This document shows positions 1 through 57,787 of a stretch of DNA of 57,787 nt, piece after piece. Below the pieces are notes generated by a model that did no database searches, was not told the origin of the DNA, and saw only the letters and a list, made by a program, of their open reading frames with translations. Numbering within the stretch: position 1 is the first letter of the stretch; each line of letters starts with the position of its first letter. The position numbers and the translations under genes are program-made. Source of the DNA: a virus (taxonomy: Duplodnaviria; Caudoviricetes); IMG/VR virus record IMGVR_UViG_3300037605_000079, positions 1 to 57,787 of that record; one strand, written 5' to 3'.

Positions 1-255
1 GCCGTATTCATCAACCCATATTAATAACTCGGCGTTGCCTGTGGTGTCTTTTACGGTAATGGTTTTGCCGGGTAGCTGAATGATGCTATCTACATTTATA
101 ACGCTTTGCACATTTCCGCCAATTAAAGTGGTATCTCGGTAGGTGATCTCTGTGGTAAATTCACGCTCAACCATCGGTGGGTAATATTTAGCGCATTTTT
201 CAGATGTGGTGCATGATAGCAAGATCATGCCAATTACAAAAATGATGTATTTCAT
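1..255 (-). CDS. Lipoprotein, spanin candidate (truncated by window edge; not in ORF track)
   Basis: ATG at 255 overlaps the holin stop (ATGA). Translation MKYIIFVIGMILLSC... has a lipobox Cys and stays open to position 1. Confidence 0.55.
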   Translation of the reverse strand, partial: MKYIIFVIGMILLSCTTSEKCAKYYPPMVEREFTTEITYRDTTLIGGNVQSVINVDSIIQLPGKTITVKDTTGNAELLIWVDEYG

Positions 256-674
256 TTGTTTACCTCCTTTTTATCGGTGAATGCCTTATTAAAACCTTTA
301 GAAATGTATGCTCTAAGGTACTGCATTAGTGATAAACCTAAAATGCTGCTAAAATTCTCTTCCAGGCTTTTACCTTCAATCAATATTAAAAGCAATGCAG
401 CCCCTTTTAAAAATGGTATTTCCGGCACTAAAAACTCCGCCCAATAGGAGAAAATAATACCCAAAGGATAAAGCACAATTTTGGACCAGCTATTTTTCAG
501 CTTTTCGGAGCTGTAAACTTCCCCACGTTTGCGACTTGCCCAGACGCCTGTGAGTATGTCTAAGGCAATTAAAAAGCCTGTAAAAAACAAAAGCGGATAA
601 ATAGGGCTTAATACCGCCGCCAATGCTGTGACCGTATAGGCTAAAGGTTTGTAATATGCAAGAGAATTAGTCAT
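252..674 (-). CDS. Phage holin (Phage_holin_4_1-like)
   Basis: Several TM helices; LIALDILTGVWASRKRGE..SSEKLKNSWSKIVLY and IEGKSLEEN pattern typical of this holin family. Confidence 0.75.
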   Translation of the reverse strand: MTNSLAYYKPLAYTVTALAAVLSPIYPLLFFTGFLIALDILTGVWASRKRGEVYSSEKLKNSWSKIVLYPLGIIFSYWAEFLVPEIPFLKGAALLLILIEGKSLEENFSSILGLSLMQYLRAYISKGFNKAFTDKKEVNK

Positions 675-894
675 TTGTAGAGTTTTGGGAAACGGTTATT
701 AGTCTTGATTTTTCTTGTTTGGTGAAGTAGTTATCTAAATAATCATCATACAGTAAGTTGAACTTTCCTTCATGCTCGATTACTTCGGTGAAGTAATCAG
801 CAAATACATTAGTATTTGCTTCATTGTAAGCCTTCAATTTACTTTGGTTTGCTTCTTCGGCTGCTTCTTTAGAATCGTAAGGTATTAATTTCAT
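667..894 (-). CDS. Small hypothetical protein, companion of LamG protein
   Basis: 75-aa ORF overlapping the LamG gene stop. Confidence 0.55.
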   Translation of the reverse strand: MKLIPYDSKEAAEEANQSKLKAYNEANTNVFADYFTEVIEHEGKFNLLYDDYLDNYFTKQEKSRLITVSQNSTND

Positions 895-1691
895 GAGTTT
901 AAGTAGTTAAATATTGCTGAAACTATCGGAGTACCTAAGCCAAGGCCAATTTTGCCAATATGGCCAATCATTTTATTGTTGCTGTTTTGTCGACTTCCAA
1001 GGCGCAAAAATATATCCTCGTCACGATCATAAAATGAAGAACCTACAAAACTTCCAGATGTAGTACTTGTAATATTCATTTCACTACCATCAATATATAG
1101 CTTCATTTTATCTGCTGTAACGCCTCCCGACCATTGAAAAATAAAATTGTGCGTATTGTTGTCGTTCAATGCTTGTGCTGATCGGTGAACAATCGTTGCG
1201 TTATTGTGTGTTTTCAATAAAGAAATTATATTGCCATCAGCATCGAAAGAAATTAAAAAGCCCGGTACGGATTGATTAAAATTTCCAACTGATAAAATCG
1301 TTTTCCCCCATACATTTCCTGTGACTTTAAATTGTCCGCAAATAAAAAATTTGTCACTAAAATCTGGTGTAAAGCTAGGCGAACGCTTGAGCATTAATTG
1401 ATTACCTGCAAAATACATCCCTTTTTTTGTTCCAAAAACGTTATTTTGTAAATCAGGCTGTAAAGTAACGCCGCTAATTACTAAATCATTTGCTTGAACC
1501 GATGCCGTACTAATAGAGTATAATCCGCTTATTTTGCCATTACTGTCCACCATACCAAAACCATTGGTTGTATTAAGTTCTAAACCATTAGGATCATAAA
1601 TCTGAATTTGGCTAAGGGCATAAGCCATAAAGTCAAACGGCTCCGCCTTTTTTCGATTTCTATATGCAGGATGTAATACTGGTACGTTCAT
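891..1691 (-). CDS. LamG/concanavalin A-like lectin-domain protein, likely receptor-binding spike
   Basis: Beta-rich, with motifs GMYFAG, LNDNNTHNFIFQW, KLYIDG, LRLGS..IGHIG. Confidence 0.7.
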   Translation of the reverse strand: MNVPVLHPAYRNRKKAEPFDFMAYALSQIQIYDPNGLELNTTNGFGMVDSNGKISGLYSISTASVQANDLVISGVTLQPDLQNNVFGTKKGMYFAGNQLMLKRSPSFTPDFSDKFFICGQFKVTGNVWGKTILSVGNFNQSVPGFLISFDADGNIISLLKTHNNATIVHRSAQALNDNNTHNFIFQWSGGVTADKMKLYIDGSEMNITSTTSGSFVGSSFYDRDEDIFLRLGSRQNSNNKMIGHIGKIGLGLGTPIVSAIFNYLNS

Positions 1692-1694
1692 CGC

Positions 1695-1832
1695 TTACTT
1701 TACCATTTTAGCGGCTCTTTTAATCGCCGTCGTCCACTTTTCACCGGGTTTTCTGATTGCCTTAGCCTTTCGGGCTATCTTGCCCACTATTGCGTTACCC
1801 TTTCTTTTGCTTGCTTTCTTTTTAGTTGCCAT
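1695..1832 (-). CDS. 45-aa very basic histone H1/protamine-like peptide (true start probably ATG 1832)
   Basis: MATKKKASKRKGNAIVGKIARKAKAIRKPGEKWTTAIKRAAKMVK; K/R/A-rich and located in the structural operon. Confidence 0.65.
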   Translation of the reverse strand: MATKKKASKRKGNAIVGKIARKAKAIRKPGEKWTTAIKRAAKMVK

Positions 1833-1849
1833 TTGTTCCAAAATTGAGA

Positions 1850-2395
1850 TTAGTAAGAAATTGATAATTGTAGGGTCCAAACTTGATTATTAGGCAGCGT
1901 AAAGCCTTTTTCCGTGCTTACTATCGCGTAAATAGCGTTACTACCCTCTTCGCATTGAAAAGCTGTAGGCTGTAAGTTCTTTGCATTACTTTTCTCGAAA
2001 TTTTCTCGGGCAGAAGATACCGGGTCGTAACTTCTTACAACTTTGTTGTCCGAAGGATCAAAACTTAATGTCATGAAGTCGACATTGGTAAACGAATTGT
2101 AAATAATCAATGGCCCTTTTTGTGACAAATTAGATTGATTGAATACAGCGCTTTCTTCAAATAGATCAACGACAACTTCTGGCGAATCGGTGATTATATC
2201 GCCTTCATAATAACGAATTAATCTAGCTGAAATAACAGCACCACCTTGCCCGGGTCTTGGCGATACGCCTTCAAATTTTATTTTATGAATAAAAGAGTAG
2301 TCTGGATAAGTTCCTGATGCTACAGGAAAATTTACTTCTGTAGATTTCCCAGTTCTATTTCGATCAGTTAAAGGTATACTTTGCAAAAAGTCCAT
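1850..2395 (-). CDS. Beta-rich structural protein (minor capsid/penton candidate)
   Basis: 181 aa, no TM segment, alternating hydrophobic strands, upstream of the spike candidate. Function is inferred. Confidence 0.4.
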   Translation of the reverse strand: MDFLQSIPLTDRNRTGKSTEVNFPVASGTYPDYSFIHKIKFEGVSPRPGQGGAVISARLIRYYEGDIITDSPEVVVDLFEESAVFNQSNLSQKGPLIIYNSFTNVDFMTLSFDPSDNKVVRSYDPVSSARENFEKSNAKNLQPTAFQCEEGSNAIYAIVSTEKGFTLPNNQVWTLQLSISY

Positions 2396-2499
2396 TTATT
2401 TTATTTTTTTGATTAAGAAATACATTGATACAATTACCGCACTAATTAAGAAAACGCCTATTATTTCTATAGGATCCACTTTTACAAATAACCCTCCGA

Positions 2500-2949
2500 T
2501 TATTGAGCTTTTTTTTTTAAATCGGCGTAGTATAAATCAGCTTCATCTTTTCGTCGCCTTACTAATCCCAGTAAAACTTGCCCACCTGCTCTAACCCATT
2601 TTTCAAATTCAACTGCAATAAATGGGTCTGAAGGATTTGCATTTACTTTTTTTAACAATGTAGATTTGCGCAAATTGCTAGGTCCTAAATTGTAAACAAA
2701 TGATACGAGCGCATCAAATTGACTCTGAGTAATATTTGATGTAACGTACTTATTTATATAGCCTTCATATTCTTTTAATTCTTCTACCAGCATACGGTTA
2801 GCATCATCTTCGGTAATGGTGTCTCCCATTTTAACGCCCTTAATATGACCATAGCCAATTGTAGGAATCCCTACCGGATCTAAATAAGCAGAAAGGCGCA
2901 AGCCTTCCCACTTTTTAATCAAATCAATGCCTTGTTTGCTGGTTTTCAT
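2500..2949 (-). CDS. GH24 phage lysozyme; -1 frame extension to 2396 adds a C-terminal TM anchor
   Basis: EGLRLSAYLDPVGIPTIGYGH catalytic motif, QFDALVSFVYNLG, GLVRRR; A10 run just before the stop. Confidence 0.92.
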   Translation of the reverse strand: MKTSKQGIDLIKKWEGLRLSAYLDPVGIPTIGYGHIKGVKMGDTITEDDANRMLVEELKEYEGYINKYVTSNITQSQFDALVSFVYNLGPSNLRKSTLLKKVNANPSDPFIAVEFEKWVRAGGQVLLGLVRRRKDEADLYYADLKKKAQ

Positions 2950-2952
2950 TTT

Positions 2953-3357
2953 TTATCGATATAAAAAGACTAAATCTGTGTCTACTTGGTCCCAAACTTC
3001 TTTACTTACAACTCCTTCGTATTTATACAAATTATAAACTACTTGTCGATACATTGCGACATCATAAGGTATTTTTAAGTTTGCGCTATCGCTTGTAAAT
3101 CCTTTAGACCACATTGCAGCACGCTCTGGGTCGGTTGTAGCTTCTCGCTCAAAACCGATAATATATTTTTTGAAAGCTAAAAGCTGATCGGGCGACAAAA
3201 CAGATTTAATATAATCCATTGCCTTACTTGCATCTGCGGTTGGATTAATTTTTTTCAATTCTTTGGCCAAATTGCTTCCGCTATTTTTAACTAGTAAAAA
3301 ATAGTAGGCTGCCGCTCCAGCGATTAACATTAAAAAGATGATGATGTAATTTTTCAT
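2953..3357 (-). CDS. Membrane protein (N-terminal TM), putative virion membrane protein
   Basis: N-terminal hydrophobic helix IIIFLMLIAGAAAYYFLLV. Confidence 0.6.
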   Translation of the reverse strand: MKNYIIIFLMLIAGAAAYYFLLVKNSGSNLAKELKKINPTADASKAMDYIKSVLSPDQLLAFKKYIIGFEREATTDPERAAMWSKGFTSDSANLKIPYDVAMYRQVVYNLYKYEGVVSKEVWDQVDTDLVFLYR

Positions 3358-3362
3358 AATAA

Positions 3363-3695
3363 TTAATTAAAAAGTTTCCATTTATTTTCCTTATTGGACC
3401 AAAATAAAACGCGATTGTCCGCTAATAGTGCGAAATCGGTATTATCGTAGTTTTTTACTTGCGCTCGAAAAAGTTTTTCTTCAAAAAATACTTCCTTCGT
3501 AAATTCTTGCCCCACTTTAGAGCGCCAAACTTCAGCTGGCGTCATTTGCTTTGAAGTTCCATTATTAACGCTTATAGGTATTATTCTGCCGATCTTATCT
3601 TCTACCACCTTGCGGCCTTTTTTGAAAAAGAAAAAATAAATTATCGCCAAAAGGAATAATCCGCCTAAACTGTATATTAATGCCTTTTTATTCAT
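3363..3695 (-). CDS. Membrane protein (N-terminal TM), putative virion membrane protein
   Basis: ALIYSLGGLFLLAIIYFFFF followed by KKGRK. Confidence 0.6.
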   Translation of the reverse strand: MNKKALIYSLGGLFLLAIIYFFFFKKGRKVVEDKIGRIIPISVNNGTSKQMTPAEVWRSKVGQEFTKEVFFEEKLFRAQVKNYDNTDFALLADNRVLFWSNKENKWKLFN

Positions 3696-3699
3696 GGTA

Positions 3700-3870
3700 T
3701 CAAAGTAGTTTTGTTACTATCGTTTTGATCGTATAAGCCGCTAAAATGATAATTAAAGCTGTTATAGCCATTGACAATAGCGTTTCTTCAGATACGGTTA
3801 TTTCTATCGGCTGAAAAGTTGTACTTTCTAACTCCGACTTTAAGCTTTTAATGGTGTTATTAAATATCAT
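3700..3870 (-). CDS. 56-aa membrane peptide (not in ORF track)
   Basis: Hand translation MIFNNTIKSLKSELESTTFQPIEITVSEETLLSMAITALIIILAAYTIKTIVTKLL; fills the gap in the operon. Confidence 0.55.
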   Translation of the reverse strand: MIFNNTIKSLKSELESTTFQPIEITVSEETLLSMAITALIIILAAYTIKTIVTKLL

Positions 3871-3954
3871 TTTTTCGATCTTTTAAAATTTGTTTTATCG
3901 ATAGAAAAGCGCTTAAACTAAGCGTTATTATTGTTAAGAATGGAATTGTTTTTT

Positions 3955-4410
3955 TCATGGCTTGATTACTTGTTTTATATAACCATAGGCTACAAATAAT
4001 AGAACAATAAATAAGGCGGGTATTAGGTACTTAAAAGAGTTGCTAGTATTTAACACTCCTTCTGTAGTGTTATTTATAACATCTGTTGTTCTTTCTCCAG
4101 TTTTTAAAACCGTATAAGTAGCGTCATTTATTACACCTACTAAACCCGTGCTAATCGACCGGTATATTCCCATGTCTTTAGCCCATTCAATAAATTCAAT
4201 GTCGTCATTAACATAATTTCCACGAATAGCTCCAAAACTCGGTGCATCCGGATTGTTCCACGCTGCAACAAAACGCTTTTTAGCTTCTTCTAATCCAAAC
4301 TCTCTAAATAGTTCATCAAACCATTTTCGCCAGTCCGCTGCACTCCAGTAAGTATCGAAGCCCCAACTGTCGTAATCTGGTTGAGAATATGCGGTTATGG
4401 TAGTCATCAC
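3955..4410 (-). CDS. Protein with C-terminal TM anchor, putative virion membrane protein
   Basis: Trp-rich N-terminus; C-terminal YLIPALFIVLLFVAYGYIK. Confidence 0.6.
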   Translation of the reverse strand: MMTTITAYSQPDYDSWGFDTYWSAADWRKWFDELFREFGLEEAKKRFVAAWNNPDAPSFGAIRGNYVNDDIEFIEWAKDMGIYRSISTGLVGVINDATYTVLKTGERTTDVINNTTEGVLNTSNSFKYLIPALFIVLLFVAYGYIKQVIKP

Positions 4411-5141
4411 CTATTTTTTAGATAAATTGATAAACCTACAACCACAGAAACAACCGATAAAATTGAAATTATAGCAATAATCAACCGAGTTTGATTTTTA
4501 TCTTCCTCATTTTTAAGGTTCATTCTCGAAATATTAAAGCTGGTTAAAGCTTGAACATTTTGACTGTTGGCCATTGCTTCCGCCGATCTTCTATCGTTAT
4601 TAGACCTTTTATTTCCATTGAATAAATTGTCTACTCCACCAAGAATGCTTCCAACTCCTTGTGCAGCTATTCCCAAAGTCATTGGGTCGAAATGATCTAA
4701 ATTAGAATGATATTTCGATAGACCTAATATTTGCCCAGGTGTTGGTCTTGTTATACCGCCTTCAAAGTGATCGATATTCCTAAATAGTTCATCCATTTCT
4801 TTTAAATTTCCGTTGTTATGTGCGCTTAAATGCGCTTTTTTTACTACAGCGTTAAATACTCTCTCATTTTCTGAACCTAAGCGCTTTTTTAATAAATTAA
4901 TAGCTTCGATCAATTCTGATGAATTTAATTTAGCTATTTGTTCCGCCGCATAATTATCAGCTTTTATTTCATCTGAACTGTCATTAACTATATGTCCAAC
5001 TTCATGCAGCAAAATAAACTTTTGCTCCTGATCTGTTAGCTTAGGAAACTCTATTTCGTTAATGTAGATTTCTTTTGTTGCTCTATTTGCTGCGGCTAAT
5101 GAGTTTCCTAAAAAATCGACATACAAAACGTTTATTGTCAT
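4407..5141 (-). CDS. HEXXH zinc metallopeptidase domain fused to a Gly-rich segment and C-terminal TM
   Basis: FILLHEVGHIVN...DEIKADNYAA (HEXXH plus downstream E..AD, as in M48/M78-like peptidases); C-terminal LIIAIISILSVVSVVVGLSIYLKNR. Confidence 0.7.
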   Translation of the reverse strand: MTINVLYVDFLGNSLAAANRATKEIYINEIEFPKLTDQEQKFILLHEVGHIVNDSSDEIKADNYAAEQIAKLNSSELIEAINLLKKRLGSENERVFNAVVKKAHLSAHNNGNLKEMDELFRNIDHFEGGITRPTPGQILGLSKYHSNLDHFDPMTLGIAAQGVGSILGGVDNLFNGNKRSNNDRRSAEAMANSQNVQALTSFNISRMNLKNEEDKNQTRLIIAIISILSVVSVVVGLSIYLKNR

Positions 5142-5455
5142 CTATTCTTAATTAGATAAAATAAACCTCCCAGAAAAACAACAACCGCAAAAACTCCCAA
5201 TATTTTTGAGTAATTAGTAGTTTTAATTGGGGCTTCTTCTTTTGGTTTTACATTTCTCTCTACAGCTGGAGTTGCCCTAAATTCAGGCATTGATGGTGCA
5301 CTCGGTTTTGCTGAATTAATACCAGCAACATCAGCCACTGACTGAAATCCTTCTGAAATAATTTTTTTTGGACTGTCGCCAGAAAGTAGTTTACCGGCAC
5401 TAGTTATTGGATTAACATTTACAATTGCTTTTCCAACTTTTTTAAAAAATTCCAT
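5138..5455 (-). CDS. Protein with C-terminal TM anchor, putative virion membrane protein
   Basis: Amphipathic N-terminus MEFFKKVGKAI, Pro-rich linker, C-terminal TM ending LIKNR. Confidence 0.6.
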   Translation of the reverse strand: MEFFKKVGKAIVNVNPITSAGKLLSGDSPKKIISEGFQSVADVAGINSAKPSAPSMPEFRATPAVERNVKPKEEAPIKTTNYSKILGVFAVVVFLGGLFYLIKNR

Positions 5456-5456
5456 T

Positions 5457-6068
5457 TTAACGTTTCTTTTTTAGCACCAAAGCGCCGATGAATAATACAA
5501 TAGCAACACCAATTCCAATTACTAAAGGTTTTTTGTAAAACGGAACAGACTCTTCAGCTTCATCTAAAATATTGGGAGTAGTTGCATTTGGAATTGCTGG
5601 TTTTGATAAATTTACCTCAGACACGCCTCCTTTTAAATTGCCTATCAACTTACTTGCACTATCTAACACAGTAACAAACTGGTTTAAGCTCCATTTTTTA
5701 GGCTCTGCGTCAACTTGAGATGGTTTATCATTTAACTCCTTAGAGCCTAAAATAACTCCCTCGAATGGCCGACTAAATACGGGTCCTAACAATGATCCCT
5801 CAAAATTAGATACCATCAAATTAGGTCTTGTTTTTTTTGCTTCAGACTTAATATTTTCTGGCATTTTTTCATCGCGATAAACTTGATAAAGTTCTCGAGC
5901 AAAATCAGCTCCAGAAGGTCCTTTATACGCTTCGATTATCTTAGCTACTGTAACTTCTCCGTACTGATTAAATCGTTGCATCACGGCAACTACGCGATCT
6001 TTATTTTTTTGTATTAAATCAAGTATGAATTTTTCTAATACAATTCTGTCTTCTGCTGTTTTAGACAT
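5457..6068 (-). CDS. Protein with C-terminal TM anchor, putative virion membrane protein
   Basis: FYKKPLVIGIGVAIVLFIGALVLKKKR; internal SNFEG and PFEG motifs. Confidence 0.6.
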   Translation of the reverse strand: MSKTAEDRIVLEKFILDLIQKNKDRVVAVMQRFNQYGEVTVAKIIEAYKGPSGADFARELYQVYRDEKMPENIKSEAKKTRPNLMVSNFEGSLLGPVFSRPFEGVILGSKELNDKPSQVDAEPKKWSLNQFVTVLDSASKLIGNLKGGVSEVNLSKPAIPNATTPNILDEAEESVPFYKKPLVIGIGVAIVLFIGALVLKKKR

Positions 6069-6090
6069 TTGATTATTTTTTTATATTGGT

Positions 6091-6124
6091 AAAAAGAAAG
6101 GGGCACACGCTAGCGTACCCCTTT
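6091..6124 (-). terminator. Rho-independent terminator after the capsid candidate
   Basis: AAAGGGG...CCCCTTT stem with an A-run on + (U-tract on -). Confidence 0.6.
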
Positions 6125-6165
6125 AATTATTAATCAATCAATGAACGCCGATTAAAGCAAGGTTT

Positions 6166-6777
6166 TTACTGAGAAACTTCCCAATATCCTTCTAAAGTGA
6201 TTTCAGCATCTGAACTCTTAGGCACATTCAAAATCGCTACGCTTAAAGGACCCATTGTAAACACGTCGTTATACTCTGGTAAATAAGCCACAATTTTAGA
6301 ACCTTGGTTCTGATTTGTACTGAAGTACTTTTTCAAAGAAATACGTCTTTCAGATTCAGACTGGAATGGGTGAGCAGGACCAACTACTAAATCTTTATCG
6401 AAAGACTTTGGGTTGTTAGAACTGTACTCAATTCGCTCTACAACAAAATTGAATTTCTTCAACAAACCCTGAAGGTGCGAAATAGTCAATTTTGGATCAG
6501 TCGGAGTCATGGTAACTTTACCGTCGATGACCGGACCGTCTACAGCAATCGCTTCGGTTGCAAAGCCATAGTTTTTTAACTCCGAATTGTTCGCTAATAA
6601 TGCTGAACTAATTGCGATCGGTGTAGTAGCATCAGCCGTAGCTGTTGCAGAAATGTTAAAAGCAAATTTAACTGGTATTCTCATGTTGTTGGATTTTGCA
6701 GAAGGGTTTTCGCCTTCAAAATTATCAATAGATCTTTGCGCGTTTCTAGCCGCCGCTCTCAAAACTTCGTTATCCAT
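6166..6777 (-). CDS. Major capsid protein candidate (single jelly-roll size)
   Basis: 203 aa, soluble and beta-rich. Near the start of the structural operon, downstream of the packaging ATPase, followed by a terminator. Fold not verified. Confidence 0.55.
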   Translation of the reverse strand: MDNEVLRAAARNAQRSIDNFEGENPSAKSNNMRIPVKFAFNISATATADATTPIAISSALLANNSELKNYGFATEAIAVDGPVIDGKVTMTPTDPKLTISHLQGLLKKFNFVVERIEYSSNNPKSFDKDLVVGPAHPFQSESERRISLKKYFSTNQNQGSKIVAYLPEYNDVFTMGPLSVAILNVPKSSDAEITLEGYWEVSQ

Positions 6778-6789
6778 TTTTTATAAAAA

Positions 6790-7014
6790 TTATGACGCTT
6801 TTGCGTCGGCTGTTTTACTAACTACAGAAAGCTTTGGCTTGCTTTCCTTTTTGCGCTTGTGCTCGTTAATTGTTCCGGTAAATGTTTTTCCTTCGCCATC
6901 CGTTAACGAAACAGTTTTTACTGTCATTTTCTTATCATAAATGATAACGGCTAACATTGCAACCGCGAAAATTGCGAGTAAATAAAAAACTGATTTTATT
7001 GAAATATTATTCAT
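6790..7014 (-). CDS. Small membrane protein with basic C-terminus
   Basis: N-terminal TM VFYLLAIFAVAMLAVIIY; KRKKESKPK tail. Confidence 0.6.
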   Translation of the reverse strand: MNNISIKSVFYLLAIFAVAMLAVIIYDKKMTVKTVSLTDGEGKTFTGTINEHKRKKESKPKLSVVSKTADAKAS

Positions 7015-7197
7015 TTGATAGGTTTTGAAATTAATTCAGGAGCAAATATTACTGTCGGGCTTAAATTTTTCGGACGATTTCACGCTATTCCGAACTTAAT
7101 TAGTTGAATTTAGGCATTAAACAACTTTGTGAGCTATTAATTTGAATAAAAAAAAGCGCTCAAAAAGAATGAACGCTTTATTTAGGTTTTTATAGTT

Positions 7198-7413
7198 TTA
7201 AAAATCGTCGGTTAGACCGCCTATTTCTTCATCTATTATTTTTAACTGCTTAGGACTAAATTTTCTCGATGTTTTAATGTAGCCCGTTTCATTTACTAAT
7301 CGGTCAAATATGCGACCAGAATTAAAAATTTCATGATCGTTTTTAGACAAGCCTAATTTTTCTAAGACTGTAGCTTTCCAATTGTATTTATTAATGTTGA
7401 AATTTTCAGTCAT
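7198..7413 (-). CDS. Small hypothetical protein, possibly DNA-binding
   Basis: 71 aa with RKFSPKQLKII..EIG motif; function uncertain. Confidence 0.45.
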   Translation of the reverse strand: MTENFNINKYNWKATVLEKLGLSKNDHEIFNSGRIFDRLVNETGYIKTSRKFSPKQLKIIDEEIGGLTDDF

Positions 7414-7416
7414 TGT

Positions 7417-8025
7417 TTAAGGTCTTACATCTAAAGTGACGTTTATATGTTTATTTTTTGATCTTGATATTATTTGAAGCGCCTTTTCTATTTCAGGAGA
7501 AGGAAACCTGGATCTAGTTCTCTTTATTTCCTCTCCTGTTTTAAATAGCGTCAAAAGATCTATGTATGGACATAGCTCCAGAGGTATTTTGATCACCATA
7601 TGAAATACCAATATTAAATCAACGTTCTTTTGCTTACTATCCAATACTAAATTCCTTTGAGATTCGGTTAGTTTGCCATTAAGAAAAAATCGCGTAGCAT
7701 CTTCGACAATTACTAACATATTATAACAGTACTTTGCCGCGATCATTAAGGATAAATTAACGTCTGAAGAACAAACTCTTTTGACTCGTACGCCGTCATT
7801 TCCCCATCTCGGGACTTGCAAAGGTTCTATTATTGGAATGGATGTATTATTATCTGGATCATCATATGTTGCTAATGTTCTCCATGTTTGAGAGTCGAAG
7901 GTATCTATTATCAAGACTTTTATTTCAGGCCTTGAAGCTAAGACTTTCTTAATTTTATTTTTTGTAAAGTCAGTTTTTCCAGTACCTCGTCCACCTGCTA
8001 AAGCTGTAACTAAATTTACACTCAT
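7417..8025 (-). CDS. FtsK/HerA-superfamily genome-packaging ATPase (A32/PRD1 P9-like)
   Basis: N-terminal Walker A GGRGTGKT, VLIID strand, Walker B LVIVEDAT, SKQKNVDLILVFH motif; ~200 aa with no TM or nuclease domain. Confidence 0.8.
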   Translation of the reverse strand: MSVNLVTALAGGRGTGKTDFTKNKIKKVLASRPEIKVLIIDTFDSQTWRTLATYDDPDNNTSIPIIEPLQVPRWGNDGVRVKRVCSSDVNLSLMIAAKYCYNMLVIVEDATRFFLNGKLTESQRNLVLDSKQKNVDLILVFHMVIKIPLELCPYIDLLTLFKTGEEIKRTRSRFPSPEIEKALQIISRSKNKHINVTLDVRP

Positions 8026-8027
8026 TT

Positions 8028-8597
8028 TTAAGCTGTTAAAACGTTAATCAATCTAGTACCTACTAATTCCGCTAGTTTGACATAAAAAAGACCTTTAACA
8101 TTCATTTCAAAGCCTGTTTCTTCAGCGTATAGCTCGCAAACTTCTCGGAAATCTTCTTTTTCTTCGTCATTTAATTTTAATGATGCTTTTAGTTTTTCGA
8201 GCTTTGAGGAATAAAAAGCGGCTCTTTCCTGAAGTTCGATTTCTTCTGGCGTTAGCTTGCCTTGGTCTTTTGTTTCGATTAGTTCTAATTGGCCCCAATC
8301 ACTTTCGGATAGTTTCTTTTCAAACTTATGATTGAGAAAAGGTACACCAAAATTAAGCGCTAAAGATAAGGCGGATACCATACCTTTAGCAGTTACATCT
8401 GCAGATTGTTTTCGTTCTCCTGCTTCTTCAGCTTCAAAATTTAGGCGATTTTCTTCTTCTTCATGCTCTAAAAATTCAGGCTCTGGATCTGGTATTGGTG
8501 GAGGAGTAAATTTTGGCTCTTTATACTCTTTATCCTGCATTAATTCATCTACAAGACTAACTGTATTAGCAAGGTTTTTAAATTCATCATTCAGCAT
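8028..8597 (-). CDS. Hypothetical protein upstream of ATPase (packaging accessory candidate)
   Basis: Acidic/Pro-rich N-terminus, weakly hydrophobic segments, abuts the ATPase gene. Confidence 0.5.
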   Translation of the reverse strand: MLNDEFKNLANTVSLVDELMQDKEYKEPKFTPPPIPDPEPEFLEHEEEENRLNFEAEEAGERKQSADVTAKGMVSALSLALNFGVPFLNHKFEKKLSESDWGQLELIETKDQGKLTPEEIELQERAAFYSSKLEKLKASLKLNDEEKEDFREVCELYAEETGFEMNVKGLFYVKLAELVGTRLINVLTA

Positions 8598-8904
8598 TGT
8601 TTTCGGCTTTTATTTGTAGATCAATTTTTTTGATAATAGGCCATATGTCAGCCATTGGAGCAAATTTTTCTTTAAAACTATTGCTTTTGTTTTTTTTGAA
8701 TGGATTGGGCGAAAAATGACTTAAAAGCATTGGGATTAATGAAGATTTTATTTTTTCTTCTACAGCTTCAGCACCTTCATTTATTGAGTTTGTTAACTCC
8801 AGATTTTCTATCACTTTATAGATGTTAGAGTGAATAGCTTTAATATCTTCTTTTTTTTCCTGAAGCTCTGCTTTTAATAGCTCGTTTTCTAGTTCTAAAT
8901 TCAT
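8587..8904 (-). CDS. Hypothetical protein
   Basis: 105-aa ORF overlapping the next gene; coiled-coil N-terminus. Confidence 0.5.
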   Translation of the reverse strand: MNLELENELLKAELQEKKEDIKAIHSNIYKVIENLELTNSINEGAEAVEEKIKSSLIPMLLSHFSPNPFKKNKSNSFKEKFAPMADIWPIIKKIDLQIKAENNAE

Positions 8905-8908
8905 AGGG

Positions 8909-9532
8909 CTATTTATTAAGATCGTTAGAAGTTAAACCGGTATAAAACACGTTATCCTGGTTAAATAGTCGACCTTCATTAAAGAATGATTTTCTAAGGA
9001 TTTCGCCGTATGATTCTGGCGAAATAGATTCTCCTTGCTTTGCTTTTCTTGTGCCTTGAAGAAATCGTTTTTGCGAGATTACATTTAATACTTTTCTTTC
9101 ATTTTCTGATAGTACTACGATTGCCTGATTTTCATTTAATCGCTTTTCTACTTCGACGATTTTTTCAACTTCGACAACTTTTTCGACCTCTTTTTCTACT
9201 TCTACGGTCTTAGGCGCTGAAGTATAGCTTTTCATTAATTGGATTAAAAAACCTTCGTGAGTTTCTCCAGCTTTTGCGGCTAGGTCCATAAAGGTTCCTT
9301 TGATTTTTGGGGTTGTCTTTATTCCGAAAGTAGCTTTTTTCCTTGGAACGGCTATAACTGTCGGTTCGCTTGGGGTTTGCTTTTGATTATTCGAGGTTTC
9401 GCCTTGGTTTTCCTTCGGTTTCGCTTGGTTTAACTGCGAGTTTTCCGAATGTTCACCGCTAGTTTTCTCTAAGTTATCGTCTATATTCATCGGGTTGTTT
9501 ATTGGTTTACTTATTTTTTTACAAATAAACAA
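8909..9532 (-). CDS. Hypothetical protein with VEVEK repeats (start probably ATG 9490)
   Basis: Low-complexity N-terminus; VEVEKEVEKVVEVEKIVEVEK repeat. Confidence 0.55.
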   Translation of the reverse strand: MFICKKISKPINNPMNIDDNLEKTSGEHSENSQLNQAKPKENQGETSNNQKQTPSEPTVIAVPRKKATFGIKTTPKIKGTFMDLAAKAGETHEGFLIQLMKSYTSAPKTVEVEKEVEKVVEVEKIVEVEKRLNENQAIVVLSENERKVLNVISQKRFLQGTRKAKQGESISPESYGEILRKSFFNEGRLFNQDNVFYTGLTSNDLNK

Positions 9533-9609
9533 GAGGGCAACCGCCGATAATAGAGGTTAATTATATAGATAGGCTTTATTTATGCTTTTGATCAAAAAAG
9601 TTAAACGAC

Positions 9610-9672
9610 CCACAACAAGTTTATAAAATTCATTTCGCTACGCTTCACGACGTTTTTATAAACGTGTTGTGC
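9610..9672 (+). repeat. attC-like hairpin site A1
   Basis: CCACAAC...GTTGTGC ends; inner stem GTTTATAAAA/TTTTATAAAC. Confidence 0.65.
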
Positions 9673-9678
9673 GCAATA

Positions 9679-9939
9679 CTAAATTGGCTCGAAATTATCA
9701 TTAAAGTATTGTTCAGCAACTAACCATTGGTCAAGGTGGTTTTTAGGGTTTCGAGCTATCATATCGCCAATTTTAGGGCTACCCGCTTTCTTATCTTCAT
9801 CGGATATTGAAACGCCAATTGTCGAATCAGGAGTTGAATGAACAATTATTTGTCCATAAACACCATATTCATTCACATCCATATCGGTAACTTCTCTTAA
9901 TTCGCCAATTTGCTTACGTCTATATTTGTTAAATGTCAT
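9679..9939 (-). CDS. Cassette-borne hypothetical phage protein (start probably ATG 9939)
   Basis: GSPKIGDMIARNPKNHLDQWLVAEQYF; lies exactly between two attC-like sites. Confidence 0.65.
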   Translation of the reverse strand: MTFNKYRRKQIGELREVTDMDVNEYGVYGQIIVHSTPDSTIGVSISDEDKKAGSPKIGDMIARNPKNHLDQWLVAEQYFNDNFEPI

Positions 9940-9952
9940 AATAAAGTACTGC

Positions 9953-10083
9953 ACACAACACAGTATATAAAACAGTGGGGTGCTGTGTGTCTTTTTAACC
10001 CACTTGCACTTAATTAATTTTATCAGCTTCGGATAGGTAAGTGCATCCTATCCCCACCGTTTCATATACTCGGCACGTTGTAG
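9953..10083 (+). repeat. attC-like hairpin site A2
   Basis: ACACAAC...GTTGTAG ends; stem AGTATATAAAACAGTGGGG/CCCCACCGTTTCATATACT whose A-C mismatches become G-T pairs on the bottom strand. Confidence 0.7.
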
Positions 10084-10087
10084 GAAA

Positions 10088-10348
10088 TTAATTATCTTCT
10101 TTGGGATGTCCGCATTTTTTGCAATATGATGAACCTTTAAAGTTTTCCATAAAATATTGACATTTTTTAGTTTTGCAATTAGGACAAATTTTTAAAGATT
10201 TATCATTTGAAGAATTGTTATTTTTAGACTCCTTATGCCATACAAACATGGTTATTAATTCTACCAATGAAAATGCAAAAGTATCAGTCTCATCTAGCCA
10301 ATCTTTTACTTCTTTTTCTAGCTCGTGGTATTGTTTTTTATCTTCCAT
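10088..10348 (-). CDS. Small Zn-finger protein
   Basis: CPNC...C...CKKCGH. Confidence 0.55.
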   Translation of the reverse strand: MEDKKQYHELEKEVKDWLDETDTFAFSLVELITMFVWHKESKNNNSSNDKSLKICPNCKTKKCQYFMENFKGSSYCKKCGHPKEDN

Positions 10349-10351
10349 TTT

Positions 10352-10609
10352 TCAATTAACTTGTCCGTTAACTTTATCTGATAAATGTTTTCTGAAGGCG
10401 TTTTTTAAGTTGATAGCATAGTACGTTTTGCCTTCAATTTGAAACTCTTTTAAACCTTGCTTTTTTAGACGCTCAAACTTTAATAATTCAGCTTTCAACC
10501 TTAATGCTTTAGATCTTTTATTTATCGCTCTAATTATTGCTTTGTAAGTCATTTCGGCTAAAAAAATAGCTGCAATAAAAACCAATATTTCAATAATTAT
10601 TTTTAACAT
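10352..10609 (-). CDS. Small membrane protein
   Basis: N-terminal hydrophobic helix followed by a basic domain. Confidence 0.5.
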   Translation of the reverse strand: MLKIIIEILVFIAAIFLAEMTYKAIIRAINKRSKALRLKAELLKFERLKKQGLKEFQIEGKTYYAINLKNAFRKHLSDKVNGQVN

Positions 10610-10754
10610 TTACTTTTAATTTTCTTGTTATCCACTTGCTAACCATCTCCTCTTTCAGATTAAATTTTATTGATAAAGCTTTCATGGTGCACCCTGTTTT
10701 TAAATAGTGCTCATATGCGGCGTTTATGATTTTAAAATTGGTAATTGCAGGCAT
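10590..10754 (-). CDS. 54-aa HTH-like protein (not in ORF track)
   Basis: Hand translation ...YLKTGCTMKALSIKFNLKEEMVSKWI... resembles a helix-turn-helix. Confidence 0.45.
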   Translation of the reverse strand: MPAITNFKIINAAYEHYLKTGCTMKALSIKFNLKEEMVSKWITRKLKVNVKNNY

Positions 10755-10770
10755 AACTATAGCTTTTAGT

Positions 10771-10806
10771 AAAAAGCGGCTTAGGTATCAACTAAGCCGC
10801 TTTTTA
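10771..10806. terminator. Bidirectional terminator after ssb
   Basis: AAAAAGCGGCTTAG...CTAAGCCGCTTTTT inverted repeat. Confidence 0.75.
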
Positions 10807-10808
10807 AA

Positions 10809-11141
10809 TTAGTCTTTCACGCCTCCAAGAAGCTTTAATTCTCTTACAGTTAATGTTTGAGATTGGCCCTTTCCGCCGTCTTTTTTATCGTACATATTAA
10901 GCCCGGGCAATCCTGATACATAAACTTGTGTACCTTTTTTTAAATAGGAAGCTACTTTTGTGCTTCCGCCTTCCTTTACCCATTTAGAACACTCTACCCA
11001 CTCTGTTTTTTCACTTACAACGCCGTCAGCGTTTACATAACTTTCATTTACTGCTACAGAAAAGTTTATTACTTGCTTTTTTTCATGTTGGCCGATTTTA
11101 GCGTCAGCTCCTAGATTTCCGATTATTGTTAAAACTCTCAT
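10809..11141 (-). CDS. ssb: Single-stranded DNA-binding protein
   Basis: IIGNLGADA, FSVAVNE, TEWVEC, YLKKGTQVYVSG OB-fold motifs. Confidence 0.9.
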   Translation of the reverse strand: MRVLTIIGNLGADAKIGQHEKKQVINFSVAVNESYVNADGVVSEKTEWVECSKWVKEGGSTKVASYLKKGTQVYVSGLPGLNMYDKKDGGKGQSQTLTVRELKLLGGVKD

Positions 11142-11177
11142 ATTAATTTATTTATTGATTGATTAAAAATTTATTTA

Positions 11178-12866
11178 CTATTCAAAGTCTTCTGAAGGTT
11201 GCATTAGGGACCATTTTAAAAGCTCGTAGTTTTGCCTATTTTCTGAAAATTCTTTATCCATTTCATTAACACGCTCACGCTTACGCTTTCTACTGATTAC
11301 TTCTTTTATTTGATTATTTATCATTTCTAGCATCGCAGATACGAGTTTGTCGCTTGCCAGATAGCTTACTTTTGCTTTTTCGCTTAATGTTGGTTTATAA
11401 TCCTTTTCTTTATCTACAAAAACGGCGGTAGCTCTAGCAACTAAATACTTTACATTTTCATCAGGATTTAACGTTTCAGGATTTACCGTTTCTTCACGTC
11501 CGTAATTTTCCAGAACTTCGTTTAATTCATCTTCACAAGTAGGGTTTATATTTAGGCAATCAACACCATGAAGAGCGCCGAATTTTCGGTATAAAGGCTG
11601 CTTATATATTTCCGGCAATACTTCATTAATTAAATCAAAGTTGTAAATTCCATCATATTCCTCGCGCTTTAAATTCTCCAATACCGCATAATCATAAATT
11701 GTCAATCCTTCGTCGTCCGTTGTGGCTATTTCTTGCACGCCTTTAGTTTTAGTTAATTTTACGGCGTGTTTCTTTAGTCCTATAGGTTCAAAATGATATT
11801 TTATACATTCCATAATACCAGATAAAAAACTTTCCGGATCCTCTGGGTTTACATAGTGCTTCCATTTTTGTACATCAGGCATCCACCGATCAAAGGAGCT
11901 TTTTTTCTTTTTTGAAAGAATGTATAAACTTTCAAGGCTTATCATTGTCGCGCCAGTAGGATCTAAACTTTCAATAAATAGCTTATCCGTTTCATTGGCG
12001 CTTCCATAGCCTTTTTTATTCCCTAAAGCTTTCGCTATCCCTTCTCGGTCGGCTTCGGTAAATTCAACGCGTGAAGCGTCAGCCGTTGCCGTTTGCATAT
12101 TCCAATGCTTTAGTATGTTTCGGTATAAATTATTTCTATTTTTATCGATTTTATACGCGATAACTAAAGCGTGTATGTGTACGTGCATACCGTTAGCGCC
12201 TTTAGTTACTTCTACTCCAAATTCTCCGCCAAATACCGATTCTTTCCAGAATTTCTTTTTACGTAAAAAATTAAATTCCTTCATTAATTCTTTAGCGTAA
12301 AACTTTTTACCTCTCCAGCCTTCTTCGTTGTGAGGAACTGTCAGTGTTAGATGAAAAAAACTATAATCTTTAGTCGGTAAATCTTGGTAGCCTGTTAGCG
12401 TTTTAATGCGTTTCGGAACGCCTTTTTTAATCATTCGACCAGTTGGTCCATATTCAGGAAAGGTTTTATAAACTGTATTTCCGTTTTCATCGGTTACCGT
12501 CTTACTTTCGTAGCTCGGCAAGTGCATAACGCCGCCTTTAAAGAAATTATAGTACTTTGATCGGACTACTCTTTGTCGTTCCTTATTACATACGGGGCAA
12601 AGCTTGTGCTTGCACGTTTGCGAGGCTATGTATTCCAAAGCTCCGTTTGTTTGGTATTCTCTAAATAAGCTATTATTTGCGCATTGTTGAAGCGAAGATC
12701 TAAGGTTAATTAAGTGCATCATGTTATCGTTGTGCAAATCGTCGCAAGCTGAAGAAATTAAATAGTCATCAATCTCTGTATGTAGCTTTTTCGCTTCTCG
12801 GGCTGCATTAGCAATTTTATAGAGTCTTAATCGATTGCTTTTTCTACGTTTTTTTAATTCGTCCAT
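11178..12866 (-). CDS. rep: HUH rolling-circle replication initiator (Rep_1/pC194-like, with insertions)
   Basis: Zn motif CKHKLCPVC, motif I FHLTLTVP, EFGVEVT, motif II HVHIHAL, motif III ECIKY, RKFGALHG. Confidence 0.85.
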   Translation of the reverse strand: MDELKKRRKSNRLRLYKIANAAREAKKLHTEIDDYLISSACDDLHNDNMMHLINLRSSLQQCANNSLFREYQTNGALEYIASQTCKHKLCPVCNKERQRVVRSKYYNFFKGGVMHLPSYESKTVTDENGNTVYKTFPEYGPTGRMIKKGVPKRIKTLTGYQDLPTKDYSFFHLTLTVPHNEEGWRGKKFYAKELMKEFNFLRKKKFWKESVFGGEFGVEVTKGANGMHVHIHALVIAYKIDKNRNNLYRNILKHWNMQTATADASRVEFTEADREGIAKALGNKKGYGSANETDKLFIESLDPTGATMISLESLYILSKKKKSSFDRWMPDVQKWKHYVNPEDPESFLSGIMECIKYHFEPIGLKKHAVKLTKTKGVQEIATTDDEGLTIYDYAVLENLKREEYDGIYNFDLINEVLPEIYKQPLYRKFGALHGVDCLNINPTCEDELNEVLENYGREETVNPETLNPDENVKYLVARATAVFVDKEKDYKPTLSEKAKVSYLASDKLVSAMLEMINNQIKEVISRKRKRERVNEMDKEFSENRQNYELLKWSLMQPSEDFE

Positions 12867-12883
12867 CTTTTATTTTTAGGAAG

Positions 12884-12980
12884 GCCGCGGATTACCGCGG
12901 CAACTATTTTTATAACTAACCCTTTTTTTTTGCGTTTTCGCTTTAGGATTCCGAGCGTTTCTTATTTATCGAGGTAGGAG
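12884..12980 (-). promoter_or_regulatory. Candidate double-strand origin (dso)
   Basis: GC hairpin GCCGCGG-ATTA-CCGCGGC (12884-12901) and minus-strand TACCTCGATAAATAAG (CTCGATA at 12967-12973), similar to the pC194/phiX174 CTTGATA nick site, directly upstream of rep. Confidence 0.4.
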
Positions 12981-13010
12981 TTATTTACTTAATTACTAAC
13001 TTTTTAAAAA

Positions 13011-13277
13011 TTACCGTTCAAATTGAAATCCAGCTTCTGCTTTTACGTCTTCAGGAATTGAAACGAGCGACTTAATACGCTCAATACCTCCTAATGCGTC
13101 TACTGTTTCAATAATTTGTTTAAACTCATCAAGGAGCTTTAAATCGTGCTTAAAGCTTGGGTTGCTATCCAATAGTATATGGCCATTGTTGTAATAGTTT
13201 GATTCAATCGCTTTTTTGAAAATCGAAAAAGTCAAGTCCAGCTTTCGTTCTCTAAATGATTTAAATTTCTTAGGCAT
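13011..13277 (-). CDS. Hypothetical protein
   Basis: 88-aa ORF in the early operon. Confidence 0.5.
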   Translation of the reverse strand: MPKKFKSFRERKLDLTFSIFKKAIESNYYNNGHILLDSNPSFKHDLKLLDEFKQIIETVDALGGIERIKSLVSIPEDVKAEAGFQFER

Positions 13278-13451
13278 GGTCTAAATTGTTTTTTATTGGT
13301 TATTTCGGTGTTCCGCCTTGAAGGGCGGGGAAACTCGAAGTTTTTAAAAGAAGTTAGGGTCAGAATTGGACCAGGGCTTTCAACTCCTGGTCCTTCTTCT
13401 TTCAAAAAACTCTGGCGGTGGTTTCCAATCAGTCGCCAAAGCAAAAAATCT

Positions 13452-13922
13452 TTATTCTATTTGGCTACATCGCTTTACTTGGCTGTAATGCTCCGCTTGT
13501 CGTATTATTTCGTTTAAATTTTCAGCCGCCACATTATGCGAAATATTGTTTTCGTGGGGTAACACTGCTTTTAAGTGCCTTAAATTCATCATTGAAAACT
13601 TAGCTACTTCTTTAAGCGTTTTTTCGCCATTCTTTCCCCGGGCGTAATCTCTTAACATTTGGCAGTTTTCAAGGCTCTTTCGCTTGTTTGGTTGCGGAAT
13701 ATTTGAGTTGACAATTATATTCTCACAATGGGTAATATATGTAATCAGTTGTTTGGTATAAACTTGCTTTCTGTATTGATTCAGGAAGCTATAAGCAGCC
13801 CGAGCGTTTAAAAACTTCTTTTTAATCACTTCAAAATCTTTAGCGGCGGTTTCTCTAGCCTTTATCATCAAGTAACTAGCACCGGTTATTGGGTCGATTT
13901 GTAAAAACTTGTCTGCTATCAT
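13452..13922 (-). CDS. Hypothetical protein
   Basis: 156-aa ORF, ATGA-coupled to the upstream gene. Confidence 0.55.
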   Translation of the reverse strand: MIADKFLQIDPITGASYLMIKARETAAKDFEVIKKKFLNARAAYSFLNQYRKQVYTKQLITYITHCENIIVNSNIPQPNKRKSLENCQMLRDYARGKNGEKTLKEVAKFSMMNLRHLKAVLPHENNISHNVAAENLNEIIRQAEHYSQVKRCSQIE

Positions 13923-14110
13923 GCTGCTTTAGATTTATTATTAAATTCATTATAAACTCTCATTAGTAGCTTACTAGCATTCCTATTTTCAGAATTTAGC
14001 TTTTCTCGCTCTACATCATTGGTCGATCTTTTGGATTCTTGATCCGTTGCATAAATCTGGTTAATTAACGATCGCTTTATAATCTCCAGTTCCTCATTAC
14101 TTAATACCAT
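13919..14110 (-). CDS. Hypothetical protein
   Basis: 63-aa helical ORF in operon. Confidence 0.5.
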   Translation of the reverse strand: MVLSNEELEIIKRSLINQIYATDQESKRSTNDVEREKLNSENRNASKLLMRVYNEFNNKSKAA

Positions 14111-14114
14111 AGGA

Positions 14115-14324
14115 TTAATTATTTTGAATTATTAAATGAATGAAACATAGAATTGATAGTATGAATAAAATCGTACTAAATCCATCTGAAAATCTTCTCA
14201 ATTGGTCCGCATTAAAATAACGCTGCCTTAGAAAAGTCTTAATAATTAGATCTGTATTCAATAAATATGAAGTGGCCATCATTATAATTGCCACACATAC
14301 AATGTATAGATTAATGCTTTCCAT
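14115..14324 (-). CDS. Small two-TM membrane protein
   Basis: Two hydrophobic helices. Confidence 0.5.
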   Translation of the reverse strand: MESINLYIVCVAIIMMATSYLLNTDLIIKTFLRQRYFNADQLRRFSDGFSTILFILSILCFIHLIIQNN

Positions 14325-14634
14325 GTATTGTTTTGTTGTATTTATGAAAAATCTCGCTTTTTAAATGAATAAGCTTTGAAGCAGAGGGTTTTGAAGTAGC
14401 GCGTTTCTTCTTGCTGTAAGATTTATGCAATTGCTTGGGCGTTACATTTAAAACCTCTTGTATTAATAGCAACTCGTGAAAATTTGGGTCTGATTTTTTA
14501 TTATAAATCGAATTAAATCGACGTTTAGTCATCTCTAACTTGACCAATAAATCAGCTGAAGGAATAAATTTAGCAACCATATAACGTTCGGTTAAAACCT
14601 CTTTTAATTGATTGTATATTAATTCTTTATTCAT
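14311..14634 (-). CDS. Cro-like HTH regulator
   Basis: LEMTKRRFNSIYNKKSDPNFHELLLIQEVLNVT XRE-like pattern; divergent from the repressor. Confidence 0.6.
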   Translation of the reverse strand: MNKELIYNQLKEVLTERYMVAKFIPSADLLVKLEMTKRRFNSIYNKKSDPNFHELLLIQEVLNVTPKQLHKSYSKKKRATSKPSASKLIHLKSEIFHKYNKTIHGKH

Positions 14635-14814
14635 ATTTTATAAACTTGGCACATTTATAGTTTGAAAGAAAGCGCCAGAATTATATCTGGCGCTTAGGTT
14701 CTCCCGCTTTTTGTAAGATCTACCAAAATCATAACATTGATCGGGGGAGAGGAGTATTAAAATATTTTTGTGCTTTGCAATCATGTTATCTGATTTTGGT
14801 ATGATGCAAATGTA

Positions 14815-14880
14815 AATGATTTTCATTTAATAAAACAAGATAATCAATGAAAAACATTTTAAATTACAATGAAAACCATT
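14815..14880. promoter_or_regulatory. Three operator-like palindromes AATG-N5-CATT
   Basis: AATGATTTTCATT (14815), AATGAAAAACATT (14846), AATGAAAACCATT (14868) between divergent cro and repressor. Confidence 0.65.
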
Positions 14881-14915
14881 GCACAAAAAGTTTAAGTGAT
14901 TAATACTTTTAACCT

Positions 14916-15341
14916 ATGGAACAGATAATTAAAAACATAATATCGATAAGAAAAAAAAAGGGTATAACTCAGGAAGAAATAGCTGATCGATTTGGTTTTT
15001 CACAGAATGCAATCTATCGACTTGAAAAAGGACAACGAAAATTAGAAGTTGAGTTACTTATCTTTTTATGTCAATTATTTGAAATGAGTATTGACGAATT
15101 AATTAATTATCATTTAGACGAAGAAAAAAAACATTTAAAAAGCATAGCAAAAGAAGATGCACCAGCTTACATTGTTCAATCTGAAAAAGTAAACTATCTC
15201 AATCGAGAAATAAAGCTGTTAAACGAACGACTATTAGACAAAGAAACAATGTTAAGAATGAGCACCAATTTATTAAATGATAAAATCGAAGAAATAAAAC
15301 GTCTTAATTCTTATATTGAGCAACTTAAACAAACAAAATAA
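14916..15341 (+). CDS. XRE-family repressor of element A
   Basis: IRKKKGITQEEIADRFGFSQNAIYRLEKG HTH; C-terminal coiled coil. Confidence 0.85.
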   Translation: MEQIIKNIISIRKKKGITQEEIADRFGFSQNAIYRLEKGQRKLEVELLIFLCQLFEMSIDELINYHLDEEKKHLKSIAKEDAPAYIVQSEKVNYLNREIKLLNERLLDKETMLRMSTNLLNDKIEEIKRLNSYIEQLKQTK

Positions 15342-15346
15342 ATATT

Positions 15347-16048
15347 ATGAAAAATACACTTTTAGCCGTTATGTTTGCGGCCTTTTCGTTGACCGTAACC
15401 GCTCAATCGGAATTTAACAAACATCAAGTAAATTTTAATTTTGGAACATCAACGCCTACAGGAGACTTTGCGGATGATGACATTAATAATGAAAATTCAG
15501 GTTTTGCAGAATTTGGCGGCGCCTTTAATGTTGGATACGCTTATCGTTTTCATAAACTATTTGCAGGAACTGTAAATATATCGGGTAAAGCCTTCACCCT
15601 AGATCATGAGCTAATCAGATCAGAATTATTTAATCCTACAGCCATTCAGGGCAGTGATGCAGATAATTATTTACTTTCCTCCTTCACTATAGGCGCAAAA
15701 TTAATTGTAGGCGAAAAGCATCATTTTGTATTTAATCCATATATAGGAAGCGCGTTATTAACATTCCCGAATAATAATTACGCCGCTACCGACTTATTTA
15801 ATACAATTAGTTTTGAATTTAAAGAAGCTCAACTAACTAGCTTGATAACTGGATTTAATACTGGCGCCGAATTTAAACTTTCAGAATTATTAAGCCTTAG
15901 CGCTTTAATTAATTACGAAGTAGCTAATTTTGAAGACGAACAGACTGTTATTTATACCGAAAATGGAATTTCACAATCAACAACTGGCGATTTAAAACTT
16001 CCTTATAGTTCTTTTGGTGTTTTAGTTGGCTTGAATTTTAACTTCTAA
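15347..16048 (+). CDS. Outer-membrane beta-barrel protein (lysogenic conversion/exclusion candidate)
   Basis: Signal peptide, amphipathic strands, C-terminal VGLNFNF barrel signal; directly downstream of the repressor. Confidence 0.8.
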   Translation: MKNTLLAVMFAAFSLTVTAQSEFNKHQVNFNFGTSTPTGDFADDDINNENSGFAEFGGAFNVGYAYRFHKLFAGTVNISGKAFTLDHELIRSELFNPTAIQGSDADNYLLSSFTIGAKLIVGEKHHFVFNPYIGSALLTFPNNNYAATDLFNTISFEFKEAQLTSLITGFNTGAEFKLSELLSLSALINYEVANFEDEQTVIYTENGISQSTTGDLKLPYSSFGVLVGLNFNF

Positions 16049-17723
16049 TAAAACTGAAACAAAAATTGAAACAAAAAGCATTTATATCGATCGATTTTAG
16101 TTTTTTAACTAACTCAAAATAAGCCAATAAAAAATGCAAAAAAATCAAAGAAGAATCCCATCTTCCACCCTTAAGAGGACTAGAAGAAAATTCTAGTCCT
16201 CTTTTTAATTTTACAAGTTCACAATTCTTTATTTTACGGTCACTTACATCAAAAAATTGATTGATATAAGTGGTTCGAACTCTTCGATTATCCTTATCGA
16301 TCATTATCCCTTCAGGAAACATAGCCTTTAGCAGTCTTGACTTAGCTAAATTATCTGATGTAGAATAGATTGAATCAATATTCAACAGTGGTTCGAACTT
16401 TTCTGCAGTAAATGTATCAAAGAATGATAGATCCTGAGAAAGTTCATCATACTTAATTTTATACTCCAAATTCTGATTACTTAACTTATAAGTTAACTCA
16501 TTGTACTTCTTGCTGTCTATTTCATTATCTAGAAACTTCTGCTCGAGGTTACCAATTCGCTTTTCAACCCTTTTTAATTCAGCACTAACTGCAGAACGCT
16601 CTGCGAGGATCTGCATACGCTTCTCATTGGCCACATCCATAACCATTTCTGCCATCCCACTAGTATCGAAGCTTAGGTTACGTACTAATTCAGACACCAA
16701 GTTGTGAGCGAAATCAACATTGATATTCTTCCGATTCTTTCCGGTCGTATGGTAATAAGCGTATCTATTACCATTTCTAGATCTACTCTTACTCGCAGTC
16801 ATCTTCTTAGATTCTTCAGAAAATAGCAAGCCTTTAAGATAGTACTCCGATCGTTGCTGCTCATCAAGCGTCCATGATCTACCTCTATTTGCACCCGGAT
16901 TACCTTTCAAAATTTCTTGCATAAGATTATACTCACCCAAAGTAATGATGCCCTCATGCTTTCCTTTTACAATCTCTTCAGGCAAGAAGTTGTGCGCTTT
17001 ACAGTGCACATATCCTGCATACACTATGTGAGTAAATATGTTGTAGAAGACATTCTTCTTAATTTCCAATCTATCCTTAAATTCATGGAATAACTCTCCT
17101 CTATTCTCACCTGCAATAAAGCGATCAACGATCTGTCTTACCAATGGTCCTTTTACAGGATCAGGAACCATCAACTTCCGATCATTACCTGATCTTGTTT
17201 TTTCGCCTGTAGCCACTCGAGTATAACCTACAGGAGTATTGCTCGTGAAGTAGCCATTGCGCTGCGCCTGTGCTATACCATTTTTAGTACGCTGACTAAT
17301 GTTCAACGATTCAGAGTGAGCTGTAGTAGCGTACATTCCTAGGAAATTTGGCCACATGGATTGCGAGAAATCAATCAACTGATACACCGCATTCACTTCC
17401 ACTCCAAGCTCAGCGAATTGACGAACAGTAGCAAAATGCATCTCTGTATTACGGCCGAATCTGTCCCACTTCTCAATGAACAAGTAATCCACTTGAGATT
17501 GGCTGCCTTTTTGACTTCTGCAGACATCAAAGATCTTCTTCAGCTCGTTACGATCAAATGTAGTTCCAGAGATCACATCAAAGTAAGTACCTACTATTTC
17601 ACAACCCTGAGTGAAGGGGTGTGATTTAATTTGGTTGATTTGGTATTCGATGGAGTTTCCTGACTGTTGCTGTTCTTCGGTGCTACAACGAGCGTAGATG
17701 ATTGCGTTCTTTTTTCTTTCCAT
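16038..17723 (-). CDS. Large serine recombinase (integrase), C-terminus interrupted by att site at 16164-16170
   Basis: AIIYARCST..Q catalytic Ser, SG...DRNEL, KWDRFGRN, PVGY, YLKGLL, YAYY, coiled coil. Confidence 0.93.
   Translation of the reverse strand: MERKKNAIIYARCSTEEQQQSGNSIEYQINQIKSHPFTQGCEIVGTYFDVISGTTFDRNELKKIFDVCRSQKGSQSQVDYLFIEKWDRFGRNTEMHFATVRQFAELGVEVNAVYQLIDFSQSMWPNFLGMYATTAHSESLNISQRTKNGIAQAQRNGYFTSNTPVGYTRVATGEKTRSGNDRKLMVPDPVKGPLVRQIVDRFIAGENRGELFHEFKDRLEIKKNVFYNIFTHIVYAGYVHCKAHNFLPEEIVKGKHEGIITLGEYNLMQEILKGNPGANRGRSWTLDEQQRSEYYLKGLLFSEESKKMTASKSRSRNGNRYAYYHTTGKNRKNINVDFAHNLVSELVRNLSFDTSGMAEMVMDVANEKRMQILAERSAVSAELKRVEKRIGNLEQKFLDNEIDSKKYNELTYKLSNQNLEYKIKYDELSQDLSFFDTFTAEKFEPLLNIDSIYSTSDNLAKSRLLKAMFPEGIMIDKDNRRVRTTYINQFFDVSDRKIKNCELVKLKRGLEFSSSPLKGGRWDSSLIFLHFLLAYFELVKKLKSIDINAFCFNFCFSFIRS
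16153..16170 (+). repeat. 3' fragment of a tRNA (likely tRNA-His); right att of element A and left att of element B
   Basis: GAATCCCATCTTCCACCC matches the T-loop 3' side plus acceptor stem with the CCACCC end typical of tRNA-His. Tandem TGAAACAAAAA repeats at 16055 and 16067 resemble integrase arm sites. Confidence 0.65.
16174..16206 (+). terminator. Phage-supplied terminator just after the tRNA 3' end
   Basis: 12-bp stem AGAGGACTAGAA/TTCTAGTCCTCT followed by a T-run. Confidence 0.65.
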
Positions 17724-17797
17724 AATTGCATAGCGTTATCGACTACTAAGGTAGCTAGTAATTTTTTAGTGGTTAGTATGTCGATTGGTTTACTCAT
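17594..17797 (-). CDS. Small ORF overlapping the integrase start (uncertain; possible directionality factor)
   Basis: Fills the gap between the ASCH-like gene and the integrase; most of it overlaps the integrase. Confidence 0.25.
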   Translation of the reverse strand: MSKPIDILTTKKLLATLVVDNAMQLWKEKRTQSSTLVVAPKNSNSQETPSNTKSTKLNHTPSLRVVK

Positions 17798-17803
17798 TAG
17801 ATG

Positions 17804-18358
17804 TTAGCAAAAATCTGCAGGCTTAGCTACCACTTTAAAAGTGTAAGCGAATACGGAAGGATTCTCATTCCAAGAACCTATTCCATTAATACTAAGCCAC
17901 AATGTTTCAAAGCTTTCTTTAGCTGTTTTTACCGTAAAATTCCGTACACTATTATCCATGTAATTCTTGTATGCACTTGGCAACTCAAAGCCCGCCTGCT
18001 GAACAAAATCAACACCCTCAGCTTTTGAATCCTCTTCAGTTATATCCTTAAGAGGCTCTGTTCTTACTTCGGTTACTTCTAAGAAAATTCTAGCAGCAGG
18101 CTTAGGCATAAAAATCGAGGGCTTCCATTTCGAATCAATAGACCACCCATCAATACCTACATCAGCCTTATACAGATAGTTACCTTCAATATCTTCCACA
18201 AAAGTTTCTCGTACCCAAATAACATCTCCAACTTTATACTTAGGCTTTTGTAGTGGGTCTTTTACGATCCGTCTTGTCTGTATTTTTCTGCCCAATAATA
18301 TTGCCTGAACCATATCAGTTTGGAATAGTATAGGCTTGTATTTAGTTTGATTTCCCAT
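17804..18358 (-). CDS. ASCH/PUA-like phage protein
   Basis: PILFQTDMVQAILLGRKIQTRR, WVRETF, WKPSIFMPK, DITEEDSKAEG, WNENPSV. Confidence 0.75.
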   Translation of the reverse strand: MGNQTKYKPILFQTDMVQAILLGRKIQTRRIVKDPLQKPKYKVGDVIWVRETFVEDIEGNYLYKADVGIDGWSIDSKWKPSIFMPKPAARIFLEVTEVRTEPLKDITEEDSKAEGVDFVQQAGFELPSAYKNYMDNSVRNFTVKTAKESFETLWLSINGIGSWNENPSVFAYTFKVVAKPADFC

Positions 18359-18359
18359 C

Positions 18360-18620
18360 TTACTTCAAGTTTTTAACTATTTCCTTCAATTCTTTATACT
18401 TCACTTCATTAAAATCCTTTTCATAAAAGCATTGAAAAGTTGGCTCTTCTGAGTTGATTTCAAATATTATGATGTGGTAATCTTTCATTTTACACTTAAT
18501 ATCATCTCTAAAAGTAGAATACGTCTCATAATCATAACGTTTAGGAAAACCCACAATAAATATGGGCTTTGTAGTTTGTTTTTGTTTTCCGTCAATTTCT
18601 ATGTCTAATTCAAATCCCAT
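18360..18620 (-). CDS. Hypothetical phage protein
   Basis: Tightly packed early-operon ORF. Confidence 0.55.
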   Translation of the reverse strand: MGFELDIEIDGKQKQTTKPIFIVGFPKRYDYETYSTFRDDIKCKMKDYHIIIFEINSEEPTFQCFYEKDFNEVKYKELKEIVKNLK

Positions 18621-18625
18621 CTATT

Positions 18626-18892
18626 TCAATTTTTGGTTGTTCTTAAATCAATTTCTCTAACAGGAAAAGATCTAGTCCATCTGCTAGCACGCATACCTTC
18701 TCGTTTAACCAAATACTGTATGGTTGGATGCTTTTCTTCCATTGTCTTTAAATTCATTATAGTGCTAAATCCCCATCTTACATTTAGAATTTCAAATTCA
18801 GTTGGTTCTAAAATCTTACTAGAGCTAAATAATGCACCGCTAAAAGTTGCCTTTTTCCCTATTAAATCCATGTACTTCTGTGGTATTCCCAT
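18626..18892 (-). CDS. Hypothetical phage protein
   Basis: Tightly packed early-operon ORF. Confidence 0.55.
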   Translation of the reverse strand: MGIPQKYMDLIGKKATFSGALFSSSKILEPTEFEILNVRWGFSTIMNLKTMEEKHPTIQYLVKREGMRASRWTRSFPVREIDLRTTKN

Positions 18893-18896
18893 CTCT

Positions 18897-19121
18897 TCAA
18901 TTTTTAATTAGTGATTCTCTTTTTAAAACAAAGCACTTTTCCTGCTTAATGAATATGGCCAAGTCCTCTGCGTTGGTGTAATTAGTTAAGTGGTACTGCT
19001 CTAATTCTCCTTTTTGGTTTCTCAAGAAGTAGGGCATTCCTATTTTTCGTTTTCTTTCTGCAAACTCAAAGAAGGAGAAGTCCTCCATAGTTGCCGGATA
19101 AAGTCTCACTTGTACTATCAT
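18897..19121 (-). CDS. Hypothetical phage protein
   Basis: Tightly packed early-operon ORF. Confidence 0.55.
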   Translation of the reverse strand: MIVQVRLYPATMEDFSFFEFAERKRKIGMPYFLRNQKGELEQYHLTNYTNAEDLAIFIKQEKCFVLKRESLIKN

Positions 19122-19130
19122 AACTGATGT

Positions 19131-22100
19131 TTAAAATGGTAAATCAGGTTGTTCAGGATTATCTCCTTTGGCTAATATTTCTTTAGTCGCTGCTGCATCT
19201 CCTTCAGGCATCTTCTCATAGTTATGCTCAGGACTATCGTCTCTCTCTAATTGAATCAGACCCTTCTTGGTCATCATATCGTAGTCGAATGCATAGCAGC
19301 TCTGACTTCCTGCTGTGCCGAATCTTTTTGATTTTACAAGGCCTATGAAGTAAGGTCTACTTTTGAAGTATTGCCGCAGCGTAGTTTCTCCTATTATATC
19401 TAAGCCTTCGCGCTTCTTCACTTCCTTATTATAGTGCTGATACACCGATTTCAGTCGTAGGAAGAGGATCCGATTTCCATCTTTATTTTCGTAGAGTGAC
19501 TCGCTGCGCTTTTCACCCATCACCTTAAAGTCTATTGGTGCTTCTATGGCGAAGTCGGTATCCTTGTCCACTACTTTCTGCTCAAATAAGAAGGTAATAA
19601 TGTTCCAGAATTCTGTCAATCCGTTACTATCTGCTATCTGATCTGAGTTGCCAATTATTAGATCCACACATAGTTTGGTTACCTCTTCGCTTGTAAAAGG
19701 AAAGTCGGTTATCTTATCCGATAAGATTCGGTAAGCTGTAAGCAGCATAGATACGTTACCGAAAATTCGCTCCTGGTACGTCTCTTTTTTGAGTAAGGTT
19801 TTCAATTCCCTTTCTGACTCAGCGTGCACCTGCGGTAGTCTTGTTTCAAAGTAAGTTCTATGCTGCACTAGCTCATTAACTAAGGAGCTTATCCCTGAGT
19901 TAGTCCAATTTAAAAGCTTAGTAAAGTTTGATTTCTCTTCCGGAGAGAAGTTTCTTGATTGGAAGAAGAGCGAAATGGTTCTCGTTCCTAATGCATTCTC
20001 CATTCGTGTTGGCATAAACTGTCCTGCATAATAGATGGCCGAGTTGATCTTATCATAGCTCGTTCTATTGGTGCCTACACCGTTTCCCTTTTCTCTTCCT
20101 ATTCCGTTCCAAGCTCCCATCATTCCGTTGAAGACTTCTTCACGTACATTCCTGTCTTGGTATTCGTCGCAAAACTGTACGGTGTTGGTATTTCTGCTTA
20201 GTCTTCGGCTAAACCCTACGTGTGTGGCCTGAGTAAGATCTAGTGGTGGTAGTCGGTAATAGTAGAAATTCTGCAGTATCTTACCGAAGCCCGACTTACC
20301 ACTATCTTTTTCACCAAAACCACCTAGCAGCGGAAATGAGTCATAGTTAGATAAGAACAGGTCTCTGAATACTGCAGCAAAGTTGAATAAGATGCCAATA
20401 ATTCCTTTCTCTTGAAACACCAACACCATTTGATCCATCCACTCCTTAAGCGTAATGCTTGATTCCTTATAGACAAAGTATCGATCATTCTCGTAAAGAT
20501 CATCCCCTTCTTGGTTATCTTGGTGCATTACAGAGAAGGCAGGAGAATAATAGTAATCTATCTTTTGATTGTACTCGCTATCTGTTTTATCAATACCTTC
20601 TAGGTGAATGATTCCGTACTTGTTTACACCCCTGAATTTATTCTCCCAATACACTCCATTTGCAAATGCGTAGAACCCTTTCTGATTCCACCCCATGGTT
20701 AGCAGCTCCAGAGCCGGTTCGAATTGCTCTTCAAATCGGTAGACGAACTTGTCGAAATGCTCCGTTCTAAATCCGTTGTGAGTCATGAACATAAAGCCTC
20801 CTATGCGAAATAGGTACTTTCTGAACTCATTAAAGTTGGCCAACATATCCGAGTCGAAGTCAATCAGCTTCTTCTTATTTCTCACGTTGGTAATTTCGCA
20901 GAGTCGCTTATTTTCTTTGTCTCCCTGTATATGGAATAGAGGCTCCATTTTAAAAGTTGTTCCTTCAAAGAAGTCATTGCTGTTGATCTTATGGAAGTAG
21001 TATTGATTGCCTACGGTTACAAATCCATGACCTTCCAAATATTCCTCCTTATCTGCACCATCAGGCAGCTGTATTCCTCTCATAGAAGGTTTACCGCTTT
21101 TTTCGTCATTCTCTCTCGCTTCCTGATCCCTTGCCTCTAGTTTTGCGATTTCATTCTTGACAACATTCACAGTTACCTTTATGGTCTTGGTTACCTGCTT
21201 AATGTACTCTGTTCGCTTTACCTCATTTCTGATTTTATAAAGAGTAGCTGATATCTCCGATACTGCATTCGCCTTTTTAAAAGGATCTATCTCTGGTACC
21301 TCTCGAAGTTCCTTGGCCATTTCAGATTTTATCCGAGCTATTTCATCGGCAATGCCTTTGTTGTTTTCTTTGGCCTCCTTTAATGCATCACCCTCTAGTC
21401 CATCAATATCGACTAGCTCATCCTTGATAAGTGATATCTGCATATTGGCAGTATCCTTTATTTCCTGAATGTCAGATTCATATCGCTCGCGCTTAAAGCT
21501 ATACTGATCTACTTTCCAAAGTAGCGCATCCTTTTTATTACTGTCTATCCATGTTCCCATGTCTAGCTGTGCTCTGCTAAAGGTGTCAGGATCTTCTCCT
21601 TCAGGTAATATGCAAATGGAAACATTCAATCCAACTTCTAAGCAGATATCAATATCGCGAAGAGAAGCCTTTATTCCTGCAGCATCTCCATCTCTTAAAA
21701 TAATAATCTCCTCTGCGTATTTCTTAATCAGCTTAGCTTGAATCTCAGATAGTGCAGTTCCTGATGTCGATACGGTATTATCGCAGCCATTTTGGTGCAT
21801 GGCTATCACATCCGTATATCCTTCGGTTAAAATACAGGATCCCATTTTAGCTATACTCTGCTTAGCCTGGTATAATCCGTACAATACTGCTGACTTATCG
21901 TAAATAAGGCTACTTGGAGAGTTGATATATTTGAATGCTTTATCTAGCTGTTCATCGTTGCTTTGTCGGCCACCAAACCCTACCACAGCACCTTTATGGT
22001 TATGGATGGGAAACATAATTCTATCTCTAAATACATCGTAAGAATTATTATTCTTGGTTTTTGACAGCCCTAAATCTTTAGTGACTCCTAAAGTGCCATG

Positions 22101-22613
22101 CTCCATCGACCATTTAGTCAACTTATTGTCTATCCCGTTATAGCCGAGTTGAAAGCTTACAATACTATCCTCATTAAATTCCCGATCGGTAAGCATTTGT
22201 TTTGCCCAATGATCATCAGCAAGCTTTCGATAAGCGCCAACAAATCCTCTGGCAGCAGTCTCCGATACTCGGTACATTTCAGCCTTAACATCCACTTGGC
22301 GCTGCATCTCAGGAGATAACTGCTGCTTATCCATGAATATGTTATGGATCTTAGCAATAATCTCTACTGCTTCTATAAAGTCTACCTTGCGAGTAAGCAT
22401 TATGTACTTGATACCATCTCCTGCTTCTCCGCAGCCAAAACATTTAAAGATCTGCTTTGCCGGTGATACTACGAATGAAGGAGTTTTCTCGTTGTGTATC
22501 GGGCAGCAACCTTTATAATTACTCCCTTCTTTTTTTAAATCGATGCTATCCTGTATGGTGGTTACAATGTCGGCTTCTCGTACCCGATCTATGCTTGAGT
22601 CTGTGTATCCCAT
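19131..22613 (-). CDS. DnaG-type primase fused to P-loop helicase-like and C-terminal winged-helix-like domains
   Basis: CHC2 Zn finger CPIHNEKTPSF..FKCFGC, FRDRIMFPI, KYINSP, Toprim EGYTD and DGD, Walker A GEKDSGKS, FCDEY. Confidence 0.9.
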   Translation of the reverse strand: MGYTDSSIDRVREADIVTTIQDSIDLKKEGSNYKGCCPIHNEKTPSFVVSPAKQIFKCFGCGEAGDGIKYIMLTRKVDFIEAVEIIAKIHNIFMDKQQLSPEMQRQVDVKAEMYRVSETAARGFVGAYRKLADDHWAKQMLTDREFNEDSIVSFQLGYNGIDNKLTKWSMEHGTLGVTKDLGLSKTKNNNSYDVFRDRIMFPIHNHKGAVVGFGGRQSNDEQLDKAFKYINSPSSLIYDKSAVLYGLYQAKQSIAKMGSCILTEGYTDVIAMHQNGCDNTVSTSGTALSEIQAKLIKKYAEEIIILRDGDAAGIKASLRDIDICLEVGLNVSICILPEGEDPDTFSRAQLDMGTWIDSNKKDALLWKVDQYSFKRERYESDIQEIKDTANMQISLIKDELVDIDGLEGDALKEAKENNKGIADEIARIKSEMAKELREVPEIDPFKKANAVSEISATLYKIRNEVKRTEYIKQVTKTIKVTVNVVKNEIAKLEARDQEARENDEKSGKPSMRGIQLPDGADKEEYLEGHGFVTVGNQYYFHKINSNDFFEGTTFKMEPLFHIQGDKENKRLCEITNVRNKKKLIDFDSDMLANFNEFRKYLFRIGGFMFMTHNGFRTEHFDKFVYRFEEQFEPALELLTMGWNQKGFYAFANGVYWENKFRGVNKYGIIHLEGIDKTDSEYNQKIDYYYSPAFSVMHQDNQEGDDLYENDRYFVYKESSITLKEWMDQMVLVFQEKGIIGILFNFAAVFRDLFLSNYDSFPLLGGFGEKDSGKSGFGKILQNFYYYRLPPLDLTQATHVGFSRRLSRNTNTVQFCDEYQDRNVREEVFNGMMGAWNGIGREKGNGVGTNRTSYDKINSAIYYAGQFMPTRMENALGTRTISLFFQSRNFSPEEKSNFTKLLNWTNSGISSLVNELVQHRTYFETRLPQVHAESERELKTLLKKETYQERIFGNVSMLLTAYRILSDKITDFPFTSEEVTKLCVDLIIGNSDQIADSNGLTEFWNIITFLFEQKVVDKDTDFAIEAPIDFKVMGEKRSESLYENKDGNRILFLRLKSVYQHYNKEVKKREGLDIIGETTLRQYFKSRPYFIGLVKSKRFGTAGSQSCYAFDYDMMTKKGLIQLERDDSPEHNYEKMPEGDAAATKEILAKGDNPEQPDLPF

Positions 22614-22807
22614 TAATATTCCTCTTTCTTTTTGTTGTCAGTAATTTCACTATCAGCTGCATCAGCCATCTGTCGCAACCTGTTTATTCGCTGCTTGATT
22701 TCTTCTTTGTCAGCACCTACTTTTCGCATTTCCTTCTTCAGCTCATTAATCATGTGTATGTGCGATAAGTAGGCTTCCTTTAATAGGGGTGTGGATGTTA
22801 TGATCAT
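22613..22807 (-). CDS. Hypothetical protein
   Basis: Coupled to the primase start (TAATG). Confidence 0.5.
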   Translation of the reverse strand: MIITSTPLLKEAYLSHIHMINELKKEMRKVGADKEEIKQRINRLRQMADAADSEITDNKKKEEY

Positions 22808-23028
22808 TTTTCACAGGTATTTATAGGTTCTTTTTCAATGTCAGGCCATTCTAACTTGGTTGTAATCATAGCACCTGAATAATATTTCATTGGATACTTG
22901 TCCTCTATTTTATCAAGAATCTCTTTTCTTTGCTCCTTATCCATACCTGTTATATTCTTTTGATAGAAGATATCTCCTCTATTGTATGGCCTTTGCCGAA
23001 CAACTATGTACTTAAATTGCTTTCCCAT
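22804..23028 (-). CDS. Hypothetical protein
   Basis: Early-operon ORF. Confidence 0.5.
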   Translation of the reverse strand: MGKQFKYIVVRQRPYNRGDIFYQKNITGMDKEQRKEILDKIEDKYPMKYYSGAMITTKLEWPDIEKEPINTCEK

Positions 23029-23157
23029 CTCTCTACTGTATTAAAAGGTTCCAAGAAGCTACAACTAGAAGTGCTGTTATCAATACTGACATACTTAGAC
23101 CAATAGCAACTGTTATCTTAAGAATCACCCAATCGATATCTATTTTTTTTATTTTTT

Positions 23158-23517
23158 TCATGGGTAAAAATTGTTAGCCCATACATCTTGCTTTGATGCC
23201 TGAGTCGGTTTAATACTAAAAGCTTCATTCGCTATTCTTTCCTTTACATGCATTCTAGCATTCATGGTAAATGCCTTTACCTTTTCTTTATCCTCACCTA
23301 TTATGTAAGTACTGTGCTCTAGTAATGCTTCTAACTTAAATTTGTACTCAGCATGGCTAGCACAGGAGCTAAGATTATCTCCTTCTCGCTCTACTATTCC
23401 TAAGTAATAATAATCTACCTTCTTATGCTTTATGCATATGGGATACACGAAGTGATATCCCATTGCAATCATTGTATTAATATTCTTGCTCATCTTGTAC
23501 CTCCTCTTTTTTTTCAT
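23158..23517 (-). CDS. Hypothetical protein
   Basis: Early-operon ORF. Confidence 0.5.
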   Translation of the reverse strand: MKKKRRYKMSKNINTMIAMGYHFVYPICIKHKKVDYYYLGIVEREGDNLSSCASHAEYKFKLEALLEHSTYIIGEDKEKVKAFTMNARMHVKERIANEAFSIKPTQASKQDVWANNFYP

Positions 23518-23662
23518 GAATAGTTACTTCGGCTATCAACTCTTTATTCAGGTCAAGGCGCTCTATCAGCTCCTCTTTTGTGAAGTATGATCGAGTTGTC
23601 ATTGTTATTTCCTCTATTTGGCTTGGGTAGTTAAATCTTATTGTTATGCTGTACATGGTTAG

Positions 23663-24013
23663 TTAATTTATTTGGCTCAAAGCCGTTACTACTTTATCTC
23701 TATGCAGGTACCATTCTAGGTTAAGTGGCGGATAGATTCCTGCTTCCCTTTCTAATTCTCTAAAATCAACTAGGTCTTCTTTTTTGCTAAGCTCTTCTTG
23801 TAGCTTGCGAATATCATTATCAATCATCCTAACCTCACTCTCTAAGTCTGATATTTGACTTTCAGCTTCCATCAGATCTTGCTTATGTTCATCTAATAGA
23901 TTATTGATAAAATCAGTAAGGCTGTCAGCTCTGTAAAGGCAATCTTGCCATCTACTGCAACCTCTACTTCTATCTATTGCTTTTTCTATTGGTATTTTCC
24001 ACTCTGCTTTCAT
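23663..24013 (-). CDS. Hypothetical coiled-coil protein
   Basis: Heptad pattern in the middle of the protein. Confidence 0.5.
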   Translation of the reverse strand: MKAEWKIPIEKAIDRSRGCSRWQDCLYRADSLTDFINNLLDEHKQDLMEAESQISDLESEVRMIDNDIRKLQEELSKKEDLVDFRELEREAGIYPPLNLEWYLHRDKVVTALSQIN

Positions 24014-24014
24014 A

Positions 24015-24605
24015 TCAGTTAATTACTTTATGTTGAATAGCTTTTTTAATTAGGGATACTCTAGTCTGCACGCCTACAGCTTTAAAAAGGTTATGCTTAT
24101 GGAAGTCTAAAGTTTTGGTACTAATGCCTAGCTCGTCTGCTATGGCTTTATCTGGCATGTCTTTTCCAATAAGGTCTATGATAGTAATCTGCCGATCAGT
24201 GAGAATGTGATCGTCAATGTTTAAGTTTTTGCTGCTAAAATTCAAGCTTGGGCAGTTTTGCTTATCGCGATAATTTTCTGAAGAGGATAATTTGCCATTC
24301 GCAATATCAGGAGTACCATCTACCTCTCCGTACATGTAGTAGGTATATATTTCTACTTGCCGCTGCTCATTATCAGTAAGGCTTGAGATATAATCTACTG
24401 CTTTATCATCTGCTTGATAAGCGGATTTTAGGAGGTCATAAAATTTAGTTGGTAGATCCTTGAAGTAATGGTTAGATCCATTCTGTAACCATAGCACCTC
24501 TTTGGTTTTTCTGATACCAATAAACTCTATATTTGAGTCGTTTGGCATTACACCGGCAATTTGCTCCGATGGGGTAAAATCTGTAATTTTGTTACTGTTA
24601 ATCAT
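24015..24605 (-). CDS. LuxR-type HTH transcriptional regulator
   Basis: LTDRQITIIDLIGKDMPDKAIADELGISTKTLDFHKHNLFKAVGV. Confidence 0.85.
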   Translation of the reverse strand: MINSNKITDFTPSEQIAGVMPNDSNIEFIGIRKTKEVLWLQNGSNHYFKDLPTKFYDLLKSAYQADDKAVDYISSLTDNEQRQVEIYTYYMYGEVDGTPDIANGKLSSSENYRDKQNCPSLNFSSKNLNIDDHILTDRQITIIDLIGKDMPDKAIADELGISTKTLDFHKHNLFKAVGVQTRVSLIKKAIQHKVIN

Positions 24606-24665
24606 TGGTTGTAAGAATTAGTGATTAATGAAAAATTAATCCTGCAGTGTCCGCTGCGGGATTTT

Positions 24666-25061
24666 TTATGTGTTCGGGTCTGTTAAGAATTGGTGGCAAG
24701 CATATGTTCTACCTCCTATTCTTACACCTTTAGCCAGACCGATATAAATTCTACTTAGTTTAAAGCCTTCTTCCAGGTCTTGAATCTTTAGTGGCTTAAT
24801 GCCTTTCATTCGTAGAACAGTAGCGTAAATATTATACACTAGTGAAAGCGGTATGGATATTTGATTACGATCTGTCAAGCCAGGTATCTTGCTTTTCTCT
24901 TTTAGATAATGCACTCCATTTCTTAAGGTATCATCTTCAGCGCACTCATTGATTACGTTCCAGAATTCTACCAATTGCTTAGAGAGTATTTTGTTCTTAT
25001 CATCATCGTACTTTTTGACGATGGCTCTCATTTTTTCAATTTCTGCTGCTGTATAATCCAT
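24666..25061 (-). CDS. Stand-alone paralog of the primase C-terminal domain
   Basis: LSLVYNIY...FKLSRIYIGLAKGVRIGGRTYACHQF aligns by eye with primase LKSVYQHY...FKSRPYFIGLVKSKRFGTAGSQSCYAF. Confidence 0.6.
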   Translation of the reverse strand: MDYTAAEIEKMRAIVKKYDDDKNKILSKQLVEFWNVINECAEDDTLRNGVHYLKEKSKIPGLTDRNQISIPLSLVYNIYATVLRMKGIKPLKIQDLEEGFKLSRIYIGLAKGVRIGGRTYACHQFLTDPNT

Positions 25062-25062
25062 G

Positions 25063-25311
25063 TTATATATTGTTTAGTAATAAATCACGCTTCTTTTCTT
25101 CAGCCTTTTTTATGGTTACTAATTCGAAGATGGCAGCTTCTATTTCTTCATGGCCAACGATGCCATTCATCACTTGGCGAATGAAGGCTCTACTATGTGG
25201 TGTGCCATTTTTAGTAGTTATTCCCTTTTCTTCTAAGTAAGCTGCCACCTTTCGGCTGTAGCTAATACCAAGTAGGCCAAGTATCTTTTCTTTTTGTGGT
25301 GGTAGTATCAT
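25063..25311 (-). CDS. Cro-like regulator of element B
   Basis: Small helical protein (VAAYL...SRAFIRQVMNG) divergent from the repressor. Confidence 0.6.
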   Translation of the reverse strand: MILPPQKEKILGLLGISYSRKVAAYLEEKGITTKNGTPHSRAFIRQVMNGIVGHEEIEAAIFELVTIKKAEEKKRDLLLNNI

Positions 25312-25378
25312 GGATATTCCCTATTTGTTTAATTAAATTTTTACTGTTACTTTACTTACGATTTACTTACGCAAACAT

Positions 25379-25414
25379 AGTAAAAGTTTTCCGTACATAC
25401 GGAAAGTTTTTACC
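25379..25414. promoter_or_regulatory. Operator-like repeats in the element B switch
   Basis: TTTCCGTA-CA-TACGGAAA palindrome; TACGGAAAGTTTTT recurs at about 25559 inside the repressor gene. Confidence 0.5.
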
Positions 25415-25428
25415 AATTATTTTTACTG

Positions 25429-25830
25429 TTGAAAGAAAAACTTAGACAATACGCTGACTATAAAAATATTAGTCATAGAAAATTTTCACTCGATTTGGGT
25501 AAGTCTGATAAATTTATAGATACTCAAGGGAGCTTAAATAGTGAAATATTACCTGTAATACGGAAAGTTTTTCCCGACTTAAACATGAATTGGTTGCTTT
25601 TCGATGAGGGCGAAATGATCAAAACTGCTCCAAACCCGACTGAGGTGGTGGCATCAGTACACGAAGATTCTCCTACTTATGGAAAGGACTACAAACAGTT
25701 ATACCTTGAAGCGCTAGAAGAGAATCGAGAACTGCATAAAGAAAACAAGTCTTTGCTCAAGCGCATTGACTCATTCAAAAAACCTAGTCAACAAATTTCT
25801 ATTGAATCTAAACTAACTGAAAAAGAATGA
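25429..25830 (+). CDS. CI-like repressor of element B
   Basis: ISHRKFSLDLGKS...FPDLNMNWLLFDEGEM, typical of Bacteroidota phage repressors. Confidence 0.75.
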   Translation: MKEKLRQYADYKNISHRKFSLDLGKSDKFIDTQGSLNSEILPVIRKVFPDLNMNWLLFDEGEMIKTAPNPTEVVASVHEDSPTYGKDYKQLYLEALEENRELHKENKSLLKRIDSFKKPSQQISIESKLTEKE

Positions 25831-26279
25831 AAACGACATTAATTGTACTATTTTCTGCATTTATGCTTACTTCAAAAGTTCAAGCGCAGATTACTAAAAT
25901 AGAAAGCCAAAAAGAAGTAGAAATAGGTAAAGTAGGAGCCATGGGATCCACTACTATCGCCTGCACTAAATACGGAGATAGTTTATATGTGTTCTCGTTT
26001 AGAAATATAAAATACCAGACAATTATAGAATTCGATTCATTTTCATTTTATGATAAAGACCAGGCTTTTGAAAATCTATACTCAATTATAATTGAAGGTT
26101 TTGAAAAGATCCCTGAAGAAGATATTGCAATAGAAATACCCGATGGCACTTTGTATCTTCATTATGTAAATTCAATGGGAGTAACGTCAATTCAATTTTT
26201 ATACTATGAAAACGGAGTATTCTCTAATTCAGCATTCCTAACAAAAAGACAAGTACTAAAACTATTCGGTAAGAAATGA
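25827..26279 (+). CDS. Secreted/periplasmic protein downstream of repressor
   Basis: Signal peptide ending VQA-Q. Confidence 0.6.
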   Translation: MKTTLIVLFSAFMLTSKVQAQITKIESQKEVEIGKVGAMGSTTIACTKYGDSLYVFSFRNIKYQTIIEFDSFSFYDKDQAFENLYSIIIEGFEKIPEEDIAIEIPDGTLYLHYVNSMGVTSIQFLYYENGVFSNSAFLTKRQVLKLFGKK

Positions 26280-26382
26280 GCAAGGATAAAACCAATATAA
26301 AGGTAACCATTACTGAGAATGAAGATGGACCACTAGCTAAAGCTATAGAACACGTAATTAAGGAAGAAAAAAAAAGGAAAAA

Positions 26383-26826
26383 ATGAGCGATGATGAGATT
26401 ATAGATGCAGTACTAAATGAAGTTATTAAGACTCAACAGAACAGCCTTTTCTTAGATCTTTTCATAAGAGATAACTTTAAAGATTTAGATAATCGTCATT
26501 GGAGAATAATTCTTCAAAAAATGTTGGATTTTGATATAGCCGATAATCCTCACGAATTTAGTGTAATAAACGCTACAACAAAAGGTAGGTTAATAGTAGA
26601 AAGTGGAGGATGGTTGGCACATTTAAAAAGTCTTGAAGAAGAAGCCTTAGCAAAAAAAGAAAGAGAGGATTTTCAATTCAAAAAGGAAAAGCTAGACTAT
26701 AAACTTGCTGAAGAGATGTTGGCAGATTTTCCAAAAACTAAACGAAGAGCCAATATAGCCACTTTAGCAGCAATTGCCGCTATTCTATTTCAAATCATCG
26801 ATTGGATATTCTTTTCCGCTAACTAA
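26383..26826 (+). CDS. Membrane-anchored hypothetical protein (moron)
   Basis: Winged-helix-like N-terminus (TTKGR..VESGGW), coiled coil, C-terminal TM. Confidence 0.55.
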   Translation: MSDDEIIDAVLNEVIKTQQNSLFLDLFIRDNFKDLDNRHWRIILQKMLDFDIADNPHEFSVINATTKGRLIVESGGWLAHLKSLEEEALAKKEREDFQFKKEKLDYKLAEEMLADFPKTKRRANIATLAAIAAILFQIIDWIFFSAN

Positions 26827-29011
26827 CCACCAAGCTAATGGTACTCGTACTTGCTCCACCTTCTGAATTAGTAACAGTAAGCTTAATGGAGTATGTTCCT
26901 GAAACATTTACAAAGCCTAGATTACTAAATCGAGTAATGGAATGAGCAGAGTCTTGTGCTACAAATGTACCACTAGTACCTCCTCCAGGAGAGCTTATAA
27001 CTTCCCAAGCATAGAATAGATCTAATCCATTAGGATCTGATGATCCATTGGCATAGAAAACAATACCAAAAACTGCAGGTCCACCTGGAGAATTACTTGC
27101 CGTAGCATTATAATTAATCTGGTGATTAATCGAACCATTGGCATTGGTAGAAGGAGTAATTATCACAGTAGGATTCTGTGGTATTACATCATCATCTCCA
27201 CTTTCATCTACTGCAATATTAAAAGTAGGGTGCGATTTGATCTTAAATAGATCAAGATCCACTCGCTCTACTAATGTATTGATCGGTGTTCTATTAATCT
27301 TCTTGATCATAAACTCATTGTCGTAGATCCATATCTTGGAGAGTGTATTCAACTTTAGGCTGATATGTATGGGCAGATTGATCGTCTGTCGGTAGTCCTC
27401 ACCGTTTAATTGCTGATAGTACCACCCACGCAAATACGCAGAGATAAATCCTATTCGAGAAAAGCTAACGTTACCCTGCGAAGCCAAAGGATTACCATAT
27501 TGATTGCTATCATAAAATAAGATAGAGGTCCCATCTTGATCTTGAACGTTGGCACCAAAGCCAGATGATGTAGGTTGATTATAGATTATCGGCAACGGCT
27601 CTAGAGCAACCGACTCATCGGCAAAGCCTAAACCATCGGAAACTACCTTGGCAGATTTGTCTAAGTAAATTTTCTCCCCATTATTAAATTCAATTCGAAG
27701 GCCAGTATTTAGGTTTAATTTTCGCTCCACATTTCGCTCAGCGTAAGCTGATAGATCTATGGGCTCTTGATTATTAATGTAAGAGCTATAAAAGTCGAAG
27801 TACACCACCTTATTGGTGGTATCGAATACAGAGCTTAATACGAATGTATCCTTATACTTGGTAATAAATTCGCCTACAGTAATATCAGGAAATAGCTGAT
27901 TCACGTTGATATTATTATGGTACAGCGGTCGCATAGTACCTTCAATCTTATAGTCAGCATCAATGCTCGAATGAACAGCGTCTAAGCAAAATGCCTGAAT
28001 AAGCAGCTTACCACCTGCTTTATTTTTTTCTACATGAAATTGAAATTCCGTATTCTCGGAATGCTCACCGGGTTCGTTGGTAAATCCCAAGCCACCTACC
28101 AATTTGTTATCCCACAATATGCGCATAAACATAACACCACCATTAGTATCAGGGATGGTATAACTCAAATTAATCCCCATGGTGTAAGTGCCATAATCAT
28201 TGATCACAATTTCTTGGCGGTATTCTCTATGATTAGGTGGATAACCTACCGCACTAGTACTGTGGAGCATTAATGTAATGTCGTCGGTTAAATTAAAAGC
28301 ATCATTGGTGTAATAGATATTGTTCTGATGATACATCAGTGCTTTCTCAATAACCGTAGAGCTGTGGAAATCGCCTGCAACGGTATAGCCAATTTGATCA
28401 AAGATGAATCGAATTATTTCTTTGATGTACACAAACGGTCTAATCTCATTGCGCAGGTATTTTTTAAAAATAAAGTTAGAAGGATCTAGATCTGTCTCTG
28501 ATATTCTATTGCCCTGCGTGTGATTGACGAACGGAACATACGTACCCCAATCATAATCGCGGTAGAGTTCAGGCGCATATATCCTCGGAAAATTTATTAA
28601 TGTATTGGGGTAATCCTTTACAATCGTATCCTCTGCATAATCAAAAATATCATCACCACAATCGATACTTGGCCAAGGCAGATCCTTTAGGTTGACATCA
28701 AATATGGAGAGCTCGTCAAAATCATAATACACCACCAACCGAATAGTAGATTTAATAGATACCACCATTAGTTCTGCATCATACACTTTATCGTTCTTAA
28801 ACAGCTTACCCTTGACAAACTTATTACTACTCGTAGAATGGTGCGAATAAATGAACTCGAATAAGTCGAGAGTGTTTCGCTCCTTCTTCACATCAAATGG
28901 AAAGGAGTATTTCTTGATCAGGTCTTTGACAAAGAAACTATTCTCTTCGGAAAACTTTACCCTTAAGTATGTAAGATCTAACTTAAATGATTCGGTTTGA
29001 AAAATTGTCAT
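26819..29011 (-). CDS. Tail tip/baseplate protein with C-terminal PKD/Ig-like domain
   Basis: YSFPF N-terminal motif, two genes after the tape measure, C-terminal GSSDPNG...GTYSIKLTVTNSEG. Confidence 0.7.
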   Translation of the reverse strand: MTIFQTESFKLDLTYLRVKFSEENSFFVKDLIKKYSFPFDVKKERNTLDLFEFIYSHHSTSSNKFVKGKLFKNDKVYDAELMVVSIKSTIRLVVYYDFDELSIFDVNLKDLPWPSIDCGDDIFDYAEDTIVKDYPNTLINFPRIYAPELYRDYDWGTYVPFVNHTQGNRISETDLDPSNFIFKKYLRNEIRPFVYIKEIIRFIFDQIGYTVAGDFHSSTVIEKALMYHQNNIYYTNDAFNLTDDITLMLHSTSAVGYPPNHREYRQEIVINDYGTYTMGINLSYTIPDTNGGVMFMRILWDNKLVGGLGFTNEPGEHSENTEFQFHVEKNKAGGKLLIQAFCLDAVHSSIDADYKIEGTMRPLYHNNINVNQLFPDITVGEFITKYKDTFVLSSVFDTTNKVVYFDFYSSYINNQEPIDLSAYAERNVERKLNLNTGLRIEFNNGEKIYLDKSAKVVSDGLGFADESVALEPLPIIYNQPTSSGFGANVQDQDGTSILFYDSNQYGNPLASQGNVSFSRIGFISAYLRGWYYQQLNGEDYRQTINLPIHISLKLNTLSKIWIYDNEFMIKKINRTPINTLVERVDLDLFKIKSHPTFNIAVDESGDDDVIPQNPTVIITPSTNANGSINHQINYNATASNSPGGPAVFGIVFYANGSSDPNGLDLFYAWEVISSPGGGTSGTFVAQDSAHSITRFSNLGFVNVSGTYSIKLTVTNSEGGASTSTISLVVS

Positions 29012-30071
29012 TGGTAGCTTTTTTGAATTTAATTTTCTCCGCGTAAATACGCTCTCTTGATGTGTATGGGCTTAACTTTTGTGTTCCATTATTAACCAAC
29101 GGAATGAGCTTGCTGCCGTCGATTAAGTATTTATGGTACGATTTAATCAGCTCGCGCAGCATGCTATACTTTGCTTTATCGTGAATAAAACCGGTACTAA
29201 ACTCTATGGGCATCGATTCAGAAAACTCGGTCTCCTGCATCAAGTCCACGTTGTTATTGACGTAGGTGTCTTGAGCAGTACGTATTTGCTCTGAAAATTC
29301 TGCACTACCGGTCATCTCTATCACCGATAAGGTGCTGTGAATATTTTGATACGCCAATAAGTGATGATCTACTTGGGTAGGCATCAAATAAATATTTCCC
29401 AAATCGATATTAGAGGTGGCAGTAAAAAAAACTTTTAGCCCGTATAGATCCACTTCAGGCGCTATAATATTGCGCATAGGAATGGAGATGGTATGCAGGT
29501 AATAACTATTAGGTCCTGATACTATATTAATAACACTACTGCCAGAAGGCTTATTAATCTGAACAGATCCGGGCAAAGCATTGCTTAGAAAAGTATAGGT
29601 AAGCACTGCCTGACTACTCGCGAATACTGTTTGAGCAGCATTTAGCAGCACCCTACTACCATACTCTATATCGGTAATTGGCAATGGAGTAATCATGCCT
29701 GTTACCATATAGAACTCTACATCTTCGAGTCCTCGAGAATCTCCTTGATCAGGATTTACTACTAAGACTCTAACCTTTGCCATGTCGTAGGAACGCAATT
29801 GCACTCCATTAGTAGCAACGGTAGGCTCTTCCCAAGCGTTGGTAATTATACTGTGCACATAATGAGAAATAGGAAATTCCACATTGAGCTTGTAGAAAGG
29901 TATTTCAAATTCGTGCGTCCACACTTTGGTGTTGTAGGTTACTGTTAATTGAATTGTACACACTTTTAAGGGGCTATTGGGTGGAATCTCCACCAACACC
30001 TTTTTATCGTCAAAGGTGCCATAGATGTAATCATCTTGGTAGTCGCCAATGTATCTTATTTCAGTACTCAT
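28983..30071 (-). CDS. Tail protein (distal tail candidate)
   Basis: Directly after the tape measure; beta-rich. Confidence 0.6.
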   Translation of the reverse strand: MSTEIRYIGDYQDDYIYGTFDDKKVLVEIPPNSPLKVCTIQLTVTYNTKVWTHEFEIPFYKLNVEFPISHYVHSIITNAWEEPTVATNGVQLRSYDMAKVRVLVVNPDQGDSRGLEDVEFYMVTGMITPLPITDIEYGSRVLLNAAQTVFASSQAVLTYTFLSNALPGSVQINKPSGSSVINIVSGPNSYYLHTISIPMRNIIAPEVDLYGLKVFFTATSNIDLGNIYLMPTQVDHHLLAYQNIHSTLSVIEMTGSAEFSEQIRTAQDTYVNNNVDLMQETEFSESMPIEFSTGFIHDKAKYSMLRELIKSYHKYLIDGSKLIPLVNNGTQKLSPYTSRERIYAEKIKFKKATNDNFSNRII

Positions 30072-32818
30072 TTTCTTGTATTATTAAGTATCGATTCGTG
30101 TTCGGTATCAATTTCTTTTTGCTGCATAAAACTTTCATAGTCGCGAACTACATAAGCTTTAATGCCATTATCAAAATGGCTATTCAGTCTGTTTACTGAT
30201 TCTAGCAACTGCATAGTTACCATAGAGGTATCAGAAGCTGGAGGCTGAGCAGCTGCAGAAGTAGAATTACTAGAAGAAGTTGAAGAAGTAGGACCGCCTT
30301 CGTAAAATTGGCCAAGCTTTTGTTTTCGCTCTTTTTCTAGCCATTTAAGTGTAGGCGCATAAGTAGGATCTTTGGTCATAAATTCGGGAGCTACCCACTC
30401 ATTTTTGTGCACGACTCCGGTAACACCTCCATACTCATCATCGAAGAGGATTTGATCTCCGGTATTACCACCATTGTAAAACTTAACCGGCACACCTGCT
30501 ATCTTGTTAACCGTAGCCAAACCACTAGCTAAAGTAGTAGCAGTAGCGATTCCTTTTGAAGCGGTATTCATTGGCTCAGGAAGAACAGCAGGAGCTTTCC
30601 ACACCTCAGTAACACCTTGATAAGTATTAATAGTAGCCTGAGCAATACCTGCAGCTTTACCTGCTGCAGTATGTTCTCCTAATAATTGAGCAATGTTTCC
30701 AAACATTTGAGAATATACAGCGACTTGTTGCCTTGTAAGTAGCTCTTTTCTTTGAAGCTCATCCTCATCAGCTTTCTTTTGTTCCTTCTTTAATTTTTCA
30801 TCAGCTTTTTTCTTTTCAGCTGTAATCTTATTATCAGCAGCTTTTTTCTGCAGCCTAAACTTTTCTTCTACAGCTGCAATTTCTTCTTGTGTGGCGCCCT
30901 TTAATCGGAGTTCTTCTAGCTCTTTATTTCGCTGTATCTCTAGTTCTTGTTCTGCTATCCAACGTAGGCGCTCGAATTCGAGTTCTACTTTTTCCTCTTC
31001 CGTTTCAGCGTCTAAAATCTCCTGCTCCAAGCGCTGATTCTCTTCTTCCATTTCATTCTCAGCAAGCAGCTGCTTCAATCGCTTCTTAGATTCGAGTATA
31101 GCTTTATCTTTAGCGGTAAGCCCATCAGAATCTACTACTGAAGAACCACCACCTGCGGGAGCACCCGAAACTCCGCCTGAATTGTTTGCACCTCCTGCTG
31201 TAGTATTGGTGGTTGTATCTTCTGCTATAAAATCATCTAATGAGAATCGCTCTGCTTTATCGTTACCTGAGAAGGCATTAAAGATATCAGTGGCATCTCC
31301 AATGGCTTTTTCTTTTAATCGGCCAAAGCTCTCCCCGATACCATCCACGGCCTGATCTAACCCTTCTTTAATCTTAGCAGGATCTAGTGTGAATATTCCT
31401 TCGAACACTGTACCTACGGCTTTAATCTCACTCCAGAGTAATTGAAGACCCTCACTAACTATGCTAAAGCTGAGCGTGGAAGCCTTGCCAATTAAGGTAA
31501 GGATGCCTGAAAAAACCTGCGACTCATTATTGAGGTCTACAAACCAATTGTATAGATCTACTCCACCTTTTAGGATTTTTATAATCGTCTCAGTGGCGAA
31601 CAACTTCCCTTTTTGGATCCACATATTAAACCCCTTGCTGCCAGATGCGAAGAGCTGCGTCTGTACCAAGTTGAGTTCTTTATTGGCCTCAAGTTGTTGC
31701 TTCTGCAGCAACTGAATATCAGTCAGTGGTTTTTTCTGATCATTCAAAGCCTGGTTAACTGCTTTGAAAATATTGAGCGCACCACCTGCATCTTCACCTG
31801 CACCTTTGAATAAATCTGCAGTAAGTAGCTGTGCCTGCTGAGAGTTTAACCCTATTCGCTCGGCTTCTCCAGATATTTGAGCCAAGGCATCTTTAGCAGT
31901 AATGGATCCATCACGCAAACCGTCCAATAGTTTGCCGGTAAACTCGGGACCAAAAGCATTCTCTAATGCTTCGCGCGCAGCAGGAGTTTGCTCGGTGATG
32001 GCCAAGTTGAATTCCTTAATGGCATCGGGCAGTTTATCTGAATAAATAGAAAGATCGATACCGGCATTGACAATGTCAGCAAATTCGGTGGCTGAAAATC
32101 CTGCATTCTTAAACTGAACAGGATATTCTTTTAATGAATCGAGAAACTCTCCACTAGTCAGCTTACCGCGAATAGCGCCATCCTCTATAATGTCGAATGC
32201 TTCTTCATAAGAAATACCGAATCCTTTAGCCAACGACTTAGCCGATTCAATCGACTCCTTTACATCTACATCGAACGTATTGGAGAGTTCTTCTGCTCTA
32301 ATTCTTATCAAATCCACAGCATCACCACTTTCCTGCGTAAGATCACGAACAAGCTGATTGGTCTTTTCAATTTCTAAATTATAACCAACCCATGCCTTCA
32401 CTCCTAAACCAATGCCGGTAACAGCAGTAAGCGCAGCGCCTAGAGGTGTAGCGATAAAGGAAATAGCCGCTTTGGTAATTCCTTTAATGTTACCTGCTAT
32501 CCCTTTTAATCCTTCAGAAGCTTGAGATAGGTTACCAGATAAAAATCCCGAGATTACATTATCCCAATTGCCGCGCGCCTCTTCAAGCACGTTATTAGTA
32601 TTATTGACTTCGTCCTTCAGGCTCTTGTATTGATCTCGAGCTTTATGCAGCTCAGCAGATTTCTTAACAAATTCATCGGTGCCGGGCGTTAGCTTCTTGA
32701 TGTCTCTATTCAACTTACCCAATTCAGAACCTACACCTTGTAGGGTGTTAGCTACCTGCTTTCCGTTGATCTCAATGGTGAGATTAAATTTAGTATCCTT
32801 AGCCATTTTGCTTATCAA
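30068..32818 (-). CDS. Tail tape measure protein
   Basis: 916 aa, Ala/Gly-rich helical, coiled coil, C-terminal FYNGG...GVVHKNEWVAP motif. Confidence 0.85.
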   Translation of the reverse strand: MISKMAKDTKFNLTIEINGKQVANTLQGVGSELGKLNRDIKKLTPGTDEFVKKSAELHKARDQYKSLKDEVNNTNNVLEEARGNWDNVISGFLSGNLSQASEGLKGIAGNIKGITKAAISFIATPLGAALTAVTGIGLGVKAWVGYNLEIEKTNQLVRDLTQESGDAVDLIRIRAEELSNTFDVDVKESIESAKSLAKGFGISYEEAFDIIEDGAIRGKLTSGEFLDSLKEYPVQFKNAGFSATEFADIVNAGIDLSIYSDKLPDAIKEFNLAITEQTPAAREALENAFGPEFTGKLLDGLRDGSITAKDALAQISGEAERIGLNSQQAQLLTADLFKGAGEDAGGALNIFKAVNQALNDQKKPLTDIQLLQKQQLEANKELNLVQTQLFASGSKGFNMWIQKGKLFATETIIKILKGGVDLYNWFVDLNNESQVFSGILTLIGKASTLSFSIVSEGLQLLWSEIKAVGTVFEGIFTLDPAKIKEGLDQAVDGIGESFGRLKEKAIGDATDIFNAFSGNDKAERFSLDDFIAEDTTTNTTAGGANNSGGVSGAPAGGGSSVVDSDGLTAKDKAILESKKRLKQLLAENEMEEENQRLEQEILDAETEEEKVELEFERLRWIAEQELEIQRNKELEELRLKGATQEEIAAVEEKFRLQKKAADNKITAEKKKADEKLKKEQKKADEDELQRKELLTRQQVAVYSQMFGNIAQLLGEHTAAGKAAGIAQATINTYQGVTEVWKAPAVLPEPMNTASKGIATATTLASGLATVNKIAGVPVKFYNGGNTGDQILFDDEYGGVTGVVHKNEWVAPEFMTKDPTYAPTLKWLEKERKQKLGQFYEGGPTSSTSSSNSTSAAAQPPASDTSMVTMQLLESVNRLNSHFDNGIKAYVVRDYESFMQQKEIDTEHESILNNTRK

Positions 32819-33290
32819 TTTTAAAGATCATATTCTGAAGCTGCACTGTGATCGCTCTAGTTCTAGTTTTGGCCAAACCATCCTCTAGAATTTTAAGCGC
32901 CCCTGAATTTTTATAGATGTCATCGAAATAGGACTGACTGCCCAAGCTCGGTTTTGCCTGCTTAAAGGTGTTACCTGTTTTTGAATGCGTTCTTAAGTAG
33001 CGCGTATTATCAGCGATTACGCCAAAATGATGCACAAAGCCTACTCGATTACTCATAAATTTAAAGCCGAGTAATCGGTGCTCACCCATTTCGGGCTTGA
33101 TGTAAGTAGCATCGATGATAGGTTTGCGCTCGTGCTTGTTTCGCTTAGACCTACCTTTTGAGCCTTTATTACGAATAGTAATATCAGAAGACCTCATTTT
33201 TTGATGAACGTAAGAAGTAGCTGCATCAGCAGCTTGCTGTGCAATTCGTTCTTCTTCTGCCTTTATTTTACTTGAATCGTTGCTTGCCAT
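32799..33290 (-). CDS. Basic phage morphogenesis protein (neck/tail completion candidate)
   Basis: GFVHHFGV motif, upstream of the tape measure, with its own late promoter. Confidence 0.5.
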   Translation of the reverse strand: MASNDSSKIKAEEERIAQQAADAATSYVHQKMRSSDITIRNKGSKGRSKRNKHERKPIIDATYIKPEMGEHRLLGFKFMSNRVGFVHHFGVIADNTRYLRTHSKTGNTFKQAKPSLGSQSYFDDIYKNSGALKILEDGLAKTRTRAITVQLQNMIFKIDKQNG

Positions 33291-33307
33291 TCCGATTAAT
33301 TATACAG

Positions 33308-33343
33308 CTAATTTCGGAGATGGTGCAGCCCTAAAATAGGACA
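33308..33343 (-). promoter_or_regulatory. TGTCCT-type late promoter
   Basis: TGTCCTATTT-N19-AAATTAG, directly after a terminator at about 33345-33375. Confidence 0.7.
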
Positions 33344-33483
33344 CAAAAAAACCTAAGCAGATCTGCTCAGGTTTTAAATTATTATCTTTAATTCATGGAA
33401 AGTATAACAGAATGGTATGAGGTAGTCTTTTTGATCATCCTAGCTATAGCCGGAATAGTACTACAAGATAAAGTGAGGAAACG

Positions 33484-33744
33484 CTAGACAAAATCATCGT
33501 GAACAACACCATGCTCATTTAGCCATGCATTAAATTTATCAGCATCACCAATAATCACCATATTGGTAAAATCAGTACGTGAAGTACATTCAATTCCTAT
33601 GTAATTACTTATCGTTCCATTTTCTTCTTTGCGTTCAAAGTCCCACACCACTTCATCAGAAGTTTTCTCTTCTTGGAAGTATGCATCGTAATTAGTTATG
33701 TATCCGTATTTTCTCATAATTCCTATTATTAGTGTGCTACCCAA
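33484..33744 (-). CDS. Small acidic companion of LamG protein (start probably ATG 33717)
   Basis: Directly follows the LamG gene. Confidence 0.5.
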   Translation of the reverse strand: MGSTLIIGIMRKYGYITNYDAYFQEEKTSDEVVWDFERKEENGTISNYIGIECTSRTDFTNMVIIGDADKFNAWLNEHGVVHDDFV

Positions 33745-34532
33745 TATGTTCCTGTAAATCCTGATAGTGTACCGTTAACTTGATCTAAACCTTCATCCAG
33801 AAGAACTGTATCAGATCCTGAGCCATTAAAACGATAGTAACGTCTTAATTTATCTGCTTGATAATTACTTGCAAAATCACCGTTACCCTCATTATATAAG
33901 TTAACGATTTCCTCATCTGTTAGAATTCCATACCATATAGCCACCTCGTTTACTTTTGCTTTACTGTAATTATTGGCAGTAGTCATAGAACCAATTTCAA
34001 AGAAATTCCCAACACTTCCAATAGAAGTGGATGGTTCAGGTGCTATATAATCATAACCAATGTATAGTCCGTTAATGTATAATTTTAGTCTTGTTTGGAA
34101 TGGCTCATAGCCATCAAACAATATAACTAGATGTGCCCACTCATCGTAGTTATTAAATCGAGTATTATTATAAGTTTCATAGCTACCAACACCGGAACCT
34201 GTTTTTCTATTCAAAATTAGCAATCCATTACTGTTAGCTGAATTTCTAACTAACCCAAATATATTACTAGGGCTCTCACGCATTCCAATCTGAAAATCGC
34301 CACCAATAAGTGGTATATTTACCCACATTGACATTGATAGGGTTGTTCTACCATTGGCCAAAGTACTATTAGGAAAAGTAACCTTATCATTTATACCATC
34401 AAAGCTTAATGCGTTACCAAAAGAGAATGCAGCAGAGGGTTTCTCCCAAACCACATTATTTCCATGGTGAATTTTAAGTAATTGCTTACCGTTGCGCTCG
34501 GCACCTAAAAATTTCTTTCCGTTTAATTCCAT
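33729..34532 (-). CDS. LamG-domain receptor-binding protein
   Basis: ALSFDGINDKV, SMSMWV, WAHLVI, KLYING, NEVAIW, IVNLYN, YYRFN. Confidence 0.85.
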   Translation of the reverse strand: MELNGKKFLGAERNGKQLLKIHHGNNVVWEKPSAAFSFGNALSFDGINDKVTFPNSTLANGRTTLSMSMWVNIPLIGGDFQIGMRESPSNIFGLVRNSANSNGLLILNRKTGSGVGSYETYNNTRFNNYDEWAHLVILFDGYEPFQTRLKLYINGLYIGYDYIAPEPSTSIGSVGNFFEIGSMTTANNYSKAKVNEVAIWYGILTDEEIVNLYNEGNGDFASNYQADKLRRYYRFNGSGSDTVLLDEGLDQVNGTLSGFTGTYWVAH

Positions 34533-35425
34533 TAGTCTTCAAATTCTAAATACAAACGAGTGATTACTTTATTCGTTATAGCTGCCAACTCTGTAGTTGT
34601 TACCGGTACTGCATCAGTAATTGTTAAGGTCGGCCCTGCAAGCATGGTCAATTTAGTAGCCATCGCTGTATTAAAAGCACTACTTTCCACCTTAGCGGCC
34701 AATGCAGTCGAAAGTCCTGCAATATTGCTAATCGTCAAATTGTCAAGATCATCTTTATTTTGCTCAATAAAGTCAACCACTTCTTGCAGCGTATCTAGTG
34801 TAGTGGTATCGCTCGTCAACAGCGTATTGATGGTATCTATCATACCCTTCAACGCTTTACCCTGCGCTGCTGATAGCGGCTTATTGGTTAAGTCGCTGTC
34901 TAATGCATTCACAATGTCACTAAGCTGCACACGCAGTGCTATTGCAGCAGTGTTGCTATTCACTGTGGATTGCAGCGTATTGAAATCACTTTGACTAGCC
35001 TTAGCAGCCAATGCACTCGAAAGGCCTGCAATATTGCTAATGGTTAAATTATCCAAGTCATCTTTATTCTGCTCTATAAAGTCCACCACTTCTTGCAGCG
35101 TATCTAGTGTAGTGGTATCGCTTGTCAACAATGTATTGATGGTATCTATCATACCCTTCAACGCTTTACCCTGAGCTGCTGATAGCGGCTTATTCGTCAG
35201 GTCGCTGTCTAATGCATTCACAATATCACTAAGCTGCACACGCAGTGCTATTGCAGCACTGTTTGCCTGAATGCTTGCAGCATTAGCATCTATCTCAGTT
35301 GCATGATCATTAAACGTGTCCCTGATCTGATTAATTTCAGTGAAGGTTAATTTTTTATTTGCCGGCACTTCAGGTAAATCCTTACCTAGTATTTTATTGG
35401 GCCAATTAATTCTATCTGCTGCCAT
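34532..35425 (-). CDS. Tail fibre-like protein with internal 86-aa duplication
   Basis: Two near-identical units containing PLSAAQGKAL and LDTLQEVVDFI motifs. Confidence 0.75.
   Translation of the reverse strand: MAADRINWPNKILGKDLPEVPANKKLTFTEINQIRDTFNDHATEIDANAASIQANSAAIALRVQLSDIVNALDSDLTNKPLSAAQGKALKGMIDTINTLLTSDTTTLDTLQEVVDFIEQNKDDLDNLTISNIAGLSSALAAKASQSDFNTLQSTVNSNTAAIALRVQLSDIVNALDSDLTNKPLSAAQGKALKGMIDTINTLLTSDTTTLDTLQEVVDFIEQNKDDLDNLTISNIAGLSTALAAKVESSAFNTAMATKLTMLAGPTLTITDAVPVTTTELAAITNKVITRLYLEFED
34691..35258. repeat. Direct repeat, about 259 bp x2, period 309 bp
   Basis: TAAGCTGCACACGCAGTGCT at 34921 and 35230; differences mostly synonymous. Confidence 0.9.
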
Positions 35426-35430
35426 AACTA

Positions 35431-35997
35431 TTAACTTAATTCCATATCTAATTCATAACTCATGCCTTCAATCTCCGCAGGTGTTAAATCTTTCCACTTG
35501 CTATTATCTATCATTAAAGGCACTTGATTTTTTAACGTCAATTCGCATCGGTAACCATACAACTGATCGGTAAAGAGTGGTCCCACTTTTATAATGTTGA
35601 AACTACTCTTATCAACCAACCCATAGAGCCAATTCTTTTCACCATCTATTCTTGGAATAGCAGCATCATTGATTATTCTTTCCTCAATATCAAAGCATAT
35701 CTGCTGACAATAATCAAGCACAGCATTCTGCGCAGCATAACTGTCTAATTCACCTGTATTATTATTGGGCTTCCCTAATACAGTGAATGCAGTAATATTG
35801 GCGTGAAAGGTTTTAGCAGCATCGCCTGAAGGTTTAACTTCTACCGGATCTACGAAGAGAACAGGCAATTCAACACCTGACCGAAGGGATCCCTCAACCT
35901 CATGCACATTCCATCGGTAATGATCATTTACCTGAACATGATTCTCTGCTAATTGCTCTAAGTAGCCTACTATTTTTAAAAATGAAATTCTAGGCAT
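35431..35997 (-). CDS. Phage structural protein (tail terminator candidate)
   Basis: Position in the late operon; alpha/beta pattern ending YGYRCELTL. Confidence 0.5.
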   Translation of the reverse strand: MPRISFLKIVGYLEQLAENHVQVNDHYRWNVHEVEGSLRSGVELPVLFVDPVEVKPSGDAAKTFHANITAFTVLGKPNNNTGELDSYAAQNAVLDYCQQICFDIEERIINDAAIPRIDGEKNWLYGLVDKSSFNIIKVGPLFTDQLYGYRCELTLKNQVPLMIDNSKWKDLTPAEIEGMSYELDMELS

Positions 35998-36742
35998 CGG
36001 GATTTAGTTTAATTTGCTCCTCGTATTCGCTTAAAAAAGTGTACACGTTGGTATCCTTCGTTTCTATGTAGTTTCCAAATTTGCCACCTGAAAAGTGCAG
36101 AACCACTTTACCAAAGCCACTAGTGGTAGGTACTTTCTTTTTCTTTGCATCTTTCTTTGGTTTCGGAAAAGCAATGGGAAACTGCGCCACTAAATGAGTT
36201 CGATTACCTTGGTAACAGATAAGCACTGCCAATAATGTAGGGATGCTTAATCTACTCATTGCCGAAGCCCTACTATCTAGTTCTTGCTTATCAAATGGCA
36301 CACGCTTTCCCTCATCATTCTTCTCGCGATAAAGTAATGCAGCTAAATACTGTAAGTATTCGAAGTTCTTAGTTCTGCACCATCCTAAGAATAGATCGTC
36401 GGCATGGGCGAATTCATCAATAGTAAAATTAGACAGCCTGTCTGCAGGTGGAAATAACTCTTCCTTTTTTAGCCAAATTTTAGTCAAAAAAGTAGTCAAA
36501 CCAAGCTCATCACTTAGCCATGGATAGTATTTTTTGATCTCATCTAAACTAGTGGAGTAGATCAATACGTTTAGCTTGATTCGTTTCCACAGATAAAACC
36601 AACGCAAATTCATTAACGCTTTGAGAATCATAAAATCAAAGTACTTTCCGGTTAATTCTGAATGTAGAATTAAGGAAATACGCTTCAATTGACGATCAGA
36701 AAGCTCATTCCACGATTGAGGTATTTTGATTTTTATCGGCAC
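35990..36742 (-). CDS. Phage protein (tail assembly chaperone candidate)
   Basis: IPQSWNELS N-terminal motif; FTIDEFAHAD. Confidence 0.5.
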   Translation of the reverse strand: MPIKIKIPQSWNELSDRQLKRISLILHSELTGKYFDFMILKALMNLRWFYLWKRIKLNVLIYSTSLDEIKKYYPWLSDELGLTTFLTKIWLKKEELFPPADRLSNFTIDEFAHADDLFLGWCRTKNFEYLQYLAALLYREKNDEGKRVPFDKQELDSRASAMSRLSIPTLLAVLICYQGNRTHLVAQFPIAFPKPKKDAKKKKVPTTSGFGKVVLHFSGGKFGNYIETKDTNVYTFLSEYEEQIKLNPDA

Positions 36743-37305
36743 TATTTTCTAAGATTAGCAATGAATGAAGTAAGCATGCTTAACGGATTAGACAATTTTT
36801 GTCCAAAACTTAAAATCTGATTGAGTAATATGATAGCAGCAATTACCCAAACATACCATGGTAGCTGATTTACTTTTTTACTAACATAAGAATCCACTTC
36901 TTCAGCTGTAGATTTATTTTTGATCAACTTACTATCTGAGGTAGTGGATTGGTTGACGGTTTCTCCAATAGCAGCTTCAAAATTTAACTGTCGACTAAGT
37001 AAGTCGTAGTAAAGCGTATAAGAGTTATCGCCTGACGACTTGGTTGTATTCAATTTTGAAAGGATCTGATCAACCTTATCATTAACTGCACTATCGAATG
37101 AAGAATCGGTAGACTTTGCCAATGGAACAGGCAAAGAAACTTTATCTGCTATCGGCTTATTAACAACAGTTAGAGCAGTACTGTCTTTTTTTATTGCAGT
37201 AGTTTCGACAGTAGTTTTCTCCACCGACTTTTCACTTACTTTTTTGGAGCCAAGGCAGCCAAATAAAGTGGCAGTAACTAAAATATAAATTACTAATCTA
37301 ATCAT
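36742..37305 (-). CDS. Lipoprotein with C-terminal TM (unimolecular spanin candidate)
   Basis: Lipobox LFGC; C-terminal WYVWVIAAIILL; follows the endolysin. Confidence 0.65.
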   Translation of the reverse strand: MIRLVIYILVTATLFGCLGSKKVSEKSVEKTTVETTAIKKDSTALTVVNKPIADKVSLPVPLAKSTDSSFDSAVNDKVDQILSKLNTTKSSGDNSYTLYYDLLSRQLNFEAAIGETVNQSTTSDSKLIKNKSTAEEVDSYVSKKVNQLPWYVWVIAAIILLNQILSFGQKLSNPLSMLTSFIANLRK

Positions 37306-37724
37306 GGATCTATAATTTCAATAGTGGTTTTTTCTACGCCCATAAGCGCATCATGGAATTTATCAAGACTCGCTCTACTATTCGTTACATCGTAATAACC
37401 ATCAGCGTCCATATCAAGCAGGCGATCTCCGGGAGCAATACACCCATTTAATTGATGCCAATAATTACTCGCGTGAACTTTACATTCCGAGCGATTTGGA
37501 ACATCCTTCAATTCATAGAGCTTTCGTTTAAATCGTGGAGAGTATTCATAAACTAAAGGATATACACCGGGAGGAACGTTAGACACATTACGCTCATTAT
37601 TCCGATCACCTCGCTCAATACATACAGTTGCAAATATGGGCTGACAATTTTCATTAATCACAGATAGTATACCCGTTGATTGATTGTCTGATTCCCACAT
37701 ACGTCTTAGAATAACTCTTTTCAT
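37302..37724 (-). CDS. DUF5675-like endolysin candidate
   Basis: STGIL, VPPGVY, YSPRFKR, DVPNRSECKVHASN...LNGCIAPG. Confidence 0.75.
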   Translation of the reverse strand: MKRVILRRMWESDNQSTGILSVINENCQPIFATVCIERGDRNNERNVSNVPPGVYPLVYEYSPRFKRKLYELKDVPNRSECKVHASNYWHQLNGCIAPGDRLLDMDADGYYDVTNSRASLDKFHDALMGVEKTTIEIIDP

Positions 37725-38338
37725 GACTTATTGTAAAATTTATTAATTCTGAACTCTAGGATATTCTCTACAATGGTAAATATTGGCGCTTTCTTCCCGA
37801 AAATATGCTCTGTATTATCTCCAATACTTTTAAAATCGTGGTACCAAAATATCGCCACCGGAGCCTTCAACAACAATTCACTTGTAAAACCAATAGCTCC
37901 TCCTAAAAAGCCTGTAGAATCGATAGTAATCAGGTGCTTGATAAAAAATAAATAACCAAGCAATGTGACACACTTAAAGAAAGTGAATTGAAGTTTAGTG
38001 GTTTTAAACTTTTTCAAGTTGTAAATCTTAATCTCTTTGCGATACTCAGGAGAAGAAGGATCTAACTCATAGGACCTAACAAGTGCTTCTTTTGATTCTT
38101 TAATTGACCTGCGTACTCCAAAGTAGGCGTCGACTAATACATTTAGTATCACTAGAAATAGCAGTAGATTAGGAATGCCAAAGAAATTAATATTCAAAAG
38201 CTCACCAACTAGCTCTACAACTCCTGTAAGAGCTGTAGTAGTAAGCACAATTACTCCTTTTGTGTCGATGGCCATATCTAGTGATCTCTTAACGTATATA
38301 TAGATTGGATTGAAGTACATTTCAAAGCAAGTTTTCAT
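37721..38338 (-). CDS. Holin candidate
   Basis: Multiple TM helices, KSIGDN motif, upstream of the endolysin. Confidence 0.6.
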   Translation of the reverse strand: MKTCFEMYFNPIYIYVKRSLDMAIDTKGVIVLTTTALTGVVELVGELLNINFFGIPNLLLFLVILNVLVDAYFGVRRSIKESKEALVRSYELDPSSPEYRKEIKIYNLKKFKTTKLQFTFFKCVTLLGYLFFIKHLITIDSTGFLGGAIGFTSELLLKAPVAIFWYHDFKSIGDNTEHIFGKKAPIFTIVENILEFRINKFYNKS

Positions 38339-38339
38339 A

Positions 38340-39461
38340 TCATGAATTATTTAGCTGCTGATTAATAAAGCATTGAATAGCAGCTTTACACACCATATCA
38401 ATATAATTGTAGTTAAGCGACTTTTCGCCTAGCTTGCTAGTGTGAACTGCATCAGGAAGAATCTCCTCCACTTCCTGAGCAATAAGTCCTGCACTCTTAA
38501 CTTTTCCGCTTGACAGCTCATAAAAGCTAAAGTTTAATTTCTTAAAAACTTCTAAAGCCATAGGACCATCAATAGGAGTAATATTTTGTTTCAACCGTCT
38601 GTCAGAAGTTTGAGTAAGTGTGGTGCAGGTGATGGTACCAACTACTGTAAGATCATGAGGTATGGTTATTCTTTTTAAAGAGATACCACCATACTGTCGA
38701 ATATCATTAGAAGACTCTCCTGCTAAATGATTCAACAACAGCCTTACTTTTACATAATGAACTCCTTTTCCGTTGGAATCATTATAAGAAGTATGAGTAG
38801 TAGGAATCGTGAAGTATTCTGAATACTTATTCCAATCAGATCCATCAGGCAATTCATTATCTGCTATCGAGTAAACCGTACCGTTATTTTCGCCAATCGG
38901 CTTCTTATCTGCATCATACATCTCAAGGCCATAATAGATACTTTGCTCATTATCGCCCGATATATGCCTAGCATACATTTCACCATATAACTTCTCACCG
39001 GGCTTTACCGGAATAAAGTCTGATTTTATGGTAAGATACTTCTTAGTATGAATAACTTTTGCACCTGCAAAGCCTACAACATCAGGAGTATTTCTATAAT
39101 CATCACTCGTAAGCGTTGCCGTTTCTTTAATAGTAAAGCCTTGATCACTGATATTATCGAAAGATCCACTATTGATAATCTTGGTAAGATCAAAGAGAAC
39201 TTGATCTGCATAACCTGTACCTTCAATTGGATTATTAATCACAGGAGATTCGCCACCAAGATTATGCTTTAAAACCTTATCTCCTCCTGCATTATTAAAT
39301 TGCTGCTCTAAGGTTGCAAGATCTTCGGCATTTTCTTCAATATCAGATTTCAACTGCTCATCATTATCAATGAGCTTGAGTAAATTAGTTCTAAGACCAT
39401 CCCCTTGACCATCGTTAGGCGAAGAGCCTACATTAAAATTTTCTTTATTAGTGTATGCCAT
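38340..39461 (-). CDS. Tail fibre/spike with C-terminal peptidase S74 intramolecular chaperone
   Basis: N-terminal NVGSSPNDGQGDGLR, carbohydrate-binding-like IPVKPGEK region, SDRRLKQNI...GLIAQEVEEILPDAV. Confidence 0.85.
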   Translation of the reverse strand: MAYTNKENFNVGSSPNDGQGDGLRTNLLKLIDNDEQLKSDIEENAEDLATLEQQFNNAGGDKVLKHNLGGESPVINNPIEGTGYADQVLFDLTKIINSGSFDNISDQGFTIKETATLTSDDYRNTPDVVGFAGAKVIHTKKYLTIKSDFIPVKPGEKLYGEMYARHISGDNEQSIYYGLEMYDADKKPIGENNGTVYSIADNELPDGSDWNKYSEYFTIPTTHTSYNDSNGKGVHYVKVRLLLNHLAGESSNDIRQYGGISLKRITIPHDLTVVGTITCTTLTQTSDRRLKQNITPIDGPMALEVFKKLNFSFYELSSGKVKSAGLIAQEVEEILPDAVHTSKLGEKSLNYNYIDMVCKAAIQCFINQQLNNS

Positions 39462-39463
39462 GG

Positions 39464-39580
39464 TTAATCAATATCGCAGGTTATATCATTTCGATCGCAG
39501 GTAATCTTATTAGAATCTGACTTAAAGAAAATTACAATTCCATTTAATCCCCTTTTCAATGATGTATAAATTCTTATCAT
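39464..39580 (-). CDS. 38-aa peptide (not in ORF track)
   Basis: MIRIYTSLKRGLNGIVIFFKSDSNKITCDRNDITCDID; ATG 4 nt after the late promoter, stop abuts the next gene. Confidence 0.5.
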   Translation of the reverse strand: MIRIYTSLKRGLNGIVIFFKSDSNKITCDRNDITCDID

Positions 39581-39584
39581 GATT

Positions 39585-39620
39585 CAAATATCAACCGATT
39601 CGTCAATTTAAAATAGGACA
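39585..39620 (-). promoter_or_regulatory. TGTCCT-type late promoter
   Basis: TGTCCTATTT-N19-ATATTTG. Confidence 0.7.
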
Positions 39621-39624
39621 AAGA

Positions 39625-40569
39625 CTACATCGAAACTACCGACTTTGAGTTGTACAAAATTGGACTAGCAGAAGACTCGTTAACTTCGAATTCTTCAAAC
39701 TTCTGCAGATTCAATTTGATCTTATCTACAGCCATTTTTAAATATTCCTCACCTTCAATTTGCTTATTCTTCTTGGTTCTAACTAAGAATTCATTCACTT
39801 TTAGGTTGATATTAGTAACCGTTTTCTCATACGGCAGTTCATCGAATCGCATGTGCATTCCTTGGCCATCCATAACGAACATACCATTATCAACTGTTTT
39901 CATTACAGTGTAAGCAACTATTGATTGCTGCAGTAATACCTTAACCTCCTTTCGCTCAGCAACAGTTTGTTTATTTTTCAAAGCCTTCAATAATTCAGAA
40001 CCAATACTTGGAAGAATAAATTGATCTTCCACTGATCTAATATTAGGAGTAAGAGCAATGAAAGTTTGGCGAGAATTAAAGATGTAGTAATACTTATTAA
40101 ATACACTTGTCTTATTAACGAGCAAGCTATTGTGTACAGAATAGGAGTCGCTTTGAAGCCAAGCAGAAAACTTATCAGGATTATCCTCCATCAGCTCAAG
40201 TAATTCATCAAGCGCCTCATGACCACTTCGCTTAAATGATCGCTGTAGTTCTTTGAATTGCTTATCTGTTGCAGGTGAGGAGTTATTTCCATCAACTACA
40301 TGGATCCCTGCATCATTTATCTGAACAGCACTGATAGGAAGACCTAGATAATAGGCTAAATTCGCTACAGATTCCTGAGCAAGATCAATAGCCTCTAGCA
40401 CTTTAGCATCAGTGGAGCTTGCTGACAATATATCCAATTGAGACTTTCCGATTAAAGGCTTCAAGAACTTGCGCTCAGCAGCTTTAATTGATGGCTTTAT
40501 ATTATCAAAATTAACGCTTGCATTAACAGGCAAGTACTTCTTAATCGTTGGTGTATCATTAATTATCAT
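39625..40569 (-). CDS. DUF6712-like phage protein (head-tail adaptor candidate)
   Basis: Follows the portal; two internally similar halves (AERKFLKPLIG / VEDQFILPSIG). Confidence 0.65.
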   Translation of the reverse strand: MIINDTPTIKKYLPVNASVNFDNIKPSIKAAERKFLKPLIGKSQLDILSASSTDAKVLEAIDLAQESVANLAYYLGLPISAVQINDAGIHVVDGNNSSPATDKQFKELQRSFKRSGHEALDELLELMEDNPDKFSAWLQSDSYSVHNSLLVNKTSVFNKYYYIFNSRQTFIALTPNIRSVEDQFILPSIGSELLKALKNKQTVAERKEVKVLLQQSIVAYTVMKTVDNGMFVMDGQGMHMRFDELPYEKTVTNINLKVNEFLVRTKKNKQIEGEEYLKMAVDKIKLNLQKFEEFEVNESSASPILYNSKSVVSM

Positions 40570-41906
40570 AACTGTGCAGCTTTTTGTGTCCCGGTTGGAT
40601 TTTTATCGAGAGTGGTAAGAACGGTGTCTTCAAATCCTCCAATTAAAGACTCGTCCCAACCATTATAATCTTGTATGAATTCCCAAGTTTCTATAGTTGT
40701 CTCTCGGTTTGTTTTCATCAATGCAGATAGAATAAACCAAGCTTCTCGCTTATCAGATCCTGAACCTGCGCCCAATTTCCCACCGGGAATACCTGCACCA
40801 ATTAATGAAGGATCTACACCAATCGCTGTAAGTATCTCCTGATTACCTGCAGAAGTATCTTGCAGAAATGCCCCATCTCCCAATTTATTATCAATAGGAG
40901 TAATCTTTAAACCCGGTAATGGATTTCCATTATCATCCTTATATACCATTGACATAATAGACTTTCCTGCATTCTTACTACCAGACAACGTCTCATTGAT
41001 TAGATCAACAAACTCATTCCTTATTGAATCTTTTTTTTCAGGCTTAAAGGTCTGCCAATCCTCCTTGTATTTTCTTTCAAAATACTCATCAGCAACTTCA
41101 ATATGATACTTAATATTGATCTGTTGCTCAAAAAATGACTTCTTGTACTGCGGAATCTCATTAGCAATATCTATCCAACCACTGTTAATACTAGAATGCC
41201 ACTCAGGTTTTGGATAATACTTTTCGTCAACTAAAGGATAGAAAATTGGCCGAATAAAGTTGTGGACTTTATTCTTCTTACAGAACTCTTTTACCTCTTC
41301 AGCAGACCAATAACTATCTATCAACTGAACTTGCTCAACATACTTTGAACCTTGGCCAACTGCTTCATCCCATTTGGATGAAATAAAAACGCTTGGTATA
41401 GATTTAGTCTCATGATCCATGATAGAAAATCGACAGTCAGCAGCTTTTTGCCGCTTAACTCTATTAATTTTTTTGAAATCTTTTGACAAAACATACTCAG
41501 GAAAAGCAATACCCAAGTATTCTAGATCAGTAATCGTCTCTTTCCAAAACCTATTCATTTGATTCTTTCTCCAAAAAGAGTTAATCTCAGGATAATCAAT
41601 TAAACTTTGTTGTTCAATAACTCGCTTACCTCCATCATTCATTTGCTTTGCAAATATGAATCCTGATCCATAATGAGCTTTTCTTGAAACTCTTAAACCA
41701 GATAAAGCAGCTCCATTCTGTCGAATCTTCTTAAGTAATTTTTGAGGAAAATCATTAGTAGACCCCCAAGATGCTATCTTACCATTGGTATATTTTGCAT
41801 CTACGATAACAGTTGTAACCTCAGAATCTGCCTTCTTTGGAAATGATATCAATGCTTTATCGTTAACACCTGCGATGGCTATGTCGCCATAAATAACTGT
41901 ACTCAT
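40566..41906 (-). CDS. Portal protein
   Basis: WGSTNDFPQ, YYPKPEW, LSGSKNAGK, GVDPSLIG, SGSDKREA, TTLDKNPTG. Confidence 0.8.
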   Translation of the reverse strand: MSTVIYGDIAIAGVNDKALISFPKKADSEVTTVIVDAKYTNGKIASWGSTNDFPQKLLKKIRQNGAALSGLRVSRKAHYGSGFIFAKQMNDGGKRVIEQQSLIDYPEINSFWRKNQMNRFWKETITDLEYLGIAFPEYVLSKDFKKINRVKRQKAADCRFSIMDHETKSIPSVFISSKWDEAVGQGSKYVEQVQLIDSYWSAEEVKEFCKKNKVHNFIRPIFYPLVDEKYYPKPEWHSSINSGWIDIANEIPQYKKSFFEQQINIKYHIEVADEYFERKYKEDWQTFKPEKKDSIRNEFVDLINETLSGSKNAGKSIMSMVYKDDNGNPLPGLKITPIDNKLGDGAFLQDTSAGNQEILTAIGVDPSLIGAGIPGGKLGAGSGSDKREAWFILSALMKTNRETTIETWEFIQDYNGWDESLIGGFEDTVLTTLDKNPTGTQKAAQL

Positions 41907-41907
41907 A

Positions 41908-42249
41908 TTAGTAATGAATTGTTTTGCCGTTAATCTTAATTATCTGGCGAATCTTAACTTTCTTAATATCTCCATTTTGCAATTCAAGATTCCTAGTTCT
42001 ATTCTTGTAATGTTCAGGGTTCTTTTCTGTTGCTCTAGGAGATTGAACAGCTTTTAAGATAGAAGCAGTAGAGGAAGCCTTATTCTTAGACCTAGACTTA
42101 ATTACATTTTTATAAGTAACAAGCCTACCGCCAGTCTTACTGTTAACTTGCAGCGTTCTAAATGTAATATCAAATGGAATAGGCAGCCCTGAATCATTGA
42201 CTTTATCAATAACTTGCATTGCTTGCTGAAATGATATTGAATTTTCCAT
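41908..42249 (-). CDS. Hypothetical phage protein upstream of portal
   Basis: NPEHYKNRTRN motif; ATG 4 nt after the late promoter. Confidence 0.6.
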   Translation of the reverse strand: MENSISFQQAMQVIDKVNDSGLPIPFDITFRTLQVNSKTGGRLVTYKNVIKSRSKNKASSTASILKAVQSPRATEKNPEHYKNRTRNLELQNGDIKKVKIRQIIKINGKTIHY

Positions 42250-42253
42250 GCAG

Positions 42254-42289
42254 CTAATTTCGCGCTACATTCATTTTTAAAATAGGACA
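42254..42289 (-). promoter_or_regulatory. TGTCCT-type late promoter
   Basis: TGTCCTATTT-N19-AAATTAG. Confidence 0.7.
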
Positions 42290-42549
42290 AATAAAATAAA
42301 TCCTAATTGGGACAAATAAGCATAATATTCAAATAAAAACTAAAAGAATTCAAGTGATTTACATAAAAAAAACACCATTCTTCATTTCATTTTCTCAAAA
42401 AAAAAAATTCATTAAACTGAATTTCAAAATTTAACATTAAAAAAAAGGGGTTATCAGTATCTTTTTTAACTGTCAATATCGCCGCATCCTTAGTAAAATG
42501 ACGATTGCCATTTAAAAATAATCAGGAAATATGAAAATCGATTGTGTGA

Positions 42550-44061
42550 TTATCCTGTCAAAGGAACTTGCCAGCTTTCTTGCTCAGGCTTGAGTAGCTG
42601 TCTATATAGATCATATATAGGTATATCAAAGGCATCGGATAGGTGTGTGGTGTGCTCCTGCCGCATGGAAGCATTCTTCTCATCCTTCTTTAGCTTCTGA
42701 ATTCCATTCTTAGATTCAGTTGCCTCAGCTCTCTCGAGTGATATTATTAGATCAGCATTGTTATCTTGATTGATCTCAATCTTTGGGAACCTAGAGCTAC
42801 TCGCCTTAAGCATCATGTTAATGAGTAGATACTTATCGTTGTGTGGAGCTACACGCTTACGTTTACTCTTATCATAGACTATCCAACCTTTAGACTTCAA
42901 TAGTCGTGCTAACATATCACCATAGGTCTCATTAGTACCACGTATAACCTTAGCATTACCATCATGACCGTAATACAGGTAAACCGATCTATTAGGTAAC
43001 GATTGGTAATAGACATCAAAATCATTCACTAAATCCTCCAAGTCTGAGGTCTCAGATGATTGGCTAGCCCACATTGACTTAAGCACTCTATACCTATCGC
43101 TAAGCTTCTGACTGATGACTGCAGAAATAAATGTACCCCAGTCAATTGATAAGATTAGAGGCCTTTCTTTATCAATATCGTTATCCTGTTTACAATTGAA
43201 TGAAGCCTTACTGTAGCTATCTGTTATTGACTCTAAGTAATCATTATTGAAGTCTGTATAGTAATGCATATCAGGATTAAGCTGCGGATAAAAGCCGTTA
43301 AGAATCTCTCTTGGTCTAATATTCAATATCTCAGCATTATAATACATTTCACTAGGAGATTCGTCTTTCATTTCCTCGAACCATTCCTCTCTAAGGTTTA
43401 ACTTATTCACCAAAGCCGAAGCCTTGATAAATGCATATTTCTTAGGCTTTCTCTTAGCAACTTCCTCCATATCGGTAAACCATCTACCGCGCTTGGTTAT
43501 TGGAGTAGAAGAGGCATATATCTCAGCTCCTAAAAGTGAAGCATTCTCAAATCTTGCCTCTTTAGCCCTATTAGTAGTCTTTACGTTGGTAAATAGCTTC
43601 TCAGGATCAAATAAAGCAGCTTCATCACCTAGTATACCAAATGAATTCAAACCCCTACCTGAGTTTGGGTTGTCTAAGGCGACTAATTGAAATACACTGC
43701 CATTTGAGAAATGAATTATATTTTCCCATTTATCGGGTGCGTAAATAGGCTCTAAGAATCCATCTCTTGCACCATTTCTACCAACTACATAATCATATCC
43801 TTCGTGGATGCCTAAAACCGCTAAACCCTTCTTAGTGGATGGAAGAGTACGCGACAAGATCTGCTGATAGGTTGATCCAACTAAAGCAAATGAGGCTCCG
43901 GGCATCTGCTCTACCATTTTCTTCATAAAGAAAGCAAGTATAAATGACTTACCTGTACCTCGACCCCATTCGAGGTATATTTTAGTTTTTTTTAATACGG
44001 TTACCGCCAGAACAGCAGCAAGCTGAGCAGCGTTAAGTGCGACCTCTAGATATCTACTCAT
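42550..44061 (-). CDS. terL: Terminase large subunit
   Basis: Walker A WGRGTGKS, Walker B ILGDEA, ASSTP motif, nuclease ISIDWG and HLSDAFD. Confidence 0.88.
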   Translation of the reverse strand: MSRYLEVALNAAQLAAVLAVTVLKKTKIYLEWGRGTGKSFILAFFMKKMVEQMPGASFALVGSTYQQILSRTLPSTKKGLAVLGIHEGYDYVVGRNGARDGFLEPIYAPDKWENIIHFSNGSVFQLVALDNPNSGRGLNSFGILGDEAALFDPEKLFTNVKTTNRAKEARFENASLLGAEIYASSTPITKRGRWFTDMEEVAKRKPKKYAFIKASALVNKLNLREEWFEEMKDESPSEMYYNAEILNIRPREILNGFYPQLNPDMHYYTDFNNDYLESITDSYSKASFNCKQDNDIDKERPLILSIDWGTFISAVISQKLSDRYRVLKSMWASQSSETSDLEDLVNDFDVYYQSLPNRSVYLYYGHDGNAKVIRGTNETYGDMLARLLKSKGWIVYDKSKRKRVAPHNDKYLLINMMLKASSSRFPKIEINQDNNADLIISLERAEATESKNGIQKLKKDEKNASMRQEHTTHLSDAFDIPIYDLYRQLLKPEQESWQVPLTG

Positions 44062-44632
44062 CTTCTTTATTTTCTTCTATCTCTTGATATTCGGCATCCA
44101 CAGTAAGGTCGTTAAAGTCTAAGGTACCTTTACCCAAATGCAGAAGTATGGCATTCTTCACCTCTTTAGCCACTGACATCTTAATAGGCTTATCTTCTAG
44201 CTTTTCAGGATTAAAATTAATGGCAGTATCTTTATCGATCTCAGAGTACTTACCCATAAGCTCTAGTGCCTTACCTATCGATTTTAAATCCTTTGCCTTT
44301 ATGGCCATCTGGAGATACTTGTGCGAATATTCAAGAAGAATAGCCAATGATCCTTCTCGCTCAGCCTTCATTACATTCCCAAACAATCGCTCAGCATTCT
44401 TGATGTCTCGATAGGCTTGAGCGCGACTTATGTCAAACTTTTCCATGATGACATTAACGCATTGCTCACGTGAATGAAAATTCTGACGCAAAGTAAATGC
44501 TGCAAGCCACCTATCTTTTAAAGCATTCTGATTTTCGGTAAGTGGGTACTTTTGAGGATCCTTATAGTAAGCGTACAGTCTATCGAATGAAGAGTCGCCT
44601 GTTTTAATTCTTGGTAAATGATTTGTTGCCAT
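44054..44632 (-). CDS. Terminase small subunit candidate
   Basis: HTH FDISRAQAYRDI; directly upstream of terL. Confidence 0.7.
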   Translation of the reverse strand: MATNHLPRIKTGDSSFDRLYAYYKDPQKYPLTENQNALKDRWLAAFTLRQNFHSREQCVNVIMEKFDISRAQAYRDIKNAERLFGNVMKAEREGSLAILLEYSHKYLQMAIKAKDLKSIGKALELMGKYSEIDKDTAINFNPEKLEDKPIKMSVAKEVKNAILLHLGKGTLDFNDLTVDAEYQEIEENKEDE

Positions 44633-44636
44633 GATT

Positions 44637-44672
44637 CAAAAGTGGCAATTGTCATTTTTTTAAAAAAGGACA
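44637..44672 (-). promoter_or_regulatory. TGTCCT-type late promoter
   Basis: TGTCCTTTTT-N19-ACTTTTG, 4 nt before the ATG. Confidence 0.7.
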
Positions 44673-44682
44673 GGAATAAGAA

Positions 44683-44922
44683 TCAATTTTCGATGAGACA
44701 CCAACAGAACTCGGATGTAGATCTCTTTTGTGGCACATATCCTAATTCCTTAAGGATATTGAATAATTCGTAATCGTCTATACAACCATTAGGAAATACT
44801 TCGAATAACATCAATAGTATATCATCAGTATTGAGCTGTAGCTCTTTTGGCGATTCTATAATGTTACCGGGGCTGTAGTTTTTTTTTATAAAACTCTTTA
44901 TTTCTAATGTCTTATCTATCAT
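44683..44922 (-). CDS. Small winged-helix-like protein (start probably ATG 44922)
   Basis: LNTDDIL...ELFNILKELGY..WCL pattern; preceded by a structured leader. Confidence 0.5.
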   Translation of the reverse strand: MIDKTLEIKSFIKKNYSPGNIIESPKELQLNTDDILLMLFEVFPNGCIDDYELFNILKELGYVPQKRSTSEFCWCLIEN

Positions 44923-44946
44923 AATTGAATGAATTGAAGCAGGCGC

Positions 44947-45062
44947 TGTCAGGTTCACTCAACCAATAAAGGCAGATAAGATACCCCGGGACATTACTGT
45001 TTACCGGCACCTGCCTATAACTATAGATGCAATTCATAATTATTTGATTGAGTGATTCGACA
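44947..45062 (-). ncRNA. Putative structured leader/regulatory RNA
   Basis: Starts just after TATATTTG; outer stem TGTC..TCACTCAA/TTGAGTGA..GACA, inner AGGCAG/CTGCCT and CCGG pairs. Confidence 0.4.
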
Positions 45063-45073
45063 TTGCAAATATA

Positions 45074-46354
45074 TCAACTATCTATATATTTCAACCATTC
45101 TTCTTTGGACAAAGAATTTCCGTTCTTTTTTATTTCAAAATCAAGGTTATTATCAGTCATATAAGAGAGCCACCTTCTTATATCTACATCCACATAAATA
45201 GGATCTAACTCCATTCCATAACAATTCCTCCAAGTTTGCTCAGAAGATATTAGAGTCGATCCTCCTCCAAGAAATAGGTCTCCAACAATATCCTTTTGTT
45301 TTGAACTATTCTTGATCAAATAATTGATAATTTCTACAGGCTTCATTGTTGGATGATCTGCATTTCTTGTTGGCCTATCAAATTCAAGAACGGTAGTTTG
45401 TTTTCTATCCGTATACCAAGAATGAGCAGCACCTTCTTTCCATCCATAAAGTATTGGTTCATGCTTCCAATGATAATCTTGCCTACCCATTACAAGCGAA
45501 TTCTTGACCCAAATCAAACATTGAGCTAATTTAAAACCTGAGTCTTTCAATGCATTCCTAAAATTTGCTCCTTCCGAATCAGCATGAAAGACATAAACTG
45601 GTGCTCCTGGTCTTGAATTTAAAAAACTCTCCTGATAGAAGAGGTATAAAAAGGTGTAAAATGAATCATTGTCCATCTTATCATTCTGAATTTTAAGCTT
45701 ATCCTTAGTGCCTCCTTCGTAGTTCACATTGTATGGAGGATCTGTGACAATTAAATCAAATTGAGCACCACCAAGCAGCTTAGAATAGTCCTCTGAATTA
45801 GTACTATCACCGCACATTACTCTATGATGCAACTTTTTTTGTTTACTTATTAGATCATAGACATCTCCTGTAATTGATATTGGATCCTTTGGCGGAGTTA
45901 AATCTACTTCACTCTCCTCTTCTTCTTTCAAATCATCAGGAACTATATCTTCAGGAATAGTAATTTCATCTAAATTAAGTCCAAGATCCAACAGATCTAC
46001 ATCTGCAAAACATTCTTCTAGAATATCAACATCCCAATAACCAACAGAAACATTAGATACTACATTATACTCTTTAAACTCCTGCTCAGTAAGAGTTCGG
46101 TTGGGCACTCTAACATCAATAAACTCTTCACCACGATCTAGGTCCATCAAAACCTTGACTCTTTGATGACCTGCAATTATCATCATATCTGTATTTACAG
46201 CAGGTATTTCTGCAAGGTTATACTTCTCAAGGCTATTCTTCAATTTCTGAAGTCGCTCAGGAGTAATTTTCCGCGGATTGTACTCACATGGAACTAAATC
46301 CTTAACCTTTATTTTCTCCGTATGCCATTCAAGTGGCGCTAACATTTCACTCAT
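45074..46354 (-). CDS. ParB-like N-terminal domain + N6A/N4C DNA methyltransferase
   Basis: YNPRKI, IIAGHQR, CGDS, TDPPYN, HPTMKP, DLFLGGGSTL. Confidence 0.92.
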   Translation of the reverse strand: MSEMLAPLEWHTEKIKVKDLVPCEYNPRKITPERLQKLKNSLEKYNLAEIPAVNTDMMIIAGHQRVKVLMDLDRGEEFIDVRVPNRTLTEQEFKEYNVVSNVSVGYWDVDILEECFADVDLLDLGLNLDEITIPEDIVPDDLKEEEESEVDLTPPKDPISITGDVYDLISKQKKLHHRVMCGDSTNSEDYSKLLGGAQFDLIVTDPPYNVNYEGGTKDKLKIQNDKMDNDSFYTFLYLFYQESFLNSRPGAPVYVFHADSEGANFRNALKDSGFKLAQCLIWVKNSLVMGRQDYHWKHEPILYGWKEGAAHSWYTDRKQTTVLEFDRPTRNADHPTMKPVEIINYLIKNSSKQKDIVGDLFLGGGSTLISSEQTWRNCYGMELDPIYVDVDIRRWLSYMTDNNLDFEIKKNGNSLSKEEWLKYIDS

Positions 46355-47079
46355 TTCCTATTAATTAATTCATTTAGTTCCTGCAGCTCCATTTCATGCT
46401 TAAGCAACTTCGACTCTGCTCTTTCAAGAGACACTTCTGTTTTTGTCTTGTCAGATAATGACAAGTCAGTATTTAGTTTATTCTTAAAGGCAGCAACCTT
46501 CTTCTGATACTTATTCACGCTAATTCGCTTATTCCTTTGAGCGATCACTCGCTGCTCAGGTGTAAAGTCAGCATAAGTTCTAGGCGTAATATCAATGACA
46601 ATCTTATTCTTTACATAATAATCGAGGACCTTCTGAATTGCTTCTATAGAATCAAATAAGCTCTCTATGTAGAGAGATAGCTGCAATGCCGCGGACTCCT
46701 CGTCTGGATGGAGCAATACAAGCTTACTATGAGCAGCAACAGCCAACTGAAAGTCATTTCTCTGCTTAATCGACAATTCATGCAGATCAGGATGCAGCTG
46801 ATTCAATCGGTAGAAGTGATTAGTATCGGGCTTTTTCTTATCTACAGATGTATTAGTAGGCGAAGACTTAATAACACTTGAAGGAGCAGCTGTCGGTATG
46901 TCGCTGATAGTCGAATCACTAAATTTGCTCAACTCATACTTCAATTTATCAAGATTGAGCTTACTTTCTTTTCGATAAAATAGCCTTAGCAAATTGACAC
47001 TATGCCCCTTCAATTGGGAATATAAAGCAACTCCTTCTTGATAATTACATCCTCGATCATACCATTCTTTTATACTCAT
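46351..47079 (-). CDS. Hypothetical phage protein
   Basis: WYDRGCNYQEGVALY N-terminus; ATG 4 nt after the late promoter. Confidence 0.6.
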   Translation of the reverse strand: MSIKEWYDRGCNYQEGVALYSQLKGHSVNLLRLFYRKESKLNLDKLKYELSKFSDSTISDIPTAAPSSVIKSSPTNTSVDKKKPDTNHFYRLNQLHPDLHELSIKQRNDFQLAVAAHSKLVLLHPDEESAALQLSLYIESLFDSIEAIQKVLDYYVKNKIVIDITPRTYADFTPEQRVIAQRNKRISVNKYQKKVAAFKNKLNTDLSLSDKTKTEVSLERAESKLLKHEMELQELNELINRK

Positions 47080-47083
47080 GACA

Positions 47084-47119
47084 CAAAAATGGTAATTGTC
47101 ATTCCCATAAAATAGGACA
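47084..47119 (-). promoter_or_regulatory. TGTCCT-type late promoter
   Basis: TGTCCTATTT-N19-ATTTTTG, directly after the terminator AAAAACCTGATCAGATCTGATCAGGTTTTT. Confidence 0.7.
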
Positions 47120-47170
47120 TAAAAAAACCTGATCAGATCTGATCAGGTTTTTCAAAATTTTGAAATCCAT

Positions 47171-47560
47171 TTACGATAAGTAATTACTAGACCAATAATT
47201 AAAATGACTATATCTATGGTAATTATAATTAGTCAACAATCTATTGGGATACTTATTATTACTATTGATGATTCTAATGTAACAGTTTTCATCAATAACG
47301 CCATCACTCAAATTCTGAGTGTAACAGACCTCGCTAAAATTGATCATCAGATCAGAAGGAGATTCTAAAAAATGGTTAATAGTAATAACAACATCTAACT
47401 CATTAGCGATATCGTTAATAATAAAAACATTTACGGGATCAACAGAACAAACAAGCTCTATTTTATCCTCAACATCAATGCCGACATCATCGACTACGGA
47501 ATCTGCGCCAAAAGACAATAGGGAAAACCCGATTGCAAGAAGCGATAATAATTTTTTCAT
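47171..47560 (-). CDS. Secreted hypothetical protein in its own promoter-terminator unit
   Basis: Signal peptide MKKLLSLLAIGFSLLSFG. Confidence 0.5.
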   Translation of the reverse strand: MKKLLSLLAIGFSLLSFGADSVVDDVGIDVEDKIELVCSVDPVNVFIINDIANELDVVITINHFLESPSDLMINFSEVCYTQNLSDGVIDENCYIRIINSNNKYPNRLLTNYNYHRYSHFNYWSSNYLS

Positions 47561-47594
47561 GATAAAAAATATTGGTTAATAATTAAATGAGAAA

Positions 47595-47630
47595 CAAATA
47601 TGACAATTACCTACTGCTAAGAATAGGACA
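47595..47630 (-). promoter_or_regulatory. TGTCCT-type late promoter
   Basis: TGTCCTATTC-N19-ATATTTG, directly after the terminator AAAGGCTACC/GGTAGCCTTT. Confidence 0.7.
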
Positions 47631-47680
47631 AAAAAAGGCTACCAATGGTAGCCTTTAAAAACACTAACTAAAATACATTA

Positions 47681-48250
47681 TCAGGGAGTTGGTGCAGGCT
47701 GAAGAGTCACCTCTCCAGAGTAGATAGGCGCATCATACTTCTGCTTATCCATAAATACAAGTGTACTTGTATTCTCGCCCTCTACAGTAGGCTCTATTCT
47801 ACTAGATGCCTCTGACAATCTAGCAGGATAAGATGCAGATCCAATCTGTCTCATTCTTCCAGATTCAAATTCTTTAGCCAAAACAATCAACTGTCTACCT
47901 TTTAGCAATCGCTTAAATGCAACAATTTCTTCTTCCGAACCAAGCAATTGAATCGTTAGCTTATTTTCTATAGCAGTAGACTTTGTAGGATCACCGATCA
48001 ATGTCGATTCTAATCCAACAGTATCTGCAACTGCCTTAACCTTGATAAAGCCTTTATTACTCACAAATGTGTGATCAGCTGTTATCGTTACTAATTCAGC
48101 TAAAGTTGTAGCTGCTCCATCTCCATCTCGCTCTTTTGGAGCAGTCATCGAATCAAAGTCTTCCATAAAGCCTACTAAGATATCGGTGTGAGAAAAAGCA
48201 CCTGTCACTTCACTGATAGCACTTCCAATTTTTTCCACGGTAATAGCCAT
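47681..48250 (-). CDS. Major tail tube protein candidate
   Basis: ITADHTF...GF, IGSASYPA, APIYSG; downstream of capsid genes. Confidence 0.6.
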   Translation of the reverse strand: MAITVEKIGSAISEVTGAFSHTDILVGFMEDFDSMTAPKERDGDGAATTLAELVTITADHTFVSNKGFIKVKAVADTVGLESTLIGDPTKSTAIENKLTIQLLGSEEEIVAFKRLLKGRQLIVLAKEFESGRMRQIGSASYPARLSEASSRIEPTVEGENTSTLVFMDKQKYDAPIYSGEVTLQPAPTP

Positions 48251-48255
48251 GTCTA

Positions 48256-48756
48256 TTATTTTTTGAGTTTTACAAAACCTGAACTAATCAACCTCTCCAT
48301 TAATTCAGGATTTTTTACCGCATCTTTCGATGCATACTTAATCCCTTGAAAATGGAATGAGTTAACTAATATTGGATATTCACCATCCTTATTCTCATAC
48401 ACAGCAACTTCGACATTTGAATCTTTGACATCTTTCGATTTCAATTCTTTAATCTCATTAAGTGCAACACTAAGAGCTGCAGCATTAGCATCTCGCTCTT
48501 CAACTAAAGCTGTATTCTCAGCGACCAATCTATCGCGATCAGATTCAGCCAACTTTAGCTTATCACTAATATTTGCAGTCGAGTCAGCTAAAGATTGTAG
48601 CTCTGCCTTTAAAATAGGATGTTCTGCAACCTTTATCAGGTTGGTTATTTCTGCGTTAGTAGCGCGCTCAGGAACTTGAATTTCAAGTTCCTGAGCGCGC
48701 TCTAATAATTGTGCTTTATTCATCTTTTCGATTTTAAGAGTTAGTCCATGTTGCAA
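48256..48756 (-). CDS. Hypothetical virion protein (start probably ATG 48723)
   Basis: Rho-N/SAP-like N-terminus KAQLLERAQELEI, coiled coil. Confidence 0.5.
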   Translation of the reverse strand: MQHGLTLKIEKMNKAQLLERAQELEIQVPERATNAEITNLIKVAEHPILKAELQSLADSTANISDKLKLAESDRDRLVAENTALVEERDANAAALSVALNEIKELKSKDVKDSNVEVAVYENKDGEYPILVNSFHFQGIKYASKDAVKNPELMERLISSGFVKLKK

Positions 48757-49690
48757 CGTACACTAATTCGTCATAGCCGAAGCCTAAGCCTTCCCACCAG
48801 TCAGTCATCAAGTATACTTCTCTCTTGGATTCTTCAACCGTCGGAGACTTCATTCCATTAGCTCTTCTAATGTATAAGAAGTTATCTTCAGGCGTACACC
48901 ATAAGTAATTCTCACCCGCCATAGATGGTAATCCTACCAGCTCTACGTTAGTAAAATCAACTACAGGCTTCATAGGATCATAATTCACATCAGCTCCATG
49001 TGTATTACGCTTATCCTGGTGATACCACTTTAAGATTTTTGGATCCATATAAACTCGCTTCTTCACATCATCAATTTCTGATGGCAATGCATCAACAAAT
49101 TCTTCTACCATATCAAAAGCGTTAGCTTTTGTAATAGCAGCAGAAAGCGCTACTGTTTCCATATTACCATTGGTATCGGTACCTGCAACTAATAGCTTTT
49201 TAATACCATCCATTGCCTGCACAGTATTGTTAGCAGTACCTGCAGTAGGTGCCACATAGCTTCCTTTAAAGTAAGCTTTGGTTTCCAAATCATGGTGCAT
49301 TTGAGGAATTACCTCTTTCTCCAATAGGTACCTTACAATTGGCCAATTCTTTCTTTCGTCAGAACTCAAATCTTGCATAAATCCTAACCAAGACCCTTTC
49401 ACATCATCTGGATACAATGCTAAGTCAATCTTAAGATTTCTCAACCTGATTTCATTCGGCTCAAAAGTAGCATCACCTTTTGCAGTAAATGCTTTTTGAA
49501 ATCCTTGAACAATTTCACCCAATTTTACATTTGAAAATCGATAAACTTCACCATCGTGAATTATCGGCTTTGCATACATTGGAGTTTTCGTTTTTTGACG
49601 AATCGCAGATAATAATCGCTGTTCGTTCTGTCCTTCATTGATATAGTGAGCGCCAAAGTCTGCTACTAAATCTGTTTTAACAATTCCCAT
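48734..49690 (-). CDS. Major capsid protein (HK97-fold candidate)
   Basis: 318 aa, directly after the protease-scaffold; QGFQKAFT, MDGIKK, DWWEGLGF. Confidence 0.75.
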   Translation of the reverse strand: MGIVKTDLVADFGAHYINEGQNEQRLLSAIRQKTKTPMYAKPIIHDGEVYRFSNVKLGEIVQGFQKAFTAKGDATFEPNEIRLRNLKIDLALYPDDVKGSWLGFMQDLSSDERKNWPIVRYLLEKEVIPQMHHDLETKAYFKGSYVAPTAGTANNTVQAMDGIKKLLVAGTDTNGNMETVALSAAITKANAFDMVEEFVDALPSEIDDVKKRVYMDPKILKWYHQDKRNTHGADVNYDPMKPVVDFTNVELVGLPSMAGENYLWCTPEDNFLYIRRANGMKSPTVEESKREVYLMTDWWEGLGFGYDELVYVATWTNS

Positions 49691-49711
49691 TTTATTTATC
49701 GGATTTATTGG

Positions 49712-51034
49712 TTAATTATTAAGTGCAGCAGTCAAGTCGATACCTGATACTACCATAGGAGCATCATCGTCGTCTTTGGTTACACTATTGATTGTTTGCG
49801 TAGTTTTTCCACCATCTCCTGCACCATACTCGGCAACTAGGTTAGATAGTGCTGTAATACCTTCTTCGATACTCATTTTTTCAGCTCCTTCCACTTCAGC
49901 ATCAGCTAAAGCATTTTGCATGGCAGTATTAATTGCTGAATTAGCAGTATTCAATTCGGTAATTTTTTGCTCTTTCTCAGTTGCTAAGTCATTAGCAGTA
50001 CTAATAGCTTCTTCATTTTCAGCAAGCTTTTCTTCTATTGCAATAGAATGCTCTTCTGTTAAGATGATACCGTCTTTTGTTTCATCCTCCTCGAATTTGC
50101 TACCTATCACACTCTCTATTAGAGGTAATTTAATTGCACTCATCTTATTAGATTTTGAGTTATTATTGATTGATTGATTGCTTGATTGATGTAGATCCAT
50201 GATCTTATCTATTGCATCCTGAAGCGTGCCTATAGAATCGATAAGACCTTGTTCTAAAGCGTCGGTAGGATTAAAGATGTCACCCTTTAAAGCCAACTCA
50301 GACACCTGTGGTCGGTATTTTTTAACGTCTTCCTGAAATTTCTGAGCAGATGGATTTAAGAGCTTTTCTACAAATGGTCGCTCATCGCCTTCCTTAGCCG
50401 CTCTTACTTGCTTATTCTTTTCAGGAGACATATCAGCATACCACTCATTAATAGTGGCACCTGCTTTGATCAGAACACCTTCCATATTAACGCTGTAATG
50501 CATAGTGCCAATACAGCCAATAAAGTCTGCATGTTGGTGAGCCATGATAAAATTGGCGCCTGAAGAAAAATAATAAGCAGCTGATCCGATGGCATCTTTA
50601 GTAAAAACACCGGTAGGTTTTGAATAAGTATTTAGGTACTCTGCAAACTCTGCATTGCCGGAAGCTTGACCACCTCCTGAATTTACATCAAATAATACAC
50701 CTACTATAGAGGAATCATTCTTCCATTCTTCCATCATATTCATGATAGACTGTGTTCCTTTTGGGCCACACTCTTGATCATACTTAAAAATAGGATGATG
50801 CACATTAACTACCGCTACTTGTTCGGTAGATGCATTTGATAATGTAGATCGTGCACCAGATGCAGCTTTAGATCGAGAACTAATAAGCTGATGAGTAGTA
50901 GCAGGCAACTTAATGGTAGATGCCGCAGTAGCATCTCCTTTGATCAGATTGAATAAATACGGAATTAACTGATTCTTACTTGAATCAGCAATCATCCAAT
51001 TACTACTTAATAAGGAGAATAAATTCTTGTCCAT
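49712..51034 (-). CDS. S49/ClpP-like prohead protease with C-terminal scaffold (start probably ATG 51034)
   Basis: DVNSGGG, SAAYY, IGCIGT, GLIDSIGTL; acidic coiled-coil tail. The ORF-track start at 51064 overlaps the promoter. Confidence 0.85.
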   Translation of the reverse strand: MDKNLFSLLSSNWMIADSSKNQLIPYLFNLIKGDATAASTIKLPATTHQLISSRSKAASGARSTLSNASTEQVAVVNVHHPIFKYDQECGPKGTQSIMNMMEEWKNDSSIVGVLFDVNSGGGQASGNAEFAEYLNTYSKPTGVFTKDAIGSAAYYFSSGANFIMAHQHADFIGCIGTMHYSVNMEGVLIKAGATINEWYADMSPEKNKQVRAAKEGDERPFVEKLLNPSAQKFQEDVKKYRPQVSELALKGDIFNPTDALEQGLIDSIGTLQDAIDKIMDLHQSSNQSINNNSKSNKMSAIKLPLIESVIGSKFEEDETKDGIILTEEHSIAIEEKLAENEEAISTANDLATEKEQKITELNTANSAINTAMQNALADAEVEGAEKMSIEEGITALSNLVAEYGAGDGGKTTQTINSVTKDDDDAPMVVSGIDLTAALNN

Positions 51035-51057
51035 CGGTATTGCCTTTTTTGACAATA

Positions 51058-51093
51058 CAAACATATATGGACGCTAGTCTTTAAAATAGGACA
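51058..51093 (-). promoter_or_regulatory. TGTCCT-type late promoter
   Basis: TGTCCTATTT-N19-ATGTTTG. Confidence 0.7.
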
Positions 51094-51099
51094 GTAAAA

Positions 51100-51639
51100 T
51101 TAAGCACTTTCAAAATCTGAATCTCCACCACCATCAGACCCCAAGTCGCTATCTGAAGTAGTAGTGTTTGGCAACACATATACTGGCTTCTGAGGAAGAG
51201 TGCCAGTTATCCTAATTCCAATTTGATTACTATCCTCAAATCGATTTCCATTAGCATTGTCATAATTAAACATCAATGGATACTTCTTAGATCCATACAT
51301 TTTCTTATCACCATTACGCTTAATTCCGATTACCACCACATCCTTGTATAAAAATTTTTCAAAGTAATCATCTAACAAAGCTGACTGCTTGTTAATTTCG
51401 AATCGAATATCTATTCTATACTCAACTCCATTAGAACCATCCACTTTAGATTCATTGACAACAATTGTATCACCAATTGGTAATATATCAAGATCATCTC
51501 CATTGGACTCAAAATTGACTTGATTGGAATTAGTATTGGTTAATATTATTGGAGAAGATACCACTTCACCAACCGTAGCGATTTCAATATTAAACCAACC
51601 ACCTACATTTTCTATTTTCGAGACATTAACATCTTCCAT
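51100..51639 (-). CDS. Hypothetical structural protein
   Basis: ENVGG N-terminus, YGSKKYPL; preceded by a variant TGTCCT motif at 51656-51692. Confidence 0.55.
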   Translation of the reverse strand: MEDVNVSKIENVGGWFNIEIATVGEVVSSPIILTNTNSNQVNFESNGDDLDILPIGDTIVVNESKVDGSNGVEYRIDIRFEINKQSALLDDYFEKFLYKDVVVIGIKRNGDKKMYGSKKYPLMFNYDNANGNRFEDSNQIGIRITGTLPQKPVYVLPNTTTSDSDLGSDGGGDSDFESA

Positions 51640-51717
51640 AATATTGATTTTGAGACAAAAAAAAGATTAACATAAACCATCCAACTAGGACAGACAGCAC
51701 CAACAAGCAATAACAAA

Positions 51718-52218
51718 TCATGCTGATTTATATTTTTTCTTACTGTCCGATTCTTGTTCTCTACTATAATTCCTGTACAACGATTCTACCTTTATCTCAT
51801 CATCTCCGATATCATAATAGTCTAAAAATTGAATGATAGCTTGAAATACATTCTGCTTATTATAAGATTCAAACTGCTCATTTTTAAAACTAAGCTTAGA
51901 ACCAACAGACACTTCTATATAACTATACAAATCATTAATGAATACCTTATGGATCATATCGCCAAGCGACTTCACTTTGGTATTAGACAGATCAAAACCA
52001 ACTTCCTTAACAATAGATGCAGGAACTATTACTTGGTAATAGTCTTCCTTTTCAAAATCCACTTTAGTTTTTCGATACTGCTTATCCAATAAGTCAATAA
52101 AATAACGACCAAGCCATGATCTGCGACTGACGACATGCGTATCACCATACTTCTTTTGGAGATACTTTCTAAGATAACTCTTCATAGGAATGCAAAGCGT
52201 GACCGTTCCGGGACTCAT
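51718..52218 (-). CDS. Putative late transcription activator
   Basis: IPMKSYLRKYL N-terminus and C-terminal HTH-like IIQFLDYYDI...ESLYRNYSR; sits at the head of the late region. Confidence 0.45.
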   Translation of the reverse strand: MSPGTVTLCIPMKSYLRKYLQKKYGDTHVVSRRSWLGRYFIDLLDKQYRKTKVDFEKEDYYQVIVPASIVKEVGFDLSNTKVKSLGDMIHKVFINDLYSYIEVSVGSKLSFKNEQFESYNKQNVFQAIIQFLDYYDIGDDEIKVESLYRNYSREQESDSKKKYKSA

Positions 52219-52248
52219 AATATTAGGTTTAAAATAGTAGAAAAGGTA

Positions 52249-52503
52249 CTATTTTTCTACGATAATACCTACACTTTTATAGTAATTATTTGCGCCTAAT
52301 ACTTTAGTATATAAAGTTTTAGTACCATCATCAAAATTTAAAACCTCGATAAGCTTAACGCCTTTTTTCTTCAACCGATCAACAGCAGATTGCGCTGCAT
52401 TTTCATTATCTGATAAGCGAACAGCCTTCATTTCAGCTACAGGAATACCTTTCCGCTTTCGAATAACTTGCTCAAATACTTGAATGCTCTGTGAATCTTC
52501 CAT
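52249..52503 (-). CDS. Hypothetical protein
   Basis: 84-aa ORF after the promoter variant CGTCCTATTC-N19-ACCTTTG (52518-52553). Confidence 0.5.
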   Translation of the reverse strand: MEDSQSIQVFEQVIRKRKGIPVAEMKAVRLSDNENAAQSAVDRLKKKGVKLIEVLNFDDGTKTLYTKVLGANNYYKSVGIIVEK

Positions 52504-52611
52504 GTCTATTTTTTATTCAAAGGTATAATTGGCTCCTGATTAAGAATAGGACGACAAAAAAATATCCAGATTGTTACAACAATGACTACCCCTCTTTTTT
52601 TGATGGAATTC

Positions 52612-53224
52612 GTTCCACCGTTCCACAAATTAAACAACTCAATAGATATCAATCAATTAGATAGAATAAGTCCTGTTGGAAAAAGTGGAACAATTTAAAA
52701 AATGTTGGAACGTAAAAAGCTCGTTCCACATTTTCCAACAAAAACAAGGCGCAAAAAAACACAAGACACCGTTTTATATATTTGATTATTAAATATATAT
52801 ATTAATAGAATTAAAAAATGTGGAACCGTGGAACGGTGGAACCGAATTTTGCACCCTTTTTCTATAATTGTATTTTATTTCGGGGTTGTGGGGTTTTATT
52901 TTTTTGTGAATTTTTAAAATTTGCAGTAGAAATGATTCATAGAATTACCGGTTCAGGCCCTATTTTAGTTACTTAAAAAGTTCAACGGTTCACCGATTGG
53001 ATAACTCTTTAGTTGTTAAAAGGATGTAAAATGTATGAATGTTGAACTAGTGGAACAAAAAAAGCACCTGATCGGTGTGACCAGGTGCTTTTCATTAGGT
53101 GGTTATTTCTATTTCTTTAGGTCTTGCTTCGTTACTAACTCGCAAGTAATGCCTTTTGATCTCAAATGTTTGTAATGGCTCAGTGAAGTAGTTCGTATCA
53201 TATTAGTTTTTTATAGCGTTCCAC
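52612..53224. repeat. GTGGAAC/GTTCCAC iteron cluster, putative replication origin
   Basis: Exact copies at 52612, 52620, 52685, 52723, 52820, 52828, 52836, 53050 and 53218 around an AT-rich tract (about 52770-52820). Confidence 0.65.
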
Positions 53225-53477
53225 CAAAATACTACAGTTCCAAATCCGATTCCACTTTTACTGGCCAAGGTGTGCAAGAAGTCAATGTCAAATTTCTTTT
53301 TATTTCTTATTGCTGTTTTTACTGCTGCTGCTGTCATATCTCGTTGTTTTAATGTTAGTTAAAGATAAACAATACTACTTCTTAATTCAAGTGAATTAGA
53401 GATAATTATCAATAAAAAACTCACCACAACAGCCGCTAAATAACATGGCCTAAAGGCACACGTTCCTTAGCTTGGTG

Positions 53478-53675
53478 TTAGCGTTCATTTGCCAACGCAC
53501 AACATTTCTTATATTTCTTGCCACCACCACATGGGCATGGCTCATTACGTCCTATTTTCTTTTCTTCTCTTTTGTAGGTATATCGGTTTCTTTCTGGTGG
53601 AAAAATGTCTTTTGCCATCATCGCCATACCCATTGCAACATCTAAGTATTTCATATCATTTGTTTTGCACCGCAA
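53478..53675 (-). CDS. Cassette-borne SEC-C motif protein (start probably ATG 53654)
   Basis: [20 protein letters not shown]. Confidence 0.8.
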
Positions 53676-53861
53676 ACGCTCAAAAACGAAACGCTAACAA
53701 GCGGTATAGTTAATAAAGCCGTAATTAACATTAGTTCTTCGATTTAGCGATATAACACGGCTTTACTAAACCATACCGCCAATCCGTTGTAGCACATTAA
53801 AACGATGCTACAACACCAGCTATAAGTAATGCGGGTGTTGTAGCTCGTAGCAAGGTTAGTG

Positions 53862-54164
53862 CTATGCTTCTTTTTCTTCCCTCGCTTTATTCATGTACTG
53901 AAAACACAATTGGTTTGCCACATGGTTAAATTCAAGGTGGTTTTTACTATCACCAGTCAGGTTGTTAAATACGTGGGCAGGGGCTACGTTTGCTAAGGCG
54001 TGCATAAAGTGGGTAAGGTTGTCGCCTTCCATTAACTCTTCTTGGTCAACTGCCCACTCACTGTCTTCTTCAAACATAGAACCAATTGCGCCTGTAATCA
54101 TTGCTGCGTATTGCAGATACTTTTCGTTTTTACTCATTTTATTTGTGTTTATGCCCACGCTCAA
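53862..54164 (-). CDS. Hypothetical protein inside the loop of an attC-like site (start probably ATG 54137)
   Basis: Coding-like 91-100 aa ORF. Confidence 0.6.
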   Translation of the reverse strand: MSVGINTNKMSKNEKYLQYAAMITGAIGSMFEEDSEWAVDQEELMEGDNLTHFMHALANVAPAHVFNNLTGDSKNHLEFNHVANQLCFQYMNKAREEKEA

Positions 54165-54257
54165 AAAAGAAGCGGGAGCGGTTAATACTCGTATTTAGTT
54201 TAGTGCTGTAATGCCCGCACTACTCATAGCTGTGTTCCGTTGTAGGCAATAAGCCTA

Positions 54258-54515
54258 CTAATCTTCGTCAGAAACCCAATCAACCACCGATTGAAGATCG
54301 CTTAAATCTTCTACATGCAAAGTGATAAAGTCCGTGTTAGGGTTAAGCCTGCAAATCTTAACTTCACACCATGCGTCTATAAGTACATGAAAGTGTTTTG
54401 TTCTCATGTTCCAATCTGTTCCTCTTGGGTCGCCAGTTCCGTCATTTTCTTCAACGAATCCCATTTCAATCAACTTTTCAGGAGTTGCAACCTTCAATAA
54501 TTCTGTGTTTACCAT
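54258..54515 (-). CDS. Cassette-borne hypothetical protein
   Basis: TPEKLIEMGF motif common in small phage proteins; between attC-like sites. Confidence 0.6.
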   Translation of the reverse strand: MVNTELLKVATPEKLIEMGFVEENDGTGDPRGTDWNMRTKHFHVLIDAWCEVKICRLNPNTDFITLHVEDLSDLQSVVDWVSDED

Positions 54516-54674
54516 TATTTCAAATTTTCGTTTTCAAATCCGTAGGCTTAAAACCTACAACAATACCTATACGCCATACAAGTACAGGCGTATAGCCGAG
54601 CTCGTTGTAGTGAATTACACAGCCCTCATAAGATCTAGAATGTCTTGGTAAATGGTTCGAACTTGGTTTGATTG

Positions 54675-54681
54675 TCCACCC
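54675..54681 (+). repeat. Right att core of element B (TCCACCC)
   Basis: Identical to 16164-16170; followed by a host-type terminator. Confidence 0.7.
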
Positions 54682-54689
54682 AAAAGATT

Positions 54690-54719
54690 AAAGCCTCGTC
54701 TATCGACGAGGCTTTTTTT
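54690..54719 (+). terminator. Host terminator, probably the original tRNA terminator
   Basis: AAAGCCTCGTC-TATC-GACGAGGCTTTTTTT. Confidence 0.8.
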
Positions 54720-54857
54720 GTGCTTCCAATTCAAGTTTACTTGAAAGTTGGAAAAACAATGATAACTTCCGAAATAAATTCGGGACTAGGCTACCGGTTA
54801 ATTAAAGCATCCTCTCTAAACAAAAAAAGCACCTTAATTTCTTAAGATGCTTTAATG

Positions 54858-54942
54858 TACCCGGGGCGGGACTTGAACCCGCACGATCGCAATGATCACA
54901 GGATTTTAAGTCCTGCGTGTCTACCAGTTTCACCACCCGGGC
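54858..54942 (-). tRNA. tRNA-Leu (TAA)
   Basis: GCCCGGGTGGTGAAACTGGTAGACACGCAGGACTTAAAATCCTG...GGTTCAAGTCCCGCCCCGGGTA; long variable arm. Confidence 0.95.
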
Positions 54943-54985
54943 AGACATAAAAAAATAATTCCTAAGTAATACTTAGGAATTATTG

Positions 54986-55058
<73 letters not shown>

Positions 55059-55156
55059 TTAATGTTTAAACAACATCTATGAACGCAGGAGCAATAACTC
55101 CCTATTTGTTGTGGACGACAAAAGTAATAATTTTTTCAGTTTCACAACCAAAAAAA

Positions 55157-57787
55157 TTACTTTTTTACACCGACCATTTTTTTTATTTCATTCAACTTAA
55201 AAAGCGCCTCTACTGGAGTCAATGTATTTATATCAATACCAATCAATTCCTCTTTAATCTGATTCAAAACCGGATCATCCAATTGAAAAAAGCTCAATTG
55301 ATAATCATCTGAGTTAGCCGGTGCTTTTACCACATTTTCAATAGATGCATCAGAAGAATGCGACTTTTCAAGCTGCAATAACATCTCATTAGCCCGCCGA
55401 ATTAGTTTTGGAGGCATTCCCGCCATCTGCGCGACATGAATACCGAAGCTATGCTCACTTCCTCCGGCAACGAGTTTCCGCATGAAAATAATCTTGTTGT
55501 TGATCTCCTTAACGGAAACATGGTAGTTTTTCACCCGCTTAAACTGTTTGGCCATTTCATTTAGCTCATGGTAATGTGTAGCGAAAAGGGTTTTAGGTTT
55601 AGCGCTCTTTGCCTCATGAAGGTATTCTGCAATCGCCCAAGCAATTGATATCCCATCATAAGTACTTGTTCCTCTTCCTATCTCATCGAGCAATATAAGC
55701 GAACGATCCGATATATTATTCAAAATACTGGCTGTTTCATTCATTTCTACCATAAAAGTAGACTCACCTAAAGAAATATTATCAGAAGCTCCTACACGAG
55801 TGAATATCTTATCAACTAATCCAATTTTTGCATGCTTCGCCGGAACGAAACAACCCACCTGAGCCATCAATACAATTAATGCAGTTTGCCTTAATAAAGC
55901 TGACTTACCCGACATGTTTGGCCCAGTAATCATCATGATTTGCTGGGTAGCATCATCCAGGTAAACATCATTAGCAATATACTCCTCTCCTAAAGGTAGT
56001 TGTTTTTCAATCACCGGGTGTCTTCCAAGGGATATTTCTAACGTTTTTGACTCATCAAGCTGCGGCTTAGTATAATTATTTTTAATCGCAATACGAGAAA
56101 AAGCCAACAAACAGTCTAGTCGAGCGAGCAAATTGGCGTTGAGTTGGATGGGAGCAATATAGTCAGCTAATGCCAAAATCAAATCATTATATAACCTCGA
56201 CTCAAGAGCTGCTATTTTGTCTTCTGCACCTAATATTTTACTTTCATACTCTTTTAATTCTTCGGTAATATATCGCTCAGCATTCACCAACGTTTGCTTG
56301 CGGTGCCAGCTCTCTGGTACTTTATCTTTTTGGGCATTTCTAACTTCTATGTAGTAACCAAAGACATTGTTAAAGGCAATTTTCAAACTTGAAATACCTG
56401 TAGACTCAGACTCTCTTTGCTGTATTTGCAGCAAACTGTCTTTCCCATTTTTCTTTAAGGTTCTCAATTCGTCTAACTCAGCATTTACTCCTGTCGCGAT
56501 TACATCTCCTTTAGATAAAGCCACTGGTGGATCGGTCACTAACTCCTTTTGGATACGTTCTTGTATTGTCGCACAAGGGTTGAGCTGCTCTCCAATTTTT
56601 TTTAAGGAAGTATTTTTAGAAGCTAAGCAAAGAGATTGAATGGGTTTGATTTCATTCAAGGCCCTGTAAAGTTGAGCTACCTCCCGCGGATTAATTCTAC
56701 CCACTGCTGCTCGTGAAATCAACCGCTCTAAATCGCCAATCTTTTCTAAGCTTGCTTTTAACAACTGAGCGGCCCGCTCATCTTGAATAAATGCGGCAAC
56801 TGCCTCCAAACGTTCTTCAATGGGCTGAAGATCTTTTAGTGGCAATGCTATCCACCTCTTTAACATTCTAGACCCCATAGGGGAAATGGTATCATCAATT
56901 ACATCTATGAGTGTCTTCGCTTTTTCATGAGGTGAATGGATAAGCTCTAAGTTTCTAATCGTAAAACGATCTAACCAAACATATCGGTCTTCTTCTATTC
57001 GAGCAATAGTAGCAACATGCTGAAGCTTATTGTGCTGTGTTTCCGCTAAATAATGGAGAATCGCTCCCGCAGCAACAATCCCATTTTTAAAATCCTCAAT
57101 ACCATAACCTTTCAACGATTTAGTTTGAAAATGCTTAAGCAAGATATCTGATGCGAATTCTGAAGTAAAGACCCAGTCCTCTAATGCATAGGTATAATAT
57201 GATTTACCAAAACTTTCTTCGAAAGTTTCTTTAAACTTTTTTTGAAAAACAATTTCTGATGGAGAAAAACTTTGGAGTAGTTTATCAATATACTCGATAG
57301 AGCCTTCAGCTACTAAGTATTCTCCAGTTGAAACGTCAATAAAGGAAACCCCAACACTTTTTTTGGAGAAATGAACAGATGCAAGAAAATTATTCGACTT
57401 ATGATCTAATACCTTGTCGCTATAAGAAATTCCAGGAGTCACTAGCTCAGTAACTCCACGCTTTACAATCGTTTTGGTCTGTTTGGGGTCTTCTAATTGA
57501 TCACAAATCGCAACACGCTGTCCTGCTCGAACAAGCTTTGGTAAATATGTCTCTAAAGAGTGATGCGGAAAACCGGCCAATTCTATTTCATTAGCTGAAC
57601 CATTATGACGCTTTGTTAAGACAATACCCAAAATGCCGGCCGCCTTCACCGCATCATTACCAAAGGTTTCATAGAAATCACCGACTCTAAAAAGCAATAA
57701 GGCGTCAGGATACTTCCCTTTAATCTGATGATATTGCTTCATCAATGGGGTTTCTTTGGGTTTGGATGTAGTCTTTTTTGCGCTCAC
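55157..57787 (-). CDS. mutS: DNA mismatch repair protein MutS
   Basis: [47 protein letters not shown]. Confidence 0.98.

Follow-up and report, generated by a model that had tools for sequence, protein, structure and literature searches.

A poly-A tract separates a GH24 lysozyme gene from an out-of-frame membrane anchor in a small provirus

At positions 2,396 to 2,949 of the window (the whole 57,787-nucleotide stretch of viral DNA analysed here), a lysozyme gene on the minus strand stops just past a run of ten A residues, and the frame one base back stays open through a predicted transmembrane (TM) helix to the start of the next gene. The question is whether the two frames are parts of a single gene and, if so, which proteins that gene would make. 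A preliminary description of this DNA had proposed that ribosomal frameshifting or transcriptional slippage at the run yields both a soluble endolysin and a virion-anchored enzyme.

The lysozyme gene and the frame beyond its poly-A tract

The 0-frame ORF encodes a GH24 phage lysozyme. It matched the Phage_lysozyme profile PF00959 with 155.1 bits (cut-off 22.3; 1.4e-45) over profile positions 1-125 of 125, and matched the endolysin family phrog_7 at 1.3e-57. The GH24 catalytic arrangement is Glu-x8-Asp-x5-Thr; the window protein has E15, D24 and T30, all three unchanged in eight of eight aligned clade members. The protein does not resemble a SAR endolysin, as its N-terminus (MKTSKQGIDLIKKWEG) is hydrophilic and there is no TM segment across the 149 aa. 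The gene ends GAT TTA AAA AAA AAA GCT CAA TAA (…DLKKKAQ, then stop); translation bears out the earlier statement that the 0 frame closes right after A10, with the stop two codons past the run.

Reading on from the first A of the tract yields KKKSSIIGGLFVKVDPIEIIGVFLISAVIVSMYFLIKKIK and a stop. The final A of the tract is the first base of the AGC codon, which makes this a true -1 frame. The slipped product would have 184 aa (lysozyme residues 1-147 plus 37), and the same lysozyme-tail fusion is obtained from an mRNA with A11 or A8. The tail consists of a linker, then a hydrophobic helix (19-mer Kyte-Doolittle mean of 2.05), then KKIK, and its TAA directly adjoins the ATG at 2395 of the downstream ORF (Table 1).

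The space that this tail occupies is unusual for its surroundings. Adjacent genes in this string overlap or lie within 5 nt of each other, save at two junctions: 97 nt at 6069-6165 and the 104 nt after the lysozyme gene (2396-2499). The 97-nt gap contains a terminator-like hairpin of 12 pairs, whereas the 104-nt gap has none. We also considered the alternative-frame extensions at ORF ends in the window (n = 136). Six of these are open for at least 30 codons and include a TM-grade segment, and the five other than the lysozyme tail are real downstream genes with their own ATG. The 104-nt "gap" probably codes for protein. The tail resembles the C-terminal TM helices and basic ends of five ORFs just upstream. 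These observations uphold what had been noted about the -1 frame, namely that it runs to a TAA immediately before the ATG at 2395, that it fills a gap of about 100 bp (104 nt, rare in this tight gene string), and that its helix and basic tail are like those of the neighbours (five ORFs of the same C-terminal type). None of the five neighbouring anchors has KKK before the helix, indicating that KKK is not a general requirement of such tail anchors.

The tract itself stands out in the window. It is T10 on the plus strand (2509-2518) and one of only two A/T runs of at least 10 in the 57,787 bases; six runs reach at least 9. The other long run is an A11 at 42397-42407 on the plus strand, which lies between ORFs 41908-42249 and 42550-44061 in the tailed-phage part. 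There are 17 KKK windows in the 77 minus-strand ORFs, and an unbroken AAAAAAAAA is found only at the lysozyme, an AAG codon being present in all 16 others. At the proportion of AAA among Lys codons in the window (57%), about three unbroken A9 KKK sites were expected and one was observed. Long A runs seem to be avoided elsewhere in the window and kept in the lysozyme gene.

The run length was checked in contigs from the two public sequencing runs found to contain this stretch, neither of them an RNA run, bearing in mind that contigs drop rare variants. A Logan contig of run X1 (word depth 93), possibly the source run, was identical to the window across 1850-3700 with 0 gaps. A 151-nt contig of run X2, from another sample and study, spans 2459-2609 with 0 differences and carries A10 with flanks of 50 and 91 bases. 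The preliminary description had left the length of the homopolymer to be confirmed; at the contig level it is A10 in both runs, without gaps, and an A11 misassembled as A10 is thus unlikely.

Table 1. Positions of the lysozyme locus and of other features in the window
Feature	Position	Strand	Basis or remark
GH24 phage lysozyme ORF, 0 frame, 149 aa	2949..2500	-	PF00959 and phrog_7 matches
A10 run, mRNA sense (TT A AAA AAA AAA G); encodes the clade-invariant KKK; proposed slippage site	2509..2518	-	
-1-frame continuation, KKK + 37 codons + TAA	2396..2518	-	Translation from first A of run
Predicted TM helix IIGVFLISAVIVSMYFLI, 18 residues, -1 frame	2411..2464	-	
Basic tail KKIK	2399-2410	-	
Stop TAA of the -1 frame	2398-2396	-	
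27-aa GTG-start ORF inside the -1 frame	2396..2479	-	GTG at 2479, GGAGGG 12 nt upstream
Downstream ORF, 181 aa, without family match	1850..2395	-	
Holin, Phage_holin_4_1	252..674	-	
Lipoprotein-like ORF after the holin, runs off the window	1-255	-	
ORF ending in TM helix + basic tail, 56 aa	3700-3870	-	
ORF ending in TM helix + basic tail, 151 aa	3955-4410	-	
ORF ending in TM helix + basic tail, 244 aa	4407-5141	-	
ORF ending in TM helix + basic tail, 105 aa	5138-5455	-	
ORF ending in TM helix + basic tail, 203 aa	5457-6068	-	
32-aa TM ORF in the same upstream block	3860-3958	-	
Walker A ORF, 202 aa, N-terminal GGRGTGKT	7417-8025	-	Motif
SSB, left element	10809-11141		
Rep_1, left element	11178-12866		
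cI-type HTH repressor, left element	14916-15341		
Serine integrase, left element	16038-17723		
Primase, right part (tailed-phage region)	19131-22613		
Tape-measure protein, right part (tailed-phage region)	30068-32818		

Relatives in frame and out of frame

The TM segment belongs to the lysozyme gene, as had been supposed, in that 13 homologues carry the helix in frame after KKK. Six of these were found among the best 120 of 6751 homologues as single ORFs of 168-175 aa (56-65% identity) with the order lysozyme, KKK, helix, basic tail; nearly all other homologues among those listed end near …LYF[ST]. A later list, the best 120 from a profile of the six in-frame proteins, raised the number of in-frame fusions to 13 (P0003, P0004, P0005, P0011, P0014, P0078, P0123-P0128 and P0140). 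These are 49-68% identical and have the lysozyme, KKK, 17-20 hydrophobic residues and a basic tail. KKK is unchanged in eight of eight aligned clade members, whereas the two to six residues that precede it differ in every sequence. The window 0-frame protein aligns with the clade up to KKK and then ends. The 15-residue linker of the window tail (SSIIGGLFVKVDPIE) is absent from the in-frame homologues, and hhalign of the 40-residue window tail against the clade profile gave no alignment. In two further proteins, P0129 and P0137, the tail that follows KK[KN] has no TM segment.

The out-of-frame layout was found at a second locus. We scanned one genome per prokaryote species with the pattern E-A-[DE]-L-Y, 2-6 codons, A9. 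Of 36 stretches recovered, one was a lysozyme: L238, in a provirus of a Paludibacteraceae MAG, 52% identical to the window protein. Its run is also A10 (CCA AAA AAA AAA GTT), the 0-frame stop follows seven codons on, and the -1 frame reads KKKSYAKYLLVTAITGITLFYLFSKNNKL, then stop, with a helix and basic tail and with its TGA overlapping the ATG of the downstream gene. In that -1 frame, a TTG within the helix is the sole possible start codon (ATG, GTG or TTG); the TM frame of L238 therefore cannot be a separate gene. Both loci inspected at the DNA level (the window and L238) thus have the out-of-frame layout. The preliminary description had looked to homologues for a conserved slippery site and a -1-frame TM segment, and this was borne out in part: L238 has A10 and the same layout, but 13 relatives are in frame. 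Because of these 13, the out-of-frame state is not universal and could be a recurrent mutation at a hypermutable tract.

The two elements are very different outside this gene. BLASTP of the window element against the L238 element (about 17 kb) found no shared protein except the lysozyme. The gene order is common to both: C-terminally anchored proteins, lysozyme, two unknown ORFs, a small TM protein, a lipoprotein with a C-terminal helix, and an integrase. Ten ORFs of the L238 element were scanned; they include a replication initiator and a methyltransferase, and no tailed-phage hallmark was found among them. DNA pattern scans of the genomes around G001, 401 at the level of order and 151 at that of family, found the arrangement in none but G001. 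A 133-aa ORF at L238 3375-3776 on the plus strand (equivalent to L390 17876-18277) is built like a unimolecular spanin: its N-terminal signal is lipoprotein-like (…LAILCTSC…) and it has a C-terminal TM helix. Behind it lie a tyrosine integrase and, next, a host aminoacyl-tRNA-synthetase-like gene.

Other relatives end at KKK or soon after it. These are P0010 (KKK, then stop; four contigs), P0122 (KKKRLG, then stop; three contigs) and P0395 (KKKLN, then stop), the last with 70% identity in a search with the L238 lysozyme. The same search found 29 cluster representatives at 84-95% identity. They are pairwise 85.6-99.3% identical (mean 95%), with 37 of 146 columns variable, and they count as one lineage, not as 29 independent events. 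All 29 end in GI[P/S/T]KKK followed by VTLNIY, VSINIY, VI or VM and a stop, that is, KKK, two to six codons and a stop; none has an in-frame TM segment, and there are three different 0-frame tails. The persistence of KKK and an early stop while the 0-frame tail varies argues against both an assembly error and a freely flipping tract. The KKK-stop relatives beyond the window and L238 were seen as called proteins, from which we infer their run lengths and -1 frames. One more relative of the L238 lysozyme, P0396 (192 aa), is multiply frame-shifted and reads into the TM frame (…TAITSITFLFVSK…); an error-rich contig is its probable source, and no count includes it.

Wider searches recovered many GH24 lysozymes and, among the matches listed, no further members of the clade. 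IMG/VR was scanned with five queries (the lysozymes of the window and of L238, the clade alignment, P0124 and P0128), and no match listed was a KKK-TM clade member; none of 65 loci from a JGI metagenome scan with P0005 was from the clade. A DNA pattern scan of viral_contigs gave four stretches, one of them in a lysozyme and with its run past the stop; a subclade-specific DNA pattern had 0 matches. In GenBank phages, tblastn with P0005 hit 3335 records, none reaching 60% identity; the 25 matches listed end at about residue 140-144, short of the tail. The best 150 matches of a representative-protein profile search were generic GH24 proteins. Eleven unrelated GH24 lysozymes (L162, L163, L167, L170, L182, L183, L193, L318, L319, L359 and L365) have long C-terminal extensions that end hydrophobic, in frame and without KKK or an A-run. 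Based on these extensions, C-terminal anchoring of GH24 seems to have arisen more than once.

Decoding of the tract and competing explanations

Two products made by slippage are the best reading of the locus, since homologous tails are in frame in relatives, the A10 was confirmed, and the layout recurs in L238 and its subclade. We regard the anatomy, the real A10 in the DNA, the TM tail as a homologous continuation, and the recurrence of the out-of-frame layout as established at the level of sequence. In our judgement, the gene probably makes both a soluble lysozyme and a tail-anchored one, through recoding at its poly-A tract.

The proposed gene would include the lysozyme, KKK and the TM anchor, its two parts lying one base out of register at the tract. 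Standard decoding of A10 would give the 149-aa soluble GH24 lysozyme, a usual holin-dependent endolysin, and a one-base slip at the tract would give the 184-aa lysozyme with a C-terminal membrane anchor. Most likely RNA polymerase would add one A to make an A11 mRNA; a -1 ribosomal slip on A_AAA_AAA would be less likely. The anchored form would then sit in a viral or cytoplasmic membrane alongside the tail-anchored proteins encoded nearby, with slippage presumed to occur at a useful rate in the host and both products to be used.

The preference for RNA polymerase is due to the absence of a stimulatory RNA structure. A heptamer of the X XXY YYZ type, A AAA AAA, occurs twice within TTA AAA AAA AAA. 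However, RNA folds of 120-135 nt from just upstream of the run were no more stable than shuffled sequences (z = -0.34 for the window and +0.92 for L238), no structure was shared by the window and L238 RNAs, and there is no SD-like element upstream of the window run. The original proposal of frameshifting or slippage thus holds as to the two products, which are its best reading, and loses ground as to classical ribosomal frameshifting, for which no stimulator was found. In the phage tail chaperone pair G/GT, a conserved -1 ribosomal frameshift close to the 3' end of the gene makes the short and extended forms in a constant ratio; it takes place at a heptanucleotide that usually has no long homopolymer. 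The window differs from G/GT in having a 10-base run without a detectable downstream structure.

Transcriptional slippage at such tracts has precedents. In many bacteria, runs of at least nine A or T are described as sites where transcription slips. Such runs are put to use in dnaX of Thermus thermophilus and mxiE of Shigella, and they join ORFs both in mxiE and in IS elements (PMC1088944). In Citrobacter rodentium tssM1, an A11 before a stop gives two TssM forms, reported as functional and both required (PMC4256274). These systems (A11 in tssM1, T9 in mxiE, A9 in dnaX, and the IS elements) resemble the window in having a run of at least nine at the junction and an early 0-frame stop. As they are described (PMC4256274; PMC1088944), they also resemble our proposal in that one extra non-templated base makes the long product, no RNA stimulator is needed, and both forms can function. 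They differ from the window in that here the gene is a phage lysozyme, a membrane anchor is added, relatives are in both frame states, and the case is known from sequence alone. Some AT-rich bacteria are said to tolerate long A runs without evident slippage (PMC1088944).

The slipped product would also have counterparts among known endolysins that end in a TM domain. Three of these, M4Lys of Salmonella phage BSPM4, the endolysin of Hafnia phage Enc34 and LysAP of Acidovorax phage AP1, are described with an N-terminal catalytic domain and one C-terminal TM helix with charged ends (PMC7143992; PMC8943055; PMC8879335), and the TM domain of M4Lys is reported to be indispensable for holin-independent lysis on overproduction (PMC7143992). 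All three are presented as single in-frame ORFs of tailed phages, whereas the window anchor is reached only by a change of frame; the catalytic domains given for M4Lys and the Enc34 endolysin are not GH24, and that of the window is. In our clade, a catalytic domain and C-terminal TM helix are in one polypeptide in the 13 in-frame homologues, and in the window only in the slipped product. Our literature search (titles, abstracts and passages) found no endolysin with dual expression by transcriptional slippage or programmed frameshifting. Both ingredients, poly-A slippage and endolysins with a C-terminal TM domain, are known, and their combination in a clade-conserved lysozyme was not found in that literature.

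Three other explanations must be weighed against the production of two proteins by slippage. The tract could be a mutational hotspot at which an ancestral in-frame fusion lost one A (or gained two), here and independently elsewhere, so that the anchor was lost or varies by phase at the DNA level and any rescue by slippage is incidental and unselected. This account is possible, although we consider it rather unlikely. It draws on the 13 in-frame relatives, on the hypermutability reported for long A runs (PMC1088944), and on the nature of these elements, which are proviruses and can decay; moreover, the element has its own holin and a spanin-like lipoprotein, so that a soluble lysozyme alone could suffice for lysis. 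About 7% of random codons are stops at the base composition of the window, giving a 37-codon frame an approximately 6% chance of being open, and if the shift were recent, an intact frame of 26-37 codons would be weak proof of selection. Against this, the early stop is retained in all 29 members of the subclade around L238, with no in-frame revertant, which is not expected of a freely flipping tract. In addition, the window and L238 share A10, the direction of the shift, an intact TM helix and basic tail, and a stop exactly at the following start; the contigs of two samples had only A10, though rare variants drop out of contigs; and the lysozyme run is the sole unbroken AAA-AAA-AAA among the KKK sites of the window.

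If instead there were two separate genes, the lysozyme would be followed by an independently initiated 27-aa membrane peptide, for example a holin/antiholin-like or virion membrane protein. An in-frame GTG with the SD-like GGAGGG upstream would allow this, and small TM ORFs occur nearby, such as the 32-aa ORF. Yet an SD-like core precedes only 1 of 53 window ORFs, and for that reason GGAGGG is better read as the Gly-Gly codons of the linker. Large window ORFs almost always start with ATG, no ATG, GTG or TTG precedes the helix in L238, and the helix is fused to the lysozyme in 13 homologues, making a separate peptide quite improbable. Least probable of all, and by our estimate very improbable, is an error of sequencing or assembly that hides a true A11 and a plain fused ORF. 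Homopolymers are error-prone and an A11 product would match the in-frame homologues, but the X1 assembly at depth 93 and the 151-nt X2 contig both have a gapless A10, and L238 and about 33 protein clusters from other assemblies would need the same error repeatedly.

The element and a possible role for the anchored form

The record looks composite, with a small element on the left (1-17723) and a tailed-phage region on the right (19131-57787). No tailed-phage genes were recognisable among the 25 ORFs scanned in the left element (252-16048), and those from about 19 kb on appear to belong to a second, adjacent prophage. Two tRNA genes, tRNA-Leu(taa) and tRNA-Gly(gcc), lie at 54857-55058 on the minus strand, near the right end of the record.

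Some genes of the left element are candidates for virion functions. The Walker A ORF had no Pfam or PHROG match, and a PDB sequence search gave nothing below E = 0.25; by size and position it presumably resembles the small packaging ATPases of tailless membrane-containing phages. A 203-aa ORF (6166-6777) is directly followed by the terminator-like hairpin (6097-6124, minus strand; 12 pairs, 6 of them G-C), a position that would suit a highly expressed capsid gene. For this capsid candidate, an atlas search gave weak leads (<0.9) to small jelly-roll coat proteins, no family match and no IMG/VR relatives were found, and the AlphaFold model made without an alignment was unusable (pLDDT of 46.6). 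The product of the ORF at 4407-5141 on the minus strand has a weak Peptidase_M78/IrrE-like match just below the cut-off, the motif HEVGH and a C-terminal TM anchor, and may be a membrane-tethered metallopeptidase beside the lysozyme block.

The preliminary description had compared the two lysozyme products with P7 and P15 of PRD1. In PRD1, P7 is a virion transglycosylase and P15 a soluble endolysin, the two are encoded by different genes, and there are many small membrane proteins. The likeness would lie in having one membrane-associated and one soluble wall-degrading activity, for which the window would use a single GH24 gene. By contrast, the PRD1 virion enzyme has a transglycosylase fold, and the window element is known from its genes, with no recognised double jelly-roll capsid among them. 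By analogy, the idea fits the context: a block of tail-anchored proteins, a small Walker A protein, and Rep_1, SSB, a repressor and a serine integrase without tailed-phage structural genes among the 25 ORFs scanned. On this view the anchored form would be a putative virion entry enzyme like that of PRD1.

A broader version of this idea is that a conserved poly-A switch makes a soluble lysis enzyme and an anchored form that is built, with the tail-anchored proteins encoded beside it, into an internal membrane, the latter form opening the wall at entry, in undescribed small (about 15-17 kb) tailless temperate viruses of Bacteroidota. We consider this version rather unlikely; under it, relatives in the two frame states would differ only in the proportion of each form that they make.

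Should the slip be put to use, a virus would have a compact way to make its wall-degrading enzyme both free and tethered to a membrane with one gene only. The few bacterial genes known to be expressed through transcriptional slippage would then include a phage lysis or entry enzyme. In annotation, a complete gene is probably the wrong call for clade lysozymes ending just after …KKK, and the "gap" of roughly 100 nt that follows them probably codes for protein. With KKK invariant and the frame state flipping, the clade offers a clean system for learning what preserves or removes tracts prone to slippage. It also brings to light two small, very divergent proviruses that are rich in tail-anchored proteins and have no recognisable tailed-phage genes among the ORFs scanned, and these may belong to unexplored membrane-containing viruses.

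Follow-up and report, generated by a model that had tools for sequence, protein, structure and literature searches.

The stretch of DNA analyzed here (the window) covers the whole of a 57.8-kb IMG/VR provirus record, in which an element encoding a rolling-circle-type Rep protein (element A), a tailed prophage and host DNA follow one another from left to right (Table 1). The genes around the locus of interest in element A are all on the minus strand and run in the order Rep, SSB, three small ORFs, a large hairpin, an 86-aa ORF and a small hairpin, beyond which lie further minus-strand genes, including those for a P-loop ATPase and a phage lysozyme. Residues H228, H230 and H232 are invariant in the alignment of the Rep family, and the order Rep, SSB, ATPase is common to element A and its relatives in Bacteroidota. 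Sequence comparison suggests that the serine integrase is part of element A, not of the tailed prophage. In two Bacteroidota genomes, homologs of this integrase are encoded within a few kb of relatives of Rep (L093, 6928-8478; L102, 1326-2714). No tyrosine recombinase is encoded in the 57.8-kb window, and a search of it against Rfam at gathering thresholds returned two tRNAs and nothing else.

Table 1. Coordinates of the features discussed, counted from the first letter of the window
Feature	Position	Strand	Remarks
Inferred mobile unit (cassette)	9667-10077		Drawn from conserved blocks between homologous cassettes
Small hairpin site (W2)	9610-9672	-	CACAAC and GTTGTG cores; found by a custom scanner
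Cassette ORF	9679-9939	-	86 aa from ATG at 9939; open frame 9679-9954; sole ORF between the sites
Large attC-like site (W1)	9953-10083	-	70.7 bits against covariance model R1; itself among the 16 seeds of R1
Replication module of element A (Rep and SSB)	10809-12866	-	
SSB of element A	10809-11141	-	Pfam 60.1 bits
Rep of element A, rolling-circle type	11178-12866	-	Pfam Rep_1 33.2 bits, exactly at the cut-off
Serine integrase	16038-17723		
Tailed prophage	~18-53 kb		Terminase, portal, tape measure and primase present
Last full site of the second array	53689-53795	-	R1 24.8 bits, E = 0.0096
Mini-hairpin of two cores alone, second array	53807-53844	-	Read by eye; no tool score
100-aa ORF, second array	53862-54164	-	No Pfam match
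Left half-site, second array	54213-54247	-	Read by eye; no tool score
85-aa ORF, just before the left half-site	54258-54515	-	No Pfam match
Family site heading the second array, beside host tRNA-Leu	54552-54613	-	R1 29.4 bits, E = 0.0012; full model, short loop
Host DNA at the right end of the window	MutS 55157-57787; tRNA-Gly; tRNA-Leu		

The tailed prophage has repeats of its own. Non-coding DNA at its end (52560-52860) is crowded with direct and inverted copies of the 7-nt word GTTCCAC or its complement, contains a hairpin with 18-nt arms (52674-52740) and looks, as far as sequence goes, like an iteron-type origin or binding array. A short word, AATAGGAC, followed by an A-rich tail, recurs between genes (33329-33375, 39607-39630, 42276-42299, 47105-47151, 47618-47636, 51080-51103 and 52541-52559); a perfect terminator-like palindrome follows in two copies, and the word might serve the phage as a promoter or operator. 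The prophage region also includes a 265-nt tandem duplication (92% identical; 34690-35263) within the gene region 34532-35425, and a perfect palindrome with 20-nt arms and a 1-nt centre in coding sequence (48661-48701).

The first-pass annotation had described two attC-like hairpin sites bracketing a single gene, and both were located where it had placed them, 280 nt apart and with one ORF between them. Read along the minus strand, the large site (W1) consists of an AAC core, a 7-nt spacer, one side of an imperfect stem of 18-19 bp, a 71-nt loop, the other side of the stem, a 3-nt spacer and a GTT core; its hairpin (9962-10070) has 19-nt arms that are 89% complementary, with 71 nt between them. 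The small site (W2) also carries AAC and GTT triplets, and its hairpin (9611-9671) has a 25-nt centre between arms of 18 nt that are 94% complementary. As single-stranded DNA, W2 folds at -13.7 kcal/mol on the plus strand and -15.3 kcal/mol on the minus strand (z = -3.3 and -3.6, 200 shuffles). For W1, the minus strand is the better folder, at -22.1 kcal/mol (z = -3.45, with 1 of 200 shuffles equally good) compared with -15.1 kcal/mol for the plus strand (z = -1.13, 200 shuffles). A custom scanner that requires an AAC..GTT frame around an internal stem gave 4 matches in the window versus 0-3 (mean ~0.5) in 20 shuffles. An inverted repeat spans the gene (9664-9685 versus 9940-9961; 22 nt, 82% complementary). 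The annotation had also called the start of the cassette nearly the reverse complement of its end, which was borne out for 13 of 15 bases: a 15-mer from the flank of the small site has its reverse complement at 9945-9959 with 2 mismatches, the chance level being 1.44 matches per window at ≤3 mismatches. The hairpins and complementary inner flanks exceed chance.

Based on its sequence, the ORF between the two sites would encode a small conserved phage protein with no assigned function. We confirmed 209 relatives in viral contigs, the nearest Atlas clusters are ~80% viral, and an alignment of 33 family members contains 23 invariant columns. Searches against Pfam and PHROG gave no match at E ≤ 0.01, and an AlphaFold2 model (pLDDT 79.7) had no fold match in the PDB (best E = 0.086); a weak lead from the Atlas points to PGDYG, on 15% of the members of one cluster. 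The expectation that homologs would occur with the same flanking sites held for a minority of them. Among 80 homolog loci, all those with sites being low in G+C, a site lies ≤120 nt upstream of the ORF in 8, downstream in 6 and on both sides in 5, whereas 69 of the 80 have no site at all, so the ORF is mostly an ordinary phage gene.

To describe the sites as a family, we built a covariance model (R1) from 16 seed sites, which had been picked from the homolog loci by a stem-requiring scanner and whose pairing is therefore partly the result of selection. The family architecture comprises an AAC core, an 18-bp covarying stem, an A-rich loop of ~70 nt and a GTT core, with spacers of 7 and 3 nt. 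On the left, every one of the 16 seeds has AAC with a G after it, and on the right a T before GTT; the triplets AAC and GTT themselves are kept in 54-55 of 55 chromosomal sites. Among 56 non-seed chromosomal sites, aligned with R1 and thus in an alignment that leans towards its structure, 89.2% of cells pair compared to 64.1% after shuffling (0 of 500 shuffles reached 89.2%), and sliding the partner lowers pairing to 34-44%. In these non-seed sites, 94.7% of the long stem is paired, with 16 of 18 pairs changing on both sides; 53 of the 56 sites keep one G.T pair, and one position is mismatched in 24 of 56. RNAalifold applied to the seeds agrees with this picture (12 of 13 pairs compensated). 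Structure is conserved in these sites and sequence is not. Unpaired features make the two strands of an attC site unequal, and in this family the unequal spacers, the G.T pair and the mismatched position may take the part of extrahelical bases.

W2 is a weak member of this family (R1 10.6 bits, E = 6.7, match 9607-9675) and does not have the G after AAC that all seeds carry. W2 may have decayed or may be a secondary target; we presume it to be the resident or terminal site that holds the cassette. A near copy of W2 (5 differences and 1 gap over 59 nt), in unlike flanks, is present on another contig of 21 kb in both pond runs; in one of these runs that contig is ~100x deeper than element A. Two further candidates in the window were set aside: a scanner match at 13328-13427 had no R1 match and was read as an ordinary stem-loop, and an R1 match at 3823-3933 (17.3 bits, E = 0.31) was too weak to count.

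Applied to the 80 loci holding homologs of the ORF, R1 gave 67 matches (E ≤ 0.1), 66 of them on the strand of the ORF. The matches are concentrated in 11 loci, where they are arrayed at a median spacing of 431 nt, up to 18 of them within 9 kb, and two of the array-bearing records are complete phages with terminal repeats. Four of the five array-bearing phage records with a homolog have no tyrosine recombinase gene; a 414-aa tyrosine integrase near the array of locus L017 proved to be an ordinary phage-type integrase. As a control, 47 Bacteroidota loci (733 kb) around relatives of Rep yielded 0 R1 matches at E ≤ 1.

Alignments of homologous cassettes delimit the unit that moves. Between the window and locus L010, identity is 0.31 before the first AAC, 0.64 over the W1 site, 0.65 over the ORF and 0.37 after the second AAC, and the 16-nt stretch leading from the stop codon to the next AAC is identical at 16 of 16 positions. 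Loci L017 and L023 give the same profile at higher identity (0.43 outside, 0.87 over the site, 0.91 over the ORF, 16 of 16 nt, and 0.42 outside again). In the comparisons of the window with L010 and of L017 with L023 and L018, the conserved block extends from one AAC core to the next. A conserved site-plus-gene block in unrelated flanks indicates that the mobile unit is one site and the gene after it, cut in the cores. In the window, on the plus strand, this unit runs from just after the G of the W2 GTT core to the G of the W1 GTT core, and the boundaries given in the annotation thus coincide with the block conserved between homologous phage cassettes. The cut itself would fall within the cores, which is as finely as the alignments resolve its position. 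In the homologous loci compared, the same cassette has unrelated neighbors in different phages; at the level of sequence, one cassette with differing neighbors fits what would be predicted of a cassette system. In the window and in the viral arrays, each gene comes after its site when read on the strand of the gene, an order other than the classical one of gene before site.

We searched for the family in 151 evenly sampled Bacteroidota genomes, counting R1 sites at E ≤ 1e-6. Sites were present in 55 genomes and a Xer-like recombinase in 52, with both in 38, sites only in 17, recombinase only in 14 and neither in 82 (odds ratio 13, Fisher p = 1.8e-11, uncorrected for relatedness). In 17 genomes, the recombinase lies ≤6 kb from a site, among the matches listed. 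Four chromosomal arrays that we inspected contain 7-22 co-oriented sites, none of them seeds, over 7-35 kb, and a tyrosine recombinase gene stands at the end of these arrays. The array-linked recombinase resembles both Xer proteins and integron integrases, scoring 215 bits against NF040815 (cut-off 220) and 204.8 bits against TIGR02249, below the cut-off of 265. The IntI-specific insertion of Vibrio IntIA, in blocks of 12 and 27 columns, is gapped in 7 of 7 array-linked recombinases.

The viral forms of this recombinase measure 265-276 aa and the chromosomal ones ~340-380 aa. Relatives of it, 39-48% identical, were found in 197 stretches of viral contigs, and 46 of the 80 viral loci kept with such a relative contain R1 sites (247 in all). 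A second search covered 30 of the 46 loci, with duplicates and loci with little upstream DNA left out. At E ≤ 1e-6, it identified 122 sites in 26 viral loci; of these sites, 120 are upstream of the recombinase gene and 121 share its strand. In 13 of 25 loci, 200-600 nt separate the end of the last site from the matched portion of the gene. Median spacing in the recombinase-bearing viral arrays is 424 nt. Five of the recombinase-bearing viral records are linear, with an estimated completeness of 19-100%, and some viral records may therefore include host DNA.

Viral and chromosomal arrays differ in the polarity of genes relative to sites. Genes lie on the site strand in 47 of 56 viral intervals from the ORF-homolog loci and in 82 of 94 from the recombinase loci, whereas they lie opposite the site strand in 39 of 49 chromosomal intervals examined. 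Because this polarity flips between viruses and chromosomes, a role as RNA is unlikely and the sites would act as DNA. In our reading, the recombinase occupies the same array end relative to site polarity, and is co-oriented with the cassette genes, in viral and chromosomal arrays alike. Some chromosomal loci, a minority whose recombinases are 40-46% identical to the query, resemble the viral arrangement.

Canonical integron integrases were found in the same genomes and show no association with the sites. Full-length IntI scored above the curated cut-off (TIGR02249, 294-497 bits) in 50 of 151 genomes, in many cases at the end of a contig. The IntegronFinder 2.0 paper (PMC9024848) names far fewer, a single complete Bacteroidetes integron; integrons in Bacteroidota are mentioned without detail by Ghaly et al. 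(bioRxiv 10.1101/2022.02.06.479319). Sites and canonical IntI occur together in 17 genomes, sites only in 38, IntI only in 33 and neither in 63 (odds ratio 0.85, p = 0.72, uncorrected for relatedness), and where a genome has both, they are on different contigs, among the matches listed. In 100 kb of DNA surrounding 5 Bacteroidota IntI genes, R1 reached at most 19.2 bits versus 60-107 bits in the arrays. R1 gave weak matches in a Vibrio integron carried by a phage (n = 4) and beside one Bacteroidota IntI (n = 3). The four Vibrio matches are at attC positions and all opposite the cassette-gene strand, and it is on these weak matches (4 Vibrio, 3 Bacteroidota IntI) that the assignment of classical strands to R1 sites rests.

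A second array of the family is found in the window itself, at 53400-54650. It is small and partly decayed, lies beside host tRNA-Leu and tRNA-Gly, and includes a weak further site match at 53421-53486. Nearly all sites in the window, including those at 53.7-54.6 kb, have the minority core pair CAAC/GTTG, which is carried by 4 of 55 chromosomal sites; this shared variant supports the notion of one host enzyme that acts on all sites of the window. The first-pass annotation had proposed that two unrelated virus types in one host draw on a shared capture system. Sites of the same family at 53.7-54.6 kb favor that proposal, but the array, between host tRNA-Leu and the tailed prophage, may be host DNA rather than viral.

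The annotation had further called for a search for relatives of element A lacking exactly the cassette, and this search came back empty: no relative with an empty site was found among those searched, the closest Rep relatives examined at the level of their DNA being ≤37% identical. The closest Rep proteins are 50-52% identical, and neither a Rep protein search of viral, genome and metagenome contigs nor blastn of positions 6000-13000 against phage records returned a close relative. In contigs assembled from two pond runs, a procedure that drops rare variants, no joint spanning the cassette was seen across positions 4000-15000; the sole difference from the window in this interval was a 1-nt deletion at 9653, which belongs to another contig.

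Considering these results together, we think it probable that 9667-10077 is a gene cassette of an integron-like Bacteroidota system, one likely served in trans by a Xer-like recombinase. Such a cassette system appears to be common to Bacteroidota bacteria and their viruses. It is probably not the classical integron, given that the linked recombinase does not have the IntI-specific domain and that viral gene polarity is inverted. From the anatomy of the locus, the membership of W1 in the family, the covarying structure, the boundaries of the unit and the genomic linkage to a recombinase, we infer catalysis, a folded-strand mechanism and entry of the cassette into element A as follows. The sites would act as DNA, with one strand (here the minus strand) folding into a long imperfect hairpin closed by the AAC and GTT cores. 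Two such folded sites would be paired by a tyrosine recombinase provided in trans, which would cut in the cores and exchange whole units; the enzyme would most likely be the Xer-like recombinase without the extra domain of IntI that is encoded at a fixed end of the arrays. Element A would at first have held the simple site W2 alone, and would have gained the cassette from a viral pool while in a host making the enzyme. Many rolling-circle replicons displace the Rep coding strand. The folding strand is the Rep coding strand in element A, and if it is displaced during rolling-circle replication, the sites would be exposed as single-stranded DNA.

Other readings of the locus differ from this one in the enzyme or in the nature of the hairpins. 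The same cassette logic could be operated by a classical IntI of the host, extra domain included, in which case the sites would be a plain integrase-less attC cluster of the Bacteroidota type. The frequency of full-length IntI in the phylum, the recombination of one attC site of Polaribacter phage P12002L by IntI1 (PMC9892861) and the weak R1 matches at Vibrio attC positions and beside one Bacteroidota IntI are what would be expected in that case, but the presence of IntI is unrelated to that of R1 sites, its surroundings score far below the arrays and the two sit on different contigs where they co-occur, among the matches listed; we regard a classical IntI as unlikely. The hairpins might instead be regulatory or structural repeats (terminators, RNA-stability elements or promoters), with genes shuffled by homologous recombination during co-infection and no dedicated recombinase. 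Intergenic repeats are a natural substrate for homologous exchange, and most array-bearing phage records with the ORF encode no tyrosine recombinase. A polarity that flips between chromosomal and viral arrays, however, is ill-suited to a cis-acting RNA signal, the low sequence identity within an array of kept structure makes a poor substrate for homologous recombination, and the tight positional link to a recombinase gene would be unexplained, which together make regulatory repeats distinctly improbable.

That the hairpins are double- or single-strand origins for the rolling-circle Rep of element A is a reading to which we assign very little probability. Hairpin origins are indeed found in rolling-circle replicons, and Rep and SSB lie 1.1-1.6 kb upstream of the sites, but there is no such site in the 47 loci of Rep relatives, tailed-phage genomes and chromosomal arrays without Rep are full of sites of this family, and it is the ORF, not Rep, that the site accompanies. 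We hold it just as improbable that the unit is a miniature hairpin-ended single-strand transposon, derived from IS200/IS605 or REP-like and moved by an HUH nuclease. The subterminal hairpins, the small size and the copy of W2 elsewhere in the same community would suit such an element; the strictly co-oriented tandem arrays would not, nor would a linked gene encoding a tyrosine recombinase instead of an HUH transposase, and Rep, the one HUH protein encoded in the window, has relatives without sites.

Beyond an integron-like cassette at this locus, we tentatively advance a broader proposal, which we hold at somewhat less than even confidence: that Bacteroidota possess a second, unrecognized integron-like system apart from classical integrons, with a Xer-like recombinase that does not have the IntI domain, two mirror forms and a viral pool of cassettes. 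In the mirror forms, chromosomal genes would be antisense to the folding strand and viral genes on it, and a viral cassette would be silent once landed in a bacterial array, and the reverse. Small accessory genes would then pass between viruses as different as tailed phages and a provirus with a rolling-circle Rep by way of a separate, viral cassette pool. Gene capture in bacteria is, by textbook account, the work of integrons, and phages have only recently been shown to contain a few integron sites; if the proposal is true, a large phylum, together with its viruses, has a parallel cassette system that works with a simpler recombinase. Cassette exchange between unrelated types of virus would then extend to viral accessory genes, the class to which anti-defence genes belong, and functional screens could pick out hundreds of mobile viral genes by a short, easily recognized DNA signature. 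The system also offers a direct test of whether the extra domain of IntI is needed for folded-site recombination.

A literature search whose coverage misses most subscription journals returned nothing on this class of sites or on arrays linked to a Xer-like recombinase in Bacteroidota. Bacteroidetes have been reported to be nearly devoid of complete integrons. The closest precedent is the work of Qi et al. 2023 (PMC9892861), which describes 17 integrase-less attC clusters of few sites each in 10,705 phage genomes and reads them as parts of classical integrons. Such a cluster (CALIN) consists of at least two neighboring attC sites lacking an integrase in their vicinity, and W1 with the weak W2 may make up one. 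The attC core is quoted there as G|TTRRRY; the cores in our window, GTTGTGT and GTTGTGG, each depart from RRRY at one or two places. Polaribacter phage P12002L (L133) carries one of these clusters, and IntI1 recombined one of its two tested sites in that study. We found 9 R1 matches in this phage (E < 0.1, best 52.4 bits), the correspondence to the published attC sites being by phage and not by coordinates; 3 of the 9 overlap annotated genes and have high composition bias. The matches, more numerous than the two sites tested by Qi et al., spread over 10 kb (29400-39300) among methyltransferase and Mom-like genes, with one in the structural region (14496-14631).

Like the phage clusters of PMC9892861, the viral arrays described here have attC-type sites without integrase in phage genomes, and P12002L carries the family. 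They differ from what is described there in being long (up to 18 sites in 9 kb versus few sites), in that many viral contigs encode a recombinase of their own and in the presence of one cassette in a provirus with a rolling-circle Rep. The reverse-orientation integrons of Spirochaetota, as described in the preprint of Ghaly et al. (bioRxiv 10.1101/2022.02.06.479319), also have a recombinase pointing with the cassette genes, although their integrases are IntI with the extra domain.

With classical integrons, the present system has in common imperfect palindromes closed by paired AAC and GTT cores with structure kept and sequence varied, co-oriented tandem arrays of short, mostly single-gene units bounded at the cores, and a tyrosine recombinase gene at one fixed array end. 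It differs from them in a linked recombinase without the IntI-specific insertion, whose gene is co-oriented with the cassette genes rather than divergent, in sites with an A-rich loop of ~70 nt, spacers of 7 and 3 nt and one conserved G.T pair, and in that the IntI genes of the same phylum are not associated with its sites. A likeness of another kind is found in T4-type phages, in which promoter stem-loops ('mobile regulatory cassettes') flank small accessory genes and are thought to drive modular shuffling, as promoter-bearing repeats exchanged by homologous recombination. The sites described here are distinguished from these stem-loops by covarying structure, AAC and GTT cores and a linked recombinase gene.

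Follow-up and report, generated by a model that had tools for sequence, protein, structure and literature searches.

Organisation of the locus

The window, which is the whole 57,787-nucleotide stretch of DNA that was analysed, carries three small ORFs on the minus strand at positions 53421-54613, set among tiled AAC..hairpin..GTT sites and GTT..AAC units. The features are listed below, together with the nearby prophage end and a second locus of the same kind. R1 is a model that was built here from phage sites.

53421-53430, plus strand: outer left box TCACCACAAC of the putative resident site that holds the nested array; 9/10 pairing with GTTGTAGTGA
53428-53479, minus strand: site H1, AAC..hairpin..GTT (minus strand AAC-ACCAA-stem-GGCT-GTT); fold -10.2 kcal/mol, z -0.8
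53477-53788, minus strand: cassette 1, comprising box GTTAGCGTT, ORF1, box AACGCTAAC and hairpin H2; matched by an X2 contig, boxes 10/10
53478-53654, minus strand: ORF1, 58 aa from ATG (65 aa from TTG at 53675); Pfam SEC-C zinc motif, E 2.1e-8
53696-53788, minus strand: site H2 (minus strand CTACAAC-GGATT-long imperfect stem-T-GTTAGCG); z -4.1 minus, -3.3 plus
53786-53814, minus strand: empty unit GTTGTAGCA-11 nt-TGCTACAAC, without ORF; boxes 9/9
53812-53839, minus strand: site H3, short AAC..GTT hairpin; z -4.8 on both strands, 14-nt arms 93% complementary
53837-54241, minus strand: ORF2 unit, between GTT 53837-53839 and GTT 54239-54241; inverted arms, matched by an X4 contig
53862-54140, minus strand: ORF2, 92 aa from ATG, no assigned function; weak match to phrog_37916, E 6.4e-5
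54239-54561, minus strand: ORF3 cassette with 20-nt inverted boxes at its borders; ORF3 is 54258-54515, 85 aa
54559-54606, minus strand: site H5 (minus strand CTACAAC-GAGCTC-stem-TATT-GTTGTAGG); z -3.5 minus; R1 15.9 bits, E 0.12
54604-54613, plus strand: outer right box GTTGTAGTGA; 9/10 pairing with 53421-53430
54653-54675, no strand assigned: right prophage/host junction (putative attR), in the 3' end of a tRNA gene; from an X2 contig of 102,627 nt
9605-10088, minus strand: second such locus, in the early region, with sites at 9948-10088 and 9605-9677 around an ORF at 9679-9939; R1 13.0 and 19.8 bits

Complementary boxes lie at the ends of the units. Box GTTAGCGTT (53477-53485) is complementary to AACGCTAAC (53690-53698), and the extended pair TGTTAGCGTT/AACGCTAACA matches at 10/10 positions; GTTGTAGCA (53786-53794) and TGCTACAAC (53806-53814) match at 9/9; and GTTGTAGGCAATAAGCCTAC (54239-54258) and GTAGGCTTAAAACCTACAAC (54542-54561) are 85% complementary over 20 nt. 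The ORF2 unit has 28-nt inverted arms (53817-53844 and 54205-54232) that are 79% complementary. An initial annotation of this DNA had described four AAC..GTT hairpin sites with complementary boxes, all of which were located where it had placed them, and had noted that the outermost ends pair with each other. The pairing of TCACCACAAC with GTTGTAGTGA, still 9/10, agrees with this and with its proposal that a single resident site received all the units.

H1, H2, H3 and H5 each have one box ending in AAC and one starting with GTT, as expected for the R boxes of attC sites. The spacers around the hairpins are 5-6 and 1-4 nt, and the sites are 28-93 nt long, compared with 50-150 nt overall for attC. 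At the remaining junction, H4 (about 54165-54241), the GTT end is present, AAT replaces AAC, and there is no strong local hairpin. The last codons and the stop of ORF1 are encoded by box AACGCTAAC. A small wobble hairpin is present in the 5' leader directly before the ATG of both ORF1 and ORF2.

Folding was compared with shuffled sequences. H2, H3 and H5 stand out (z on the plus and minus strands -3.3/-4.1, -4.8/-4.8 and -2.9/-3.5 respectively), while H1 (-0.5/-0.8) and H4 (-1.2/-1.3) fold no better than shuffles on either strand. The minus strand is the more stable in three of the four AAC..GTT sites (H1 -10.2 vs -8.6, H2 -19.8 vs -17.0 and H5 -13.6 vs -12.0 kcal/mol), the exception being H3 (minus -16.1, plus -16.7 kcal/mol). 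Terminators were considered as an identity for the hairpins and rejected, none of H1-H5 being terminator-like on the sense strand. A search of Rfam at a permissive threshold, using the array region and five related loci, returned tRNA matches only.

Two exact 9-mer GTT..AAC inverted pairs were observed, against a shuffle mean of 0.094 (8 of 2000 shuffles reach two); when 90 other segments of the contig were examined, only one had two or more. With one mismatch allowed the count is not significant (3 vs 1.7; 117 of 500 shuffles reach 3). The motif GTTGTAG/CTACAAC occurs 18 times in the 57,787 nt against 4.68 expected, a number reached by none of 100 shuffles, and 6 of the 18 copies fall in 53786-54610. 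A relaxed hairpin scan that permitted wobbles gave no discrimination (65 sites in the window, 53-74 in shuffles).

The array lies close to the predicted right end of the prophage. The X2 contig of 102,627 nt is identical to 54675-57787, with 0 differences, and extends leftward by 30 nt of loose end, in which GGTTCGAATCC can be read as a tRNA T-arm. This contig shows the empty host site, with the prophage ending at about 54653-54675. The only two complete tRNA genes that ARAGORN identifies in the window lie beyond the junction on its right side, which places attL to the left of the window; comparison of the right end with the rest of the window gave no att repeats of note. Because attL lies there and phage lysis genes extend to position 252, the serine integrase (16038-17723) is internal and is 36 kb from the array. 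The earlier placement of the array directly downstream of this integrase in the excised circle is consequently not supported.

Units end at AAC/GTT and recur elsewhere

Parts of the array occur elsewhere with different neighbours. A 25,663-nt contig from sample X2 matches 53477-53789 (ORF1 and H2) with 0 differences, and its flanks are unlike those of the window from both GTTs outward. A contig from sample X4 matches 53787-54241 with 15 differences and 1 gap; unlike sequence precedes 53787, and the right end of the match is the end of the contig. Both are products of assembly rather than raw reads. The X2 block and the left border of the X4 match bear out the view that the units are cassettes with their ends at GTT. 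At the X2 and X4 borders the sequences change at G|TT, which on the bottom strand reads 5'-AA|C, and so they do at the junctions of an insert that distinguishes viral loci L079 and L082, described below.

A 19-mer search identified 21 viral loci. In 20 of them the GTTAGCGTT box and the 5' leader are again followed by an ORF. An H2-type hairpin is present upstream in 16 of the 21, and AACGCTAAC follows 196-431 nt further on in 17. This ORF1-type shell, consisting of hairpin, 5' leader and 3' tail, holds at least 13 different ORFs (as counted by their N-termini) in 20 viral contigs. The conserved shell covers approximately 160 nt 5' and 25 nt 3' of the ORF; it reaches into the ORF and gives stop codons in two frames, and the ALANER tail of ORF1 is common to unrelated ORFs at 8 other loci. 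In the unrelated Maribacter phage Panino, about 85 nt including the H1 hairpin are approximately 90% identical to the window. Its proteins have no matches to those of the window at E 1e-5, and the shell alone is shared.

The other units behave in a similar way. The 29-mer of the empty unit has an identical copy in the same position in another viral locus, L272, and its 11-nt filler recurs with other boxes in two more, L273 and L054. Homologues of ORF3 (70-71% identity) are found in viral loci L001 and L002 between analogous TAAC-GTTTT sites, and the homology stops at the ORF borders. Homologues of ORF2 (47-48% identity) occur in two phages without such sites, L003 and L004, so that ORF2 is not tied to the sites. 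It is thus shown that units end at the AAC/GTT triplets, that they occur in other genomic contexts, and that one site is combined with many ORFs.

Several searches were less productive. No phage closely related to this one was recovered: the 166-aa and S49 proteins matched no locus among viral or genome contigs, and comparison of the window with cultured phages at the DNA level gave short matches only. The L002 array, compared in the same way, gave two matches, both to uncultured records. A 20-mer spanning box and H1 was found in 0 viral contigs and in one metagenome contig, apparently a chance coding match, and a 30-mer of ORF1 was found in 0 metagenome contigs.

The length of the shell raises a different explanation, namely that these are regulatory cassettes resembling the PeSL of T4-type phages, with the shell supplying homology by which general or phage homologous recombination shuffles the ORFs. 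Such shuffling has been published (PMC2839356, PMC4122927). The variable ORF lies between direct repeats of 10 nt, G(A/T)GCGTTGGC, and many of the viral loci encode Erf-type annealing-like and NinG-like proteins, as assigned from sequence reading. (Other protein clusters in the viral loci, assigned in the same manner, are primase-polymerase-like and HNH-like.) However, this explanation predicts breakpoints anywhere in the shell, and they are found at AAC/GTT even where the neighbours share nothing else. We consider it unlikely, and further evidence that bears on it is given in the next section. Sigma-70-like promoters number 2 against 4.9 expected, the consensus used not being that of this phylum.

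A sister family of sites and the orientation of its genes

An exact-motif scan for TAAC-GTTTT-stem-T-GTTA, the form seen around the ORF3 homologues, gave at least 119 viral stretches, and the stem is at least 8 bp in 91 of the 123 matches listed. Among the matches listed, stem positions 8-14 contain 139 G.T wobbles as against 5 A.C mismatches. This excess implies that one particular strand is the folding strand. The stems also have compensatory changes, and the mismatches at their positions 4 and 5 are conserved.

The boxes of this family co-vary. For the 32 adjacent pairs listed, the box after one site and the box before the next are on average complementary at 5.47 of 10 positions, compared with 3.84 for random pairs and 3.81 for boxes within the same site; none of 10,000 permutations reaches 5.47. 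A T.G wobble recurs in this long-range pairing. Homologous exchange within a PeSL-like shell would not produce covariation between the start and end boxes of each unit, and leaves the compensatory changes and the conserved mismatches at positions 4 and 5 unexplained.

L079 and L082 are 100% identical except for a 748-nt insert that carries an ORF, and both of its junctions are GGTAAC|GT. Of the other mosaic breakpoints, 4 of 26 lie exactly at TAAC.

The three ORFs of the array are all on the minus strand, as had been pointed out; what had been overlooked is that the minus strand is also the folding strand. In each cassette of the window the hairpin is upstream of its ORF. The same is true more widely: in the viral loci listed, the folding strand is the sense strand in 114 of 129 downstream and 113 of 125 upstream flanks, and among the viral matches listed the ATG comes 20-69 nt after GTT in 95 of 136 sites. 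The canonical cassette, with its ORF on the top strand and attC downstream, is thus absent from the window and from most viral flanks. Since each ORF is encoded by the bottom strand and preceded by its site, phage operon transcripts would read through the array. The folding strand of the array is in this sense the transcribed sense strand too, so that an RNA-level role keeps some probability.

In cellular contigs the orientation is reversed. These loci were split into two sets by hairpin type and record labels, and the sites are antisense to ORFs in 23/23 and 22/26 flanks of the first set (which includes two candidate-phyla contigs) and in 19/23 and 16/21 of the second. Conservation of the site is therefore independent of its presence in mRNA.

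This last point bears on the possibility that the hairpins are RNA elements of a phage operon, serving in processing, stabilisation, translation control or weak termination, with the boxes pairing the ends of cistrons in the transcript and the breakpoints arising from microhomology at short conserved motifs. The sense-strand bias of the viral flanks speaks for this, as does the distance from GTT to ATG; the predominance of G.T over A.C in the stems, the T.G wobble of the long-range boxes and the extra wobble hairpin in the leaders of ORF1 and ORF2 all fit a folded transcript. It does not account for the antisense placement in cellular contigs, for identical units whose flanks become wholly different exactly at GTT, or for a clean insertion between identical flanks as in L079/L082, and it has against it the lack of any Rfam match and of any terminator-like form of H1-H5 on the sense strand. 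This explanation is improbable.

Recombinases and relation to known systems

The initial annotation proposed that no integrase accompanies the array, and this is upheld: PF00589 has 0 matches in the window, and no tyrosine recombinase emerged when 48 more ORFs were compared with Pfam. The sole recombinase in the window is the serine integrase, and the array lacks the adjoining intI, attI and Pc of a complete integron. Four AAC..GTT sites within 1.2 kb and no intI resemble a CALIN (a cluster of attC sites without an integron integrase), with the sites here identified by their architecture.

R1 gives weak scores in the window (19.8, 15.9 and 13.0 bits, minus strand), where it misses H1, H2 and H3, and gives no match in Panino at E 1. 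In a Dehalococcoidia contig it finds six sites of 59.2-22.2 bits, and this contig also encodes an IntI-like ORF (TIGR02249, 127.7 and 108.6 bits, below the 265-bit family cut-off; one with an internal TAG). In the Polaribacter phage P12002L it matches at four places (23.4-16.2 bits, placed by R1 alone) just 5' of the methylase and Mom genes; this phage carries a published CALIN, one of whose attC sites is reported to recombine with IntI1 (PMC9892861). R1 did not detect the Vibrio-type attC sites of MK672802, an integron of a Vibrio phage, at a significant score, and this record is therefore no check on which strand R1 models. Two of its sites that were read by eye have spacers of 5 and 4 nt. 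At the IntI-like loci of three Bacteroidota MAGs there is no R1 site within the 2-3.5 kb examined. Small Xer/IntI-like recombinases are encoded within a few kb of arrays in 10 of about 141 partial loci listed; these phage proteins score 175-206 bits against a XerA/integron-integrase model and do not have the IntI insertion.

A different enzyme would be involved if the units were non-autonomous single-strand elements of the IS200/IS605 or REP/RAYT kind, cut by an HUH nuclease beside a tetranucleotide at the base of each hairpin. The hairpins are indeed strand-specific, with a cleavage-site-like TAAC or CAAC at the foot, and the window has a gene for a Rep_1-like protein at 11178-12866 (its E of 4.7e-8 is right on the cut-off). 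The boxes containing GTAG also resemble the GTAG-tagged REPs described in PMC3733652. Against this, Y1_Tnp (PF01797) has 0 matches in five records, which include the window, Panino and a phage that is 98% complete; the units are tiled head to tail with complementary boxes; and the site family is also found beside an IntI-like gene. The ends of IS200/IS605 elements are two different subterminal hairpins, whereas there is one hairpin per unit here. This origin is very improbable.

The region 53421-54613 is probably an integrase-less integron-type cassette array, similar to a CALIN, in a prophage of a Flavobacteriia-like host, with 40-70 nt between the array and the right prophage end. Each unit consists of one folded attC-like site and one small ORF or none. 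On the coding strand the order is AA|C, a spacer of 5-6 nt, an imperfect hairpin, a spacer of 1-4 nt, and GTT with its box, followed by the 5' leader, the ORF, the complementary box and AA|. We hypothesise that the coding strand folds when single-stranded, for example on the lagging-strand template, and that it is cut at 5'-AA|C by an IntI/Xer-type tyrosine recombinase that the host or a co-resident element provides. Entire units could then leave as circles and re-enter any resident site, and such excision and reinsertion would explain how one original site came to contain four of them.

No device for the capture and reshuffling of single genes is better known than the integron cassette, and the array resembles such cassettes in having one imperfect hairpin per unit between R boxes that end in AAC and start with GTT, a box at the start of the unit that complements the box before its own hairpin, and crossover at the triplet. 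The site is conserved while the cargo varies, and sites of the sister family occur beside an IntI-like gene. The array is unlike bacterial cassettes in its orientation, with the phage ORFs on the folding (bottom) strand and not on the top strand, and the hairpin 5' of them. In addition, its spacers are asymmetric (5-6 and 1-4 nt, against 5 and 4 in MK672802), and its shell extends into the ORF and supplies stops in two frames.

Phages have recently been shown to carry a few integron-type arrays. Phage CALINs have been published by Qi et al. (2023; PMC9892861), whose survey reports 17 in 10,705 phage genomes. The present array is like these in having small ORFs between AAC..hairpin..GTT sites in a tailed phage, with no intI and with exchange at G|TT; the published phage P12002L infects a flavobacterium, and the R1 model, itself derived from phage sites, matches near its methylase genes. 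It differs in that most of the boxes in the window are CAAC/GTTG, with the ORFs on the folding strand and the site 5' of the ORF, and in abundance, the two exact-motif scans having given at least 119 and 21 viral stretches as compared with the 17 published. With the PeSL of T4-type phages there is a likeness in the repeated stem-loop intergenic modules next to small variable ORFs, most of them without known function, in plastic parts of the phage genome, where the modules mark the borders of indels (PMC2839356, PMC4122927). PeSL combine an early promoter with a stem-loop terminator and undergo homologous exchange, whereas the type found in the window has breakpoints at a fixed triplet, co-varying boxes and no terminator-like feature on the sense strand.

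These comparisons suggest that such arrays are common in phages of flavobacteria and their relatives, that units are swapped between unrelated phages, and that the build is the reverse of the bacterial one. If true, phages would have a dedicated means of exchanging small accessory genes, and this in a phylum (Bacteroidetes) whose genomes are reported to contain integrons only rarely (PMC9024848). The array and its related loci provide concrete, testable sites and candidate recombinases. More tentatively, Bacteroidota phages may possess a widespread integron-like shuffling platform of their own that is distinct from bacterial integrons. The attC-type bottom strand would then be the coding strand, with the site 5' of the ORF, and the shell would donate a 5' leader and stop codons to any captured ORF, which could give rise to the ALANER tail. 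The small Xer/IntI-like recombinases that have no IntI insertion, or else host enzymes, would carry out the exchange at 5'-AA|C, and the array in the window, close to attP, would be an example of such a platform.

At the second locus in the early region of the window, the box after the first site and the box before the second pair at 10 of 12 positions.

Architecture of the array and its place in the prophage

Read on the plus strand, positions 53421-54613 alternate between two kinds of segment, AAC..GTT and GTT..AAC. The former are local hairpins. The latter have mutually reverse-complementary ends (boxes), with a small minus-strand ORF or nothing between them.

Segments of the array (plus-strand reading)
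53428-53479: AAC..GTT hairpin H1
53477-53698: GTT..AAC segment, boxes complementary at 10/10 positions, contains ORF1 (minus strand)
53696-53788: AAC..GTT hairpin H2
53786-53814: GTT..AAC segment, boxes complementary at 9/9 positions, empty
53812-53839: AAC..GTT hairpin H3
53862-54140: ORF2 (minus strand), between GTT 53837 and GTT 54239, within 28-nt inverted arms (79% complementary)
54239-54561: GTT..AAC segment, 20-nt boxes (85% complementary), contains ORF3 (minus strand)
54559-54606: AAC..GTT hairpin H5

Upstream of ORF2 there is only a degenerate junction, H4. At the outer limits of the array, the boxes 53421-53430 and 54604-54613 pair at 9 of 10 positions, as expected if the entire series was built inside a single site. 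H2, H3 and H5 fold better than their shuffles and H1 and H4 do not; the more stable strand is the minus strand for H1, H2 and H5. There are two exact GTT..AAC 9-mer inverted pairs against 0.094 expected, a number reached in 8 of 2000 shuffles and in 1 of 90 other contig windows; the same statistic allowing one mismatch is not significant. The hairpins and boxes described in the initial annotation are real. Hairpins acting at the RNA level would explain part of the overall picture.

The window has 18 copies of the motif GTTGTAG (4.68 expected), six of them inside the array, and a second, single-unit locus of the array's kind lies in the early region (9605-10088). An 11-nt filler, TCGTTTTAATG (sense strand), is present at 53795-53805 and 33824-33834, in the viral loci L272, L273 and L054, and in many sites of 47-49 nt. 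It has two roles: in the TAAC-GTTTT family it forms the loop of the shortest sites, and in several unrelated contigs it is the sole content of "empty" GTT..AAC units.

The record as a whole is a provirus fragment with a G+C content of 36.6%. Minus-strand phage genes, with primase, S49 protease and tail genes among them, extend from the holin (252-674) and lysozyme (2500-2949) onward to the array; to the right of the prophage lie tRNA-Leu, tRNA-Gly and mutS. Sequencing run X2, made on a different sample in a different study, includes a contig that has the same sequence as 54675-57787 and is an empty attachment site. This contig has a leftward loose end of 30 nt with GGTTCGAATCC, which we read as a tRNA T-arm. 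This places the prophage end at about 54653-54675, where it falls in the 3' end of a tRNA gene; the outer box of the array is 40-70 nt away. The only tRNAs found in a scan, tRNA-Leu and tRNA-Gly, are both to the right of this junction, and attL is therefore beyond the left end of the window. The suggestion that the array sits directly downstream of the serine integrase is not supported: the large serine recombinase (16038-17723) lies inside the prophage, with 36 kb between it and the array.

Three further features of the prophage and its flank may be recorded. A non-coding cluster of inverted GTTCCAC/GTGGAAC repeats upstream of an 84-aa ORF (52612-52842; for example GTTCCACCG..CGGTGGAAC and GTTCCACAT..ATGTGGAAC) may represent a set of operator-like repeats. 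The stretch of host flank that separates the prophage from tRNA-Leu has, at 54687-54830 (minus strand), a weak, sub-threshold Rfam match to the Bacteroides sRNA BTnc231 (30.3 bits, gathering score 80.4), adjoining a strong bidirectional terminator (54690-54715). A 562-aa protein (11178-12866, minus strand) matches Rep_1, a rolling-circle replication initiator, exactly at the cut-off; its gene neighbours an SSB gene, and the early-region cassette is about 1 kb away.

Mobility of the units and variety of their cargo

The array was compared with assembled contigs from X2 and X4, runs of other samples and studies; another run, X1, may be the one from which the window itself derives. X2 record 6 (25,663 nt, chromosome-like depth) carries window positions 53477-53789 with 0 differences, between flanks that are both unlike the window. 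The block extends between two successive GTTs and consists precisely of box, ORF1, box and H2. In X4, record 17 corresponds to 53787-54241 with 15 differences and one gap. Its match starts at 53787, the first of the two Ts in GTT 53786-53788, preceded by 404 unlike bases, and ends at GTT 54239-54241, which coincides with the contig end. These independent contexts, with breakpoints at GTT, support the cassette reading: as judged from the contigs, units of the array are mobile and have their ends at GTT.

A 19-mer covering the H2 end together with the GTTAGCGTT box was found in 21 viral contigs, with an ORF behind it in 20; one locus, L279, looks like a chance match. The H2-type hairpin (..AAC GGNTG GCGGTATGG..CTATACCGC TT GTTAGCG) is present in 16 of the 21 and a second type, that of Maribacter phage Panino (PP540027.1), in three; AACGCTAAC follows 196-431 nt downstream in 17. 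The ORFs have at least 13 distinct N-termini. Eight loci share the C-terminus ALANER with the window, since a conserved GCGTTGGCAAATGAACGCTAAC tail provides their final codons and TAA stop; a TGA within this tail is the stop for another reading frame. The conserved 3' tail of ORF1-type cassettes (window 53478-53500 and the 19-mer loci) has stop codons in two frames, so that unrelated ORFs have ALANER or ..VGK / ..AK as their C-terminus. G(A/T)GCGTTGGC, a direct repeat of 10 nt, has one copy in the 5' leader and one in the 3' tail.

No protein is common to Panino and the window at E 1e-5. What they do have in common, placed around an unrelated ORF in Panino, is the box with its leader (about 35 nt) and the tail with the H1-type hairpin (about 85 nt, about 90% identity). 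The H1-type hairpin of Panino occurs twice, in opposite orientation and about 19 kb apart (22734-22781, plus strand; 42082-42129, minus strand), each copy being followed by GTTATCAATAGTCAACCGAAGG. In L272 the 29-nt empty unit of the window recurs, identical and in the same place before an H2-type site, together with further units that each have their own complementary boxes. Homologues of ORF3 in L001 and L002 (70-71% identity) lie between sites belonging to a sister type, with similarity that does not extend past the ORF borders. Homologous shuffling, as of the stem-loop regulatory cassettes (PeSL) of T4-type phages, would explain part of the overall picture.

A sister family of sites

The pattern TAAC-GTTTT-GC..GC-T-GTTA was found in at least 119 viral stretches, with stems of at least 8 bp in 91 of the 123 matches listed. 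Stem analysis covered 136 sites (108 unique) among the matches listed. The stems vary in a compensatory manner, with recurrent G.G or C.A mismatches at positions 4 and 5. At positions 8-14 there are 139 G.T wobbles against 5 A.C mismatches, which indicates that one strand folds. The box after a site and the box before the next are complementary at a mean of 5.47 of 10 positions (32 adjacent pairs); random pairs average 3.84 and boxes of the same site 3.81, and 5.47 was reached in 0 of 10,000 permutations. The one difference between loci L079 and L082, otherwise 100% identical, is an insert of 748 nt that carries an ORF and has GGTAAC|GT at both junctions. Among 26 further mosaic breakpoints, four are exactly at TAAC and one is within 10 nt, the others being ordinary gene-border breakpoints.

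In genome contigs, stems are present in 48 of the 124 matches to the pattern that were listed, from many phyla and including archaea. A near-invariant site, TAACGTTTTGCGGATAAAAGAAG..CTTTTATCCGCTGTTA, is common to L155, L156, L159, L162, L188, L206 and other genome contigs, labelled as ANME/Methanoperedenaceae archaea, Desulfobacteraceae, Dehalococcoidia, Cloacimonadota, Hippea and others. Such sharing suggests that a single attC type has been transferred very widely.

Relation to integrons and candidate recombinases

R1, a model of the hairpin site, was built from phage sites only. It finds six sites (59.2-22.2 bits) in a Dehalococcoidia contig, beside an IntI-like ORF that matches TIGR02249 in two pieces (127.7 + 108.6 bits, below the 265-bit cut-off) and has one internal TAG. 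It does not detect the one canonical integron compared (MK672802). In Polaribacter phage P12002L it has four matches (23.4-16.2 bits), and immediately downstream of each is a methylase or Mom gene with the same orientation. Qi et al. 2023 (PMC9892861) list 3 integrons, 1 In0 and 17 CALINs (clusters of attC sites lacking an integron integrase) among 10,705 phage genomes, one of the 17 being that of P12002L, with methylase genes; they also show that IntI1 recombines 5 of 6 phage attC sites. Phage CALINs are therefore an already known kind. On the basis of its sequence, the array is filed as an integron-type, integrase-less array of attC-like cassettes in a prophage, probably of the phage CALIN kind, as a variant with its ORFs on the folding strand. 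We found no report in the literature of such arrays in Bacteroidota phages, nor of this orientation.

In cellular contigs ORFs are antisense to R1 (23/23 and 22/26 flanks in one set, 19/23 and 16/21 in the other), as they are in the Dehalococcoidia array, whereas in viral loci they lie on the R1 strand (114/129 and 113/125 flanks, among the matches listed), as in P12002L and the window. An ATG follows 20-69 nt after GTT at 95 of 136 viral sites, among the matches listed. The R1 orientation is that of the folding strand, is antisense to ORFs in cellular arrays and has the crossover at the 5' AAC, and we accordingly interpret it as the attC bottom strand. Phage cassettes would then have their ORFs on the bottom strand, downstream of the site. 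Spacers are 5-6 / 1-4 nt in the window's array, compared with 5 / 4 nt in the two Vibrio-type sites read.

HUH-type elements would also explain part of the evidence; a Y1 HUH transposase was found in none of the five records searched. Neither these, nor PeSL-like shuffling, nor an RNA-level role accounts at once for breakpoints at fixed positions, covarying boxes and a kinship to sites next to an IntI-like gene.

A PF00589 search and a Pfam sweep of 48 further ORFs found no tyrosine recombinase in the window; PF00589 was present in one of ten records searched, Panino. Integrons are described as rare in Bacteroidetes genomes in a passage of PMC9024848. IntI-like ORFs in three Bacteroidota MAGs have summed scores of about 200-214 bits. 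Ten of about 141 partial viral loci have a 264-289-aa Xer/IntI-like recombinase, without the IntI insertion, 0.3-3.7 kb from hairpin sites.

Small Xer/IntI-like recombinases (five more loci have one)
L266: 2648-3481
L271: 3132-3947
L054: 4615-5448
L014: 6324-7193
L110: 4633-5463

The five recombinases that were scored reach 175-206 bits with the XerA/integron-integrase model and 145-165 bits with TIGR02249, the latter match being in two pieces that skip the IntI-specific part. In L054 and L058 the conserved block that bears the recombinase begins exactly at TAAC.
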